Positions 1-64,000 of a stretch of DNA of 64,000 bases are shown here, in pieces (positions within the stretch are counted from its first letter, which is position 1; every line of letters starts with the position of its first letter). A model generated the notes under the pieces. That model was not told the origin of the DNA. It ran no database searches and worked only from the letters and a program-made list of their open reading frames with translations. The DNA comes from Cyanobacteria bacterium P01_D01_bin.50 (GTDB lineage Bacteria > Cyanobacteriota > Cyanobacteriia > Cyanobacteriales > Nostocaceae): positions 4,249 through 68,248 of the forward strand of contig JBCCSG010000001.1 of assembly GCA_039200565.1 (NCBI GenBank), read 5' to 3'. Position numbers and translations under genes: made by a program.

Positions 1-695
1 AAAATTAAATCGTCAAAATCCAGAGCATTATTTTCAGCTAACTTATCTTGATAGCAACTGTAAACTTCTGCAATTACCCTTCCTTTATAATTTGGTTCTT
101 CCCGTTCATATTCTTTCGGCGATAAACCCTGATTTTTCGCATTGCTGATAGTGTAGCGAACGGAACGGGGGTTAAATTTTTTATCGCTGAGATTTAACTG
201 CTTCGTAACAATTTCCTTAACTAAACTTTGAGCATCAGATTCATCAAAAATCGAAAAATTACGCTTCCAAGTCCGTCCTTTCTCATCAGAGTATTTATCA
301 ATATCAAATCGAAGAATGCGAGAAAGTAAACTATGAAAAGTACCGCACCACAAATCTTTGATAATATGCTTATAAACTTTCGATCTTAATTTTACTTGGT
401 CGTATTCAGGTAATAAATCGTAACGTTCCCCGAACTCCGTTAAAGCCATTTGTTCGGCGAATAACTTTTGAATTCGTTCTTTCATTTCCCGTGCGGCTTT
501 ATTAGTAAAAGTAACCGCCAGGATGTTTTCAGGATTTACCTTATGTTCGACAATTAAATTAGCAATGCGATAAGTTAACGCTCGTGTTTTGCCCGAACCC
601 GCACCAGCAACAACTAGCAAGGGACCGCAAAAATGTTCGACAGCGCGACGTTGATGGGGGTTGAGGTGACTTAGAGAGTCAATGGTTGTTGTCAT
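1..695 (-). CDS. UvrD/Rep/PcrA-family ATP-dependent DNA helicase, N-terminal ~231 aa (gene runs off the left edge)
   Basis: Absent from the ORF track because it is truncated by the window edge. My reverse-strand translation from the ATG at 693-695 gives MTTTIDSLSHLNPHQRRAVEHFCGPLLVVAGAGSGKTRALTYRIANLIVEHKVNPENILAVTFTNKAAREMKERI. This contains the SF1 helicase Q motif, Walker A (AGAGSGKT) and motif Ia (TFTNKAA). Confidence 0.9.
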   Translation of the reverse strand, partial: MTTTIDSLSHLNPHQRRAVEHFCGPLLVVAGAGSGKTRALTYRIANLIVEHKVNPENILAVTFTNKAAREMKERIQKLFAEQMALTEFGERYDLLPEYDQVKLRSKVYKHIIKDLWCGTFHSLLSRILRFDIDKYSDEKGRTWKRNFSIFDESDAQSLVKEIVTKQLNLSDKKFNPRSVRYTISNAKNQGLSPKEYEREEPNYKGRVIAEVYSCYQDKLAENNALDFDDLI

Positions 696-1439
696 GGAGA
701 TAGGCTAAGGGACTAAATACAAGTCGTAGCAATGCAGCAATATGCTTTTTTAGTTGCGTAAATAAGTAATTTGGCACAATGTAAACAAAATGTAAATATT
801 CATCAAACTATTGCGTTAGCCCAGCTTGGACCAAAAGCATATGCTTAGTTTCACTACGTTCCACTTGCTGTACACATACCTTGATTTTTCACGCTAACTT
901 ACTTACAACTTTATATTGCTAACTTTATAATCTTACCGAAATTTAACTGATTCAAATTATGATTATTTTGTAATTTGCTCGCTTGGGGGTAAAATAGTTA
1001 AAATTTATAAACTATAGGGTTTTATGGAGCAAACTATAGGCTTACTTTTTTGTCAGTAAAAATTAGTCTGAAAAAGATTTAGTGTTAAAGGAATAAAATT
1101 TTTACTGGATTTACGAACACCGCAGTCAAGGGTGCCCGTCAATTTTATTAAACCATAAAGGACTTGTTTGAAAGCGGTTATATTCGTGGTACCTTGATAG
1201 CAGCGAGAAACTTTGCGTTGCAAAAATAAACCAAGTACCCGATACATATTTTTCCTCTCTGACTTCCATCTACAACAAACAATATCATTTCTTCCTAGAA
1301 GACGGTTCGCCAATATAGAAATTCAATTCAAAGTTGCCGCTGAATTCACTTGGGCTGTTTCTAGGGAACCCTCATCATCGCGCCGTCATACATCAACCAA
1401 AACTCGTCTGCACGGTTACTATCGGCGATCGCTCGCCTC

Positions 1440-1931
1440 ATGCCCGTTAGCGTTACCCTAACAGCGAAGCAAGCTGTTCATTCATCAGGATGCGGCTTAC
1501 ATGCGAAACGTGCGGCGAGCGCCTGTCTGAAAGAAATAGGGCTTTACCCCAAGTTTTGGGGTTACCACTTTGTTTACGCTTTTTTCCCCGATTACGGAAT
1601 CCTTTGGAGCGCTGATGCCACATTTGGTCAAGAAAAATACAATTATTTCAAGCTCCTCAAAACCTCTGAAACAGAAAAGGAAATATTCTTACAGGGAGAA
1701 GATTCTTACCATCGCAAAACTTGTGCCCACGCTCGTATCGAAAACAAAACGCACAACTTGAAATTCGACACGAAAGCTTTGGCTACTTGGTCGAGCATAC
1801 TACGAAATCAAACATCGACTATGGAAAGTAACCTATGTTTAGAATACAAACCCGCAATTTTAGAAATAGAAGATGAACAAGTAAGGGAAGGAATTTGTTT
1901 AAAAGAATCTTGTTTTGGCACAATTACATAA
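1440..1931 (+). CDS. hypothetical protein
   Basis: 163-aa ORF between the helicase and nadB with no motif I recognise. The first ~40 codons lie in a locally GC-richer patch containing a HIP1 site, so the true start is uncertain. Confidence 0.3.
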   Translation: MPVSVTLTAKQAVHSSGCGLHAKRAASACLKEIGLYPKFWGYHFVYAFFPDYGILWSADATFGQEKYNYFKLLKTSETEKEIFLQGEDSYHRKTCAHARIENKTHNLKFDTKALATWSSILRNQTSTMESNLCLEYKPAILEIEDEQVREGICLKESCFGTIT

Positions 1932-2038
1932 ATAGATTTTCGCCAGTTTTAGATACCCACGAACCAGGAAAACCATAACGCTCCTTATCCTTATTGTCAG
2001 CTCAAATCACCACCTTACTCCCACCTTTTTGAAGTCAT

Positions 2039-3733
2039 ATGACCTTGTTACACTCACAATCTTCTCAAGAAATGAACCAATTTGACGTTATAATAGTTGG
2101 TTCTGGTGCGGCAGGGTTATATTCTGCCCTTTGTCTACCCTCTCATTTACAGGTTGCTATAGTTACCAAAGAGACTATCAAGACAGGTTCTAGCAGTTGG
2201 GCTCAGGGAGGTGTTGCAGCGGCGATCGCTCCTGATGATTCCCCCAAATTTCATCTTGAAGATACCTTAAAAGCTGGGGCTGGATTATGCGACTCCCAAG
2301 CAGTAGCATTTTTAGTGGAAAATGCTGCAACTTCTATTGAGTCTTTACTAAAAATTGGAGTAGCCTTTGATCGTCACGGACAAAACTTAGCTTTTACTAA
2401 AGAAGCTGCCCATTCTCATTCGAGGGTACTTCATACTGCTGATACTACAGGTCGAACCATAATCAATACTATCACTGCAAGAGTTATAGAACGCCCTAAT
2501 ATTCAGATTTTATCTCAAGCATTTGTCTTGAGTTTATGGAAGACTGGATCTCGCATTCAAGGAGTTAGTCTTCTGTATGATAATCAAATTATTTGGATAA
2601 AAGCTTCAGCAGTAATTTTAGCTACAGGTGGTGGCGGAAAAGTATACGCCCATACAACTAATCCTCAAGTAAGTACGGGAGATGGTGTAGCATTAGCTTG
2701 GCGGAGTGGAGCAATTGTTAGGGATTTAGAGTTTTTCCAATTCCATCCCACAGGATTAAATAAAGAAAATGCACCTCATTTTCTAATTAGTGAAGCAGTC
2801 AGGGGAGAAGGAGCGCATTTAGTAGATAGCTCTGGATATCGCTTTGCTTTTGATTATCATCCAGATGGAGAATTAGCCCCAAGAGATGTAGTCAGTCGAG
2901 CAATTTTTGACCATCTCGAAAGTAATACTAGTGATGCTTTTGGGAGGAATGTTTATTTAGACTTACGCCCAATTCCTACCGAGCGTATCAATTATCGCTT
3001 TCCTAATATCATTCAAGTTTGCCAAAATTACGGTATCGATCCACACTCCGAGCCTATTCCTGTGGCTCCTGCTGCTCACTACTGGATGGGAGGAATCGCT
3101 ACAGATTTGCAGGGACAAACTTCTATCCCTGGTTTATATGCGATTGGAGAAACTGCAAGTACAGGAGTTCATGGAGCTAATCGTTTGGCGAGTAATTCCT
3201 TGCTGGAGTGCTTAGTATTTGCCGCTCAACTATCCCAAATAGAAATTGATAACAATAGTTTTGTCACTAGCTCTATCACCTCTACTGATGAATCAAGAAC
3301 CTGGGATAATGAAACAGAAGCAATTTTAGCAATCAGAACTAGTTTACCAGAATTAATGTGGCACAATGCTGGAATTTCTCGTTGTGAAGAATTATTAGAA
3401 CAAGCGAAAGCGAGAGTCAGTTTCTTTAAGGAGAAGTTAACAAATACAGATATTGGTAAGTATTTGCTTAAATTAGTCCCCGATAAAACGATAAAATTTC
3501 AATCTCCCAATGCAGAAAAACAATTGCGGCTTGCCGCCGAAACTCTCAATCTTATTGATGCTAGTTATTTAATTCTTAAAAGTGCTGCTTGGCGTAAAGA
3601 AAGCAGAGGTGGACATTACCGTAGAGATTATCCTCAAACTTCTGAAGATTGGCAAGTTCACACTTTAATTCAAGATAACCGTATCTACTCCTCATCTCCA
3701 CTTACTTCAAATTTAGTCGATAATGTTGCTTAA
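2039..3733 (+). CDS. nadB: L-aspartate oxidase
   Basis: 564 aa. N-terminal FAD dinucleotide fold FDVIIVGSGAAGLYSAL, plus the SEAVRGEGAHLVD and HGANRLASNSLLE blocks typical of NadB/succinate-dehydrogenase flavoprotein family members of this length. Confidence 0.95.
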   Translation: MTLLHSQSSQEMNQFDVIIVGSGAAGLYSALCLPSHLQVAIVTKETIKTGSSSWAQGGVAAAIAPDDSPKFHLEDTLKAGAGLCDSQAVAFLVENAATSIESLLKIGVAFDRHGQNLAFTKEAAHSHSRVLHTADTTGRTIINTITARVIERPNIQILSQAFVLSLWKTGSRIQGVSLLYDNQIIWIKASAVILATGGGGKVYAHTTNPQVSTGDGVALAWRSGAIVRDLEFFQFHPTGLNKENAPHFLISEAVRGEGAHLVDSSGYRFAFDYHPDGELAPRDVVSRAIFDHLESNTSDAFGRNVYLDLRPIPTERINYRFPNIIQVCQNYGIDPHSEPIPVAPAAHYWMGGIATDLQGQTSIPGLYAIGETASTGVHGANRLASNSLLECLVFAAQLSQIEIDNNSFVTSSITSTDESRTWDNETEAILAIRTSLPELMWHNAGISRCEELLEQAKARVSFFKEKLTNTDIGKYLLKLVPDKTIKFQSPNAEKQLRLAAETLNLIDASYLILKSAAWRKESRGGHYRRDYPQTSEDWQVHTLIQDNRIYSSSPLTSNLVDNVA

Positions 3734-3794
3734 ATAGGACTTGGTGAAAAACCCTAAAAACCTAAAATAGACTAATAAATTGATTTTTTTGATT

Positions 3795-4631
3795 TTAATC
3801 GTGAAAAAGCTTGTTAATAATCATATTAAAAATATGATAAAACTTCTTTTTTGCTACTTCAAATTCTATTACATCGTACCTAGGAGGTTCTAATTTGTCC
3901 AATTGATTATCTTTTAAATAAACATGGTAGTGAACTTCAATCTGGAGACTTTCTACCTCAGGTATCTGACCGTAATATTTTGTAATATATCCCCCTGTAA
4001 AGGTTTTATTCCTAACTACTTGGAAACCTTGACGGGCACCCATCAGATTTTTTTTATAAGAAAAAAATTCTGATGGGAAACCTTGACTAGCAAAGCATTT
4101 TTCAACAGTTGTAATTAATAACTCCGAACAAGTTTTATTGTTTACGTTACCCAAACATATATCATCATTCATTAATCCTAAAAAACTATGTAAATCCAAA
4201 AGATAAACTTTACCAAATTCTTCAATTTTTTCTTGAAGAAGTAATTTTAGTTGATGATGATAAGGAAGATAGTATTTTTCAATTCGTTGTTGTATATGTT
4301 TTAAAGTAGGTTTATGTTGATAAATCTGTTGATTTAATGCTGTCTTTTCTGGAATAACCGAAGACCAAAAAGATCCGAATAAAGGTTCATTTACTTGACG
4401 ATTTAAATCAACAACATATCTATTATGAGTAGCTTGTAAAACTGTAATACCTAAACTGGGAAGAAAATCGTAAAGTCGATGGAGATGCCAATCACTGTAA
4501 GGTAGAGAATTTAGATGTTCTGTTGTAAATTGAGCCGCAATATCATCCGGTACAAATAAGCCGCTATGAGGAATATTGGCGACTAATGGTAATGCCTTGA
4601 TTGTAGGTCGATAAATATTAAATAATTCCAT
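3795..4631 (-). CDS. N-formylglutamate amidohydrolase (FGase) family protein
   Basis: 278 aa. N-terminal IPHSGLFVPDD and central LLDLHS blocks resemble the FGase/HutG-like zinc amidohydrolase family. The call rests on motif recollection only. Confidence 0.65.
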   Translation of the reverse strand: MELFNIYRPTIKALPLVANIPHSGLFVPDDIAAQFTTEHLNSLPYSDWHLHRLYDFLPSLGITVLQATHNRYVVDLNRQVNEPLFGSFWSSVIPEKTALNQQIYQHKPTLKHIQQRIEKYYLPYHHQLKLLLQEKIEEFGKVYLLDLHSFLGLMNDDICLGNVNNKTCSELLITTVEKCFASQGFPSEFFSYKKNLMGARQGFQVVRNKTFTGGYITKYYGQIPEVESLQIEVHYHVYLKDNQLDKLEPPRYDVIEFEVAKKKFYHIFNMIINKLFHD

Positions 4632-4766
4632 TAAATAGATCCATTAAGGCAAGCGATAATTGTTTATTGATAACTTGAACCCTGATGAAGCTCACCCTTT
4701 ATCATCAGATACTAAACTTAACAGAATTAACTTCAAGAAAATTGATGAACCGCATCCTTCGGGTGA

Positions 4767-6524
4767 TTACCTATCGCTGATTACCGGTAACTGAACAGTG
4801 AATGTAGAACCAACTTCTAATTCACTTTGAACCTTAATATCACCACCCATCATCTGGCAAAAATGGCGAGTAATCGCTAATCCTAATCCCGTTCCACCAT
4901 ATTTTTTGGTGGTAGAAGCATCGCCTTGGGTAAATGGTTTAAATAACTGCTTTAATTGACAATCGGACATGCCAATACCGGTATCTTTAACGACAAAAGT
5001 AATTATTTCACCGGTCACATTCGCTATAGTATTTTTTTGCCGTTTAATATTGAGAGTAATCCTACCATTTTTCGTAAACTTCGCGGCATTGCTTAGCAAA
5101 TTTAAAAGTATCTGTCTTACTCTTGTTTGATCGGCATACATAGTACCGAGTTCTTCATCGTAATCAATTTCTAAGGAACTACCATTTTTCTCTATGGTTG
5201 GCTTAATGGTAAGAACGAGATTGTTTATTAGCGACAATACCTCAAATGTCTCTGGATAAAGAGTCATTTTGCCTGCTTCAATTTTAGATAAGTCGAGGAT
5301 GTCGTTGATTAGTTCTAGTAAGTGTTTCCCTGCTGTATTAATTGTTTCAAGATCGATACTAAAATCTCCTCCTACACCTAAATCGGCTGCATCTTCTTGT
5401 AAAAGCTGACTTAAGCCAATTATGGCATTCAAAGGTGTGCGTAACTCGTGGCTAACGTTTGCTAAAAATTGGCTTTTTGTTTTACTGGCAGCTTCTGCTA
5501 ATTCTTTAGCTTGTTCTAATTGTTTGGTTCTTTGCGATACTCTTTCAATCAACCTATTAAGTGATTTTGCTAGTAATCCGATTTCATCTTCGGTTGTAAC
5601 TGGAGCGCGTAAATCGAAATTAGATTTGCGAGCAACTTGTTCGGCGACTTGAGTTACAACTACTACAGGTTCGGCTATAGCCCGGGAAGTTCTCCACGCC
5701 ACCACAACAGCGATCGCCACTGAAAGCAGCATACTGGCGACAACAATTGATCTTTCGATTCCTTTGGAAAATTCTAAATCTTTTGCTCTCTGAGATTCTT
5801 GCAATTCGGCACTTTGCAGAATATTATTTAATTTCTTAGATAACTCTTCTAAACGCATGGCCGATTGAGAGCGGGTAAGTTGCAACAATTGTTTTTGTAC
5901 TGAAGATGGTTGAGAAAGCCTTTTTTGCTTCTCTACTTGCTGTAAAATTAGGTTTAGTTGTTGCGTATAAGACTCTAAGTTAATCTCGTAATTGCGCAAT
6001 AATGTTTGAAAAGTAGCTTCAGTCGCTGCTAACTTTCCAGGTTTGCTGCTAATAAATTCTGAGATTTGAACTTCTACATCTTTAATTTTATTAACACTTT
6101 CATCAAACTCGTCTTTTTTACGAAAAAGCTGGTGCGGTTGTTCTACTAGGGCAGCCAAACCATAACTGTGTAATTGTACTTCCGTAGCAGCATCTTTATA
6201 ATTCGCCAACATTTGTGTTTGATATTTGGCATGATTAAATTGTCTTATTTCTCTTGTACGGTAGTAGTTAGCAATTACTAATCCAACAAGGGAACCAAAA
6301 AAACCAATTCCAATGGCTGCAAAATATCCGCAACCAATTTTTTGATGGATACGCCTAGAACTAGCTTTAAGTTTCCCGCTTGAAGGAAATTCTAAAGTAG
6401 GCAGTTCGTCATTTGAGGGCACATCTTCTGACACTTCTTTATTTTGTGAACTCCTCTCACCTGCGGTTGGCTTTTGAATTTGCATCCGGAGAATCTCCTT
6501 ACCCTCCCGCCGCAATTGATGCAT
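4767..6524 (-). CDS. membrane sensor histidine kinase (2 TM, long coiled periplasmic/linker region, HAMP, HisKA, HATPase_c); no adjacent response regulator
   Basis: H-box SHELRTPLNAIIG, N-box LLSNAAKFT and G-boxes DTGIGM / GGTGLGLAITRHF. There is a HAMP-like segment after the second TM. The annotated ATG (6522-6524) abuts a palindromic repeat element, so the internal ATG at 6483-6485 (MQIQKPTAG...) may be the true start. Confidence 0.9.
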   Translation of the reverse strand: MHQLRREGKEILRMQIQKPTAGERSSQNKEVSEDVPSNDELPTLEFPSSGKLKASSRRIHQKIGCGYFAAIGIGFFGSLVGLVIANYYRTREIRQFNHAKYQTQMLANYKDAATEVQLHSYGLAALVEQPHQLFRKKDEFDESVNKIKDVEVQISEFISSKPGKLAATEATFQTLLRNYEINLESYTQQLNLILQQVEKQKRLSQPSSVQKQLLQLTRSQSAMRLEELSKKLNNILQSAELQESQRAKDLEFSKGIERSIVVASMLLSVAIAVVVAWRTSRAIAEPVVVVTQVAEQVARKSNFDLRAPVTTEDEIGLLAKSLNRLIERVSQRTKQLEQAKELAEAASKTKSQFLANVSHELRTPLNAIIGLSQLLQEDAADLGVGGDFSIDLETINTAGKHLLELINDILDLSKIEAGKMTLYPETFEVLSLINNLVLTIKPTIEKNGSSLEIDYDEELGTMYADQTRVRQILLNLLSNAAKFTKNGRITLNIKRQKNTIANVTGEIITFVVKDTGIGMSDCQLKQLFKPFTQGDASTTKKYGGTGLGLAITRHFCQMMGGDIKVQSELEVGSTFTVQLPVISDR

Positions 6525-6526
6525 TA

Positions 6527-6583
6527 GTCAAGGGTTCCCTTAAAAGTTTTTTTGAAGAAAAAATTTTTAAGGCTGCCCGTCAA
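6527..6583. repeat. palindromic insertion element, copy D (GTCAA-GGGTTCCC-[palindrome]-GGCTGCCC-GTCAA)
   Basis: gtcaagggttcccttaaaagtttttttgaagaaaaaatttttaaggctgcccgtcaa. It has the same flanks and architecture as the copies at 52402, 53850 and 58274. Confidence 0.8.
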
Positions 6584-6738
6584 GGCGGTCAAATTAGATC
6601 GATACACTAGTTACTAGTAATCATCTTCTTTTATAACAGTTAGCAAAGTCTAATCGCTACATGCTTTGCATGAGCTTTATGATATTCAAGTAATGTTGCC
6701 TTAAAAACTTAACATATTTTGATTGTTACTGGTTGTGG

Positions 6739-6782
6739 CAAAAAAAGTGAGGAGTTACTTTCCCAAAAAGAGTGCTCCTCAC
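6739..6782 (-). terminator. probable intrinsic terminator of metK
   Basis: On the minus strand, GTGAGGAG (6782-6775) pairs with CTCCTCAC (6754-6747) as an 8-bp stem. A run of 7 U follows (A-run 6740-6746 on the plus strand). It lies ~90 nt after the metK stop. The loop is long (~20 nt). Confidence 0.55.
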
Positions 6783-6868
6783 TTACCGTTTAAGATTAAA
6801 ATTACTTTGATTTCCTCTTTCTTAGGAAAAGACAGCTACCCGTCCATTAAAAACGGGGCAATCTTCTT

Positions 6869-8158
6869 TTAGGAAAGACTCAAAGCTTTGGTTGAATTTG
6901 GTATTGCTGTGGAATTCAATTCGCTTGCTGCTTGCTTTAACAACTGAGCTTTATCAGTACGTTCCCAAGGTAAGTCTAAATCATCACGTCCGAAATGACC
7001 GTAAGCTGCGACGTCCTGGTAAAAACGTCCGCCTCGTTCATTTGGTAATTTACGTAAGTTGAAGGCATGTATAATACCTGCGGGACGCAGTTCAAAGTGC
7101 TCTTCCACTAATTTCAACAAAGTTTGTTCGTCAACCTTACCCGTACCAAAGGTTTCGATCATGATGCTTACTGGACGTGCTACACCAATGGCATAACTAA
7201 GCTGCACTTCGCACTTTTCTGCTAAACCAGCAGCAACGATATTTTTCGCCACATAACGACAAGCATAAGCGGCGCTACGGTCTACTTTTGTGGGATCTTT
7301 TCCGGAAAAAGCTCCACCACCATGCCGAGAATAACCGCCGTAGGTATCGACAATAATTTTGCGTCCAGTCAGGCCTGAATCTCCTTGAGGTCCACCAATC
7401 ACAAATTTACCGGTGGGGTTAACCAAAAAGCGGGTTTGCTCATCTGGCTTAATGTCAATATCCCCAAATACAGGTTCTACTACAGAAGTCCACAAGTCTT
7501 GCTTGATTTTTTCTTGTACCCCTGCTTCATCCCTAATATCGCCGATACTAGGAGCGTGCTGGGTAGAAATCAAAATAGTGTCAATACCCACGGGTTTGCC
7601 ATCTTCATAGGCAATACTGACCTGAGTTTTACCGTCGGGACGTAGATAAGCCAATTCACCCGTCTTCCGAACTGCTGAGAGTCGGCGAGCGATCCGGTGA
7701 GCAAGACTGATGGGCAAGGGCATTAATTCGGGAGTTTCGTCACAAGCGAAGCCGAACATGAGACCTTGGTCGCCAGCACCAATTTTATCGAATTGTTCTT
7801 CGCTGGACTCTGTGCGGCTTTCTTGAGCGGTGTTAACGCCTTGAGCGATATCCGCTGATTGTTCGTCCAAAGCTACCAAAACTGAGCAGCTATTAGAACA
7901 GAAACCATTTACAGCATCGGTATAACCAATCTCAGCTATTTTCTTTCTAGCGAGATTCATATAGTTGACGCTTGCCTTACTGGTTATTTCGCCAGTAATC
8001 AGCACTAGACCAGTGTTGACAACAACTTCAGCAGCAACGCGGCTTGTAGGATCTTGTTCGAGCAAAGCATCCAAAATAGTGTCGGAAATCTGGTCGCAGA
8101 TTTTATCTGGATGACCCTCGGTCACTGACTCGGAGGTAAATAGATAGCGACGAGTCAA
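6869..8158 (-). CDS. metK: S-adenosylmethionine synthetase
   Basis: 429 aa. Contains [24 protein letters not shown] and [16 protein letters not shown], which are canonical MetK signature blocks. Confidence 0.97.
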
Positions 8159-8460
8159 ATTCAGTTCCTCCTTAAAGAGTATTAAGACCTAATTTATGCA
8201 AGCATTTTATTAAGTCACTTTAATCTGCAATCATACCAATATTTTTGCAATTAACGATGAATGCTAAGTTAATTTTTTCAAACTCATATAGTTATCATAA
8301 CTATCTTGAAAATAAATGATTTTTTTGCTACTTGCTTTATTTAATACAATTTATTTCAATATTTTTTATTTATTACTTACACTGAAAAAGGACACCACAT
8401 GGATGCCCTAATAAAAATAACTATGATTTTCAAAAATTGTCCTAACTTTTAAAGACTTAT

Positions 8461-9465
8461 TTAAACTTCAACTGCCATTTTCGCTTCTGCCTGTGTCAAA
8501 CGTTCGTATGCAGCACGCATTTTCAAACCAGTCAATACTTGGAATAAACCCGTTCCGTTATTGGAACCAGGATATTCGCGGTGCTGAAGTAGCAAATGAG
8601 TCATCTCTCCCTGATACTTCGTCGATGTTTTACTCAAATGCGTCTCAATATAAATTACTTCATCGAGGTTATCAAATTGACCGTCAACCTCTAATACGGA
8701 AACATAGCGACCGTAGTATACATCAGAACCATAGTACATTTGCATACCAGGGTAAGAACAAGTCAGCTTACGTCCGCAAGGAGTCCACTGAATGGTTGAA
8801 CCTTCATCAAACAGATAAACTGGTTCAAAACCTTCCTTACCTTCCCGTTGCAACATACGTACTCGTAGTACTTTGCGCTCTTTATCTTCTTTAATCAAGT
8901 TGGTTGGTAATACTTGAAGAACTACATCAGCATATTCTCTTTGCGGTTCAATGTAGTTTTGGAAATCAGGTTTGCGGGAATTAATCGCAGCCAAGACATC
9001 CTCATAACGGTGACCCCTTTCTGCCATATCACGTTGGATTTTCCAGGCTATTTTGACTTCATCGCTAATATCCAAATATACGCTGAAATCAACTAAAGAA
9101 CGTACCCGTTCATCATATAGAGGATGCAATCCTTCTATTACAATTATATGATTTGGCTCTATTCTTTCAGGGGGGTCAATTTCGCCTGTTTCATGGTTGT
9201 AAATAGGTTTATCAATTGCTTGACCTTCTTTAAGAGCTTTCATTTGCTCGTACATCAAGTCAAAGTTGTTCGCTCTTGGATCTAGCGCCGTTATACCTGT
9301 TTCTTTACGCTGCTTGCGATCTAAACTATGATAATCATCTAAACAGATGACCGTCATGAATTCTTCCCCGAACAAATCAATTAGGCGACGCAAAAACGTA
9401 GATTTACCGCATCCAGAGTCTCCAGCAACTCCAATCATTACAATGCGATCTGGCTTATTTGTCAT
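8461..9465 (-). CDS. prk: phosphoribulokinase
   Basis: 334 aa. P-loop GVAGDSGCGKSTF, with the length and overall sequence typical of cyanobacterial/plant-type PRK. Confidence 0.93.
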   Translation of the reverse strand: MTNKPDRIVMIGVAGDSGCGKSTFLRRLIDLFGEEFMTVICLDDYHSLDRKQRKETGITALDPRANNFDLMYEQMKALKEGQAIDKPIYNHETGEIDPPERIEPNHIIVIEGLHPLYDERVRSLVDFSVYLDISDEVKIAWKIQRDMAERGHRYEDVLAAINSRKPDFQNYIEPQREYADVVLQVLPTNLIKEDKERKVLRVRMLQREGKEGFEPVYLFDEGSTIQWTPCGRKLTCSYPGMQMYYGSDVYYGRYVSVLEVDGQFDNLDEVIYIETHLSKTSTKYQGEMTHLLLQHREYPGSNNGTGLFQVLTGLKMRAAYERLTQAEAKMAVEV

Positions 9466-10972
9466 AAATCCCCTCTAATTAGTTTCTAAAGATGACTGAA
9501 TCAATATTTTTTTTACACAGATTTATTCCAGGTCAGGAGTTCCCTATCGGTTACCCTGCGTTCTTGCTACATAGCATCAATTTACAAAAACTAACGGGTA
9601 AGTAACCATTCCGCTACTTGATCCCCGCCTTGTTAGTCGAGATTCATTGATGTAAGTATTTAATCCTAGCGATATTTGGGATTGTAACAGAAGGGAGGTA
9701 TCATATACAAGTTTTATCCCCTGAATGATAATCTTATCCAGGTGAGCTTGGAATTACTAATATTTGTTTAGTGATTAAAAAGTTATTGCCAGCGTGTTGA
9801 ATTTTAAATTTCTCTTCACATACACTTTATTGAACTATTCGTTATTCTTTAACTGATAATTGTATCATTTTTGGGTTAGTATCTCACTGCGATCGCCACC
9901 TCAAATACAATATTTATCATGCCTTTAATTTGCCTTTTACAAGTCTTGCTTGTCAACCATTATTAAAAAAATGTATATTATACTATAATATAATCTCATT
10001 AGCAGATTTTTAATTGAACAATAATTACCGCTTTTTGGTTTTTCTTTTAAGAAACCACTACCTCCGCCAACAATAATATTGATTCAGGTTGACAGATGTT
10101 TCACATCACGTAAAACTTATAAATAATCATTATAGATTCCATACTTACCTACAGATTGCGGAAGATGTAAAATTAGGCAGGTACTTTTAAATACCGTTAA
10201 AAGGTAAAATAAAGTAAGTCAATAAAAGGCAATAAAACTGACTCGAGGACTCAGAGAAAGTATATGGTCAAAACTCAATTATCTCGCGCCTTTGGTGCTG
10301 GTAATGAAGAGTTTCGAGGAATATCACTCCGCCTTAATAAGGGTAAGGAATCTAGCAGTGGAGTTAAGCCTGTTGAAGTTGTTCTAAGCAATACTGGCGA
10401 GTCTGAGAATATTTTTCTGTTTTCCGAGCAGGAAGCGGTCAAATAACCTTTAATCGCCGATAAAATGTAGCTACATGGGTGCTTTGCTACGGTAGTAGCT
10501 GTAAAAAAGTTAAATTGTAATTGTCAATGTTCTTTTCAATTGAGTTGAGAGCAGTTTTGTTGTACATCAGTATAGAAAGGTGAGAATAGCAATATTTAAA
10601 TAAGTGAAAGAAGTCTTCCTAGAAAGGAACATATTTTTCTGTGACAATTTATTATCAATACTGATAGACCTAGGCGGCGATTGTTTGCTGGACTTCGGAA
10701 AATGCAAGCAATCTTCCGTCAAATGAAAAAGAAAAAATTAAATTGATTCATTATTAACATTCTGCGAACAATTTATCATCTACTTTAGAAGGTGAACAGG
10801 TGTGTCTTTAACTAACCCTAAGCTGACTAAAGTGAGTGTAAGCAGTAATACTGAAATACTGATGGCTATATTTATGCCACTTTCCCAGGTCGCGGTTCTG
10901 TTGGTGTACCCAAACTCGGTAAACTAGGGCAGGCTGCATTTTTGGGAAAGGTTTTTGAAAAGGGTTAAGTAA

Positions 10973-12274
<1,302 letters not shown>

Positions 12275-12330
12275 TAGAAGTTGTTAGTCATAATACACAT
12301 TGACTTCTGACTTTTGATACAACATGATTA

Positions 12331-12360
12331 GGTAGGGTGTATTGCCCTACCTATATTATT
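12331..12360 (+). terminator. probable intrinsic terminator of petH
   Basis: GGTAGGG (12331-12337), loop tgtattg, CCCTACC (12345-12351), followed by the T-rich tatattattt. It overlaps the TTG start proposed by the ORF track for the next gene. Confidence 0.55.
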
Positions 12361-12362
12361 TA

Positions 12363-13700
12363 ATGGAGTTGGGTATAAATCAGGTGGGTTTTAAGCTGGG
12401 AATCCTGGGATTAGGCACTGTCGGATGCGGTACAGTGCAATTATTGCTTGATAGCAATGGTCGTCATCCCTTATTAGAAGAAATTGAAATATATCGCGTC
12501 GGAGTGCGATCGCCAGATAAACCTCGTGAGGTCAAATTGCCGAAAGGGGTTATTACTACAGATTTAGAGTCAATTGTCACCGATCCCGAGATAGATATTG
12601 TCGTAGAAGTCATGGGTGGATTGGAACCAGCGCGAGAACTGATGCTCAAAGCCATCCGCCATGGTAAACATGTTGTGACTGCCAATAAAGCCGCAATTTC
12701 ACGTTTTGGCAATGAGTTGTATACAGCCGCCAATCAAGCGGGAGTATATGTAATGCTTGAAGCATCTGTTGGTGGTGGAATTCCGGTAATTCAACCCTTG
12801 AAGCAATCTTTGAGCGTCAATCGGATTAAAGCAGTTACTGGTATTATTAACGGTACTACTAACTATATCTTGACGCGGATGCAGGATGAAGGCAGTAGTT
12901 TTGATGATGTATTAGCTGATGCACAGGATTTGGGTTATGCAGAAGCAGACCCCACAGCCGATGTAGAAGGTTTAGACGCTGCCGACAAAATCGCCATTTT
13001 AGCATCTATAGCTTTTGATGGAGGCATAAAAAGAGAAGATGTGTATTGCGAAGGCATTCGGCAGATCAGCAAAACAGATATTGAATACGCTCAAAAGCTG
13101 GGATTTGTAATCAAGTTGTTGGCGATCGCCAAAAAAGTGAATCCATCATCGCTTTCTGTAAGAGTTCATCCCACTTTAGTGCCCTCGGAACATCCCTTAG
13201 CGAGTATCAACGGCGTTAATAATGCCATTTTTGTAGAAGGTGAACCCATCGGACAAGTAATGTTTTTTGGGCCTGGTGCAGGTGCAGGTGCTACAGCCTC
13301 GGCAGTATCATCAGATATTTTAAATCTTGTTTCTCAACTGATAAGTTTACCTGACTCAAATAGAGAAAATTCAAAATATCAAATTTCTAATTTAGATCCA
13401 TTACTATCTAGTTTTCATCAAGAATATTGCCAGTTAGCTCGGAGTGAAGAACTTGTAACTAGATTTTATACACGTTTCCTGACAAAAGACCAATCGGGAG
13501 TCATTGGTAAATTGGGTACTTGCTTCGGTGAATGTGGAGTCAGCTTGGAATCAGTTGTCCAAACTGGTTTTCAAGAAGAATTAGCGGAAATTGTAGTTGT
13601 GACTCACGATGTCACAGAAGGTAATTTTCACAAAGCCTTAGATGAAATTCGCAATCTTGAAGCAGTTGATAGTATTCCTAGTTTGTTGAGAGTGCTTTAG
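12363..13700 (+). CDS. hom: homoserine dehydrogenase
   Basis: NAD-binding LGILGLGTVGCG, catalytic-domain block NGTTNYIL and a C-terminal ACT-like domain. The start is moved to ATG 12363 (or GTG 12384) because the track TTG at 12342 lies inside the petH terminator loop. Confidence 0.9.
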   Translation: MELGINQVGFKLGILGLGTVGCGTVQLLLDSNGRHPLLEEIEIYRVGVRSPDKPREVKLPKGVITTDLESIVTDPEIDIVVEVMGGLEPARELMLKAIRHGKHVVTANKAAISRFGNELYTAANQAGVYVMLEASVGGGIPVIQPLKQSLSVNRIKAVTGIINGTTNYILTRMQDEGSSFDDVLADAQDLGYAEADPTADVEGLDAADKIAILASIAFDGGIKREDVYCEGIRQISKTDIEYAQKLGFVIKLLAIAKKVNPSSLSVRVHPTLVPSEHPLASINGVNNAIFVEGEPIGQVMFFGPGAGAGATASAVSSDILNLVSQLISLPDSNRENSKYQISNLDPLLSSFHQEYCQLARSEELVTRFYTRFLTKDQSGVIGKLGTCFGECGVSLESVVQTGFQEELAEIVVVTHDVTEGNFHKALDEIRNLEAVDSIPSLLRVL

Positions 13701-13927
13701 AGAGAAAGTTAGGAGGAAGGGAGTAAGAAAGGAAGATTTAAGAGTTAAGAGTTATGAATTATCTCATCATCTTCTTGTCACCTTGCCTCTTAGTATGTAA
13801 ATCCTCTTGAGCTTAATCCACGATCGCTAAAAAATAATATTTATCTTGAAAAAAGTCATGTAAGGGGATAGTCTATGGCTTAATTTTGTTAGATGCAAAT
13901 TCTAATACCAATAGAGTAATTATCACG

Positions 13928-15178
13928 ATGACTAACAAGTCCCCTTTTGAATCTCAGTCATCTTCAGACGATGACTTGGGATTTGACGATATTATCGGCA
14001 TATTAGTTGCCTTTGTAACTATCGGTACGATTCTTTTTTGGTCTTTTACCCGAAAAGAGTCCGACTGGAAGTTTAGCAATTTGTTGCCAAAAGCTACCAG
14101 TAAAGATCGGGTACAGTCAAATGAAGATAATAAATTGACTAATTTGACTAAGTTGTTCGCACCGCAAGCGTTACCCAACAAGACTATTGAATCTTCCGAA
14201 CCTGTTGAGTCGGCTAAACCAAGGGAAAAAAAACCAGTTTTATTCGAGAGAGAAACATTTGGTAAGGTAATGCCGCCATTCTTAATACCATTACCTAAAA
14301 CAAAATTACCACCAGATCTAGATAAAGTAATACCTGGTGTCGAGTCTTCTGAGGATACCTCAAATACAGCAACCAGTAATACAGGCGATCCAAAACCTGA
14401 ACCTACTACACCCGTTGCTGTGGATACACCAGCTAGCCCTACACCGACTCCAACACCTACACCGACTCCAACACAAGCAGCTAGCCCTACAGCAACACCT
14501 ACAGCGACAGCAACACCTACAGCGACAGCAACGGCAACACCTAGTGTAGAAGCTAAAGCGACTAAATTACCGACAATTCCGCCACCAATCGCTTTTCCTG
14601 ATGTACCCGGTGATTTTTGGGCAAAACCTTTTATAAACCAACTTTCATCCCGGAGAATTATCGAAGGCTTTGAGGAAGATAACACGTATAGACCTCAACA
14701 AGCAGTCAACCGCGCTCAATTTGCGGCTATTCTTGGAAAAGCATTTCAAACCGATATTACTAATCCCTCAAAAGAATTTGAAGATATACCTGGAGAATAT
14801 TGGGCTGAAGCAGCAATTAAAAAAGCTGTCAGCACAAAATTTATGAGTGGTTATCCGGGTAATGTTTTTCAGCCAGAGCAGAAAATTCCGCGAGTGCAAG
14901 TAATAGTATCTCTCGCTAGCGGACTTAACTTGAAAACTCCCCCTTCCCCAGAGAAAGTTCTAAGCGTCTATAAAGATGCCGATCAAATTCCAGAATGGGC
15001 AAGAGATAAAGTCGCAGCTGCTACAGCTAACAATCTTGTTGTTAATCATCCAGATCCCAATTCATTTAACCCCAATAAAGAAGCTACAAGAGCAGAAGTA
15101 GCAACAATGGTTCACCAAGCTCTGGTGAAAATGAATAAGCTCGAACCGATAAAATCACAATATGTGGTAGGTCAGTAG
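13928..15178 (+). CDS. SLH-domain envelope protein with N-terminal TM segment and Thr/Pro-rich linker
   Basis: The C-terminal third has three SLH-like units (FPDVPGDFWAKPFINQL, FEDIPGEYWAEAAIKKAV, YKDADQIPEWARDKVAAA). The linker is PTPTPTPTPTPT...ATPTATATPTATATATP. An ATG at 13928 (MTNKSPF) is more plausible than the track TTG at 13886. Confidence 0.85.
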   Translation: MTNKSPFESQSSSDDDLGFDDIIGILVAFVTIGTILFWSFTRKESDWKFSNLLPKATSKDRVQSNEDNKLTNLTKLFAPQALPNKTIESSEPVESAKPREKKPVLFERETFGKVMPPFLIPLPKTKLPPDLDKVIPGVESSEDTSNTATSNTGDPKPEPTTPVAVDTPASPTPTPTPTPTPTQAASPTATPTATATPTATATATPSVEAKATKLPTIPPPIAFPDVPGDFWAKPFINQLSSRRIIEGFEEDNTYRPQQAVNRAQFAAILGKAFQTDITNPSKEFEDIPGEYWAEAAIKKAVSTKFMSGYPGNVFQPEQKIPRVQVIVSLASGLNLKTPPSPEKVLSVYKDADQIPEWARDKVAAATANNLVVNHPDPNSFNPNKEATRAEVATMVHQALVKMNKLEPIKSQYVVGQ

Positions 15179-15190
15179 TAGGAACACAAA

Positions 15191-15228
15191 GTGGACAAGT
15201 ATTTGAAATGATACTTGTCCACTTTATT
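15191..15228 (+). terminator. intrinsic terminator, probably bidirectional (between convergent SLH and CAAD genes)
   Basis: Perfect 12-bp stem gtggacaagtat (15191-15202) / atacttgtccac (15211-15222) with an 8-nt loop, followed by tttatt. On the other strand it is followed by tttgtgtt. Confidence 0.8.
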
Positions 15229-15322
15229 AATGACTATTCGTGACTTACAAACAAGATTCCTGCATAAAAGGCAAAAAAATGTTTCTCAAGTGTTAGCCTT
15301 GAAAATAGTTCATTATTCACTC

Positions 15323-15763
15323 TTAAGCATCTTTACCTACAACTTGTGATTTGAGGGTTGTTATTTCACTAGTTAATTCATTGCGAGTAGAGGCTTTGAG
15401 TAAGTAGCGGTAAACAAACCAGGCAGAATACCCAATACCAATCAATTCAAAGGTTGGTGCTACTAAGGGAATGTCATTCAATGCATCCAAGATAGACAGC
15501 ACTACTCTAACTGCGATTAAGGCACCTAAACCTGTACCAAGCACAATCAAAAGCTGCTTATACTTATTAAAGTAGGTTCCGGCGTAATCAGAGAAATTGT
15601 TTAGAAAGCTCGAAAGTTGCTCTCCGTACTTTAGCCATTGCTCTTGAGACTGGGTGGAAGGCTGTATTTTGGTTATAGTTCCAGTAGGACTGTTCATTTC
15701 TGGGACTTTTGCCTCTGAAGTTTTGGTTTCCACGATTTCCGGTTCTTGCATTGGGGCTTCCAT
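15323..15763 (-). CDS. CAAD-domain / CURT1-CurT-like thylakoid membrane protein
   Basis: 146 aa. Two hydrophobic helices and the block PLVAPTFELIGIGYSAWFVYRYLL, followed by an amphipathic tail. This matches the CAAD/CURT1 pattern as I recall it. Confidence 0.65.
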   Translation of the reverse strand: MEAPMQEPEIVETKTSEAKVPEMNSPTGTITKIQPSTQSQEQWLKYGEQLSSFLNNFSDYAGTYFNKYKQLLIVLGTGLGALIAVRVVLSILDALNDIPLVAPTFELIGIGYSAWFVYRYLLKASTRNELTSEITTLKSQVVGKDA

Positions 15764-16716
15764 GATGGTAATACTTATTTTTATTCTTCTGGGGACACTT
15801 ACAACTTTTATGTTGTTTGAGTGGAGGTGTAACCACTTTTTTAGGCTTTGCTTGAAAAGCGGTATAAAACGATTTTAGTTTCCCACTCCCATAATTGTCC
15901 CTTAACCGCGACTTCATCAATTCTAAAGCTTAAAGTAAGTTAAAGCGGTTATGCTTCAGAAGCAAGCAAGATAAATTATTGACAACACTTTTGAGTTCTT
16001 AGTTGGAGGAACTAGAATCCCAAAAACGGTAATAGTACCCTGCATGTGCAAGTTGCTAATAATCATAGCCATTTAAGTACAGATTATGCAAAAATCTGTT
16101 TACTTTTTATTTTCGATCGGATTTAAGTATTCCTATCTGATGAGTTCTATCCCGAAGAAAACCTTTCAAACAAGCAAGGCGCTAGCAATCTATGGAGAGA
16201 GCGGTTTCAAGTATATTAGATCGATCGCAGGTGGTGCGCTTCCTCTAAAAGTTTTCTTTTATGCTTTTCTGTGTCACAGATAAATTTTCTTAACTTAACT
16301 ACATATTTAAATTATCAATAATGAGGGAACTGTGGGAGTGGAGGATCAGTCAAATAATTTATCATCGGATTTTAAACCAATATTTTGGAAAACTTAAGTA
16401 TTCCAGAAATTTAAATATATCTAACTTACGGTAGTTGCCGTACTTAAAGCGGCATATTTTTTCTGGATACTGCTTAAAACAGAGGCTCCTACTTAATTTT
16501 AGCTACTTTGCAAAAACCGCGGATAAGGTAAATCCTGTCTATAAATTAAAAACTCCGACTTCCAGAAGAATTATGCTAGAAATCGGAGATTTATAACTTA
16601 TTATTTTGTATTTGGTAGTTCAATAGCTAAGGCTAGTAGCTAAATTAGTTATGTGAGCTATTGCTGACCAAAATGTTGTAATTTAACGGCTTAAATAAAT
16701 TCCTCAGTAACTGAAT

Positions 16717-17172
16717 TTAGTCCCAATCTGGAATATCTAAATCTTGTCCACCAACACCAATTCCTGTATGGAATATTTCAGCATCAGCGATATTAATATT
16801 GTTCATCGATGCCTCGTAAACGTTGGAGTCATAAATTATAGCGCTGGCTAAATTGGCATTATTCAAATTAGCTTGCTTGAAATTAACATTTGTTAAGAAC
16901 GCTGAACTTAGCTTAGCGTCTTGTAAGTTTGCACCAGTCAAGTCAGCACCCTCAAGATTCACGTGTTCGAGGTTTGCTCCCTGTAGATTAGCTCCTCTCA
17001 AATCAGCACCAATTAAATGCGCACCGCGAAGATTTGCTCCAGACAAGTCGCAAGCCATGCATTCCCTAGTTTCAAGCAGCTTTTGTACGTGCTGCGGATT
17101 TTCAGCTTTTACCGGGCTAGCGAAAAACAGGGGAGCCACTATGGTTAAAGCTGCCAAAAGTTTCCTTATCAT
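16717..17172 (-). CDS. secreted pentapeptide-repeat protein
   Basis: Signal peptide MIRKLLAALTIVAPLFFASPVKA, then tandem A(D/N)LxG pentapeptides (ANLRGAHLIGADLRGANLQGANLEHVNLEGADLTGANL). Confidence 0.9.
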   Translation of the reverse strand: MIRKLLAALTIVAPLFFASPVKAENPQHVQKLLETRECMACDLSGANLRGAHLIGADLRGANLQGANLEHVNLEGADLTGANLQDAKLSSAFLTNVNFKQANLNNANLASAIIYDSNVYEASMNNINIADAEIFHTGIGVGGQDLDIPDWD

Positions 17173-17568
17173 AAAATTTCCCCCTTTGCAATCAAATATT
17201 TTCCATTCATTTCCTCACCTCTCTATTATCTCACTAAATCGCGCGAGTATAATGATTAACGACAAAGCTTCACAATGATAATTATTCTCCTTACAGTTAG
17301 AAAATAAGTAAATAATTGATTCAGCTTAATATTATCAACTTTTTCGACGATTTATCCGTTGAAACAACTCTAGATTGACGAATGTGAATTTTTGTCAATA
17401 CTAGTCTCATTTAAGTATCATTTAATTTTACTTTATTGGCAAATTTGCGTACATAAAGTGGGAAAGAAAACATATGCGGGGAATACTAAGTAAAATATAC
17501 ATCTTGGTTTTAGCTATATTCTCCGAATTCCCCATAGAAATCAGACGGATCTGAGATAATTAGCTAAA

Positions 17569-18423
17569 TCAAGCGGTCAAAAATTCCCGCATATACTGAT
17601 TTACTAACTGTGGTTGTTCTTGCTGTACCCAATGGCTACAATTGGGAATATATTTTATTTGGAAGTCTTGTACATAGGCTTCGGTACCGTAGGTTAATTC
17701 TTTTCCCAATGCGGTATCTTCTTCTCCCCAAATCATCAAAGTTGGAACTTCGAGAATACTCCAATTTTGATTTGAGGTTCTCCGTGCAAAAATATTTCGG
17801 TAGTAGTTTATCGTTGCTGTTAAAGCTCCACGTTTAGCAGCAGCATCTTTGTAAGCATCAATATCTTCTTTACTGAAAGCACTTTTATTGATCGCCATAC
17901 CTTTAAAAGCATCTTCAATAAATTGATAGTCTTGGGCTTGGACGAATAATTCCGGAAGTACAGGTACTTGGAAAAAGAACATATACCAACTACGTAATAA
18001 TTGTTGAGGAGTTCTTAAACCTTCAGAGAATTTAGCGGAATGGGGACAATTCATAATAATTAATCGTTCTACCATACCGGGATTTGCGTAAGCAAAATTC
18101 CAAGCGATCGCTCCTCCCCAATCGTGGGCTACCAGAACGCATTTTTCATATCCTAATCCTCGAATGATGCCTTCTACATCTCGGATAAATTCACTCATTA
18201 CATAAGCCGACTGAGATGCAGGTTTATCGCTGTCGTTATAACCGCGTAAATCTGGCGCAACTACTTTAAAATCTGAAGCAAATTCTGGTATTTGATATCG
18301 CCAAGAGTACCAAAACTCCGGAAAGCCGTGAAGCATTAACATCAAAGGACCATTTCCTTGGGTTACATAGTGTAGATTTACCCCATTAGTAGTAATGTAT
18401 TGGTGCTGCCAAGAACCTTCCAT
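17569..18423 (-). CDS. alpha/beta-fold hydrolase (epoxide hydrolase / haloalkane dehalogenase-like subfamily)
   Basis: HGFPEFWYSWRYQI oxyanion region, an Asp nucleophile elbow VLVAHDWGGAIAW, and a C-terminal catalytic His (NCSHW). Confidence 0.85.
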   Translation of the reverse strand: MEGSWQHQYITTNGVNLHYVTQGNGPLMLMLHGFPEFWYSWRYQIPEFASDFKVVAPDLRGYNDSDKPASQSAYVMSEFIRDVEGIIRGLGYEKCVLVAHDWGGAIAWNFAYANPGMVERLIIMNCPHSAKFSEGLRTPQQLLRSWYMFFFQVPVLPELFVQAQDYQFIEDAFKGMAINKSAFSKEDIDAYKDAAAKRGALTATINYYRNIFARRTSNQNWSILEVPTLMIWGEEDTALGKELTYGTEAYVQDFQIKYIPNCSHWVQQEQPQLVNQYMREFLTA

Positions 18424-18614
18424 AACATTTAGTTGAGACTACTTATTTATATTACTGGGATAAGGAGTTAGGAGTTGGGGAGTTGGGAGTTATTTAGCTT
18501 TTAACATGCAAACCTTTAACCTTCTAAATATCTATACTTTGGATTGTTCTAGAGGTAGATGTGTGTGGTTGTTTTATGTGGGTAGATAAATAATAACTAT
18601 CGTCGATCAAAACT

Positions 18615-19433
18615 ATGACACAACAAATATCACACCATCCCGCAGCCTGGATTGAGCGATTGGCACGGTTTGGTTACGCTTCAAAAGGAGCAGTTTACTT
18701 TATTGTCGGATTGTTGGCGGTACAAACGGCTTTCGGTGGAGGAGGAAGAACTACCAATACAGAAGGGGCTTTGACAACGCTGGTACAGCAACCGTTTGGT
18801 CAATTTTTACTTGCTTTGGTTGCCATCGGTTTGATGAGTTATGCAATGTGGCGTTTTGTCGAAGCAATCAACGATCCAGAAAATAAAGGTAAGGATTTTA
18901 AAGGTATAGCTACAAGATTTATTTATGTCGCCAATGGTTTGGCTTATACTGCTTTGGCTTGGACTGCAGTACAAATTATTATGGGAAGTTCAAGCAGCGG
19001 CAACGGGGATAGCAAGCAAAACTGGACTGCTAGTTTACTAAATCAACCTTTCGGACAATGGTTAGTGGGAACGATTGGTGCAGGTGTAATCGCTTTCGGA
19101 TGTTATTATCTGTATAAAGCTTTCACTGCAAAATTTCGGAGAATGTTGGACTTATCTGAATTGAGCAGTGCTGGGCGTGAGTGGATTATCATCACTTGTC
19201 GATTTGGTTTAGCAGCCAGAAGTATTGTATTCTTTTTAATTGGTTGGTTTTTCATTGAAGCAGGATATATGGCTCAAGCAAGTCAAGTTGGAGGACTTGA
19301 TGAGGCATTGGAAACTTTAGCAGAACAGCCTTATGGACATTGGTTGTTGGCGATCGTGGCTTTGGGTTTGATGGCTTACGGAGTATATATGGTGGTTCAA
19401 GCACGGTATCGTTACCTTGACCCTAATATATAG
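18615..19433 (+). CDS. DUF1206-type integral membrane protein
   Basis: Three repeats of a two-helix hairpin beginning YASKGAVYFIVGLLAV / YVANGLAYTALAWTAV / LAARSIVFFLIGWFFI. Confidence 0.7.
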   Translation: MTQQISHHPAAWIERLARFGYASKGAVYFIVGLLAVQTAFGGGGRTTNTEGALTTLVQQPFGQFLLALVAIGLMSYAMWRFVEAINDPENKGKDFKGIATRFIYVANGLAYTALAWTAVQIIMGSSSSGNGDSKQNWTASLLNQPFGQWLVGTIGAGVIAFGCYYLYKAFTAKFRRMLDLSELSSAGREWIIITCRFGLAARSIVFFLIGWFFIEAGYMAQASQVGGLDEALETLAEQPYGHWLLAIVALGLMAYGVYMVVQARYRYLDPNI

Positions 19434-19454
19434 TATTTAAAAGTAATATTAAAA

Positions 19455-20609
19455 ATGTCAGTTACTGAAATACGCGGCGTTTGGTTAACCACTACAGCTA
19501 GTAAAGTTTTTGATTCTCAGGATAATATCGTCGAAGCAATGAACTTTCTCGCCGAAACGGGATTTAATGTTGTGTTTCCAGTAGTGTGGAATAAGGCGGT
19601 AACGCAGTTTCCTTCTGGAATAATGCAGCAGAATTTTGGCGTGGAAATTAATCCGCAATATCAAGGAAGGGATGTTTTAGCGGAAGTTATTACGGCGGCG
19701 CATGGAGTGGGCTTAAAGGTAATTCCTTGGTTTGAATATGGCTTCGCTAGTTCTTACAATTCTAATGGAGGAATGTTACTGGCAAAAAAACCACAATGGG
19801 CTGCGCGAGACTATAAAGGTAATTTACTCAATAAGAATGGTTTTGAATGGCTTAACGCCTTGGATTCCCAAGTACAAGATTTTCTATTAAATCTAATACT
19901 TGAAGTTGTCAATAATTATGATGTTGACGGCATTCAAGGAGACGATCGTTTACCAGCTTTACCCTCTGAGGGTGGTTATGACAAAGGTACTGTAAAACGC
20001 TATCAGCAAGAATTCGGGAAAAATCCGCCACAAAACCCTAAGGATAGACAATGGTTGCAGTGGCGTGCGGATATTTTGACTGATTTTTTAGCGCGTTTAT
20101 ATAGAGAAGTCAAAGCTGTAAATGAAAACTTATTAGTATCCATGGCTCCCAATATTCATGATTGGGCATTAAAAGAATATTTACAAGATTCACAGACGTG
20201 GTTGGAAAGAGGGTTGGTAGATATTATTCACCCACAAATTTATCGGCGCGATTTCAATAGTTATAAGATTATTGTCGATCGGTTAGTAAAACAACAGTTT
20301 ACGGACAAAAGCCGAGTCAAATTTGCACCAGGAGTGTTAATGAAGTTGGGTTCTTATAATATAAATCCAGACTATTTGGTGCAGTTGCTTGAATACAATC
20401 GGGCTTGTGGTATTGGAGGAGAGGTATTTTTCTTTTACGAAGGTTTGCGAGATAATAATAATGCAATAGCCGCGGTGTTGCGGCAAGGCTATTATGCTAA
20501 GTCTGCTGCATTTCCTTCTTTAGAATATTTGAATCAAGGTAAGGAGAGTAGGAAAGAAGTTGTGAATAAGAAGCGGGGTTTGGTTAATTTTTTGAGAAAT
20601 TGGTTTTAA
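19455..20609 (+). CDS. glycoside-hydrolase-like family 10 (GHL10/DUF187) protein
   Basis: N-terminal IRGVWLTTTASKVFDSQ...AETGFNVVFPVVWN and central DGIQGDDRLPA blocks, typical of the TIM-barrel GHL10 family as I recall it. Confidence 0.65.
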   Translation: MSVTEIRGVWLTTTASKVFDSQDNIVEAMNFLAETGFNVVFPVVWNKAVTQFPSGIMQQNFGVEINPQYQGRDVLAEVITAAHGVGLKVIPWFEYGFASSYNSNGGMLLAKKPQWAARDYKGNLLNKNGFEWLNALDSQVQDFLLNLILEVVNNYDVDGIQGDDRLPALPSEGGYDKGTVKRYQQEFGKNPPQNPKDRQWLQWRADILTDFLARLYREVKAVNENLLVSMAPNIHDWALKEYLQDSQTWLERGLVDIIHPQIYRRDFNSYKIIVDRLVKQQFTDKSRVKFAPGVLMKLGSYNINPDYLVQLLEYNRACGIGGEVFFFYEGLRDNNNAIAAVLRQGYYAKSAAFPSLEYLNQGKESRKEVVNKKRGLVNFLRNWF

Positions 20610-20837
20610 TGTTGTGATATAAGTAAAAAGAAAATGGGTAAGGTACCCTGTAGTCTCTACACCGGTACCTATTCCGGAGCAACTAACTGCTCTGGGGTAC
20701 CACAATAGTATAGGATTACTCCGCAGAATTTTGAACGGATACTGAGATTCAAAAGCTTGCTATATAAGCTTAAAGCCTAAAATATTATTCCGAAATCAAA
20801 CCGGATTCCTATATATTTCATTTATAAACCCTTTTCA

Positions 20838-20882
20838 ATCTAAAATCTAAAATTTAAAATCTAAAATCTAAAATCTAAAATA
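20838..20882. repeat. heptamer tandem array (AAAATCT)n, ~6 units
   Basis: atctaaaatctaaaatttaaaatctaaaatctaaaatctaaaata, directly upstream of the ATG at 20892. Confidence 0.9.
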
Positions 20883-20891
20883 GTATGACTT

Positions 20892-21317
20892 ATGAAATTA
20901 GAATATAAATCACAAATAGAAGAAAATATTCAAATTCTCAAACATGATTTACCGACTTTGTTTGAAAAAGATATTTCTTATGATATTTATACAAGAAATA
21001 TTTTATTTAAAGACCCAATAAGTAAATTTAAGTGGAAATTTAACTATCGGATTATTTTTTGGACTTTAAGATTTCACGCGGGATTGTTTTTTACTGAGAT
21101 ATTCTTTGATTTGCACGATGTATATCAGTTAGATGAAAATACTATTTTTGCAAAGTGGACTGTGCGAGGTACTTTGCGAGTTCCTTGGCAAGCAAAAATT
21201 TTCTTTAACGGCCATTCAAATTATAAGCTTAATCAAGATGGTTTGATATACGAACATATTGATACTTGGGATCGGAAACCTAGCGAGATTTTACGTCAGT
21301 TTTTCCGTAAAGGATGA
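20892..21317 (+). CDS. DUF2358-family protein
   Basis: 141 aa. The pattern YDIYTRNILFKDPISKFKWKFNYRIIFWTLRF...WTVRGTLRVPWQ resembles the cyanobacterial/plant DUF2358 family. Confidence 0.55.
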   Translation: MKLEYKSQIEENIQILKHDLPTLFEKDISYDIYTRNILFKDPISKFKWKFNYRIIFWTLRFHAGLFFTEIFFDLHDVYQLDENTIFAKWTVRGTLRVPWQAKIFFNGHSNYKLNQDGLIYEHIDTWDRKPSEILRQFFRKG

Positions 21318-21387
21318 TAATTATAACCATTAGTTATACGGGTAGGTTGAAAAAAGGTATGATAAATATCAAATTATCTTTGAACCG

Positions 21388-22074
21388 ATGAGTCCTTTCT
21401 TGGGAAATTTAATTGTAACTGCGCTAACATTTATTTATGTTTTTGGGCTTGTAGCGGTAATGAATTTCTGCGTCAATCGCTTTAATTTACCGCAGGATAT
21501 TAGCCGCAAAGTGACTCATATTGGCGCAGGTTCTTTAATTGCGTTTTTAGCACTTTATAATGATTTACACTGGTCAAAATATCTCAATGTCACTATTTTG
21601 ATAGTTTGGATAATCCTTCTAATACAGAAAGGTTTGTTTGGCAGCGATCAAGATGAAGCTGTAAAAACCATGACTCGTACTGGTGACAAAAGCGAACTTC
21701 TAAAAGGACCTTTATATTTTGTAATTGTAGCAGCTATTTGCGGTACCTTATTTTATAAAACTTTTCCCGGAATTATGGCGATGACAACTCTTGGTTGGGG
21801 AGATGGTATTGCGCCGATTATTGGTTCTCGCTACGGTAAATTGAAATATGAAGTACTCAGCAGTAAAAGTGTGGAAGGAAGCGTGTCAATGTTGATCGCT
21901 GCTTTTGCTGCAAGTCTGTTTTTTGTTTGGCTGATTATTCCAAGTGAATTTAATGTGATGCGGATTTTTCTGTTATCTGCGATCGCAACGGTAGTGGAAG
22001 CTTGTAGTCCAAAAGAAATTGATAATATTTTGATTCCAGTTGTGGTAATTTTAGCTGCTTTAACTGTTATTTAG
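21388..22074 (+). CDS. polyprenol/phytol kinase-like membrane protein (VTE5/dolichol kinase family)
   Basis: 228 aa with ~6 TM segments, containing RKVTHIGAGS and KSVEGSVSM blocks as in the CTP-dependent phytol/dolichol kinase family. The family-level call is tentative. Confidence 0.5.
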   Translation: MSPFLGNLIVTALTFIYVFGLVAVMNFCVNRFNLPQDISRKVTHIGAGSLIAFLALYNDLHWSKYLNVTILIVWIILLIQKGLFGSDQDEAVKTMTRTGDKSELLKGPLYFVIVAAICGTLFYKTFPGIMAMTTLGWGDGIAPIIGSRYGKLKYEVLSSKSVEGSVSMLIAAFAASLFFVWLIIPSEFNVMRIFLLSAIATVVEACSPKEIDNILIPVVVILAALTVI

Positions 22075-22645
22075 ATTCAACGAATAGTTCTAATAAACTC
22101 GAACCAATATAAATATATCCAGCAACAACTATAGTACTGCTTAATATTAAAGCAATTAAAAAGTGAGTATATTTGATTTTTGTTAAACCAATGGCATAGC
22201 TAATTATATCTTGGGAAAGAGGCATAATAATAATCATAGACAAAATGCTGCGACGACTTTTCAATTTGTTGATAAATTTGTCTAATTCATCTAAATTATT
22301 CTTCCCTATAAATCTTTGAGCTACTTTTCGTCCAAATTTTCTCGATATCCAGAAGTTAGCACTGCACCCAATAAGAGTAGCAATATAGCTTAGTAAGAAA
22401 GCATGATGTTTGCCAAATAATGTTCCACCAACTACAAATAAAGAACTACCGCTCAAAGGCGCAATGATTAAGCTGATCGCACATAAAGCTATAAATACGA
22501 CAGGTGCCCATACACCAGTTTTTTTGATAAAAAGTTGAGCGTTATCTAAGCCTATAATTCGTAAGGTAAACGCCATTGTCATATACAAAATAATTACAAT
22601 TAAAAATGCTAATAAAATCCTTTTTAGGTTAGAGATAAATTGCAT
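22067..22645 (-). CDS. TVP38/TMEM64 (DedA/SNARE-associated) family membrane protein
   Basis: 192 aa and polytopic. The block SGSSLFVVGGTLFGKHHAFLLSYIATLIGCSANFWISRKFGR is typical of the family. Its 3' end overlaps the convergent upstream gene by 8 bp. Confidence 0.65.
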   Translation of the reverse strand: MQFISNLKRILLAFLIVIILYMTMAFTLRIIGLDNAQLFIKKTGVWAPVVFIALCAISLIIAPLSGSSLFVVGGTLFGKHHAFLLSYIATLIGCSANFWISRKFGRKVAQRFIGKNNLDELDKFINKLKSRRSILSMIIIMPLSQDIISYAIGLTKIKYTHFLIALILSSTIVVAGYIYIGSSLLELFVESK

Positions 22646-22886
22646 TAGACTGTTTATTTTTTATTTAAAGTGAAGTTTAATTTTATGTGAATAAATAATT
22701 AATTATTTACTTATATAGCTTCATTTTACTACTTTTAGGATCGGGATTAAATATATAAGGAGAAGTAAATAAAATTAAGTAAAGCAAGATACACAGATAA
22801 TTGTTTGAAGTAAGTAAAGTACGGTTACTTTTATATTGCTGTTTATTTAAATGTGATAAGTAAAAAAAAAGGCAGAGGTGAGAAGA

Positions 22887-23123
22887 ATGGAGAAAACGGT
22901 AACTTTAGAAACAACACTAGAATTAGTAAAGCAACTTTCGCTGGTCAATAAAGTTCGTTTAATTGAAAAAATTGCACCTCAAATTGAAAAGGAGTTAACA
23001 AATATTCAATCAAAAGCACGACAATCTTTGAGAGGAATGTGGCGAGTTGCTAATTTTACTGAATCAGATATTAATGAAGTTAGAAAAGAAATGTGGAGTA
23101 ATTTTCCGCGTGAGGATTGGTAA
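22887..23123 (+). CDS. small antitoxin-like protein (orphan)
   Basis: 78 aa from ATG 22887. The helical N-terminus plus the C-terminal SLRGMWR...TESDINEVRKEMWSNFPRED resembles small cyanobacterial proteins that normally precede PIN/VapC toxin genes. No toxin ORF follows. Confidence 0.4.
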   Translation: MEKTVTLETTLELVKQLSLVNKVRLIEKIAPQIEKELTNIQSKARQSLRGMWRVANFTESDINEVRKEMWSNFPREDW

Positions 23124-23477
23124 GCTCCAATACCAATTCTGCATCAGGCAGCAGCGAATCGCTCTCACTCTAGCTATGGTGAAGCTACCACTACAAAGCT
23201 AACCTGCGTTGGCTAAATTTGGTGCATGTTTATAAAGAAATGGTATTAGCTACAATTGTAAAAAAGACGGTTTCTACTACTATTTTCTTTTTGACTCAAA
23301 GAGGAACTTCAGTTTAATTCTTTGTTATTGTGATGGGTTTGGTACGGGATTATTTGATAAGCCTAATTAAAAGAAGATGTATGCTGCTAACACCACAAGA
23401 AGAGCAAGCACAACAATCGCGGCTAATACAACTTTAGCTATAAATTTTGATTCGTCAAATTTAGAAGTTTTGCTTAT

Positions 23478-23511
23478 CTCTTCTAAGAAACAGAAAGGTT
23501 TCTTAGAAGAG
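23478..23511 (-). terminator. strong hairpin immediately after the 107-aa ORF (possible terminator of the uvrA transcription unit)
   Basis: Perfect 14-bp stem ctcttctaagaaac (23478-23491) / gtttcttagaagag (23498-23511) with a 6-nt loop, starting 3 nt after the stop codon. No clear U-tract follows. Confidence 0.45.
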
Positions 23512-23513
23512 GG

Positions 23514-23837
23514 CTAATTACTGTTTTCTTCTACAAATTTGTTCTTTGAGGGAGCAATAGTCTCAGATATTTCTCTGAGGATACTAGCAAAACGCTCGAA
23601 ATCTAAGTAGCTCACTATACGTTTGTCTTCTAATATTTCTTGTAATGAATTCCAATCATCAACGATAGATCCTATTGCTGCTTCAGGAGAAGAATCAAAA
23701 TTACTCCACTCATCACTTGTAATCAACCAGTAAAAATCCGTTTCAACATCTACAAATTCAATCTTGTCATTGTTTATTCGTTGAAGTAAGAACTCGAATA
23801 TTTGCTTGAGATCATCTACTGTAATGCGAATTGTCAT
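23514..23837 (-). CDS. small acidic hypothetical protein, 19 bp downstream of uvrA
   Basis: 107 aa, strongly acidic (DFYWLITSDEWSNFDSSPEAAIGSIVDDWNSLQEILED). No motif recognised. Tightly linked to uvrA on the same strand. Confidence 0.5.
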   Translation of the reverse strand: MTIRITVDDLKQIFEFLLQRINNDKIEFVDVETDFYWLITSDEWSNFDSSPEAAIGSIVDDWNSLQEILEDKRIVSYLDFERFASILREISETIAPSKNKFVEENSN

Positions 23838-23856
23838 GGATTTATTGCTCTATCTT

Positions 23857-26760
23857 TTAAGCTCTAACAGGTGGATACTGTTCCAATACCTGCTTCACAT
23901 ACCTCCCCGTATAAGATTTTTCATTCTTAGCTATATCTTCCGGAGTCCCAACAGCCACAATTTCCCCTCCTTTATCCCCCCCTTCCGGGCCTAAATCTAT
24001 CACCCAATCAGCGCAACGAATCACGTCTAAATTATGCTCAATAACTAATATGGAATTACCTTTATCTACCAATCTTTGCAACACATCTAATAATTTATGT
24101 ACGTCGTAGAAAGATAATCCCGTGGTGGGTTCATCAATTAAATAAAGCGTTTTCCCAGTAGCACGACGGGATAATTCCGTAGCTAATTTTACCCGCTGCG
24201 CTTCACCACCCGATAAGGTTGTGGCGGGTTGTCCCAATTTTACGTATCCCAAACCGACATCTACTAGAGTTTGCAGTTTATTCGCTGCTTTGGGAATATT
24301 GGTAAAAAATCTCAATGCTTCTTCAACTGTCATGTTGAGTACATCAGATATCGATTTATCTTTGTATTTTACCTGTAATGTTTCGCGGTTATATCTAGCA
24401 CCTTTACAGACTTCGCACTGTACGTAAACGTCGGGTAAAAAGTTCATTTCGATCACGTTTACACCTTGCCCTGCACAAGCTTCGCAACGCCCACCTTTAA
24501 CGTTGAAAGAAAATTGTCCCGGTTTGTAACCCCGCGCTTTGGCTTCGATAGTTTCGGAAAATACTGCACGAATTGCATCGAATACCCCCGTATAAGTCGC
24601 CGGATTGGAACGAGGGGTTCTACCGATGGGCGATTGGTCGATTACAATTGCTTTATCAATTGCTTTTAATCCCTTGATTCCATCGATTTCTTTGGGCATG
24701 GGAATTTTTTTGTTCAGATGATGCTGTAGTGCGGGATAAAGTAATTCGTTGACTAAAGTTGATTTACCCGAACCCGAAACACCCGTTACCGTAACTAATT
24801 TACCTAAAGGAATTTCTACATTAATATTACGCAGGTTGTTACGATGGGCGTTTTCAATGACTAAATTTATGCCGTTTCCTTCTCTTCTCTGAGGGGGAGT
24901 TTCAATTACTCGCCTTCCCGATAAATAGGCACCAGTTAGGGAATCCTCCGCATCTAGCATCGCCTGCAAATCGCCTTGGGCTACAATCTCCCCTCCGTGA
25001 ATACCCGCACCAGGACCGATATCAACAACGTGGTCGGCAGCGCGAATTGTTTCTTCATCGTGTTCTACTACAATTAATGTATTGCCTAAATCCCGCAATC
25101 TAAATAAAGTTTGCAACAATCTGCCGTTATCGCGCTGGTGTAAACCGATGCTTGGCTCATCCAGTACGTACAATACCCCAGTTAACCCCGAACCAATTTG
25201 AGTAGCTAACCGAATCCGCTGAGCTTCCCCACCCGAAAGCGTCATCGCAGTACGATTTAAAGTTAAATAATTCAAACCCACATCCAAAAGAAACTGCAAC
25301 CGCGCTTTAATTTCGCGCAATACCAAGTCTGCAATTTGCATTTGGCGTTTACTTAACTGTAAATTATTAATTCTTTCCTGAGCTTCAGTAATCGAAACTC
25401 CAGTCAAATCTAAAATTCGATACTGTCCCAATCTCACCGCTAAAGCTTCCGGCTTCAACTTTTTCCCATCACATACCGGACAAGGTTGGTCAATTATATA
25501 TTGTTCTAATTTGTGCTTAATTAATTCCGAACCACCCTCATACTGACGCTGTAAAATCGGCAACACACCTTTAAATTTCTTGGTTCGTTCCGATTCCGGA
25601 GTTTTCTTTTCTCCCTGGAGAATTATCTCCTGCTGTTCCGGTGTCAAATTTTGCCACTGCGTCTGTAATTCAAACCCATAATCTTGTCCCAGAGCGTAAA
25701 GTAATTCCAAATAATAAGAATTATCTTTTTCAGACCAAGGTGCGATCGCCGCATATATTGGTACTTGAGGATCGGGAACAACTAAATCGGGTGAAAATCT
25801 TTTTAATGTGCCGATTCCATGACAATTGGGACAAGCACCATAAGGTGAGTTAAAGGAAAATAAGCGTGGTGATAATTCTTCCATTACCGCGCCATGTTCG
25901 GGACAAGCGAAGTTTTCGGAAAAGACTAATTCTTGATCTTGGTTAGTTGATGGTTGTTTGTTGTTAGTTGATGGAGTATCTTCGGAAACTGAAGTATAGA
26001 GGATTACAGCTATTCCCTTGGATTGCTTTAAACAAGTAGAAAGAGAATCGACTAAACGCTCTTCAATACCGGGTTTTTTTATTAAACGGTCTATAACAAC
26101 TTCTATAGTGTGAGTATATTTTTTATTTAATTCTATAGAATCCGAAAGTTCTCGCACCTCGCCATCAATACGAACCCGAACAAATCCTTGAGAAGCAAGA
26201 CTAGATAATAATTTAGCGTGAGTACCTTTCTTACCGCGAACCACCGGTGCAAGGATTTGGAACTTAGTACGTTCGGGTAACTCCATGATTTTATCTACCA
26301 TTTCATCTATCGTTTGAGGAGCGATAGACCTGTCACATATGGGACAATGGGGTTCGCCAGCTCTACCAAACAACAGACGTAGGTAATCGTAAATTTCCGT
26401 TACCGTTCCCACAGTAGAACGCGGGTTATGAGAAGTTGACTTTTGATCGATGGAAATCGCTGGACTTAATCCTTCAATTGCCTCCACATCCGGCTTATCC
26501 ATTTGTCCCAAAAATTGCCGCGCATAGGAACTAAGGGACTCAACATAACGGCGCTGCCCTTCAGCAAAGATGGTATCAAATGCTAAAGAAGACTTACCGG
26601 AACCAGAAACACCAGTAAAAACAATCAGTTGGCCCGAAGGTATTTCTAAATCAACATTTTTTAAATTATGCTGCCTAGCACCGCGAATGCGGATTGTATT
26701 TTGATGGTGGGAGTTAGGAAGGTATCCGTTTAGGGATGCAGCTAACTTAGTTTCTGACAT
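23857..26760 (-). CDS. uvrA: excinuclease ABC subunit A
   Basis: 967 aa. Two ABC modules (GVSGSGKSSLAFDT, GVSGSGKSTLVNE; two LSGGEAQR signatures) and zinc-finger Cys clusters (CPICDR, CPVCDG, CEACAGQG...CEVCKG). Confidence 0.98.
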   Translation of the reverse strand: MSETKLAASLNGYLPNSHHQNTIRIRGARQHNLKNVDLEIPSGQLIVFTGVSGSGKSSLAFDTIFAEGQRRYVESLSSYARQFLGQMDKPDVEAIEGLSPAISIDQKSTSHNPRSTVGTVTEIYDYLRLLFGRAGEPHCPICDRSIAPQTIDEMVDKIMELPERTKFQILAPVVRGKKGTHAKLLSSLASQGFVRVRIDGEVRELSDSIELNKKYTHTIEVVIDRLIKKPGIEERLVDSLSTCLKQSKGIAVILYTSVSEDTPSTNNKQPSTNQDQELVFSENFACPEHGAVMEELSPRLFSFNSPYGACPNCHGIGTLKRFSPDLVVPDPQVPIYAAIAPWSEKDNSYYLELLYALGQDYGFELQTQWQNLTPEQQEIILQGEKKTPESERTKKFKGVLPILQRQYEGGSELIKHKLEQYIIDQPCPVCDGKKLKPEALAVRLGQYRILDLTGVSITEAQERINNLQLSKRQMQIADLVLREIKARLQFLLDVGLNYLTLNRTAMTLSGGEAQRIRLATQIGSGLTGVLYVLDEPSIGLHQRDNGRLLQTLFRLRDLGNTLIVVEHDEETIRAADHVVDIGPGAGIHGGEIVAQGDLQAMLDAEDSLTGAYLSGRRVIETPPQRREGNGINLVIENAHRNNLRNINVEIPLGKLVTVTGVSGSGKSTLVNELLYPALQHHLNKKIPMPKEIDGIKGLKAIDKAIVIDQSPIGRTPRSNPATYTGVFDAIRAVFSETIEAKARGYKPGQFSFNVKGGRCEACAGQGVNVIEMNFLPDVYVQCEVCKGARYNRETLQVKYKDKSISDVLNMTVEEALRFFTNIPKAANKLQTLVDVGLGYVKLGQPATTLSGGEAQRVKLATELSRRATGKTLYLIDEPTTGLSFYDVHKLLDVLQRLVDKGNSILVIEHNLDVIRCADWVIDLGPEGGDKGGEIVAVGTPEDIAKNEKSYTGRYVKQVLEQYPPVRA

Positions 26761-27148
26761 ATCAGCTTTCTGGGGATGGCGGCAAGGGACAATCCTTAAT
26801 AATACTATCGTTACTGTTGTTATGGTAGAACAATCGTACTGAAAATGTGAAATAAAGCCTAAGAGTGTGGGGGTATAGTTTGCAGAATTGGGATTATATT
26901 TTTCCTTTCTCTTAAGAATTCGTAAATTTATTAACTCAATTTACGATTTATTAATTAGGGTGTATTTTTATTCATTTCTACCCCTTTTTCCCAAGGGGCA
27001 ATATTAATTTAGTGGACTACTAAGAAGTCCCCAGATTTAGTGAAACGGAATCTGAGGACGACAGCAAGCAGTAAATAGGAGGCGAAGATCAACAGTTAAT
27101 AGCGGTTGCAAACCAATTATGATTATTCAGTTATTTTGACTCAAAAGA

Positions 27149-28156
27149 TTATAATTTTATGTTTTGTAAATTACTACGGGGATTAAAGGTACGGATATCT
27201 CGGATTTTTTCATAATATTCCCGCTCTTGAGGGCTAATATCCTTAGGTGTAGCGATCGCAATCTTGACTAATTGGTCGCTGCGCTCGCCTGATTTCTTGT
27301 GCCAACCCTTACCGCGTAAGCGTAAGGATTGACCTGCACGTACACCTGCTGGAAGCTTCACGTCAACCATACCGTCAGGTGTTGGTACTCCAATGGTTGC
27401 TCCCAATACTGCTTCATCGGGAGTAATCTGTATTTCACAGACCAAATTCTCCCCATCAAATTTGAAAAATGGGTGAGAAGCAAGTTCTACGACCAGGTAT
27501 AAATCGCCACGTCTTTGATTTAAAGGGCTAACTGGCCCTTTACCTCTAACTCGTAGGCGACTGCCAGGCTTTGCGCCAGCAGGTATGCGAACATCAATAG
27601 TTTCACTGCCTAAATTAAAGCGCTTTTGTACCCCATTGAAAGCTTCCGAATAAGTTAAAGAAATTGTAGCTTCACTATCTTGAGCAGCACCTCCACCCAT
27701 ATCTTGGAAACCGCCATAGTCATTAAACCCACCAAAACCACCCGTACCACCAGGTGAAGTCCGATAGGAATAGCTTTGTCTTCCTCCACGGTTTCCACCA
27801 CCAAAGCGTCCTAATAATTCATTAATAAAATCGTCAAAGCTACTATATTGACCGAAATCAAAGCCATTCATATCTACACCGCCAGCAGCACCACCACCGG
27901 GGAATCCTTGTCCGACTTGCTTCCAATATTGACCAAATTGGTCGTATTTCTGACGCTTTTGTGGGTCTGATAATACTTCGTATGCTTCGTTAACTTCTTT
28001 AAAACGCGCCTCGGCTTCCTTATTACCTTGGTTTACGTCAGGATGATATTTACGGGCTAATTTACGAAAAGCTTTTTTAATATCTTCTTGAGTAGCGCTT
28101 TTATTTACTCCTAAAATCCGATAATAATCTTTGAAGTCGGTTGCAGCCATCGACAA
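27149..28156 (-). CDS. DnaJ-family co-chaperone, class II (J domain + G/F region + C-terminal domains, no Zn finger)
   Basis: J domain DYYRILGV...[11 protein letters not shown], a Gly/Phe-rich region, and CTD blocks ([10 protein letters not shown]). The CxxCxGxG repeats are absent. Confidence 0.88.
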
Positions 28157-28419
28157 TCCTCCTCGCTTATACTTACTTTATATTTTTTCCATGTATGAAT
28201 TGAGTCAAAAATCCTGCGTAAGTTACGATCGCGGACATTCGGACTCTGATTTTAAATTAACAAATATTAAATAATTTCTAGGTGCGGTTCTTGCTAGTCT
28301 GGAGCAGGGAAATTTCCGTACAAAACACAAATGTTGGCAAAGAGGTGAACTTTAATTTAAATATCGCCCCTTCAAGAGACCGCGCTTCTATATGAAAGCA
28401 AAAAAATTTTGAGTAGCAA

Positions 28420-28510
28420 GACTTACGCACTCTTGACAACAAATTGAATATTTTAGACTAAAGGGCGTTGATTTGACCTGTAAATCAATTAATTGTAGGG
28501 TGCGTAAGTC
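28420..28510. mobile_element. MITE-like 91-bp element with 11-bp perfect terminal inverted repeats
   Basis: GACTTACGCAC (28420-28430) ... GTGCGTAAGTC (28500-28510). The internal tgtagggtgc and cttgacaa motifs are shared with the repeats at 59066 and 61281. Confidence 0.5.
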
Positions 28511-28596
28511 AGGATTATTTGATAGTAATTAGTTGTTAGATATTTTACTAACTACTTTTATGCTATCCAAGTTTCCTTTTTATTAACGATTACTGA

Positions 28597-29886
28597 CTAA
28601 ATGATTGTTTTGTCAGCGATCTTTGCATTTTTAAGTACTACTACAATACCGTTGCGGATGTAAAAGCCTTGGTGTTCACGGTCAGCTTCTTGGACGTTAT
28701 CTTTGTTGATAATTTGCACGTCACAACCTATATAGGCATTTTTATCAATAATGGCACGTCGAACTATAGTGTTTGCTCCGATACCTAAACCGACGGGGCC
28801 ATCGCTACAGCCCGACTGACGTTCGGCATAGGGCTGGTAAAAATCTGCTCCCATAATCAAAGTATCTTCGATATTGCATCCAGATTCAACACGGGTTCGC
28901 ACTCCTAAAACCGAGTTAACAATACGGCAATCTTTGAGAATACAACCTTCTCCAATCATTGATTGTGCTATTTGACAATTTAATAGTTTAGTCGGAGGTA
29001 GGTAACGAGAACGGGTGTAAATCGGCGCTTCTTCGTCATAAAAGCTAAAGGGTGGTTGGGGTTGTTGATTTAATGTCAGATTTGAGTTGTAAAACGCCTC
29101 AATGGTTCCAATATCTTCCCAATAGTCATCGAACAAGTAAGCTTGAATGTTGTAATTATCTAAGGCACTAGGAAGAATTTCCTTACCGAAATCGGTTTGG
29201 TCTTTTGATTGTTTTAGCAAGTCAAGTAAAACTTGTTTTTTAAAGACGTAAATCCCCATTGAGGCGATGTAAGGCTTTTCTTTAGCTTGGTCTGCATCCA
29301 AACCAAGTACAGTTGTATCAACAGCCATTGTCTTTAAAGCATCACCTTTAGGTTTTTCGCTGAAGCTCAAAACCTTACCATTATCATCAATTTTTATTAA
29401 ACCAAAGGCAGAAGCACCACGTTCGTTCATCGGAACCACTGATAAAGTCACATCAGCTCCAGTTTCTCGATGACGTTCAACAAACTGACGGTAATCCATG
29501 CGATAAAGATGATCGCCAGATAAAATAAGATATTCATCTACATCCCATTCTTGAAAAAGCCACTGATACTGACGCACCGCATCGGCAGTACCTTGAAACC
29601 AACTTGAACTACTTGGGGTTTTCTGTGGGGCTAGAACTTCTACGAAACCTTCGGTAAAACCAGCAAAGCTGTAAGTACGAGCAAGGTGGCGGTTTAGGGA
29701 AGCTGAATTGAACTGCGTCAAAACATAAATTTTAAATATTTCTGAATTTATACAGTTACTAACTGGAATATCTATCAAACGATATTTCCCAGCTAATGGA
29801 ACCGCCGGTTTTGCACGGAACTTGGTTAATGGATAAAGGCGGGTACCCGCACCACCACCAAGAATAATACCTAAAACTTTTTTCAT
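28597..29886 (-). CDS. glgC: glucose-1-phosphate adenylyltransferase
   Basis: 429 aa. N-terminal [38 protein letters not shown] and a C-terminal left-handed beta-helix region. Confidence 0.96.
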
Positions 29887-30089
29887 TTTATATTTCTCCA
29901 GACTGCCGATCTGCTCTCACTAATCAGTTTATGACTGTGTGTGACAGCTCGCACAGAGAAATCAAAGATTAAGGTAAGTTAATGAAAACACTATAGCTGT
30001 AGTTACAAATGATACTCATAATCTGAAACAAATTACGCTCATGTATCAATTGATATTAAAATTTATAAGCGAATTATATTTTTTTAATC

Positions 30090-30422
30090 CTAATTCTGAT
30101 TTACAAAACGCAATTTCTCAGAAAGCTTCAGATACTGTACCCAAGGCTGCTCCGAAAGCTGAGAAATTGCATTTGCGGATAATGTTGCCGTTAACACATT
30201 TTTTCCTTCAGTTATATTACTGATATTAAAACTTTCTAAAAGAGCAGTTGCTGTAGGATCTAGAACGGATTCAGTATGAATGAAAACTACTAAACAAGGT
30301 TTTGATGGGTCTTTGATTTGTTTAAGTGCCAGTATAAGAGCGGTATCTAACTTAGCAAAATTCATAAACTCTTGAAGTGAAGAAGGGGCAGGTAATAATA
30401 ATCTTACTTGTCCCTTTTTCAA
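30090..30422 (-). CDS. free-standing paralogue of the S8 peptidase N-terminal (pro/inhibitor-like) region
   Basis: The 110-aa sequence aligns by eye with residues ~5-105 of the neighbouring peptidase. KLDTALILA...KPCLVVFIHTES...KNVLTATLSANAISQLSEQPWVQYLKLSEKL compares with KLSPGILLA...KPIRTVVFIYCDE...GRVRTAFLPIESLGRLSNEVAIERIKPSRKL. Confidence 0.5.
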   Translation of the reverse strand: MKKGQVRLLLPAPSSLQEFMNFAKLDTALILALKQIKDPSKPCLVVFIHTESVLDPTATALLESFNISNITEGKNVLTATLSANAISQLSEQPWVQYLKLSEKLRFVNQN

Positions 30423-30691
30423 CCTATCAAGTATACAGTTAACTAAAATCCATCCTTCCTCATATAAAGGATTTAATCGGGCGGTAATATGGGATAATTA
30501 GAACCATAGGGTTTGAATCAGTAATTTCATAAACTTCCTTGCTCTTTAGCAGGTAAGTAAGCTGAGGCTAGCAGTAGATCCAAGCCTCATTTATTGCGTT
30601 AGGTTAGATCAGGTATTTGAATTGATAGTCATCAAAGTTTTTGAATTTAGCGATCCTTGATAATTGGTCAAATACCAACTACTAGCCAAAT

Positions 30692-32434
30692 TTAAAGATT
30701 TTCTGCATTAATTAACCCAAATCCCCACTTATTATCAAATGTTCCTTGTTTTCGATCGGGAATAGAACTATTTTTGTATAGCAGTTTTTTCACGGCTTCG
30801 GGGTCAAGTTTAGGATTACGTTGCAGCAGTAGTGCAACTAAGCCAGTCACGAATGGCGTAGCCATACTAGTACCGGCTAATGCTACAAACTTGGAATTAA
30901 TAATCATCGACCGATTTAAATCCGCATCGCTAGAAAGGGCTGAAACTATCATTGCCCCTGGTGCAGCAATATCTGGCTTTTGAACGCCATTCCGTAAAGG
31001 TCCTTCACTACTAAACTCTGAAATAGCATCTAACTCTAGACCCATTTTTCGTTCTTTGCCATCAATATCAGTATATTTATCTTTTGAAGTATAAGATGCA
31101 ACTGTTATAGCATCGTTAGCACATCCGGGAGAACCAATTTTTACAGAATCAGCAATACTTTTACCCGTAAAAAATACTGAATTAGCGTCATCTAAAGTCC
31201 AAACATCTACACGAGTGTCTTTTGACGATATGTTGCGTAGTCGCAATTGCCACACACCACCTGGTACGGGTTGATAAAATTGTCCTTCACCAGTACCGCG
31301 AATTTGCACGAAGAAATTATAATCGCCGTTCATTGGATCTTGTCCCGGTGTTACTATTTCTACTAGTGCATCTGATAAGTTGTATTGTTGTGCGGGATTA
31401 TCGTTAGTAATAATTGGTTGGAAAGGAGTAACAAAACCGTTGGGACTCCGCACCGAAACTTCTAGCTCGGAATCTTTAGAATACCAACCATTTAACCACA
31501 ATATACCTACTTGATTTAAAGGTGCAGAAAAACGCATGGTGCTCATATCGCCACAGCTAACAACGGTTTGGCCGTGAATGTTGTCGTTACCTTCATTACC
31601 TGCAGCAGCACAAACAATCCTTCCCGGGCCAGTTTCAGCATTGATAATTTTCGACAGAGAATCCGTACCATCATGACCATCGGCGTGTCCGCCTAAGCTT
31701 AGATTTACAACAGCTGGAAGCCCCATCTCGCTGGCAACTCGGAAAACATAGCGAACACCATCGGCGATATGAGCATCCTGTAAATCAGTTTTGACAATAA
31801 TAAATTCTGATTCAGGTGCAACACCGCAAAATTCTGTATCAAAACCCCCAGCAATACCTGCAACATGAGTACCATGTCCGTCTGAATCAAGAGACATCCC
31901 CATGTATTTGTTGGTTAATTCAGCACCGTAGCTGCCTTCTGCAACTCCCTTTCCTGATAATGTTTGGTCCCAAATACGTAAAATGCGTCGGTTAAAAGCA
32001 GGATGTTGTGAATCAATACCACTATCTATAATACCGATAACTACGCCTTTACCACTCAGTTTTGAGTTTTTTTGTCTAAATTGCGGTAAGGCTACTTTTT
32101 CCGGTGCAATATCCATGCGCCAGTGCAATTTTCGCGATGGTTTGATACGCTCAATAGCAACTTCATTTGACAAACGCCCTAAACTCTCGATAGGTAAAAA
32201 AGCAGTTCGCACTCGACCACTATTTTGGTTGATTTTAATGCCGTATTGTGATAGGTGACTCAAGTCTGCTTGTTCGTCACAATAAATAAAAACTACGGTA
32301 CGAATTGGCTTCAAGGCAGTTCTGGGCGCAATGATACCGAGGGAACGCCTGTGAGTTGTTAGTGCTTTACCTCCTTCTCTATTATAGTCTTCATAAGCTA
32401 ACAATATTCCAGGAGAAAGTTTTTCGTGTCTCAT
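30692..32434 (-). CDS. S8 (subtilisin-family) serine peptidase without obvious signal peptide
   Basis: Catalytic triad contexts VVIGIIDSGID (Asp), HGTHVAGIAGG (His) and GTSMATPFVTG (Ser). Confidence 0.93.
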   Translation of the reverse strand: MRHEKLSPGILLAYEDYNREGGKALTTHRRSLGIIAPRTALKPIRTVVFIYCDEQADLSHLSQYGIKINQNSGRVRTAFLPIESLGRLSNEVAIERIKPSRKLHWRMDIAPEKVALPQFRQKNSKLSGKGVVIGIIDSGIDSQHPAFNRRILRIWDQTLSGKGVAEGSYGAELTNKYMGMSLDSDGHGTHVAGIAGGFDTEFCGVAPESEFIIVKTDLQDAHIADGVRYVFRVASEMGLPAVVNLSLGGHADGHDGTDSLSKIINAETGPGRIVCAAAGNEGNDNIHGQTVVSCGDMSTMRFSAPLNQVGILWLNGWYSKDSELEVSVRSPNGFVTPFQPIITNDNPAQQYNLSDALVEIVTPGQDPMNGDYNFFVQIRGTGEGQFYQPVPGGVWQLRLRNISSKDTRVDVWTLDDANSVFFTGKSIADSVKIGSPGCANDAITVASYTSKDKYTDIDGKERKMGLELDAISEFSSEGPLRNGVQKPDIAAPGAMIVSALSSDADLNRSMIINSKFVALAGTSMATPFVTGLVALLLQRNPKLDPEAVKKLLYKNSSIPDRKQGTFDNKWGFGLINAENL

Positions 32435-33857
32435 ATTAACCTCTACTTAACTTTGAGTGCCCGAAAATTTTACCAGGATAAGTCGCCTAAATTACATTTA
32501 CTACAAGTCTTTTTTGATCTTTTATAGTTTAATAAAATTATAGTTATATTTTTTTACAATCAAGATATTTGCTTTGTAGCTGCATATCGATGATTCTCTA
32601 GAAGACAAACTAATGACTCCTTAACGAGAGCCACTGAATAAGTACACAGTTTTATTTGTTTACTCCAGATAATCGAATAAAATGAAGGATAGCTTTACGG
32701 ATAAATGGGTGCTTAAGTACGGCTTCGCTTGATGGTTTATTCTATAGAGAAGTTTTTGTTCTATGACATATCTACATGTAAATTCATATCGTCACTAGGC
32801 AACGCCCAAAATTTGGCATTACTGAATTAAAATATTAATTAAAAATTTTGGTTTATGTAGAGAAGTTAAATCCAATGCCTCAATAGCGGTTTTGATAATA
32901 ATACAAAACTGTAGACAAACATAATTCATTACATTATTCAGCAACGCCCAAAATTTTACTAGTTTGAGCTATAGTTGCATTGTTTTAATACGCCAAAAAT
33001 AAAGCGTACCAGATTTTACTTGCAATTTCCAAAAACGATAATCATATCTCCAACGCAACATCCAGATTAATAGTGCAAAATTTTTATCAAAATTAATCTT
33101 CAAGGACAGACTATAATCTATTTCCAGCTATTAACTTACGTATTTTCTCTATGTACACTAGTATAACTTATTTGTTATGGTTGATGCAAAGGATTGTAAC
33201 TAACTTGTTTTAGGGTAGTTTTTAATTTGACAGAAGCATAATCTGTTTGGTTAATCTGTTGAATCATGATTAGTTCTTTCAATAATACGTTATTATAAAT
33301 TTTCATTTGATCTAAGCGATCAAAATTTCAGCCTATCAAATAGTATTAAATTGAAGTTTTTGTTACAAAAAATTAAAAAACAATAAAAAAATTATCATTT
33401 TTCTCTCAATTTGTGACAAAATATCGAGTTCATAGTGGTTTAAGTTGATGACAGAGTTAATTCAGAAAAATCAAATATTCATCGAGATAGAATCTTATTA
33501 ATTATTGTGAAAATAAAAATATAATTGAATAATTTAGTGGTTGCCATTATGGTTGAACAAGAGATATAAAATAGACGAGGAATTAAAAATTTTATCATTA
33601 CTATCTATTTGATTTTATTGAAAATAAAAGTTGATCGATAGTGGCGATTTAATGTTTTTAGTTTTCTCAATAAATCAAATATAGTATTGGTTATGAAAAT
33701 CAGAAATACTTCATAATATAGCATGCAAAACATAAATATTTGCATTCATAGAAAGAGAAAGAAGTTGATAGTAAAGTAAAATTTAATTAGCTTAAATTTT
33801 ATTTTCATTGTTTATATAAATAAAAATATAAAGTATTGACTACCATCAGAAAGTACC

Positions 33858-36788
33858 ATGATGCTGCTAATGGTTGGTTTACTTACCTGCTTGGGAGCTA
33901 GATTGGTGTGTTCGTGTATGAAAAAATATAAATTGCAGGTACTACTCAAGCCAAAAACCGCAAATCGACAACAACAAATGTGTCGATTTGACAAAAATAA
34001 ATTACTAAACAATTGCGAAGATAAAATTAATCAAATTTCTCGCAGTAAAGAGATATTATTCAAAACAGATAGTTCAGGAAGATGGACATTTTTGAATTCT
34101 AACTGGAATGAATTAACCGGATTCACTGTTGAAGAAAGTATTGGTAATAGCTTTCTTGATTACGTTCATCCTTGGGAGTATCAACGCAACTTAGAATTAT
34201 TTAAAATTCTAAAAGCACAACATATAGAAGAAACTGTATACAAAACTCGCTACCAGATATCCGAAGGCAATATTGGTCTTTTTAAAATTCGTATGCGAAC
34301 TTTAGTAAATAGCCAAGGAGAGATGATTGGTACAGATGGTAGACTGGAACTGATTGAGTTAGAAAACCAAGCAAAATATAGTAAAAACGAGCAAAATAAA
34401 GGAGAGAGTCTACATGATATAAAAATGATTAGGGCAAATAATCAAACCCTTATCCAAGCACTTATTAATATAGAAGCTATTTTGCATTCTTTTGATGGTA
34501 GCGATGAATGCTATTCAGAAATTATGTCAATTTTAGGATTAGCTTATAAACCTAACAGAGTTTATATATTTGAAAATCATCAATCTAAAAATGGTGATTT
34601 ATTAACTAATCAGAAAGCTGAATGGTGCGATAGAGAAATTACATCTAAATTGAATCACATACAGAAAAACAAACCAATTTCAGAACTATTTCCTAATTTA
34701 TGGCAAAGATTAGCACGAGGTAATGTTGCTTTGGGCACTCTAAAAGAACTTTGTCTTGAAGAAAAAAAGTTTTTTGAAGCGAGGGGAGTTGTTTCTGTCT
34801 TACTTTTGCCTATTATTGTTAAAGGTGAATTTTGCGGATTTATAGGCTTAGAAGACTGCCTAGAATATAGAGTTTGGCAACCAACAGAAATTGCATTTTT
34901 GCAAGCTAAAGTAGGTGCTATTTCTTTAGCTTACGAAAACTTGTTAACCAAACAGTTCCTATCTAAAACTATTAAAGAATATCAAAATATAAATTTAAAA
35001 CTAGAGGAAAAAGTTGCTAGGTATAACCTTGATTTGCAGAAGGAGATTGGAAAACGCCAGTCCATACAGAAAGAATTAGAGAAATCTCTTTCTTTACAAA
35101 AAACGACATTAGAAACTACTGCTGACGGTATTTTATTCGTAGATAGTAAAGGTTGTATTGCTGGTTACAATCATAAGTTTGTAGAAATGTGGGATATTCC
35201 TCAAACGCTGATGAAATCCCATGGTGATGCAAATGTGTTGGAATTCACAACAAGTCAACTAAAAAATCCTCAAGAATATATTATTTCGGTAAATCAGCTA
35301 CAGGCTTATCCTGGTGCAGAAATTTATGACTTGATTGAATTTAAGGACGGTAGAATCTTTGAGCGTTATTCTCAACCACAATATGTTGGTGGTAAAATTG
35401 TAGGTAGAGTGTGGAGTTTTCGAGATATCAGCGAAGGTTTGCAAGCAGAAGCGACAATACGCCATCAAGCTTCACATGACCTTTTAACTAATTTACCCAA
35501 TCGAACACAGTTTAATGGGCGGTTGCTCGAGTCTTTGGCCAAAGCTTCCGATCATTTTAGTAAATTAGCGGTTTGTTTTTTAGATCTAGATAGGTTTAAA
35601 ACTATCAACGATACTTTAGGCCATGGAATCGGCGATAAATTGTTACAAAGCGTTGCTCAACGTTTAAAGAGGTGCCTGCATTCGAGGGATATAATTGCTC
35701 GTTGGGGAGGCGACGAATTTACTTTGCTATTATCTGATATTAACACTACCCAAGAGGCTGCTCGTATTGCTGAAGATATTTTAAAGACTTTGAAACCAGG
35801 ATTTTTGATAGACAATCATCTTCTACATATCAGCGCCAGTATTGGAATTGCCGTCTATCCCTACCACGGAAAAGATGGAGAAACTTTAATAAAAAACGCC
35901 GACGCTGCATTAAATCACGCCAAATTCCAAGGAAGAAATCACTATCAAATTTATAATTCGGCAATTAATTCTCAAGCCTCAGAATTGCTGAATTTAGAAA
36001 ACAGTTTGCATTATGCTGTGGAGCGAAATGAATTTCGGTTATATTACCAACCTCAAATTGATATTACTACCGGTGAGATTTGTAAATTTGAAGCTTTATT
36101 ACGCTGGCAACATCCAAAGTTAGGATTAATTCCTCCCAGTAAATTTATTCCCATTGCAGAAGAAACAGGATTAATTATACCTATTAGCGAATGGGTTTTA
36201 AAAACGGCTTGCGCTCAAAATAGATTTTGGCAAAATATTCTAGGATTACCATCTGTGGGAGTAGCTGTTAACTTATCTGCAAGACAATTTCAACAACCAG
36301 ATTTAGTTGATACAGTGCGACGCGTATTAACTGAAACTCAATTATCTCCTAAGTACTTAGAATTAGAAATTACCGAAAGCGCTGCAATGCAAAACGTTGA
36401 CTTTAGCACGGAAGTTTTAACTGAGTTGTATGATATGGGTGTTTCCATATCTATAGATGATTTTGGAACTGGATACTGTTCGTTTAATTATCTCAAACAG
36501 TTTCCCATTCACTGTTTGAAAATTGATCGGTCTTTTGTACGAGATTTAACTAACGATACTAATGATGCAGCCATTATCACAGCAATGATAGCTTTAGCTC
36601 ATGGGCTGAATTTTTCTGTTGTCGCTGAAGGTGTAGAAACCAAGGAACAGCAGAATTTATTACGAATTTTAGAATGTGAATTGATGCAGGGAAATCTTTT
36701 TAGCCCTGCTGTTTGCGCCCAAGAAGCTACAGAATTATTACTACAGTCTAAATCCCGATTGATTAATACATCTGTTTTAGTGGCTTAG
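33858..36788 (+). CDS. PAS-GAF-PAS-GGDEF-EAL cyclic-di-GMP signalling protein
   Basis: Intact GGDEF (RWGGDEFTLLL) and EAL (KFEALLRW, DDFGTGY, KIDRSF) signatures. PAS-like and GAF-like segments lie upstream, with a coiled linker. The start is uncertain (several in-frame Met within the first 25 codons). Confidence 0.92.
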   Translation: MMLLMVGLLTCLGARLVCSCMKKYKLQVLLKPKTANRQQQMCRFDKNKLLNNCEDKINQISRSKEILFKTDSSGRWTFLNSNWNELTGFTVEESIGNSFLDYVHPWEYQRNLELFKILKAQHIEETVYKTRYQISEGNIGLFKIRMRTLVNSQGEMIGTDGRLELIELENQAKYSKNEQNKGESLHDIKMIRANNQTLIQALINIEAILHSFDGSDECYSEIMSILGLAYKPNRVYIFENHQSKNGDLLTNQKAEWCDREITSKLNHIQKNKPISELFPNLWQRLARGNVALGTLKELCLEEKKFFEARGVVSVLLLPIIVKGEFCGFIGLEDCLEYRVWQPTEIAFLQAKVGAISLAYENLLTKQFLSKTIKEYQNINLKLEEKVARYNLDLQKEIGKRQSIQKELEKSLSLQKTTLETTADGILFVDSKGCIAGYNHKFVEMWDIPQTLMKSHGDANVLEFTTSQLKNPQEYIISVNQLQAYPGAEIYDLIEFKDGRIFERYSQPQYVGGKIVGRVWSFRDISEGLQAEATIRHQASHDLLTNLPNRTQFNGRLLESLAKASDHFSKLAVCFLDLDRFKTINDTLGHGIGDKLLQSVAQRLKRCLHSRDIIARWGGDEFTLLLSDINTTQEAARIAEDILKTLKPGFLIDNHLLHISASIGIAVYPYHGKDGETLIKNADAALNHAKFQGRNHYQIYNSAINSQASELLNLENSLHYAVERNEFRLYYQPQIDITTGEICKFEALLRWQHPKLGLIPPSKFIPIAEETGLIIPISEWVLKTACAQNRFWQNILGLPSVGVAVNLSARQFQQPDLVDTVRRVLTETQLSPKYLELEITESAAMQNVDFSTEVLTELYDMGVSISIDDFGTGYCSFNYLKQFPIHCLKIDRSFVRDLTNDTNDAAIITAMIALAHGLNFSVVAEGVETKEQQNLLRILECELMQGNLFSPAVCAQEATELLLQSKSRLINTSVLVA

Positions 36789-36986
36789 AAACAGGGGATT
36801 AGAGTTAGTAGTGAGTAGTTTAAGGTTTGAAATTTTTTCTCCCCCTGAGCCGCACGCTTCGCGCGTTTAGTTTGCTTCTCCGTTAGGATAACGGGTTGCA
36901 CTACTTGCTACAACCGAGGAAACAACGCCGGAGCAGTGGCTTACCATCTCCTCATCTCCCCTTCTCCTTTCTTCAAGAGAGAGATT

Positions 36987-38498
36987 CTAAAAGTACTCTA
37001 CCCTTGCATCAAAATCACGTTGGCGCAAAAGTTCAGATCGTCTTTGTGCTTCAATACGCTCGTTATACTCTCCGGCATTGACATACCTTCCTAATCTCGA
37101 TTCCTCTACTCTAGCTGAGGGTAATACTTGAAGTACTCGATCGTAAATATCTGGATCTCGCAAAGGTATAACTACTACATAACGTTTTTCGCGAGCAATG
37201 CGAAGTCCTAGTCTTTTCCAAGTTTCTTCGTCTACAATGCCAGTTGGACGTAATCTTTCAAATTGCTGGAATGCAATCACGGCGTTTCTAGTCAAATCGC
37301 CAAAATAGCCCGTGGGTACAACTGTCAACAAACCTCTTCTCCCCAAAACCTCTTGCACCTGTTTGACTCTTTGATTCTCATCACCGAATTGAAGTGGTAT
37401 AAAGTTCGGATCTCTTCTTCCTCCTCTACCTCGTCGGGGTATATTTCTCCATACTCTATCTATCATTTCAGAAGTACGTCGATCTACACTTCCAGTTACG
37501 AGTAAACCATAAGCTTGCTGAAATCGCGCTACAGCGTCTTGAGTAGAGCTATCGTAAAAGTTGGTAATATTACCGAAAAAATAACCCAACTGTTTCAATT
37601 GTTGTTGTAAATTTCCAACCTGGGAACCTCTGTCACCAACTTTTAGAATATCTTGAGGTCGGGTACCTGTAGATTGTATACCTCGATCGATCGCAAACCA
37701 AGTACGTCTATCTACATCTCCACTAACAGGGATACCATTTACTTGCTGAAATCTAAGCACAGCATTTCTAGTTATTTGACCATAATAGCTGGTAGCATCA
37801 CCAGTAAAATAACCTAAATTTTTTAATCTTTCTTGTATTAATTTTACCCATTCGCCACTACAACCAACAGTAATCGTTTCTCTGTTGAGATCGCAAATGC
37901 GATCGCGAAGGGTTGGTTGAATCCTTGGCGTAAATCTTCCTTGCAGCCCTACACGTATTGCTTCTCTAGTACGAGGCCCAACTATCCCAATGGGATTTAT
38001 CCCTTCTCGTCTTTGGAATCTAATTACTGCATCTCTAGTAAGTTCGCGAAATCTACCCGTAATTGGACCAGTATAAACGCGCAAAGTTCTTAAATTCCGT
38101 TGTAATGTTCTTACTGCTGCACCATCACAACCATATCGAAGTCCGCGCTGACAATCATTCTGAGAAACACCACTTCTAGCTCTACCACTACCACACCTGC
38201 GTTGCAATGCAGCTTGGGTTCTCGGTCCAACTTTTCCGATAGCAGATATTCTATTGGCTCGCTGAAATCTTCTTACAGCAGCTTCAGTCATGGAAGCGAA
38301 ATTGCCATTTACTGGACCATTGAAATAACCCAACCTTTTCAAACAACTCTGAAGGTTCCTAACTTGAGAATTATTATCTCCTCTCTGTAAAGCTAAAGCT
38401 TCGTTTGAGCTTCCTAGCATTGTAAGAGTTGCCACAATAGATATTAAAGGTAAAGCAAGCCTGTTACTATTAAACATTTTTCTACAAATACAGGTCAA
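36987..38498 (-). CDS. secreted protein with 5 tandem PG_binding_1-type peptidoglycan-binding domains and a C-terminal SPOR-like domain
   Basis: Five repeats of the pattern xVxxLQxxLxxLGYFxGxxxGxFxxxTxxAVxxFQxxxxLxxxGxVxxxT, with signal/anchor LPLISIVATLTMLGSS. The C-terminus YVVVIPLRDP...GRYVNAGEYNERIEAQRRSELLRQRDFDARVEYF resembles a SPOR fold pattern. Confidence 0.8.
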   Translation of the reverse strand: MTCICRKMFNSNRLALPLISIVATLTMLGSSNEALALQRGDNNSQVRNLQSCLKRLGYFNGPVNGNFASMTEAAVRRFQRANRISAIGKVGPRTQAALQRRCGSGRARSGVSQNDCQRGLRYGCDGAAVRTLQRNLRTLRVYTGPITGRFRELTRDAVIRFQRREGINPIGIVGPRTREAIRVGLQGRFTPRIQPTLRDRICDLNRETITVGCSGEWVKLIQERLKNLGYFTGDATSYYGQITRNAVLRFQQVNGIPVSGDVDRRTWFAIDRGIQSTGTRPQDILKVGDRGSQVGNLQQQLKQLGYFFGNITNFYDSSTQDAVARFQQAYGLLVTGSVDRRTSEMIDRVWRNIPRRGRGGRRDPNFIPLQFGDENQRVKQVQEVLGRRGLLTVVPTGYFGDLTRNAVIAFQQFERLRPTGIVDEETWKRLGLRIAREKRYVVVIPLRDPDIYDRVLQVLPSARVEESRLGRYVNAGEYNERIEAQRRSELLRQRDFDARVEYF

Positions 38499-39333
38499 TA
38501 ACTTGAAATCAACTTTTATCGAAACTAACCATTTGAAGGTATTTCCTCAATTAAATCTTGGCGATAAGCCGCTCACGCATGGCTTCGCAATCGCAATCAA
38601 TTTCTTCATAGTTTTTTAATTTTTTAAGCTCAAGAAATTCCCTGTTATGGTATTTACCTGACAGGAAGATTTTTGCAGTTTATATGAGTAGTTTTTGACA
38701 AACTACTATAGTTGGCGATTATTTACAAGATGCTTTCGCGCTCAAGATTTTTAACTATTGTTTCTAGCTGTATCTTTCTAAGATGCTACGCCTTCTATCA
38801 ATCTCAACTACAATCAAACATTCATCGTTTAACTATTTGCCGAATCCTCAAATACATATGCAATTAAACATTGATATATATGGCATTTGATGCACCTATA
38901 CAAAATATACCAGATATTATAGTAAAAAGTACGACAATCTAAATCACAGCAAATATATTTTTATGAATAGTTAATGTATTAATTCTATATTTCATTATTT
39001 TTTATAATTTCAAGTAATTTTAAATACCAATTTCAAATTTTGCAGTTAGTATTAATACAAATACTATGATTTGATTTTTAAACATTAATCCCTAATCCAA
39101 TAGAGTAAAGCCTCAACTGTACAAACTATATCGCCAGGCTGGTTACTTTACCCAAATAAAAAAATAGGAAACTTAAATTTATACCTTACTACCGGATTCC
39201 TAATAGATTTGTAAAAAAATCTCAGTACATTTTATGTTCCCTATACCCTATTCCCCGTTCCCTGACTCAATGAACAATTATGGCTTCGCCACGCTGCGCG
39301 AACATTAATCAAACTGGATTTATATAGAAAAAT

Positions 39334-39828
39334 TTATTCTTCTACTTTTTTAGTGTTACCTGCTTTTACCCAAGCTTCTTTTCCGCTGCTTTCAATGCGA
39401 ATTTTCTGCCAAGTTTTATCACTGCTTAACTCCAAAACTATAACTTTTGCATTAAAACCAATACCACCAAGACGTTCGCCACTAACCTTTGGTTCCGCTC
39501 TTAAAATTAAACCTTGAGGCCAAGTAACTCTCGCGGGATAAGCTCCTGGTGGTAGTGGTTTTTGTGATTCTTTCTCAGGTGATTTTGTCGCAATAGGTTT
39601 TGGTTTTGCAGTAGTTTTTTTCGGAGAATTAGCAGCAGTTGTTGCACCCGGTGTAGGAGTTTTCGCAGCTTGTGCTTTCACAGAGGCTTTATCGTTAGAA
39701 AAAATTGGTTTTGGAGGGTTCATAGAAGTTCGGTTCATGAAATAGATTGCAAGTGCAGCACTGCTACCTACCAAAATAGCCATCGCTAATAAAACACCAA
39801 GTATTAACTTTAGTATGTTAGACAACAT
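39334..39828 (-). CDS. membrane-anchored SH3b-like domain protein with Pro/Lys/Thr-rich linker
   Basis: N-terminal TM (LILGVLLAMAILVGSSAALAIYF), a linker, then ARVTWPQGLILRAEPKVSGERLGGIGFNAKVIVLELSSDKTWQKIRIESSGKEAWVKAG, which is typical of bacterial SH3 domains. Confidence 0.65.
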   Translation of the reverse strand: MLSNILKLILGVLLAMAILVGSSAALAIYFMNRTSMNPPKPIFSNDKASVKAQAAKTPTPGATTAANSPKKTTAKPKPIATKSPEKESQKPLPPGAYPARVTWPQGLILRAEPKVSGERLGGIGFNAKVIVLELSSDKTWQKIRIESSGKEAWVKAGNTKKVEE

Positions 39829-40086
39829 GGTAACTACCTATATCCAAAAGTTCGGGATTAAAAGTTATGAGTGACAAATTATAACTCTTAAATATCAAAT
39901 CCTCAATCATTATTGCATTTAAGATTGAGTATAGTTAGGTTAAGAAATACATTTGGTAATTAGAATTGGGCATGGGTATGGGAAAGTTAGGAGTTAGGAG
40001 TTATAAGTTATGAACCCTACAAGTTTCTACCCCATTTTCCCTATCTCTGTGTGCCATCTTTAGGCACACTGTCCTAAATTAGGATA

Positions 40087-40109
40087 CAAAAAACCCGCTA
40101 TAAAGCGGG
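40087..40109 (-). terminator. intrinsic terminator of the 40141-41727 gene
   Basis: On the minus strand: CCCGCT-ttat-AGCGGG followed by TTTTTTG (plus-strand A-run 40087-40093, stem 40094-40109). It lies 32 nt after the stop codon. Confidence 0.75.
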
Positions 40110-40140
40110 AAAAATCTCATTTATATACTGTATACAAATA

Positions 40141-41727
40141 TTACAATTTGTCTGTAGATATTACTCGTGCATTAAAACCGCGATCGCGCAAGAAAAATCG
40201 AGAATATTTTTGTGCGCCTTCGCGCTCTTTAAACTCTGCGGCTTGAACAAATTTACCTAGTTTTGTATTACGGATAAAGGCATCGGGTACGAAACGTCGT
40301 ACTTCATCCAAGGTGTATATGCTAGTTACAGGTACAAGTACAACGTATCTTTGTTTGATTGGCTTTTCTATTGCTTTATCTAATGCTTTCCAGGTTTGCG
40401 AATTTACGATTCCGTAGGGGGGTAATTCATTATCACGTTGGAATTTTTTGACTGCTTCCCAAGTCGAGCTTCCAAAGTAACCTGTGTTATCGCTCTTGAA
40501 GTATTCTAGTTCCCGCAACATTTCTTGTAGTTTGGTGACGCATTCGCCTTTGTCACCTCGTTGAAGTACGGGTTTTTCGCATTTCGGCTTTTCAGGTTTA
40601 GGGAGCTTGTCAATATTTTGCCAAGTTTGTGGCCCTACAACGCCATCGGTAAACAGCCCTTTATCTCCCTGGAATCTTTTTACGGCTTTTACTGTCTTAG
40701 AATCAAAATTGCCGTCACGATTGGATGTGAAATAACCCCAATGCCACAATCTAGTTTGTAGGTATTTTACATAATTACCCTTGTCCCCAGATCGAAGAGT
40801 AGGACATTTGCCGTCAGCGCAAAAGCCGGGTTGAAATTTATCAGACTTTGGTTTTTTAATTGCTTTATCAATTGCTTGTTGAGTTTTTGGCCCTACAATT
40901 CCATCAGCAATTAAACCTTTATCTTTCTGGAATCGAATTACAGCATCTCTGGTAAGCGGACCAAAATAGTCATTTATTGTTCCTTTAAAGTAGGTTAACC
41001 GCTGCAAACGCTTTTTTAAAGATATAACTTCTGGATTTCTCGATCCTAAACGAAGAATGGAGTTATTACCGCCAATACCATTATTATTAGCTGTCTTTAT
41101 GCTTTGTTTGAGTGCTGTTAAAGTTTTTGTACCGGCAATTCCATCAGCAATTAAACCTTTATCTTTCTGAAATCTAAGAACAGCATCTTGGGTAACGGGA
41201 CCAAAATAACTTCCTGGATTACCAACAAAGTAATTCAACTGTTTTAAATCTTGCTGAAGTTTTTTAACAGCTTGATTGCGACTACCAAGTTGAAGCAAAT
41301 CTGTTTGATTGCTTTGAGGGTTTGAACTGGAACATTTAGATTGAAGAGTTCTTTGTGTATTTCTGCCTACAATACCATCAGTTGTGAGTCCGTTATCTTT
41401 CTGAAACTTAGTTACAGAAATTTTAGTTTTTGAACCGTAATAACCACTGACTGAGGTATTAAAGTAACCTAGTTCCTTCAAACACTTTTGAATGGCTGTA
41501 ACTGATGCACCTTTACTTCCGTATTTCTCTAATGCTAAAGCTTGTCCAATACTACTTAAAAAGAATAAAGTTAGCGCCACTGATAATAGACGCATAGCGG
41601 CATAAGTAGACAGCTTTTTCTTCTTAAGTCCGGCAAAAATATTGAAATCAAATTCAAAAGGAATGATCTCGGTACTTTCGGGTGCTTCATAGGCTGAAGC
41701 AGCGTGAATATAACCAATATTTTCCAT
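40141..41727 (-). CDS. paralogous 5x PG_binding_1 + SPOR-like C-terminal domain protein
   Basis: Same architecture as 36987-38498: TM anchor, five LQxxLxxLxYFxG...FQxDxGLxxDGIVGxxT repeats, and the C-terminus YVVLVPVTS...GKFVQAAEFKEREGAQKYSRFFLRDRGFNARVI. Confidence 0.8.
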   Translation of the reverse strand: MENIGYIHAASAYEAPESTEIIPFEFDFNIFAGLKKKKLSTYAAMRLLSVALTLFFLSSIGQALALEKYGSKGASVTAIQKCLKELGYFNTSVSGYYGSKTKISVTKFQKDNGLTTDGIVGRNTQRTLQSKCSSSNPQSNQTDLLQLGSRNQAVKKLQQDLKQLNYFVGNPGSYFGPVTQDAVLRFQKDKGLIADGIAGTKTLTALKQSIKTANNNGIGGNNSILRLGSRNPEVISLKKRLQRLTYFKGTINDYFGPLTRDAVIRFQKDKGLIADGIVGPKTQQAIDKAIKKPKSDKFQPGFCADGKCPTLRSGDKGNYVKYLQTRLWHWGYFTSNRDGNFDSKTVKAVKRFQGDKGLFTDGVVGPQTWQNIDKLPKPEKPKCEKPVLQRGDKGECVTKLQEMLRELEYFKSDNTGYFGSSTWEAVKKFQRDNELPPYGIVNSQTWKALDKAIEKPIKQRYVVLVPVTSIYTLDEVRRFVPDAFIRNTKLGKFVQAAEFKEREGAQKYSRFFLRDRGFNARVISTDKL

Positions 41728-42459
41728 GATTGAGTTGAGTTTTAAGGGTTGATTAGTTATTTACGAAGCAACGGACGAACAGCGTAGCGAGCGTTAAGTA
41801 ATCATCCCTGATGTATTTATTTGTGAATCAAAATACTCTGTGATTGAGTATTTTTTTCATGCGATCGCGACTTCAGGAAGTAATCTATCAAAGTTCATTT
41901 TTAGGTGTGTCAAGGGTGCTCGTCAAAAAGACAAAATATAAATTAAATCAACTAATCCCAATTATTTTGAGGCACTCCGAGATGGAGCCTTAAATACAGG
42001 GGAAGGCGATTTGTATAGAGATGCCGGATACACCACAAGTTAACTTGTTTTAAAGCTTGCCTTTTAAGGAAATTGTCACCCTATAAATTAGTTAATACTT
42101 ACGCAATAACCCATTTTCTAGCAATAAGATGCGTAAGTATTATTCACGGGAGTAATTACAACTAGCGATTTTAATTCCAACTCAATACTCCTCGGTTAAG
42201 GAATCACGGGCACCCTTCACATAAAGTTTTTAGATTCCCCAAACCTCCTTGAAAAAAGGGAGAATAAGTATCTTAACCGACAAGTATTGAATTCCCACTT
42301 ACCACAAAAAAGCAGTCTAATAATAAAAAAACTCTGTAGTTATTACAAAATAATTTCCACTTCGTAAAGTATGAAATTTTACTAATATTATAACAATGAC
42401 GATAAAACTATTTGTAATAATTATGACCTATTAGCAAATTTAATTCTAATGGCAAATAG

Positions 42460-42490
42460 AAAAAGCAAAGGTAGTAATTTTTCCTTTGCT
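42460..42490 (-). terminator. intrinsic terminator of ycf46
   Basis: On the minus strand: AGCAAAGG-aaaaattacta-CCTTTGCT followed by TTTTTCTATTT. The stem arms are at 42464-42471 and 42483-42490, ~30 nt after the stop. Confidence 0.6.
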
Positions 42491-42518
42491 TCCTTCACTT
42501 ACTCTAGTTTTTCCTCTG

Positions 42519-44033
42519 CTATTTCAACTGTTGTTGAATCCTATCGTTCAAAGGATTATGCTTAGATGCAAGACGTGCTCTTCCTGAAGCTGCCCATTGA
42601 CGTAGTTGCTCAATTTTTTCTTGGGCAGTTCGTGCTAAAGGTATGATTTGACTGGCAGCTTCTAAAATATCGTCTGTAATAAAATCGCGGTTTTGGCTAA
42701 AGCCGATGTGCATTGCTTCAATTAATGTTTGCTCGATTTCTGCACCGGAAAAATCGGGTGTTTCGTAGGCTAATCTTTCCATGTCGTAGTCTTTGATATT
42801 ATGAGGACGCAATCGTGATAAATGCACGTTGAAAATGGCTTTTCTTTCTTCTTGGATAGGTAAACCGACGAAGAATATTTCATCAAATCTACCTTTACGC
42901 AACAATTCTGGCGGTAATTCTTGAATATCATTGGCGGTGGCGACTACAAATACAGGTGAGGTTTTTTCTGCCATCCAGGTAATAAATGTACCAAATACTC
43001 GGCTGGTAGTTCCCCCGTCGCCTTTGCTACCAAGTCCAGAAAATGCTTTGTCTATCTCATCTATCCACAAAATACAAGGTGCGAGAGCTTCGGATACTTG
43101 TATCATTTGGCGAGTACGCGATTCCGACTCACCTACCAAACCGCCAAATAATCTTCCCACATCTAAACGCAGTAAAGGTAAATGCCAGTTATGAGCGATC
43201 GCTTTTGCGGTTAATGATTTACCAGTTCCCTGAATTCCCACCAACAGTAAACCGCGAGGATGAGGTAAACCATATTGTCGGGCTTTGTCACTGAAGCCAC
43301 CACCCCGACGTAATAACCAATCTTTGAGGTTATCTAATCCGCCGATATCGGAAATTTGTTCTGTAGCGGGGATAAAATCGAGAATTTGGGTTTGACGTAT
43401 AGTTTGGCGTTTTTCTTGCAAAACTAATTCCACATCTTCCGACTCTAATTCACCTTTTTGGGCGATCGCTCTTGACAAAACGCGGCGAATGCGTTCCATA
43501 CTCAAACCTTGAGCGGCACGAACTAATTCATTTAAAACTTGATTTGGGAGAGAATTATTAGTCGCGGCTAAGAGTTTTTCGATTTCGGTTTGAATTTCTG
43601 TAGCGCTAGGTAAAGCGAATTCAACAACTGTCAAGACTTCTGTTAAATCGTCGGGAATAGCGATGCGCGGTGAAAGAATGACAATATTTTTTGGTTGTGA
43701 TTTTAATAAACGCGCTATATTGCGGAGTTTGCGAGAAATCGCCACATCATCTAAAAATCGATGAAAATCTCGGAGAATCAACACGGCTGGTGCTGGTGGA
43801 TGTAACTTTTCCACGAATTCCAAAGCTTGTAGTGGGTTGCGTTTTCCGAAACCCGCATCATTAGGATTACCTTGATAACCGTCTACAAAATCCCAAATGT
43901 AGACTTGACGATTACCAAGTTTTGTAGATTCAGAGCGAATTGCGGCTTCTAAACGCTCTTCTTCCTGGGTGGCAATGTAAATCAATGAGTAGCGAGCGCG
44001 TAGTAATAGTTTAAACTCTTCGCCAAATGTCAT
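42519..44033 (-). CDS. ycf46: AAA+ ATPase Ycf46
   Basis: 504 aa. The N-terminus FKLLLRARYSLIYIATQEEERLE...YIWDFVDGYQGNPND and the AAA module LLVGIQGTGKSLTAKAIA / ILWIDEIDKAF / LLRKGRFDEIFFVGLP match the conserved cyanobacterial/plastid Ycf46 family as I remember it. Confidence 0.75.
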   Translation of the reverse strand: MTFGEEFKLLLRARYSLIYIATQEEERLEAAIRSESTKLGNRQVYIWDFVDGYQGNPNDAGFGKRNPLQALEFVEKLHPPAPAVLILRDFHRFLDDVAISRKLRNIARLLKSQPKNIVILSPRIAIPDDLTEVLTVVEFALPSATEIQTEIEKLLAATNNSLPNQVLNELVRAAQGLSMERIRRVLSRAIAQKGELESEDVELVLQEKRQTIRQTQILDFIPATEQISDIGGLDNLKDWLLRRGGGFSDKARQYGLPHPRGLLLVGIQGTGKSLTAKAIAHNWHLPLLRLDVGRLFGGLVGESESRTRQMIQVSEALAPCILWIDEIDKAFSGLGSKGDGGTTSRVFGTFITWMAEKTSPVFVVATANDIQELPPELLRKGRFDEIFFVGLPIQEERKAIFNVHLSRLRPHNIKDYDMERLAYETPDFSGAEIEQTLIEAMHIGFSQNRDFITDDILEAASQIIPLARTAQEKIEQLRQWAASGRARLASKHNPLNDRIQQQLK

Positions 44034-44132
44034 AGTTGTTTTTTAGTAGTTTATTTTATTGTTCCGGTTTTTATTGTTTTTGGTAAGTGAGAATTATTAA
44101 CCGCTGAGTCGCTGAGGGCGCTGAGGAAGAGT

Positions 44133-44441
44133 TTAAAAAGGTTTTGAGGTTGGGAGAGAGGTTTTATTGAACAGGTTATTTGTTTCTTTTTGCAAAACCC
44201 GCAATTTTTCAACCGATAACCCAGTTACTCTCGATATATCTTCTAAAACCATACCAGTGTTAATTAGATTGATAGCGATTTGTTGTAAAGCTTCGACTTT
44301 ACCTTTTTCTATTCCTTCTTTCAAGATTTCCTGATAAATGGGTGATTCGCGCATAAAATCTGTCCTCAAAACTAAGTTATTTAAAATCGCCGTGGATGCG
44401 GCGATTTTAATTTGAATCCGGGTTTCTATATTCTCATTTGT
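44133..44441 (-). pseudogene. 5'-truncated tandem copy of the adjacent Rpn/DUF4351 gene (only the C-terminal domain is retained; a 78-aa ORF remains open)
   Basis: The ORF 44133-44369 reads RESPIYQEILKEGIEKGKVEALQQIAINLINTGMVLEDISRVTGLSVEKLRVLQKE, parallel to the C-terminus of the 265-aa neighbour. Upstream in-frame codons (..IAASTAILNNLVL..) still match the neighbour (..VAASTAILAGLVL..) until an in-frame stop near 44442. Confidence 0.7.
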
Positions 44442-44447
44442 TAACTC

Positions 44448-45245
44448 TTACTGCTGGCTTTGTTCCCTTTGCAAAACCCGCAACTGTTCCACCGATAACT
44501 CAGTTACTCTCGATATATCTTCTAAAGCCATGCCAGTGCTAAGTAGATTGATAGCGACTTGTTGTAAAGTTTCGGCTTTACCTTCGGCTCTACCTTCGGC
44601 TTTGCCTTTTTCTTCTCCTTCTTGCAAGATTTCTTGATAAATAGGTGATTCGCGCATAATATCTGACCTCAAAATTCTTCTTATTAAGTCTTTATTCAAT
44701 ACTAAACCAGCCAAAATTGCAGTGGATGCAGCAACGTTACTTTGAGTGCGGTTGTCTGGAATATCGTTTATTTCTCTGGCAACTTGGTTTAATACGTTTT
44801 CAGGATTCGGGGTATTGCTCAATACGGCAAATGGTAGTAACCCAGGGTTTTCTAGAAAAACTTCGGGAGGTTGTTCCCACAGTCGAATGATTTCAAATTC
44901 ATGACGGGTACGAGTTAAGGAAAATGTGTTTTGATAAACCAATTCTGAATTTGTCCGATTAAGGTAAATCACAACTTGATGCATTTCCTTATCAGGAAAG
45001 CGGCGATAACCCCGGATACGGTAATCTATCGTTCGGAAGGGAATTTCTTTATCTGGTTGAGTTTGGAACTCTATATGCAAGATTTTCTCATCTGATTGAA
45101 GCAAAATTAAGGCATCTGCACGAATCGGTTCGAGTGAAAGTTCTTTTGGACTAAGTTCGGTTAAGTTGATGGGTTCTCCCAACAGCCAATTAGCAAAGTC
45201 CCTTGAGAAGTTTTCAGCTAAAAATTTACAGATATTGTCAAACAT
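44448..45245 (-). CDS. Rpn-family (YhgA-like, PD-(D/E)xK) recombination-promoting nuclease / putative transposase with C-terminal DUF4351-like domain
   Basis: MFDNICKFLAENFSRDFANWLLGEP...LEPIRADALILLQSDEKILHIEFQTQPDKEIPFRTIDYRIRGYRRFPDKEMHQVVIYL is the characteristic cyanobacterial Rpn/DUF2887 N-terminal nuclease core. The C-terminal RESPIYQEILQEG...LSTGMALEDISRVTELSVEQL is DUF4351-like. Confidence 0.8.
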   Translation of the reverse strand: MFDNICKFLAENFSRDFANWLLGEPINLTELSPKELSLEPIRADALILLQSDEKILHIEFQTQPDKEIPFRTIDYRIRGYRRFPDKEMHQVVIYLNRTNSELVYQNTFSLTRTRHEFEIIRLWEQPPEVFLENPGLLPFAVLSNTPNPENVLNQVAREINDIPDNRTQSNVAASTAILAGLVLNKDLIRRILRSDIMRESPIYQEILQEGEEKGKAEGRAEGKAETLQQVAINLLSTGMALEDISRVTELSVEQLRVLQREQSQQ

Positions 45246-45638
45246 TCCCAGATTTTACCAAGCAAGGTTGACTTATTTATTTAAGCAATTTCAAGTAAAA
45301 TAGCTAAGAATTGTTTTTATTTAAACCTAGATTAATTAGTAGCTGTAAACACTTATTTAAGAATTAATAACAAATTTATACTGCTGAAATTTAGATATTA
45401 ATTCATCTATATACAAAATAGGCAATTTATATTGCGTTCCTATGTTACATACCTATATAAGTTATTTTTACTAAGTATTTCGGCAGTCACTCGTTTTAAT
45501 AAAGTGACTTAGACAACCCTTATTTATTACTTGTCAAAGTAATTTACTACTAAGCGCGAAAATGTAGCTTTTTTACTAGAAAATACTATAAATAACAGAA
45601 TAAAATAATACATCTACGCATGAGGTAGGTTAGCGCTA

Positions 45639-47423
45639 ATGTACCCAACCCCAAAACAACAAGCAGCTGACGAAACTACTCCACCCGATAAGCTTAGGGT
45701 TCTTGCTTATGAAAGTATAGAACTGGGAAGGTTGGTGGCAGCAAATCCCGGTGCAGAGCCGGAATTATTGCGGGAGTTGGCATCGAGTGAAGATAAGGCT
45801 ACCCGCGAAGCTGTAACGACAAATCCCAATACGCCGACTGATGTGCTGCTAAAATTGGCGGGGGATTTTCCGCAATCATTTTTTTCAAATCCAGTATTAT
45901 CTCTATTAATGCTGGAAAATCCGAATTTAGCAACAGACATATCGTATTGGTCTTTGTTAAAGCTGTTAAAACAAGATGATGCGCCAGAGTGGTTTTTGGC
46001 TTGTGCAGCAATGCATTCCAATTCTCTGGTATTGGAAGCTGTAGCCAAACACAAACAAGTTTCGGAACGGGTTTTAGAACAGTTAGCAATTAAGAGTAGG
46101 TACGATCCAGAATTGGGTTTATGTATTGCACAACGCAAAGATGTATCCCAAAGGGTTTTAGAGAAGTTAGCGGAACATGGTGCGGGTTCAGTTCGCTTGC
46201 ATCTGGCTACATGGCCGAAAATTCCTGTTAGGGTTTTGGAAATTTTAGTCGAAAATCCAGAACCAAATTTTAATTTAAGGGTGGCTATTGAAACAAGTAT
46301 CGCTAAAAACCCCAATACGCCGCTAAATGTTCTTGAAACATTGATTAAGGTTCCTTATACCAAAGTCAAAAATGCGATCGCCAAACGTTCTGACTTACCC
46401 AAGCATCTGATAATCGAATTGGCGAAAGATTATCGGGTGCATACGATGAATTTTCTCCCTGAAAATCCCCATATCCCTAGTAGTTGGTTAGAGGAAATGG
46501 CTTCTCATCCTATTGAACGGGTGCGTCAAATGGTAGCAAGACATCCCAACACACCAGCATATTTACTAGTAGAAGGAGCAAAAGATTTAGAACTGCGTCA
46601 GTTTGTTGCTGAAAACCCCAGTACACCTCCAGAAGTTCTCGAAGAATTAGCAATGGATAGCCGGGGAGATATACAGGCTGCTGTCGCTAGGAATCCCAAT
46701 ACTCCAGGTTACGTATTGGAAATATTGGGTAGTACGCCCTTTCATGACTTGTTGTTAGCACGTCATCCTAATACTCCAGATTCTACCCTACAAAGAGTAC
46801 TCTGGCGTTTGGCATTAGACGAACGTTTATCTGTTCGCAAATATGTAGCTCAGCACAGCTTTACACCAGTGTCAATTTTGACACAGTGGGCAAATAATTC
46901 ACCGGAGCTTCGTCCATGGATTGCCTTAAATACTCGCACTCCGTCGCGTATCTTAGAGCAACTTGCCAAGGATACATCGAAAGATGTGCGTTATGGTGTG
47001 GCAAAAAATATTAATACTCCTCCCCAAGTTTTGGAAAAACTGGCTGAAGATTGGCGATTGGAAGTGCGTCAGGCTGTAGCTAGCAATCCTAAAACACCTG
47101 GAGATGTTCTGGAGATATTAATTAAGGATTGGCACTTGCGTTCATTTATTGCTCAAAACCCTAACACTCCAGCAACGGCATTAGAGCATCTCACGCAATT
47201 TTTCCGATATGACTGGTATATAGTACAGCATCCAAACACGCCACCTCAACTACGGCAGAAGTTATTAGAAGAATTTTCTACCAGCGTTGTCGAAACAGAA
47301 AGATTATTTGTAGCAAGACATGCAGAAACACCTATAGAGATTTTAGAACACCTAACCGAGGATGAAGACCCAGTTGTTTCTAAAGCCGCAAAACGTTCGT
47401 TGAGGAAACGCCAGGAAAGTTGA
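45639..47423 (+). CDS. LRV-type (leucine-rich repeat variant / HEAT-like) alpha-solenoid repeat protein, paralogue 1
   Basis: 594 aa. About 13 units carry the hallmark (N/H)P(N)TPxxxLxxLA followed by xxVRxxVA (e.g. TTNPNTPTDVLLKLA, ARNPNTPGYVLEIL, ASNPKTPGDVLEIL). There is no catalytic motif, signal peptide or TM segment. Confidence 0.8.
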   Translation: MYPTPKQQAADETTPPDKLRVLAYESIELGRLVAANPGAEPELLRELASSEDKATREAVTTNPNTPTDVLLKLAGDFPQSFFSNPVLSLLMLENPNLATDISYWSLLKLLKQDDAPEWFLACAAMHSNSLVLEAVAKHKQVSERVLEQLAIKSRYDPELGLCIAQRKDVSQRVLEKLAEHGAGSVRLHLATWPKIPVRVLEILVENPEPNFNLRVAIETSIAKNPNTPLNVLETLIKVPYTKVKNAIAKRSDLPKHLIIELAKDYRVHTMNFLPENPHIPSSWLEEMASHPIERVRQMVARHPNTPAYLLVEGAKDLELRQFVAENPSTPPEVLEELAMDSRGDIQAAVARNPNTPGYVLEILGSTPFHDLLLARHPNTPDSTLQRVLWRLALDERLSVRKYVAQHSFTPVSILTQWANNSPELRPWIALNTRTPSRILEQLAKDTSKDVRYGVAKNINTPPQVLEKLAEDWRLEVRQAVASNPKTPGDVLEILIKDWHLRSFIAQNPNTPATALEHLTQFFRYDWYIVQHPNTPPQLRQKLLEEFSTSVVETERLFVARHAETPIEILEHLTEDEDPVVSKAAKRSLRKRQES

Positions 47424-47432
47424 TCAGGAAAT

Positions 47433-47521
47433 GGGGAGATAGGGAGAAAAATAATTCCTTACTCCTAACTCCTAACTCCGCGAGCACCTAACTACTAACC
47501 ACTAACCACTATCCAAAATCC
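47433..47521. repeat. short compound STRR spacer (GGGGAGAT x2, CTCCTAA x2.5, CTAAC-type units, CCAAAAT)
   Basis: ggggagatagggagaaaaataattccttactcctaactcctaactcc...ctaactactaaccactaaccactatccaaaatcc. It fills the whole LRV-MoxR intergenic gap. Confidence 0.85.
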
Positions 47522-47522
47522 T

Positions 47523-48524
47523 ATGACTCCTAGCGAACTTAAAGTATTTTTAGACCAGCTTATCCGTAATAATATTCAAATCAGTACCATGATTTGGGGA
47601 CCTCCCGGTATTGGTAAATCTAGTATTGTTGGTCAGTTAGCACGAGAAAGTGACATTCAATTCGTAGATGTAAGACTGTCTCAATTAGCACCTACTGATT
47701 TGCGGGGTTTGCCGGTTGCTGAAGGTGGTATTTCTAAGTGGTTTCCACCGGAATTTCTGCCACGTAAGGGTAAAGGTATATTATTCCTTGATGAGTTAAA
47801 TATGGCTCCTCCAGCAATGCAGGGAGTGGCACAACAGTTGATTTTAGACCGCTGCGTAGGCTCCTACGAAGTACCAGATGGTTGGTTTGTATGGGCAGCA
47901 GGAAACCGTAAAGAAGATCGTGCAGCTGTATTTGATATGCCTTCGCCTTTGGCAAATAGATTTTTGCATCTAGAAGTACAACCAGATTTTGAAAGCTTCA
48001 AATCTTATGCTTTAGAAAAAGGCGTACACGAGCAGATAATTGCTTTTCTTTCTTTCCGCACCACTTTATTACATAAAATAGATTCCCAACAACCAGCTTG
48101 GCCCTCTCCTCGTTCTTGGGTTATGGCAAGTGCTTTACATTGTGCCGGATTAGCCATTAATCCAGCAGTAGGTACGGCTGCCGCCACTGAGTTTTGTTCA
48201 TACATTGCAATGTACGAAAATATACCCAATCTAATCGCCATTTTGGAAGGAAAAGGGGAAACTATCCACTTTCCTAAAGAACCCAGCGTTAGATACGCAA
48301 CAGTAATTGGGTTAACTGTACGTGCAGATAATGCCAATCAAGCGCTACATGCCTTCAACTGGTTAAATCGAGTTGCAACAACTGAATGGGTAAGACTTTT
48401 CGCTGTAGATTTATCGCGAGTTATGGAAAGTAAAGGTAAGCGAGGAGTTTTAGCTAATTTATTGAGTAAAGAACCAGAATTCAAGAAATTATTGCAAGAT
48501 TATCTAGAATCACAGAAGCCCTAA
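47523..48524 (+). CDS. MoxR-like AAA+ ATPase (AAA_5 type)
   Basis: 333 aa, single AAA module. Walker A WGPPGIGKSS, Walker B GILFLDELNMA, then VWAAGNRKEDR and LANRFLHLEV blocks typical of MoxR/AAA_5 proteins. Confidence 0.85.
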   Translation: MTPSELKVFLDQLIRNNIQISTMIWGPPGIGKSSIVGQLARESDIQFVDVRLSQLAPTDLRGLPVAEGGISKWFPPEFLPRKGKGILFLDELNMAPPAMQGVAQQLILDRCVGSYEVPDGWFVWAAGNRKEDRAAVFDMPSPLANRFLHLEVQPDFESFKSYALEKGVHEQIIAFLSFRTTLLHKIDSQQPAWPSPRSWVMASALHCAGLAINPAVGTAAATEFCSYIAMYENIPNLIAILEGKGETIHFPKEPSVRYATVIGLTVRADNANQALHAFNWLNRVATTEWVRLFAVDLSRVMESKGKRGVLANLLSKEPEFKKLLQDYLESQKP

Positions 48525-48756
48525 GTTGATAGTTGTTAGTTGTTAGTTGTTAGTTGATGGTTGATAGTTGTTAGTTGATAGTTACTTTTTATTTGGAAGT
48601 TCATATTGTTTTCTAACTACTAACCACCAACTCCTAACTCCTAACTCCTAACTCCTAACTCCTAACTCCTAACTCCTAACTCCTAACCACCAACTCCTAA
48701 CTCCTAACTCCTAACTCCTAACTCCTAACTCCTAACTCCTAACTCCTAACCACTAA
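48525..48756. repeat. two opposed heptamer arrays filling the MoxR-VWA spacer: (GTTAGTT/GTTGATA)n 48525-48584 and [(CTCCTAA)8-CCACYAA]x2 48613-48756
   Basis: Read directly. Sixteen perfect CTCCTAA units lie in two blocks of eight (48631-48686 and 48694-48749), each followed by CCACCAA/CCACTAA. Confidence 0.95.
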
Positions 48757-48766
48757 TTATTTTAAA

Positions 48767-49984
48767 ATGACTGAAGATATACAAAAAAGTATCAGTTCCT
48801 CTTTGTTACGTCTGCAAACGAAATCGCCATTTTTCGCAACGCTGGCAATGTTTGCTCGTTTTGTTCCTACGGAGAAATTACCAACTGCTGCTACTGATGG
48901 TAAAGATATTTTCTATAATGTAGAGTTTTTATTATCTTTAACTCCAAAGCAACTTGATGGTGTGTTATTACACGAAGTTTTACATGCAGCGCTGCTTCAC
49001 GTGCCGCGTCGGGGTGTAAGGGATGCTCAGTTGTGGAATATTGCGGCTGATATCGTTATCAACGGTATGATTGCGACTCATGGCTTTGAGTTACCAGAGG
49101 GAACTTTAAGAGAAGTTAATTTAGAGCATTTAAGTGTTGAGGAAGTTTATGAAATCCTACTTCAAGATGCCGATAATGCACCGCAATTAACTAATCCCGA
49201 TTTACTCGATAATCCACCCGAAGATGCTGGTGGCGAGCAACAAAAAGGTAATAAGGGAGAGACTCAGGAAGGGGAACAAAAGGAAGGAAAAGGAGAAAGT
49301 TCGCCGGCTTCCCAAGGTGGTGATAGCATGTCTCAAGCCAAAAAAGCTGCAATGGAAGCGCATTGGCGAAATGCGATGCAACAAGCTGCAACTGTGGCTC
49401 GTACGGCAAATAAAGGGAATCTTGGGGGAGGTATTGAACGAGAGTTGGAAAATTTAAATTCCGCTCAAATTGATTGGCGCTCTTATTTATGGCGATATTT
49501 AGTACAAACCCCTACTGACTTTTCCGGATTCGATCGCCGTTTTATTGGCCGCAGGCTATATCTGGAAAGCTTACAAGGAGAATCGATTCGGGTTTATTTA
49601 GCTTTGGATACCAGTGGCTCGATTGATACAAAATTATTGGGTTTATTTTTCTCGGAAGTGCAGGGAATTTTAAGTTCTTACCCCCACATCAAATGCGAGT
49701 TTTATTACGTTGATGCCGAAGTTTATGGCCCCTATGAAATCAAGGCCGATTCTATGCCACCAAAGCCCCAAGGTGGTGGCGGTACTTCTTTTGTTCCTTT
49801 CTTTGATAAGGTTGCTCAAAGATGGGATGGACAAACTCAGGGAGTATGTGTTTATTTAACAGATGGCTATGGTACTTTCCCTGATACAACACCGGAATTA
49901 CCTGTGTTGTGGGTAGTTACTCCCGGTGGTTTGTCATTAGAAGAGTTTCCTTTTGGGGAAGCTGTACGATTGTTATCCGTTTAA
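48767..49984 (+). CDS. HExxH metallopeptidase-like domain + VWA-like domain protein (DUF2201_N/DUF2201 architecture)
   Basis: 405 aa. HExxH in GVLLHEVLHAALLHVPRR, a low-complexity acidic/basic linker EDAGGEQQKGNKGETQEGEQKEGKGESS, and a VWA-like C-terminal half with MIDAS DxSxS (YLALDTSGSID). Confidence 0.8.
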   Translation: MTEDIQKSISSSLLRLQTKSPFFATLAMFARFVPTEKLPTAATDGKDIFYNVEFLLSLTPKQLDGVLLHEVLHAALLHVPRRGVRDAQLWNIAADIVINGMIATHGFELPEGTLREVNLEHLSVEEVYEILLQDADNAPQLTNPDLLDNPPEDAGGEQQKGNKGETQEGEQKEGKGESSPASQGGDSMSQAKKAAMEAHWRNAMQQAATVARTANKGNLGGGIERELENLNSAQIDWRSYLWRYLVQTPTDFSGFDRRFIGRRLYLESLQGESIRVYLALDTSGSIDTKLLGLFFSEVQGILSSYPHIKCEFYYVDAEVYGPYEIKADSMPPKPQGGGGTSFVPFFDKVAQRWDGQTQGVCVYLTDGYGTFPDTTPELPVLWVVTPGGLSLEEFPFGEAVRLLSV

Positions 49985-50004
49985 ATAAATATTGTTCCAT
50001 AAAC

Positions 50005-50180
50005 CACTAGGGTGTTTTTTCAAATCCGCCGTCACCCTATAAGGGTGCGGCTATAGGTACAAAGTCTGCTGTAGCAGCAGACTATGAAAAACTTGAGTTT
50101 TTTAGCCCTTTAAGGGCTTTGTAATTGTAGCTCCAGGCTTTAGCCTGAGAGCGGTTGGGGTATGAAAACACGCCCTAATG
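50005..50180. mobile_element. MITE-like ~176-bp element: imperfect 20-bp terminal inverted repeats enclosing four short hairpins
   Basis: TIRs are cactagggtgttttttcaaa (50005-50024) versus the reverse complement of tatgaaaacacgccctaatg (50161-50180), 16/20 matches. Internal hairpins: gccgtcaccc/gggtgcggc (50028-50051), agtctgctg-tag-cagcagact (50063-50083, perfect 9 bp), agccc/gggct (50104-50118), caggc/gcctg (50134-50147). Confidence 0.5.
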
Positions 50181-50284
50181 TCCCAGAGGTGACATATCAC
50201 GTCTGCGACAATGTATTTTGGTTGTTTGATGAATCATTTCAAAAAATACAAATATATCTTGTAACCCTACTCAAGGGGGAATAT

Positions 50285-51211
50285 TTACAAATTTTGGGCG
50301 ATTAACTCTCCAAGTAAACCACTAAAAACCATCTTTAAATTTAGAGTATAATCAATATGTCTAAATGTCTCTTCTAAGGGAAGTAAAGTCCTTTTCCATC
50401 CCAAACCATCAGTAACCCAAATAAATTTATGTCCTTGTATGGATATAAAATCAAATAAATTTTTATACTCTCCTGCGGTTGCATTTAATTTAGAACCACC
50501 CCCACCATAAAAATTAGATTTAATTAAATAGAGATGATTGTGATTTTTCACCGCAAAATCAAAACGCCGACTCGATTTATCTACTTCAACATCTATATTC
50601 CATTGCTTTTTTATTTTGTCAGATGTCGCTTGTAAAATAAATAAAAAATTATTTTCCTGACAGATTGTAGTAATTAAACTTTCTAAGATCGTTTCCATGG
50701 TGTTTCCACCACGATTTTTTCTACCGTTTGTATCTAAACCGACTTCGATTCCTAATACATAATCTGGAATACTTTTGAGGGTTTTATTTCTAAATAATTC
50801 TAATACACCTGTATTTCTAGTGAATTCGACAATATTATCAATATCTTGATTCGACAAAGTTTTTTTGTTATTAAAATTAAATGATTTATAGCTAAAATTA
50901 TTATTCCTGTAATCTGTTAATATCTCAAAGTTAGAAGTACGGCAAGCAATTAAAATAGGTATAACATGAATCATTTGAGGACTTTGTTTTAATAAAATAC
51001 GAAATTCATTTTCTATATCTTCTTTGCCAATTAAGTAATTTAATGTATTTAAATGAATTTCTATGGCTCTAAATTTTTCTAGTACTTTTTGCCAATTAAC
51101 AAAATAATCCCATCCTGTTATTGAATCTGTTAACGTATTTTGAAAATACTGAAACACTTCTGATTCATCAGAACAGTTTAAATACTTTTTAAATAAAAAA
51201 TTAAATTTCAT
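50285..51211 (-). CDS. type II restriction endonuclease, DpnII/MboI family (predicted GATC specificity)
   Basis: 308 aa. The blocks GIEVGLDTNGRKNRGG, RRFDFAVK, NFYGGGGSKLNATAGEY and WVTDGLGW parallel the conserved blocks of R.DpnII as I recall them (GVEVGMDTNGRKNRTG, KRFDFVIK, NFYSGSGSKLNETA, WITDGQGW). Confidence 0.85.
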   Translation of the reverse strand: MKFNFLFKKYLNCSDESEVFQYFQNTLTDSITGWDYFVNWQKVLEKFRAIEIHLNTLNYLIGKEDIENEFRILLKQSPQMIHVIPILIACRTSNFEILTDYRNNNFSYKSFNFNNKKTLSNQDIDNIVEFTRNTGVLELFRNKTLKSIPDYVLGIEVGLDTNGRKNRGGNTMETILESLITTICQENNFLFILQATSDKIKKQWNIDVEVDKSSRRFDFAVKNHNHLYLIKSNFYGGGGSKLNATAGEYKNLFDFISIQGHKFIWVTDGLGWKRTLLPLEETFRHIDYTLNLKMVFSGLLGELIAQNL

Positions 51212-52148
51212 AGTTCATAATTAATAATTCATTAATAGGGCTGCGCTTTGAAGATTTACTATTTATAAAGCGGGAAGCTTTTACTCTCTCTATACGATAA
51301 TCGGAATAAACCCTGTCAAAAAAATCATCTTCAGGATTATGATTTTTTGGATCGGAATTACTTAAAAGAAGTAAAGCACCTTTTTGATCTAGTTTTTTAT
51401 AGTATTTATATAATCTTATTTGTTCTGAATCTCCAAATATTTGATGGGAATAAGAAGTAAAATTAGATGTATTACTAATAGGTCTATAAGGTGGATCGAA
51501 ATATACAAAAGTATCGCTATCGATAAATTCTTCGTATTGACTAAAATCTGCTTTCACAATTTTTGTTTTTTGCAAAATTTTCGCCACCGCTTTTAAATTT
51601 TCTGGATGACATAAAGATGGTTTTTTATATTTACCGATAGGAACATTAAAATCTCCCTTAGAATTTACTCGAAATAATCCATTAAAACAAGTTTTATTTA
51701 AGAAGATAATTCGTGCAGTTCTCTCGATCCACTCTCCATTATAATTTAGTAAATTTATTTTGTCTCTTCTATAGTTAAATTTTTCTCTCTCTTGATAAAA
51801 ATATCTAGATCTTTGATTTTCATTTAACGATAAATATTTATTTTCAATATCCAATAATTTTTCAATTAATTCATCTACATTTCGCTGAATAGTTTTATAT
51901 GCTAATATCAAATCAGCATTAATATCTGATATCAATAATTCTTTGACTTGGTAATTGTGTGCCAACCAAAAAAATAATGCACCACCACCCATAAAAGGTT
52001 CTACATATTTTGTTATTGAACCATTATTCAATTCTTTCGGTAAAAATTGACTTATTTGTTTGATTAACTGAGTTTTACCGCCAGCCCATTTCAAAAAAGG
52101 CTTTGGCGCTACTGAATAATCAAACACATTTGAAACAGTCGAAACCAT
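51201..52148 (-). CDS. Dam/DpnM-family N6-adenine DNA methyltransferase (predicted GATC)
   Basis: 315 aa. FLKWAGGKTQL, AdoMet motif EPFMGGGALFF, NGLFRVNSKGDFNVP and catalytic FDPPY. It overlaps the downstream endonuclease ORF by 11 bp. Confidence 0.9.
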   Translation of the reverse strand: MVSTVSNVFDYSVAPKPFLKWAGGKTQLIKQISQFLPKELNNGSITKYVEPFMGGGALFFWLAHNYQVKELLISDINADLILAYKTIQRNVDELIEKLLDIENKYLSLNENQRSRYFYQEREKFNYRRDKINLLNYNGEWIERTARIIFLNKTCFNGLFRVNSKGDFNVPIGKYKKPSLCHPENLKAVAKILQKTKIVKADFSQYEEFIDSDTFVYFDPPYRPISNTSNFTSYSHQIFGDSEQIRLYKYYKKLDQKGALLLLSNSDPKNHNPEDDFFDRVYSDYRIERVKASRFINSKSSKRSPINELLIMNYEI

Positions 52149-52401
52149 TAATTACACCTGTACAAACACTATAAATTTACCGAAAAAGAATTCAGTCCGA
52201 TTGAGCCAGAATTCAGTTGGGAATTGCGGTGCAACTGGCGGATGAATCGTGGTTTTAAGCAGAACGTTTTAATCGTGGAGACAAAGAAAATTTTCCTTGG
52301 AAGGAAACCCCTCACTTCAGATATGGGGTATTCTGACTGCTCGATTCTGATTTCTGAATCCTTCTCATTGTGGTTCATCAGTACCATACTGTTATTTAAA
52401 A

Positions 52402-52460
52402 TCACGGGTACCCAATATAATTTTTTTTAGGAGAAAAGAATTATATTGGGAGCCCTTCAC
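52402..52460. repeat. palindromic insertion element, variant copy A (TCAC-GGGTACCC-[palindrome]-GGGAGCCC-TTCAC)
   Basis: tcacgggtacccaatataattttttttaggagaaaagaattatattgggagcccttcac, with a perfect 12-bp stem cccaatataatt / aattatattggg. Confidence 0.75.
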
Positions 52461-52676
52461 AGGAATTTAATTTGCTTTTTTAAGAAAAGTTCAAGTTTTT
52501 GAAGCGCTACCAATTATATACCCAAGTTAAAAATTTTTGATTAACTTTTGTAACTAACTTTCTCAAGGCTTCGCGCATAGCGAAGGCTTATCGCGGACAA
52601 ATAATCAGTAATCTTACATAAGAGATTGAAAGGTTTATTATAGTACAAACAAATTGACTATCTAGGTGCAATCAAG

Positions 52677-53321
52677 ATGGCTTATACTGCTTATGTTTCC
52701 ACAAAAAATGCTAATTCTCTTACAGTTCGTAATGCGCCATTAGGAGATAAAGTAGATTCCCTGAGTAATGGTAGTGAAGTGATAGTGCGAGGAGAATCTG
52801 TTCCTAAAGGAAATTGGAATTGGGTAGAAATTGGTGACAACCGTTGGGTAGCGTTGGAGTATTTGACAACGATTAGAAATACAAAGGTAGTAGCTACTCG
52901 CTCAAAAGAAACGATTGGTGGCGGTTTGAGAGTATATAAAACTCGATTAATTGATAGCAGGGGTAATGTTGTAAATAGGGTAAGGCTTATTTCCGGTAGA
53001 GTCAACAAACAAACTCCTTCTGATAAACCTGATTCTCAAACTCCTCCACCCTTTGGAATTTACACTTTTGATACACCTGGATGGGTATATGAAGGTGAAG
53101 ATTTGAAAGCAGAATTTGGGGGAGTTTGGTCGCCGATTACACCTAGTTTCAGTACAAATCGTTCGGAAATAGGGGTTCATTACGATCCATCAACCTTTAA
53201 GAGAAATCATAATGTTGGCACCTCAGGTTGTTTTGCAACGCCTACCGCGAATGAAAGAGATACTATGACAAAGTTTATTCGCACCCACAAACCAAAGCAC
53301 TTTATTTTTTATGAAGGATAA
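52677..53321 (+). CDS. SH3b-like domain fused to an L,D-transpeptidase-fold (YkuD/Tlde1-like) domain
   Basis: The N-terminus (LTVRNAPLGDKVDSLSNGSEVIVRGESVPKGNWNWVEIGDNRWVALEYL) is SH3b-like. The C-terminus has PPPFGIYTF...IGVHYDPSTFKRNHNVGTSGCFATP, an H-x16-C spacing with (S/T)xGC as in the YkuD/Tlde1 active-site motif. No signal peptide. Confidence 0.45.
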   Translation: MAYTAYVSTKNANSLTVRNAPLGDKVDSLSNGSEVIVRGESVPKGNWNWVEIGDNRWVALEYLTTIRNTKVVATRSKETIGGGLRVYKTRLIDSRGNVVNRVRLISGRVNKQTPSDKPDSQTPPPFGIYTFDTPGWVYEGEDLKAEFGGVWSPITPSFSTNRSEIGVHYDPSTFKRNHNVGTSGCFATPTANERDTMTKFIRTHKPKHFIFYEG

Positions 53322-53355
53322 AGATTAATCCTGGCTTCATGTTATCGAATTAAGT

Positions 53356-53393
53356 GAGAGGGGGGAGAGGGGGGAGAGGGGGAAGAGGGGGAA
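53356..53393. repeat. octamer array (GAGAGGGG/GAAGAGGG)n
   Basis: gagaggggggagaggggggagagggggaagagggggaag, 35 nt after the stop of the preceding ORF. Confidence 0.85.
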
Positions 53394-53849
53394 GAAATTA
53401 TAGCTCATCGATTAGGCTCAAAGGAATAATATTGCGATATCGCTTTTCCCATGGGTGCCTGTGAGCGGCTTATTGCAATCCGATATGAGTTATGAGAATT
53501 TGAATTCTTTCAAAACCTGGTTTTTTGAAAAACTGAGTTTCTTAATAATTGCGAATAATTTGTCAGATGAGTATCTTTGCTAGTAGCGTACCTGCGTCAA
53601 CGATGTCGCATTTATAACGAGAATAAAAAGTTATTTTCTCTCTTTTTTTCCCCATAACTTGATAATTTCGGTTTGCGGAGTACTAGTCTAATTATATTTT
53701 TAACATTAATTTATCAGTTTAGTTGGTATCGCTACTGAAAGCGAACCGAATAAAAGAGAGAATTTATATAATTCGATATAATTATGGATTGGTCATTTGT
53801 CATTTAGATAACTTTCAATCGGTAGTAACTGATGATTTATTTTGCAATA

Positions 53850-53908
53850 TTGACGGGCACCTATAGGAATTTTTTTAGAAGCAAAAAATTTCTATGGGAA
53901 CCCTTGAC
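53850..53908. repeat. palindromic insertion element, copy B (opposite orientation)
   Basis: ttgacgggcacctataggaatttttttagaagcaaaaaatttctatgggaacccttgac, ~95 nt upstream of the LRV2 ATG. Confidence 0.8.
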
Positions 53909-54003
53909 TCTTGACTAATGACATAAAAATACGAAACAAATATGTAACATATAAGTTCAAAAGAAACTACCATTACTTTTGTATAATTTACTCATTATTC
54001 GCT

Positions 54004-56268
54004 ATGGCTAATCGTTCCCATTTCCGGAATTTATCAAAACTTCGGCAAGAAGCAGCGAGCGAGAAAACTTCGCCACAGCGCTTAGAAGAGTTAGCTAAAA
54101 TTAATATCGAATTAGCGAGAATTGTAGCAAGCAATGCGAATGCTGCTCCCGATTTGTTGCAGGATTTTGGTAGCAACCCAGATAATATTATCCGGAAAAA
54201 TGTTGCTGCTAATCCTAACACGCCAACAGAGATGTTGTGGAAATTGGGAGCGGAATTCCCTCAAATGCTCTTAGAAAATCCGGTGTTTTCTTTATTGTTG
54301 TTGGAAAATCCCAATTTCGTGACGGATATTCCATTGATTACTTTGCAAGCTTTGCTAAAGTTAGACGAGGTATCACCAGAGTTTCTGGAATTGGCAACGA
54401 GTCATGATGATGTGGAAGTGTTGCTAACCATCGCCATGAATCCTAAAACACCAAAAACAGCTTTGCAAAGATTAGCTCAGGTACAAAATATAGAAGTTGC
54501 TGCTTCAGCACGCGAACATATTTCCTTAGCTGGAGAAATGCAGCGGGGATGGGATGAAGCCGCGATGCTGGCAATGCAGACTACTAATTTACCACGCGAT
54601 CGAGAATCGGAAATTTACCTATGGGCAATTGGTGCTATACCGGAATATCTGTTAAAGATGTTGGATGCTGAGGTACGCTTGCATATTGCTGAAAGTTTAA
54701 ATACTTCCGAGCAGGTTTTGGCAATATTGGCGACGGATAGTTACAGTAAAGTGCGTGCAACAGTTGCTCAAAATCCTCGTACTCCCATTAATATTGTGGA
54801 ACAATTAATGGGAGATATTAGCGATATAGTAAGAGAAGCAGTTGCTTATCATCCTCTTACACCCCTAAATTTACACCAACAGTTTCAACTGCAATTGGAA
54901 GCAATAGAAAATCCGGTAACTTCTGAAGATATCCTCAGACAACTTTCTACCAGTCAATGGATGCGGATTCGTTTGGGTGTTGCAGCTCACTCTAACACTC
55001 CTACAGATGTATTATTGCAATTAGCAAGCAGTGATGAAGATGTAATGGTACGCAAAGCTGTAGCGCTTAACCTTAATTCTCCCGTAGAAGCCTTAGAAAA
55101 ACTGGCAAAGGATAATGATGCTTGGATAGTTAAGATTGTCACAACTCATCCCAATAATCCAGCACATATTGCTCCCAATCTGCAAAAAAATACAATACAC
55201 GACTATATAAATACAGCTCGCGCTCAAGGCATACCAATTATGCCAGTATACGCCGTTTACGATCCTAACTTGTTAACGGCCATGGCAGAGAGTAGCAACT
55301 ATGATACTCGTCAAAGAGTTGCGCGACACCCCAATACTCCCATTCATATTTTAGAAAAACTTGCCGATAAAGAAGATAATTCTATTCTAGAAACCGCACT
55401 TACCAACCTTTCTCACAATTCCAAAACCCCCCAGAGTACTTTGCAATGTTTAGCGCAAACTTCCGACTTTAAAATTTGCACTGCTGTAGCGCGCCATCGC
55501 AACACCGATACCATGACGCTTGCACAATTAGGAAAACATCATCGTTGGGAAGTGCGCACCATAGTAGCGAAAAATCTTCAAACTCCCCTAAAAACCCTCG
55601 TACAACTGATTCAAGATAAACATAGAACAGTTCGAGAAGCAGCGATAAACCATCCTTACGCTCCTGCAAGCATTTTAGAACAACTTGAAGTTGTTAGAAA
55701 CCCCAACACATCTGACGACATCCTCAATACCCTTTCTCATAGCAAACAGGTAATCATTCGTCAGGGGGTTGCACGCCATCCCAATGCTGACAAAAATCTG
55801 CTCAAGCAACTAGCAGAAGATAACATTAGTATGGTGCGTCTGGGTGTAGCTGAAAATCCCCATACCCCTAGTAGTTTGTTGGAATTATTAGCAGTAGACA
55901 AAGATAATGCAGTTGTTGTTGCCGTAGCAACTCATGCCAATACATCTTTAAATATTCTCGAACAACTAAGCATTTTAGGAAAGCCAGATAATCAAATTAA
56001 GCAAACAGCAATTAAAACTTTACTCAACCGCTTTCCAGATAGAATCAGCAAAATTTTAGCCGCGTGCATTACCTCGAATACTCCAACATTCACCCGCTTA
56101 CTCGTTTTATTACATCCTTCCACACCAAAGGAAATTTTAGCAGAAAATATTCATTCTCCCTCCTGGTTAGAAAGATATGCGATCGCAAAAAATCCCAACA
56201 CTCCTTCTGAGATTCGTGCAGCTTTAACTCGTGATGGTAATCGAATTGTGCGTGCTGCCGCTTTGTAG
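54004..56268 (+). CDS. LRV-type alpha-solenoid repeat protein, paralogue 2
   Basis: About 754 aa from ATG 54004 (MANRSHFRNL...). The track TTG at 53911 lies next to the repeat element and encodes a low-complexity leader. About 16 NP(N)TP-type units. The N-terminal 130 aa are collinear with paralogue 1 (AANPNTPTEMLWKLGAEFPQMLLENPVFSLLLLENPNF vs TTNPNTPTDVLLKLAGDFPQSFFSNPVLSLLMLENPNL). Confidence 0.8.
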   Translation: MANRSHFRNLSKLRQEAASEKTSPQRLEELAKINIELARIVASNANAAPDLLQDFGSNPDNIIRKNVAANPNTPTEMLWKLGAEFPQMLLENPVFSLLLLENPNFVTDIPLITLQALLKLDEVSPEFLELATSHDDVEVLLTIAMNPKTPKTALQRLAQVQNIEVAASAREHISLAGEMQRGWDEAAMLAMQTTNLPRDRESEIYLWAIGAIPEYLLKMLDAEVRLHIAESLNTSEQVLAILATDSYSKVRATVAQNPRTPINIVEQLMGDISDIVREAVAYHPLTPLNLHQQFQLQLEAIENPVTSEDILRQLSTSQWMRIRLGVAAHSNTPTDVLLQLASSDEDVMVRKAVALNLNSPVEALEKLAKDNDAWIVKIVTTHPNNPAHIAPNLQKNTIHDYINTARAQGIPIMPVYAVYDPNLLTAMAESSNYDTRQRVARHPNTPIHILEKLADKEDNSILETALTNLSHNSKTPQSTLQCLAQTSDFKICTAVARHRNTDTMTLAQLGKHHRWEVRTIVAKNLQTPLKTLVQLIQDKHRTVREAAINHPYAPASILEQLEVVRNPNTSDDILNTLSHSKQVIIRQGVARHPNADKNLLKQLAEDNISMVRLGVAENPHTPSSLLELLAVDKDNAVVVAVATHANTSLNILEQLSILGKPDNQIKQTAIKTLLNRFPDRISKILAACITSNTPTFTRLLVLLHPSTPKEILAENIHSPSWLERYAIAKNPNTPSEIRAALTRDGNRIVRAAAL

Positions 56269-56272
56269 AAAG

Positions 56273-56580
56273 AGGAGATGGGGAGATAGGGAGATGGGGA
56301 GATGGGGGGATGGGGAGATGGGGAGATGGGGAGATGGGGAGATGGGGAGATGGGGAGATGGGGAGATGGGGAGATGGGGAGAGGGGGAGATGGGGAGAAA
56401 AATTCCTCACTACTCACTACTCACTACTCACTACTCACTACTCACTCCTAACTCCTAACTCCTAACTCCTAACTCCTAACTACTAACTCCTAACTCCTAA
56501 CTCCTAACTCCTAACTCCTAACTCCTAACTCCTAACTCCTAACTTTTTCAATCCAAAATCCAAAATCCAAAATCTAAAAT
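56273..56580. repeat. compound tandem-repeat block: (GGGGAGAT)~15, (TACTCAC)~6, (CTCCTAA)5-CTACTAA-(CTCCTAA)8, (CCAAAAT)~4
   Basis: Read directly. It occupies the entire 312-bp gap between the convergent LRV2 and DUF4139 genes. Confidence 0.95.
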
Positions 56581-58209
56581 TTAAATATCCAACCCCATCA
56601 CTGTTAACTGCGGTGGGTATTCTACGGTAAACTGATAATAAATATCTTGTTTCTGTTGTGGCGCAAGAATTAAATCCCATTGCAATGTTCCCATTTCACC
56701 AGCTTGAATTTGGGGATTTGTACGATTTAGACGTACTTTTATTTGTTCGTTGCGACTTACTGGTAGTTGTTCGATAAGTTCTAAATTCGCTACTGTATCG
56801 AGTAAATTAGTAATTTGCAATCGATATGCATAAGTTATTTTACGACTATTACCAATAAACTTTTTATCGACTTCACGCTCGACTAAATCCCGTTCAATTT
56901 TCAAACCTTCATCAATACCCAAGTTTAATTTAAATTCTTCACCCGGTACCGTATTTTCTAAATCAGAATTTCCCACAAAAATATTATCGCGGAAAATGTT
57001 GGCTTTACCCGGTAATAAAGTCACACCGTCAGAATTATTTTTCACCTTGGCTTGTAAATAAGTAAAGCTTACCAAACGCGGCATTACTATATAGCTCAAG
57101 TGACAAGGATAATCATCTTGAAAAATTGTAGTTTTGTGAGGTGCGCCATCGCTAGGGATATTTCCACCACCATCTAAATTAAAGGTAACTACGTTTCCTT
57201 TTCGGAATACTTCTGCTGTAATTATATCTGCTGGAATAGTCTCATCTTCTAACTCTTCGATTTCCGAGGAATAATCAGATGCTTCAAAATCCAAGCTGCG
57301 AGATTGTGTAGCCATTGGCTGTGTTGCCAACTTTAATCCTCTTCTAGGAACAATTGGCGGTTGTAAAATATCGATATACCAAGGTTGTGGCTTCGGTGGT
57401 AAAGTACCGTTTCCCGGTTTGGCTGTAGAAAGTGTTAAATTTACATTTGTCCAATCTTCGCCGGTATTTTGAATGATTTGCGCCAAGTATCCCAAATTAA
57501 CGCTTTTACTTTTGCTATCAACTCGAATATCGTAAAGCGGTTTCCAACTGGCGCTATTGACTGCATAAGAGACTTCTAACTCAAATTCCCCTACATCTGT
57601 GGCTTCAATTCCCACCGTTAAATTAAAACTAACACTGGGCTGGGTTGACTGAGTTTCTGTTAATGAAGCATACAGTACCTCCAACTGCTTTTCTAATTCC
57701 TGCTGTTGATTTTTATAATCTTCCGTGGCGATCGCATATTCTGTATACTGACTGCCAAGGAAGTTGAGTAAATCCAAAGTTTCGCTGAGGCTAATACTTT
57801 TACGCGCTAAACTAATGGAAAATTGATCCTCAGTCTTCTCCCGCAAACCTTCGATAAACCGCGACTGTAACGCCAAAGCATCCATTTGAGCTTGAAACTG
57901 CCGCTTCTGTGCTTCGAGTTGCTTGATTTGTTGATTTAATTGCGAGACTCGCGCCACTACCGAATCGGTGGTGTAAACGCGCTCCACATTCACACCCAAC
58001 AAACGCACCGCCACATTACCTTTACCACTAACCCGCACTGACTCTGTTTCCAAAGTTACTGGCAGTTGGGAGACTATCAACTCCCGCTCGTTTCCGTTTA
58101 ACTCCACTACACCACGGCGCGTCACTAAGGCTTGATTAGTGTAAACTGCAACTGCAATAATATCTGTTTCTACGACTTTACGCGGAGATGGTATTTCCTG
58201 GTTAACCAC
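56581..58209 (-). CDS. DUF4139 / DUF4140 (TIGR02231, MuiA-like) family protein with central coiled coil
   Basis: 542 aa. The N-terminal IIAVAVYTNQALVTRRGVVEL..., the coiled segment (QLNQQIKQLEAQKRQFQAQMDAL) and the large C-terminal beta-rich region fit this family as I recall it. Confidence 0.6.
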   Translation of the reverse strand: MVNQEIPSPRKVVETDIIAVAVYTNQALVTRRGVVELNGNERELIVSQLPVTLETESVRVSGKGNVAVRLLGVNVERVYTTDSVVARVSQLNQQIKQLEAQKRQFQAQMDALALQSRFIEGLREKTEDQFSISLARKSISLSETLDLLNFLGSQYTEYAIATEDYKNQQQELEKQLEVLYASLTETQSTQPSVSFNLTVGIEATDVGEFELEVSYAVNSASWKPLYDIRVDSKSKSVNLGYLAQIIQNTGEDWTNVNLTLSTAKPGNGTLPPKPQPWYIDILQPPIVPRRGLKLATQPMATQSRSLDFEASDYSSEIEELEDETIPADIITAEVFRKGNVVTFNLDGGGNIPSDGAPHKTTIFQDDYPCHLSYIVMPRLVSFTYLQAKVKNNSDGVTLLPGKANIFRDNIFVGNSDLENTVPGEEFKLNLGIDEGLKIERDLVEREVDKKFIGNSRKITYAYRLQITNLLDTVANLELIEQLPVSRNEQIKVRLNRTNPQIQAGEMGTLQWDLILAPQQKQDIYYQFTVEYPPQLTVMGLDI

Positions 58210-58273
58210 TGCCAGCTTTTCCTTAATTGCAAAGGGTTATGCAGGTTAATTGTTAATGGATAAAAGCGCGATC

Positions 58274-58332
58274 GTCAAGGGTTCCCATAAGAATTTTTTT
58301 AGAAGAAAAAAATTCTTATGGGTTCCCGTCAA
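58274..58332. repeat. palindromic insertion element, copy C (best-preserved copy)
   Basis: gtcaaGGGTTCCCataagaatttttttagaagaaaaaaattcttatGGGTTCCCgtcaa. It has a 17-bp perfect stem (cccataagaattttttt / aaaaaaattcttatggg) and an identical 8-mer on both sides. Confidence 0.85.
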
Positions 58333-58441
58333 TATTATTTGTAAATCGTAATCTGTAATTGGCGATATCAAGGAGGCAAAAAGCGCTGTAGATGAACTTC
58401 GGGCTTTATTGCCCTTACACAAGAGAAATTAGAGGACATTT

Positions 58442-59008
58442 ATGTTGTTTACTAACGATGATTTTGCTGATTCAAATGCTCTAGCTGGGGTAATTGTTCA
58501 GACAACAGGTTCTAATGTTGGTTTTACAAGAGAACCAGAAGAGGAGGCAATAGAAAATTCAGCGTTTATATCAATCGAAAATTCAGCTTGGTGGAATTGG
58601 ACAGCACCATTTACAGGTAATGTCACCATTGACACTAACGGGAGTAATTTTGACACCCAATTATTTGTACTTACCGGTAGTGCTATAGATGCCTTAAATT
58701 TAGTCGCAGAGAATGATGATGGGTTCGGTTTTTTTGGTCCAAGTTTGGTCAATTTTGATGTCCAAGCAGGAACTACCTATCAAGATGTGTTTGTCCTCAG
58801 TTTGGGTGAAGGTGTAGACATTATCGAGGATTATGTTGATGGAAAAGATTCTTTGTCCTTGTCAAATGGTAGCTTGAGCTTTAGTGACCTCACAATTACT
58901 GATAGTGCTGCTAGAGCAATTATCCGCGTAGCAGGTAATGGTAGATTAGCAATCCTCGAAGGTGTGGATTCTAGCGTTATTGATGCTAGCGATTTTACTA
59001 CTATTTAG
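58442..59008 (+). CDS. hypothetical protein, apparently a fusion/remnant of a secreted RTX-type protein (N-terminal module + C-terminal tail, no repeats in between)
   Basis: The N-terminus NDDFADSNALAG...SAWWNWTAPFTGNVTIDTNGSNFDTQLFVLTGS...AENDD resembles the N-terminal module of cyanobacterial exoproteins. The C-terminus DVFVLSLGEGVDIIEDYVDGKDSLSLSNGSLSFSDLTI...LAILEGV resembles the tail that follows RTX repeats. Confidence 0.4.
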   Translation: MLFTNDDFADSNALAGVIVQTTGSNVGFTREPEEEAIENSAFISIENSAWWNWTAPFTGNVTIDTNGSNFDTQLFVLTGSAIDALNLVAENDDGFGFFGPSLVNFDVQAGTTYQDVFVLSLGEGVDIIEDYVDGKDSLSLSNGSLSFSDLTITDSAARAIIRVAGNGRLAILEGVDSSVIDASDFTTI

Positions 59009-59065
59009 TTCTAAGTTTCTGGATTCGGCTTAGATTCAGCCCATTCTAGATTAGGAATGGCCGCA

Positions 59066-59165
59066 ACTGGCACATTTTTTTGTAGGGTGCTTGTACACTG
59101 ACTAATTTTTAACGTAATAATAAGGCAATCAGGGTACGGCACCATCCGAGTCTTGTGACAATCGC
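59066..59165 (+). repeat. ~100-bp dispersed repeat, copy 1
   Basis: actggcacatttttttgtagggtgcttgtacact...tacggcaccatccgagtcttgtgacaatcgc. About 80% identical by eye to 61281-61381. Confidence 0.75.
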
Positions 59166-59282
59166 GTAAGTTCTGTAGATAAAAATAATGGGAGCATCTC
59201 GCTCCCTACTATTTGTTCTAAATATAGCCATTTTCAGTTGAGCGTCCAATACACCAGGGAACCTCACCCCGCTCTCCGAGCA

Positions 59283-59372
59283 CCCCTCTCCCTATCTCCC
59301 CCTCTCCCTATCTCCCCATCTCCCTATCTCCCCATCTCCCCATCTCCCTATCTCCCCATCTCCCCCTCTTTC
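59283..59372. repeat. octamer array (ATCTCCCC/ATCTCCCT)n, the reverse complement of the GGGGAGAT array at 56273
   Basis: cccctctccctatctccccctctccctatctccccatctccctatctccccatctccccatctccctatctccccatctcccc, just downstream of the MscS gene stop. Confidence 0.95.
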
Positions 59373-59400
59373 CCCCACCCAGCAATTTTGGTTCACTAAA

Positions 59401-60978
59401 CTAATATTCTTTAGGCCGGCCAGAAATTTTAATCCCCTCTCGGCTAAAAGCATCCTTGAGCATCTTACGGAGAATACGCTCAATCTGGAGGTTTTTTCCT
59501 GGCTTGACTTTTGTTCTGGTCCCCAACAATAGATAATATTCTCCAAATTCCTCAATACCATCCACCAAAGTAGGTTCGAGTACCTGGGGGTAATCTGCCT
59601 TTAACTCATGCCCTATTAATTCAACAATCCTGTATACCTGGTCCAATTCAACCTCATAATCTAACCGCACTTCCACCATCGCATAAATATAATTTTTAGA
59701 ATAGTTGACAATTGAACCCATATCCCCATTTCTAATAATCTGTAGTTGCCCGTTGGGATGTCGCAGACGGGTAGTTCTGAGTTCAATTGATTCGACAAAA
59801 CCCTCAACCTCTCTCTCTTCCACATTTCCCGCTGAAACATAGTCCCCCACCAAATAATAATTTTCAAAAAGAATAAAAAAACCACTTACTATATCATTGA
59901 CTAGGTTTTGCGCTCCTAAACTAAGAGCCAGTCCGAAAATACCAGCAGTAGCTAAAATGGGGGTAGAATTGATGCCGATAGTTTCGAGAATAAAGATACC
60001 ACCAGTAAAGTAGATCATATATTTAGAGAAACTTTGTAATAGAGGAATAGTGGTTCGCCTCCTCTGCATCTCCAATTCAGTTATTTTCTGATTCTTGAGC
60101 AACAACTCCTCAATTACTAAGTCAACTAACTCAACCAAAACATGGCTGATAAAAGCAATGGCGATTAGCTGGATTATTCGTGGCCCCCAAGATGCTAAAT
60201 CAGCGATTAAATCAATCTGTTCAACAATTAACGTCGCCATAAAAGTATAAATCCCAGCTTTTACACAATGCTTGAGGAAGGGAACAACATTTCTGAGGCG
60301 ATCGTAGAAGCGGAGCAAATTATCAGGGCTGGAGTATTTGAGGCTTAAAATATCTAGACTGTCAATAATCACAGCCTGTATTTTCAAAATTAGAAACCCA
60401 ACAGCAACAATTAGATAAATATTTACTAGTATAGAAACATACCTAGTAACTGTTTCTGGTACTTGGAAAAGCTGGGTACACCATATTAAAGTAAACAGCC
60501 AGATACCAGTGGTAACAATTCTGTTAAGAGAAGTGAAGAAAGCTTCAATGCTTTCATCGTCAGCAGTGCTACGTTCCCAGTTCTTGGCACGAATACAAGT
60601 TATGATAAGTAAATTGTCGGTTAATCTTGTGAATAATGCTGCTAAAACTATAAGCCCAAAGCTTTGGAGTGTGGCAATTCCTATAGTTATCCAGAATCGT
60701 GAAGGAACGCGACGAATTAACGATAGCGTATATTGGCTTATGTTTTCACCTTTATAGAATAGAAAACCATTCACCCCCAGAATAGAGAAGCAAAGAAGCA
60801 CGCAACAAAGTAACAATACCCTTTTAATATTCCGGCGTATAGTTTGGGGACTCAAAATTTCATTTGCAATTAGGGGAATCTTCATCAACTGCTTGAATAT
60901 TTTGTTAACTAGCCAGTTGACGAGACAGAAAAATAAAATTACTAGGCTAATTTCAGCCAAGATAATAAAGATTGCCAC
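59401..60978 (-). CDS. MscS-family mechanosensitive ion channel with extended N-terminal multi-TM region
   Basis: 525 aa. The pore-helix/beta-domain signature GLALSLGAQNLVNDIVSGFFILFENYYLVGDYV follows ~8 predicted TM helices. Confidence 0.88.
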   Translation of the reverse strand: MAIFIILAEISLVILFFCLVNWLVNKIFKQLMKIPLIANEILSPQTIRRNIKRVLLLCCVLLCFSILGVNGFLFYKGENISQYTLSLIRRVPSRFWITIGIATLQSFGLIVLAALFTRLTDNLLIITCIRAKNWERSTADDESIEAFFTSLNRIVTTGIWLFTLIWCTQLFQVPETVTRYVSILVNIYLIVAVGFLILKIQAVIIDSLDILSLKYSSPDNLLRFYDRLRNVVPFLKHCVKAGIYTFMATLIVEQIDLIADLASWGPRIIQLIAIAFISHVLVELVDLVIEELLLKNQKITELEMQRRRTTIPLLQSFSKYMIYFTGGIFILETIGINSTPILATAGIFGLALSLGAQNLVNDIVSGFFILFENYYLVGDYVSAGNVEEREVEGFVESIELRTTRLRHPNGQLQIIRNGDMGSIVNYSKNYIYAMVEVRLDYEVELDQVYRIVELIGHELKADYPQVLEPTLVDGIEEFGEYYLLLGTRTKVKPGKNLQIERILRKMLKDAFSREGIKISGRPKEY

Positions 60979-61280
60979 TTGTGCTTTTTTTGGAATTAGA
61001 ATTTTTGATTCAAAAAAAGATTATAGAGGTAAATATACTGATTTTCGGTTGAGTGCAATACAAACACGGTTAAATAAAATTAAGAGTCTATGAATGATAT
61101 TTTATCGAGGCTTACCACCAAAACCTAGACTAAAAAATTATTCATGCTTTTCCTAATAGAAAAGGTATGTCTCGAAAATTAGCTAAACGCTCCGATTTCA
61201 TTATCAGGTTTTCGCAAAGTCTTCTTCGTCCTTATTTAGATACAGTAATTATCGAAAATTTACCACATAAAATTATGAAT

Positions 61281-61381
61281 ACTGGCACATTTTTTGGTAG
61301 GATGCTTTTACACTAATTTCCAACTGAACGTACTAATAAATCAATTAGAATACGGCATCATCCAAGTTTTTTGACAATAGC
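61281..61381 (+). repeat. ~100-bp dispersed repeat, copy 2 (a partial inverted third copy lies at 62024-62057)
   Basis: actggcacattttttggtaggatgcttttacact...tacggcatcatccaagttttttgacaatagc. Confidence 0.75.
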
Positions 61382-62246
61382 TTCAATCCTGATAATATTA
61401 CCCAAATTTAGAAAAAATAGTCGAAAATAATCACAAATTTTGAGAATAATCATACTTAACAATCAGTTAAAAAGTATACGAAATAGAATTATCCTAATAT
61501 TTTGAAACATTTTTTGATTATTCTTTACTATTTGCTTTAATCGTTTTTCATATTGATATCTTCAAAAAGCCAAGTTAATCAATATTAATAAAATGATTAA
61601 CATAATAAAGATAATTATGTTATTTTTCTTTAGAGAAAAGAATTGACACTCACACAATGTTATCCTAAATAAAATAAAGTAATTATCAAATACAAACTCT
61701 AGTAAACCTATGACCAAACAATTCATCAGTTACAATCTGTATTAAGTCTATATCATAGGCATTTTGAATTTCGATTTGTATCTTTTTAATTTCGCTCTGT
61801 GATACTAGTTTGATCTAATTCGTAACTAGTACGATGGCGCATTGACTAAACGGTAGATGTGAACGAGTCGCTGAGGAAAAAGTTTTCTTAGCAGAAATGG
61901 TCGCAATTATCACAATACTTTGGTTGATGCGTGATACGAAAACCTTATTACCTTAGAAATCAAGCAAAGTGTCACAGGGAATCCATTCAAAATTTTTCTT
62001 CTCAAAAATTTTAATGGGATACAGTACAGCACCCTACCAGGAAAATATACCAGTTGCGTAAGTAATACTTAGGTTGATGCAGAGCAGAGCAATTCTAAGA
62101 CGACTTAGAATTATTTGGAAAAATATAAGTAGGTAGGCACAAATAAATCTGTTTACCCCCTCTGAAATTCCCGTTTTTTACGAGCAATTTGAACGGTATA
62201 AACAAAACCTTTTTCAGTAAACGATCAATTCATAGGAGAAAAGACA

Positions 62247-64000
62247 ATGGCAACTTTTAACGACATCGATACTTTTGCGGAATTACGAGATGCCTTAACT
62301 GCCTCAAAAAACAATGGTCAAGAAGATACAATCAATATTACTGGTGATATCACTCTAACCGATGATCTACCCTTAATTAACGAAGACGCGAGCTTAACAA
62401 TTAACGGAGGTGGAAATCAAATCAGTGGAAATAATACCTTACGTCCGTTCTTTGTTAAAAGCGGTACAGTGATTTTCGATAACCTGACTGTAGCTAACGG
62501 TAAAGCTCAAGGAGAAGACGGAAGTGGTGGCGGTGCTGGTATGGGCGGCGCTTTATTTATTTACGATGGTAACGTCACCCTTCAAAATGTGAATCTGAGT
62601 AATAACCAAGCCATTGGTGGTAACGGTGGTTACGGAGACACCGGTGGTGGTCTAGGATTAGATGTTAGGAATCCTGCTAATGATGGCACTCCTGGTACTC
62701 CTGGTACTCCTGGTACTGTTGGTACTCCTACTGGTATCCCTGGCTATTACAACTACGACGGTGGTGATGGCAGCGATGGCGGCGATGGCGGCTATGGTGG
62801 CAATGGCGGTAATGGCGGTGATGGTGGTTATGGGAGCTATGTCCCCCCGGCTCCGTTGGCGTTTCGAGGCGGTGATGGCGGCTATGGTGGGGACGGTGGT
62901 TTTGGTGGTAATGGTGGTCGTGGTGGCAATGGCGGTAATGGTGGTCGTGCTGGCGATGGTGGTTATGGTGGTGGCGGCGGCTTTGGTGGTGGTGGCGGCG
63001 CTGCAGGTTATGCTGGTGGTGGTAGTTACGGCGGTAGTGGTGGTCTTGGCGGTGATGGGGGCTTTGGCGGTGGTGGCGGCTCTGGTGGTATGGGTTATGT
63101 TTCCCGCGATGGCGGTTATGGCGGCTTTGGTGGTGGAGGTGGTGCTGGCGTTGGTTTCAACTTTGGCACTGGCTACACTGGCGATGGTGGTTTTGGCGGC
63201 GGTGGTGTAAGTGCCAGTACTATCGATGGCGGCGGTGGAGCAGGCATGGGTGGTGCAATTTTCGTTCGCAGTGGTTATCTGTATTTAGATACGGTGACTT
63301 TTGAGAACAACCAAGCAACTGGTGGAATTGGTGGAGATCCAGACGAAAGCATTGATAAGGGTCAAGGATTAGGAGGAGCAATTTTTGTTCTAGACACCAC
63401 CCAAAACTCTAACGTTAATAATCAAGGAATGCCCAATACTTTACCTAATGTGAAAGCATCGAATGTCACTTTTTCGGGTAACGATGCAGCAGATGCTAGT
63501 GGTAATACTGCTTCTAATGGAGTTGGCAATAATCAAAATAATGACGATGTTTTTGGTACGATAATTGAGCAACCAATTACTGGTGATATCCCAGACCTTT
63601 CCACAGATGCTTACACTCTCTTCAACTTAGATGCAAACAATTTCATTACCGATTCAGATGGGGACCCATTAACCTATACGGTTAAGCTCACAGATGGAAC
63701 TCCTCTACCCAATTGGCTGAGTTTTGATGCTGCAACAGGAATCTTTAGTGGCTTACCCACCAGTGGCGACAATGGAGTTTTCAGCTTGGAGATCACAGCC
63801 GATAATGGCAATGGGGAAATATTCACCGATAGCTTTGACCTAACTGTAGAATTACCCCTCAACTCCACCACCAACAGTATCAACGGAAACTCTAGTGAGA
63901 ATGATTTACCAGGAACTAATGCTAACGATAACATCGATGGCAGAGGTGGGGATGACAACATCAATGGTAAAAAAGGTGATGATAACTTATTTGGTAAAGC
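62247..64000 (+). CDS. large exoprotein, 5' part (continues beyond the window): Pmp-like beta-helix repeats, PGRS-like Gly-rich region, cadherin/He_PIG-like domain, start of RTX repeats
   Basis: Not in the ORF track (open at the right edge). My translation from ATG 62247 (AGGAGA 8 nt upstream) is MATFNDIDTFAELRDALTASKNNGQEDTINITGDITL...GGAGMGGALFIYDGNVTLQNVNLSNNQA...GGDGGYGGNGGNGGDGGYG...GGAIFVRSGYLYLDTVTFENNQA...DPLTYTVKLTDGTPLPNWLSFDAATGIFSGLPT...GRGGDDNINGKKGDDNLFG. Confidence 0.85.
   Translation, partial: MATFNDIDTFAELRDALTASKNNGQEDTINITGDITLTDDLPLINEDASLTINGGGNQISGNNTLRPFFVKSGTVIFDNLTVANGKAQGEDGSGGGAGMGGALFIYDGNVTLQNVNLSNNQAIGGNGGYGDTGGGLGLDVRNPANDGTPGTPGTPGTVGTPTGIPGYYNYDGGDGSDGGDGGYGGNGGNGGDGGYGSYVPPAPLAFRGGDGGYGGDGGFGGNGGRGGNGGNGGRAGDGGYGGGGGFGGGGGAAGYAGGGSYGGSGGLGGDGGFGGGGGSGGMGYVSRDGGYGGFGGGGGAGVGFNFGTGYTGDGGFGGGGVSASTIDGGGGAGMGGAIFVRSGYLYLDTVTFENNQATGGIGGDPDESIDKGQGLGGAIFVLDTTQNSNVNNQGMPNTLPNVKASNVTFSGNDAADASGNTASNGVGNNQNNDDVFGTIIEQPITGDIPDLSTDAYTLFNLDANNFITDSDGDPLTYTVKLTDGTPLPNWLSFDAATGIFSGLPTSGDNGVFSLEITADNGNGEIFTDSFDLTVELPLNSTTNSINGNSSENDLPGTNANDNIDGRGGDDNINGKKGDDNLFGK

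Follow-up and report, generated by a model that had tools for sequence, protein, structure and literature searches.

A portable MoxR-class ATPase–DUF2201 gene pair genetically coupled to LRV-head solenoid proteins in cyanobacteria

Do an LRV solenoid, a MoxR-class ATPase and a VWA protein carrying a peptidase motif, encoded side by side in a cyanobacterial genome, form one system, and what could such a system do? The question is raised by a 64-kb stretch of cyanobacterial DNA, here called the window. Two kinds of precedent exist. According to PMC9976466, PMC13036017 and PMC4660213, the MoxR–VWA pairs characterized so far insert metal or activate one specific enzyme. vWA–MoxR ternary conflict systems come in VMAP, iSTAND, FtsH and beta-propeller types (Kaur et al. 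2020, PMC7159879). In the literature searched, a function was not found for any member of the present module.

Three genes and their products

An earlier sequence-only reading had placed three ORFs on the same strand, 99 and 242 bp apart, and every detail that we checked was correct; all three are on the forward strand (Table 1). Pfam bears out its domain assignments (LRV, AAA_5, DUF2201_N/DUF2201), the AAA_5 match of the ATPase scoring 27.5 bits against a cutoff of 22. The Walker A, Walker B, HExxH and MIDAS motifs that it named are all present and invariant among homologues. No TM-like segment occurs in any of the three proteins (maximal 19-residue Kyte–Doolittle mean ≤1.31), as had been said of LRV-A.

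Table 1. Features of the locus and its surroundings (window positions)
Feature	Position	Strand	Basis or remark
Rpn family gene, flanking			TIGR01784, 5e-35
LRV-A, 594-aa alpha-solenoid	45639..47423	+	Pfam LRV 1.4e-50, LRV_2 3.6e-36
LRV-A head domain (LRV_2, residues 1-135)	45639..46043	+	alignment of 20 heads
Glu93 codon of LRV-A head	45915-45917		invariant
99-bp spacer, LRV-A/MoxR	47424..47522	+	mostly heptamer tandem repeats TAACTCC / CTAACCA
AAA_5/MoxR-class single-module AAA+ ATPase, 333 aa	47523..48524	+	Pfam AAA 4.9e-7, AAA_5 3.5e-6
Walker A	47598-47621		GPPGIGKS
Walker B	47778-47801		ILFLDELN
242-bp spacer, MoxR/DUF2201	48525..48766	+	heptamer arrays AGTTGAT x8.6, CTAACTC x19.7
DUF2201-family protein, 405 aa	48767..49984	+	Pfam DUF2201_N 3.4e-38, DUF2201 1.2e-17
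HExxH	48971-48985		H69/E70/H73
Linker, residues 135-190	49169-49336		hypervariable
MIDAS motif	49607-49621		DTSGS
Terminator-like hairpin, 3' of third gene	50104..50118	+	weak; counts not above shuffled sequence
DpnII + D12 methyltransferase (R-M pair), flanking			Pfam
LRV-B, second LRV-head paralogue, 754 aa	54004..56268	+	Pfam LRV 5.3e-58, LRV_2 6.6e-18

LRV-A consists of an N-terminal head followed by about 13 LRV repeats. We count 13 xxxTP anchors, the number of repeats estimated earlier, and 11 of the 13 fall within residues 302-561 at a spacing of 24-30 aa. A conserved head of ~120 aa is common to module-linked LRV proteins, and the repeat bodies of the proteins that carry it differ, from 300 to 1135 aa. 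The head motif of LRV-A reads NPNTP...FP...NPV.SLLMLENP. Across 20 aligned heads from diverse loci, N62, L70, F77, P78, N84, P85 and E93 are invariant, E93 being the single invariant acidic residue. An NPxFxLLLLE-type motif is present in 62/81 cyanobacterial module-linked LRV ORFs versus 0/185 viral LRV ORFs. Among 77 LRV neighbors examined, 76 possess LRV_2 and LRV domains only, none possesses an effector domain, and one carries a WGR domain; a WGR–LRV fusion adjoins DUF2201 in one cyanobacterial lineage.

In the ATPase, Walker A and B, sensor 1 (A126-G127-N128), R146 and P196-R-S-W199 are invariant across cyanobacteria, plasmids and phages. The best solved match of the ATPase profile is the Midasin AAA ring (6or5, 1e-16); NorQ follows at 5.5e-4, and RavA and CbbQ are absent among the 60 PDB matches listed.

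The DUF2201 protein carries its HExxH in an N-terminal zincin-like domain and a complete MIDAS (D281-T-S283-G-S285, T340, D366) in a C-terminal VWA domain with no effector tail behind it. H69, E70, H73, D95, D281, S283, S285, T340 and D366 are invariant from cyanobacteria to phages. The linker, earlier described as charged, is acidic (12 D+E versus 4 K+R). The zincin model (pLDDT 87) resembles minimal zincins; its matches are weak (E at least 0.03) and include SPRTN, ArdC and IrrE/PprI. The best solved matches of the VWA model are the MIDAS domains of MDN1 and Rea1 (8ql1, 6qtb) and NorD, the likeness to the Midasin MIDAS being modest (TM 0.28/0.43). The DUF2201 protein is a predicted minimal zincin-type metallopeptidase domain joined by an acidic disordered linker to a MIDAS VWA.

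Linkage of LRV-head genes to the pair

Linkage was scored at 80 species-representative cyanobacterial loci with flanks of up to 10 kb per side. An LRV ORF lies within 3 kb of the ATPase–DUF2201 pair at 68/80 loci, and at 47/58 outside the near-identical Rivularia clade. LRV-coding density drops from 0.34-0.46 at 0-2 kb to ≤0.006 at 8-10 kb, and 75 of 91 nearby LRV ORFs share the strand of the pair (16 are opposite). The usual order is LRV, ATPase, DUF2201, with LMDL (12 loci) and LMD (11 loci) the commonest arrangements and up to 7 tandem LRV paralogues per locus; an adjacent ATPase is missing at 19/80 loci. Where a genome has the pair twice, LRV genes lie beside each copy (L016/L053, L028/L039, L047/L068). 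The same order recurs in lineages of 62-67% GC and on a Thermus oshimai plasmid, and Synechocystis pSYSA has an LRV-head gene on the opposite strand, 4 kb downstream of the pair. Reciprocally, of 16 metagenome loci that were picked by their LRV head and have at least 5 kb of flank each, 9 carry the pair within 5 kb. The cassette is thus genetically coupled to one or several LRV-head solenoids in cyanobacteria and some other lineages. This tight, specific linkage supports the functional grouping put forward by the sequence-only reading, which had named conserved synteny as its test: the linkage extends over many orders of cyanobacteria and is also seen in high-GC lineages and on two plasmids.

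Across Nostocales, LRV-A orthologues lie directly upstream of MoxR and LRV-B orthologues downstream of DUF2201. LRV-B, the downstream paralogue seen earlier, was called as an ORF at 53911-56268 that opens at TTG 53911; its true start is most likely ATG 54004, because the resulting 754 aa matches the orthologue length. In one relative (L010), LRV-B comes right after DUF2201, with a gap of 541 bp and no R-M pair. LRV-B is part of the same locus, split off by the inserted R-M pair and one ORF.

The Rpn-type gene and the type II R-M pair flank the module as had been stated. The Rpn gene does not occur in relatives L007 and L090, which show 97-98% identity in the DUF2201 protein and the LRV head, respectively; nor does the R-M pair occur in L010. 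The R-M island has 29% GC versus about 40% around it. Both Rpn and the R-M pair are recent insertions; the rest of the window is core chromosome. Elsewhere, the neighbors of the module are mostly metabolic, with no recurring fourth gene or conserved enzyme gene beside it, and a few match TIR, RT or mad models. In the Rivularia clade, MoxR and DUF2201 each have a median identity of 92% and LRV-A one of 88%; the flanking Ycf46-like and DUF4139 genes have 95% and 84%. By these identities, the three genes appear to be under purifying selection and are conserved like their housekeeping neighbors.

At the MoxR–DUF2201 junction, most other genomes have a 4-bp overlap or 12-40 bp, which indicates an operon; in the Rivularia clade, the distance is 99 to 429 bp. 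The 242-bp spacer is a repeat expansion within the operon. Neither internal spacer contains terminator-like sites (counts no higher than in shuffled sequence).

The pair as a phage and plasmid cassette

The ATPase–DUF2201 pair alone spans about 18,000 protein clusters, phages and plasmids included. The ATPase matches phrog_1297 (9.8e-81) and the DUF2201 protein phrog_1314 (2.9e-84), each over its full length. Copies of these phage families share 24-37% identity with the window proteins and have the same gene order and catalytic residues; unlike the window copy, they sit in replication modules and have no LRV-head partner. In one Schitoviridae phage, helicase and DNA polymerase follow the ATPase and DUF2201 in that order; phiFa has RNase H between ATPase and DUF2201, and MinM2 has a primase near the pair. 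In viral contigs, the ATPase is directly upstream of DUF2201 at 15/16 loci. The pair is common in lytic phages and in phages of unrelated hosts. The Thermus plasmid copy has RecQ on one side and an AddB-like/UvrD pair on the other. Given that the phage copies and most plasmid copies are without an LRV-head gene, LRV proteins cannot be the universal client. The pair is an ancient, portable two-gene cassette.

The phrog_1314 label "HNH endonuclease" looks wrong for an HExxH plus VWA protein. The spread of the pair as a phage and plasmid cassette had not been foreseen from the window.

Known relatives, a proposed mechanism and its rivals

Analogous to NorQ/NorD, CbbQ/CbbO and RavA/ViaA, the module sets a single-module AAA+ ATPase beside a VWA/MIDAS protein, with motifs intact. 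It differs from them in that the VWA partner has an N-terminal zincin domain with an invariant HExxH, the partner genes encode LRV solenoids with no conserved client enzyme gene, the pair is abundant in phages, and Midasin, not NorQ, is by far the closer relative of the ATPase. Indeed, Midasin/Rea1, of eukaryotic ribosome assembly, is the nearest solved relative of both ATPase and VWA and likewise has an acidic disordered region before its MIDAS domain. In Midasin/Rea1 clients, a short conserved N-terminal handle that includes a key acidic residue precedes a repeat body (UBL plus WD40 in Ytm1 and Rsa4). Here, the parallel handle would be the LRV head, which is helical and not a UBL, and the body would be the solenoid. 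Whereas Midasin fuses six AAA modules, the ATPase here has a single one and is a polypeptide of its own, and the zincin domain is extra; the structural likeness is modest, and any homology may go no further than the common AAA_5 and VWA folds.

The vWA–MoxR ternary systems (PMC7159879) likewise have three components in the order third gene, MoxR, vWA, are frequent in cyanobacteria and occur as several cognate sets in some genomes. In the present module, however, the third component is an LRV solenoid and not VMAP, iSTAND or FtsH, the ATPase is without the N-terminal WxhapG/PsWRxa region, the vWA protein is without a C-terminal effector tail, and the components evolve slowly. The E. coli yehF/H/I-yehL-yehM-yehP-yehQ cluster, too, unites a large helical protein (DUF4132, with WGR-domain relatives, reminiscent of the WGR–LRV fusion) with a MoxR-class ATPase and a VWA protein. 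Its ATPase, however, has no detectable similarity to ours (BLASTP E=3), YehP is a CoxE-type VWA protein without a peptidase domain (hhalign probability 18%), and YehM (DUF5682) and YehQ (SWIM) have no counterpart here. The best reading is that the module is a new, ternary variant of MoxR–VWA systems.

We propose that the three components make up a conserved machine for remodelling and processing proteins, in which LRV-head proteins are the partners; we give this reading about an even chance. To judge from NorQ/NorD, CbbQ/CbbO and Midasin, the ATPase would form a hexameric ring. The VWA/MIDAS of the DUF2201 protein would grip an acidic side chain of the partner, and we speculate that this side chain is that of Glu93, which is invariant in the LRV head and part of its LLLLENP motif. 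ATP hydrolysis would then pull or remodel the partner, and the tethered zincin domain may cut the solenoid or a protein that the solenoid holds. With these grip, pull and cut steps, LRV-head proteins could be read as cognate clients or substrate adaptors, the conserved head serving as the handle and the repeat arrays varying. Both the pattern of conservation and the context suit a stable, regulated role in maturation or turnover more than that of an immune sensor in an arms race.

An anti-phage or conflict system, in which variable LRV arrays would sense an invader, the ATPase and VWA would set a threshold and the zincin would activate or act as the effector, seems to us unlikely. Its appeal lies in a gene syntax that matches published VMAP-ternary systems, in the multiple tandem LRV paralogues and two cognate sets of some genomes, in a patchy distribution with plasmid copies (including CRISPR- and TA-rich pSYSA) and in the few TIR, RT or mad neighbors. 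However, PADLOC gives no match for LRV-A, the ATPase or the DUF2201 protein, effector domains are absent from the LRV proteins, no fourth gene recurs, the VWA is C-terminal and tailless, and the pair is common in lytic phages. The defence role that the sequence-only reading had drawn from the Rpn and R-M flanks is not supported: those flanks were recently inserted, PADLOC is empty, neighbors are mostly metabolic, and evolution is slow, at a housekeeping level of conservation that contrasts with the fast-evolving vWA and VMAP components. A classical maturation chaperone (NorQD, CbbQO, CoxDE), inserting metal or activating an enzyme with LRV proteins as scaffolds, would suit the slow evolution, the NorQ and NorD matches and the described behavior of the pairs characterized so far, but we hold it to be very unlikely: no conserved enzyme gene adjoins the module, the invariant peptidase site is foreign to such chaperones, and phages of unrelated hosts widely carry the pair.

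Those phage copies, lying within replication modules, point instead to a DNA-transaction protease machine like Cdc48/p97 with SPRTN or Wss1, which would strip or cut proteins trapped on DNA or remodel replisomes, with LRV proteins as lineage-specific adaptors. The RecQ and AddB-like/UvrD flanks in Thermus, the SPRTN, ArdC and IrrE/PprI matches of the zincin and the WGR–LRV fusion are consistent with it. Yet Pfam recognizes no DNA-binding domain in LRV-A, the ATPase or the DUF2201 protein, the fold matches of the zincin are weak, WGR occurs in just one LRV protein, cyanobacterial chromosomal neighbors are unrelated to DNA metabolism, and replication genes are in any case plentiful in the early and middle regions of phages; we consider this reading quite improbable. 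Finally, the LRV genes might lie nearby by chance, with only the two-gene pair a unit. Orphans exist (about half of LRV-head genes lie elsewhere in the genome), phage and most plasmid pairs do without LRV, and at 11/80 loci the flanks covered (up to 10 kb per side) contain no LRV gene. Coincidence is nonetheless largely refuted, and we grant it hardly any credence: LRV density falls steeply with distance to about zero, strand bias is strong, order is kept across phyla and on plasmids, and the only two LRV genes in the whole window are both at this locus.

LRV-head genes are coupled to an ATPase–DUF2201 gene pair

The sequence-only reading proposed that three adjoining genes of the window form a unit, and that finding is real. 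Specifically, the three plus-strand ORFs lie exactly where they had been placed, with spacers of 99 and 242 bp. The first encodes an LRV protein (LRV-A) in which we count 13 xxxTP-anchored repeats, in agreement with the roughly 13 claimed. The Walker A/B, HExxH, and DxSxS motifs are all present in the unit, and none of the three proteins contains a TM-like segment. The flanks are as described, with an Rpn-family gene on one side and, on the other, genes for a DpnII endonuclease, a D12 methyltransferase, and a second LRV protein (LRV-B). The start of the LRV-B gene is probably ATG 54004, giving 754 residues, like its orthologues. The 64-kb window contains only these two LRV genes, both at this locus. 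The remainder is ordinary core chromosome, encoding SAM synthetase, an FNR with a CpcD domain, homoserine dehydrogenase, UvrA, a GGDEF–EAL protein, and a Ycf46-like AAA protein; an Rfam search of the window returns no matches. A marine cyanobacterial MAG encodes a protein 100% identical to the third product, the DUF2201 protein; those of Rivularia, Calothrix, and Richelia assemblies share 90-98% identity with it.

Coordinates of features in the window and, where a locus or accession is named, in comparison sequences
Feature	Coordinates	Strand	Remarks
LRV-A ORF	45639-47423	+	594 aa; Pfam LRV 1.4e-50, LRV_2 3.6e-36
ATPase ORF	47523-48524	+	333 aa; Pfam AAA and AAA_5, weak but over cutoffs
DUF2201 protein ORF	48767-49984	+	405 aa; DUF2201_N 3.4e-38, DUF2201 1.2e-17
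Second LRV protein (LRV-B)	53911-56268		Pfam LRV
Rpn-family gene (TIGR01784), nuclease/transposase-like	44448-45245	-	between Ycf46-like gene and LRV-A
DpnII-type endonuclease and D12 (Dam-like) methyltransferase	50285-52148	-	29% GC versus about 40% around
Heptanucleotide tandem-repeat arrays	47452-47515, 48524-48750, 56404-56592		intergenic; CTAACTC, AGTTGAT, and ACTACTA types, at most 20 copies
Terminator-like site	50104-50118		3' of third gene; scan counts not above shuffled sequence
Octamer repeat GGAGATGG x15.6	56274-56398		just 3' of LRV-B
Spurious ORFs with PHLPISPS repeats	56090-56417	-	created by the octamer repeat
214-aa ORF	52677-53321	+	between R-M pair and LRV-B
504-aa classical AAA protein	42519-44033	-	
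PG_binding_1 repeat paralogues	36987-38498, 40141-41727	-	
Pentapeptide-repeat + WD40 fusion	L032:11250-13517, L034:11244-13538, L039:11315-13435, L053:11282-13390	-	
WGR fused to N-terminus of LRV-head protein	L060/L004 7145-9781, L058 826-2799		
LRV gene and two ATPase–DUF2201 pairs	L097 10001-17936		metagenome contig
Hyella patelloides DUF2201 gene	L046/L005 5457-9161		
Inserts between phage/viral ATPase and DUF2201 genes	L089 3987-4859, L248 7018-7893; also L249, L250, L258, L261		
Phage DUF2201 homologues named 'HNH endonuclease' in RefSeq	NC_019516.2 157963-159111, NC_055823.1 59490-60701		

The idea that an LRV gene accompanies the MoxR-type ATPase and HExxH–VWA genes elsewhere is borne out by a survey of 80 species-representative genome loci with DUF2201 relatives, all cyanobacterial and at 57-97% identity, whose ORFs were labelled by comparison with the window's proteins. 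An ATPase orthologue adjoins the DUF2201 gene at 61 of the 80 loci, and an LRV ORF lies within 3 kb at 68 (47 of 58 once the near-identical Rivularia clade is set aside). LRV-coding bases make up a fraction of 0.34-0.46 over the 2 kb nearest the pair, which declines steadily to at most 0.006 at 8-10 kb. Most nearby LRV ORFs (75 of 91) share the strand of the pair. The most frequent arrangements are LRV–ATPase–DUF2201–LRV (12 loci) and LRV–ATPase–DUF2201 (11 loci), and as many as seven LRV paralogues occur consecutively at one locus. Within Nostocales, positions are orthologous: LRV-A-like genes are always upstream of the ATPase gene and LRV-B-like genes downstream of the DUF2201 gene. At one comparison locus (L010), the LRV-B orthologue follows the DUF2201 gene after 541 bp, with no R-M genes intervening. 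The two LRV genes of the window are thus members of one locus, into which the R-M pair has been inserted.

The linkage extends to other lineages. Contigs of 62-67% GC, including a 3.8-Mb genome, carry the genes in the order LRV, ATPase, DUF2201, with genes for branching enzyme, globin, and phosphoglycerate dehydrogenase as neighbours. The same order exists on a Thermus oshimai plasmid; its DUF2201 protein is 49% identical, and its upstream protein (296 aa) possesses LRV repeats and a degenerate head. On the Synechocystis 6803 plasmid pSYSA, a 637-aa protein with a full LRV head is encoded 4 kb from the pair on the opposite strand; the neighbouring sll7030/7031 pair leads us to assign the ATPase to sll7029 and the VWA protein to sll7028. 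Where a genome has the pair in duplicate, LRV genes accompany each copy. A reciprocal test, a metagenome scan seeded with the LRV head motif and limited to the 16 loci flanked by 5 kb or more on each side, finds the pair within 5 kb at nine loci; the others are orphan paralogues. The survey, the reciprocal test, the other lineages, and the double copies together show that the linkage is real and far beyond chance: in cellular genomes, LRV-head solenoids are genetically and specifically coupled to the pair.

On a metagenome contig (L097), LRV, ATPase, and DUF2201 genes are followed after 1.7 kb by a second ATPase–DUF2201 pair, which is a tandem duplication. The DUF2201 gene of Hyella patelloides is solitary: neither an ATPase gene nor an LRV gene lies within 10 kb of it. 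Directly before it are the genes for a trypsin-like protease and for a prokaryotic Argonaute that is split into PAZ and Piwi genes.

Both spacers within the three-gene unit are heptanucleotide tandem-repeat arrays. Outside the Rivularia clade, the ATPase–DUF2201 junction is mostly a 4-bp overlap or a gap of 12-40 bp. Close relatives within the clade have gaps of 99 to 429 bp here, and the arrays therefore expand and contract quickly. Because such arrays fill the window's gap, its width reflects repeat expansion inside an operon and is not a sign of separate units. Promoter and terminator scans of the window perform no better on it than on shuffled sequence; with that limit, the terminator scan reports no site in the two internal spacers and one 3' of the third gene. 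An octamer array just 3' of LRV-B creates spurious minus-strand ORFs.

An intact ATPase, an intact zincin–MIDAS protein, and a conserved LRV head

Two products of the conserved operon are an intact AAA+ ATPase and a protein in which both the zincin site and the MIDAS site are intact. In the ATPase, Walker A, Walker B, sensor 1, and the arginine finger are all intact. All of 23 sequences, phage and plasmid copies among them, retain GPPGIGKS, F88-x-D90-E91, A126-G127-N128, and R146, and a PRSW motif is likewise invariant, phage copies included. Identity is 62-75% across cyanobacterial orders, the high-GC lineages, and pSYSA. The Pfam models AAA_5 (27.5 bits; cutoff 22) and AAA (30.7; cutoff 21.2) match, whereas AAA_3, the MoxR-proper model, falls below threshold (23.5 versus 27). 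Against the PDB, the ATPase profile matches the Midasin AAA ring at 1e-16 versus 5.5e-4 for NorQ, and neither RavA nor CbbQ is among the 60 PDB matches listed.

By sequence, the VWA partner is assigned to the database-defined DUF2201 family. Its two domains, PF13203 (residues 11-251; 132.2 bits, cutoff 23.2) and PF09967 (residues 277-402; 64.6 bits, cutoff 26.4), both exceed their gathering thresholds. The HExxH and the MIDAS DxSxS...T...D are invariant in 70 cyanobacterial and 14 distant sequences. Comparison of cyanobacterial, Thermus, plasmid, and phage homologues at 24-56% identity identifies H69-E70-x-x-H73, R81, N91, and D95 as invariant from cyanobacteria to phages, along with the complete MIDAS (D281, S283, S285, T340, D366). 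Invariance of H78 is limited to the cyanobacterial clade. D95, which sits in a WNxAxD motif, is a likely third metal ligand. The linker between the domains is acidic, Gly-rich, and hypervariable.

Sequence search of the DUF2201 protein against the PDB returns no matches. In the AlphaFold model, the VWA domain is confident and the linker is disordered. The best solved folds for the VWA half are the MIDAS domains of MDN1 (8ql1, E=4e-4) and Rea1 (6qtb) and NorD (9qhe). The VWA half dominates the fold search of the whole model, and hence the N-terminal domain was modelled alone; that model is confident (pLDDT 87, pTM 0.84). Its fold matches are weak (E at least 0.03) and all are minimal zincins: selecase, jannalysin, SPRTN, the ArdC protease domain, IrrE/PprI, and HtpX. 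The N-terminal domain therefore has a zincin-like fold with no close solved relative.

LRV-A exceeds threshold for both Pfam LRV repeats (PF01816) and LRV_2 (PF25591), and 76 of 77 module-linked LRV proteins consist of LRV_2 and LRV repeats and nothing else. They have in common a head of about 120 residues, with the consensus ...NPNTPxDVLLKLGxEFPxxLLxNPVFxLLLLENPN..., followed by repeat arrays of about 300 to 1135 residues. In the window's numbering, the invariant head residues are N62, L70, F77, P78, N84, P85, and E93, the last being the sole invariant acidic residue. Sequence search of LRV-A against the PDB gives no matches, and a protein search with the 135-aa head alone returns just four fragments; head homologues were sought by pattern scans in its place. 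The exception among the 77 proteins carries a WGR domain. Such WGR (PARP/MolR-type) fusions to the N-terminus of an LRV-head protein occur on Thermosynechococcaceae and Acaryochloridaceae contigs, directly upstream of the DUF2201 gene and with no adjoining ATPase gene.

The pair in phages and plasmids

The pair is a portable cassette, and the DUF2201 family is large. A full HMMER scan recovers 17,949 representatives of 50%-identity clusters at E of 1e-3 or below, 2,915 of them at 1e-30 or better. With tblastn, the DUF2201 protein is detected in 79 plasmids and in 404 phage records, among them cyanophage S-TIM5, Thermus phage phiFa, Bacillus phage G, Schitoviridae, and jumbo coliphages. Both proteins match PHROGs over their full length: the ATPase family phrog_1297 ('ATPase', 9.8e-81) and phrog_1314 ('HNH endonuclease', 2.9e-84). 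RefSeq also uses the latter name for phage DUF2201 homologues. The label is apparently an annotation error that has been propagated, the proteins being HExxH zincins with a VWA/MIDAS domain, and our analysis corrects it for phrog_1314.

On viral contigs, the ATPase gene is directly upstream of the DUF2201 gene at 15 of 16 loci, and phage copies of the pair are located in replication regions. For example, Acinetobacter phage XC38 has the order ATPase, small ORF, DUF2201, helicase, DNA polymerase; Thermus phage phiFa has RNase H between the two genes; Synechococcus phage MinM2 has a primase nearby; and cyanophage S-TIM5 has Hsp20 upstream. We reject the idea that one particular third gene always separates the two phage genes, as the inserts are variable. 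In some phage and viral contigs, the insert is a DUF3150-like ORF of about 290 aa or belongs to a family of about 80-100 aa, and these may be phage-specific third components.

Of 81 cyanobacterial neighbours, 62 have the LRV head motif; none of 185 LRV-like ORFs of viral contigs has it, and none of the 185 is near the pair. We therefore discard the viral-contig matches, which are generic repeats, as partners. Because phages carry the pair without LRV proteins, the LRV family cannot be the substrate everywhere and must be a client or adaptor class specific to certain lineages.

Known systems, defence, and a possible mechanism

The sequence-only reading suggested a defence role on the basis of the Rpn and R-M flanks, and this suggestion is not borne out. 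Two close relatives (L007, with a DUF2201 protein 97-98% identical, and L090, with an LRV head 97-98% identical) have no Rpn gene separating the Ycf46-like gene from LRV-A, and the Rpn gene thus behaves as a mobile insertion. The R-M island is missing at the same site in L010 and is thus a horizontally inserted type II cassette that splits the LRV–ATPase–DUF2201–LRV locus. In a survey of 143 adjoining ORFs at 58 loci, pentapeptide repeats (8 ORFs) are the only recurring family, and matches to defence models are few and scattered. A conserved fourth gene is rejected, since none recurs overall. The Ycf46-like AAA gene is also rejected as part of the module, as it adjoins only in the Rivularia clade and on one Nostocales contig (L001). 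In a 'Nostoc-type' second copy of the module, ordered ATPase, DUF2201, and then LRV genes on the opposite strand, and only there, a pentapeptide-repeat and WD40 fusion of 700-760 aa recurs, always between the DUF2201 and LRV genes, and may serve this subtype as an additional repeat-protein partner.

A role in biological conflict, though we consider it unlikely, nonetheless has some evidence behind it. The module is patchily distributed, its copies occur on plasmids, pSYSA included, and its LRV paralogues form tandem arrays. Moreover, LMD-type arrangements (LRV, MoxR, DUF2201) dominate, and this order of third component, MoxR, and vWA is common to the module and the ternary vWA–MoxR systems, VMAP systems among them, for which the published third components are VMAP, iSTAND, FtsH, or a vWA-fused beta-propeller (Kaur et al. 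2020, PMC7159879). Against this role stand the absence of the flanking genes from relatives, the absence of a recurring defence family among the neighbours, and PADLOC-DB v2, which has no model matching LRV-A or the DUF2201 protein and gives only marginal P-loop matches, to IetA (E=0.002), for the ATPase. The rate of evolution also argues against it. The vWA and VMAP components of conflict systems evolve fast, outpacing housekeeping genes (Kaur et al. 2020, PMC7159879). In the module, the opposite is true: median identities to the window within the Rivularia clade are 92% for the ATPase, 92% for the DUF2201 protein, and 88% for LRV-A, near the values for the flanking Ycf46-like (95%) and DUF4139 (84%) genes; those for DpnII/Dam are 79/74%.

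Other features likewise separate the module from the published ternary systems. Its third component contains only LRV_2 and LRV repeats. Its ATPase lacks the N-terminal WxhapG / PsWRxa extension of the ternary MoxR proteins, Walker A starting at residue 26. Whereas variable C-terminal effectors follow the ternary vWA domain, the module's VWA domain ends at residue 402 of 405. Given the different third component, the lack of an effector tail and of the extension, and the slow evolution, the module lies outside the four published types. It is a new ternary arrangement, a fifth and slowly evolving one among MoxR–vWA systems, and the cassette at its core is very widespread among phages, plasmids, and bacteria. 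Homology to the E. coli yeh (YehL/YehP) cluster is rejected (BLASTP E=3, hhalign probability 18%, different Pfam families). A literature search covering DUF2201, cyanobacterial LRV, pSYSA genes, and N4-like VWA proteins finds no functional study and no description of the LRV association.

Midasin/Rea1 provides the top PDB match for both the AAA_5 and MIDAS halves of the module, although the similarity is modest. Midasin combines six tandem AAA modules and a MIDAS in one polypeptide and acts on UBL-domain clients. The module, unlike Midasin, has a single 333-aa AAA module, a VWA domain on a separate protein, a helical LRV partner, and an added protease. The shared handle and variable body of the LRV proteins resemble Midasin's UBL-plus-WD40 clients, a likeness that makes Glu93 the obvious candidate MIDAS ligand.

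By analogy, the module would operate like a MoxR–VWA pair. In the mechanism we envision, modelled on those established for MoxR–VWA proteins and Midasin, the ATPase would assemble as a hexamer, the MIDAS domain of the DUF2201 protein would coordinate an acidic side chain of the partner, ATP hydrolysis would transmit force via the VWA protein, and the tethered zincin would do the cleaving. A bolder version, which we consider unlikely, casts the module as a 'split mini-Midasin with a blade' of prokaryotes: an AAA_5 ring would work with a MIDAS on an acidic tether, which would grip the LRV head as a conserved, Glu-bearing handle, and the solenoid proteins would be pulled out of an assembly and cut by the zincin. 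If so, the phage and plasmid pair would be a general, previously unrecognised ATP-driven extract-and-cut machine. Among prokaryotic relatives of the Midasin AAA–MIDAS mechanism it could be the closest, and the LRV-head family would be its first identified client class.

The pair is among the larger uncharacterised gene pairs common to bacteria, plasmids, and phages; its ATPase, peptidase, and MIDAS sites are conserved intact throughout, yet no function has been reported. LRV-head solenoids with an invariant acidic residue supply a recurrent, specific candidate client, which makes the pair's mechanism directly testable. Synechocystis 6803, which holds the pair together with an LRV-head gene, is genetically tractable.

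Three further features of the window deserve mention. The 504-aa classical AAA protein is Ycf46-like by our own reading of its sequence, and its PADLOC matches to IetA (9e-25) look like generic AAA similarity. Two paralogues composed of multiple PG_binding_1 repeats diverge fast, with 67% median identity within the clade. Finally, the 214-aa ORF has no match in Pfam, NCBIfam, or PHROG and is 68-94% conserved in the Rivularia clade; its GTSGCF motif presumably recalls L,D-transpeptidase active sites.
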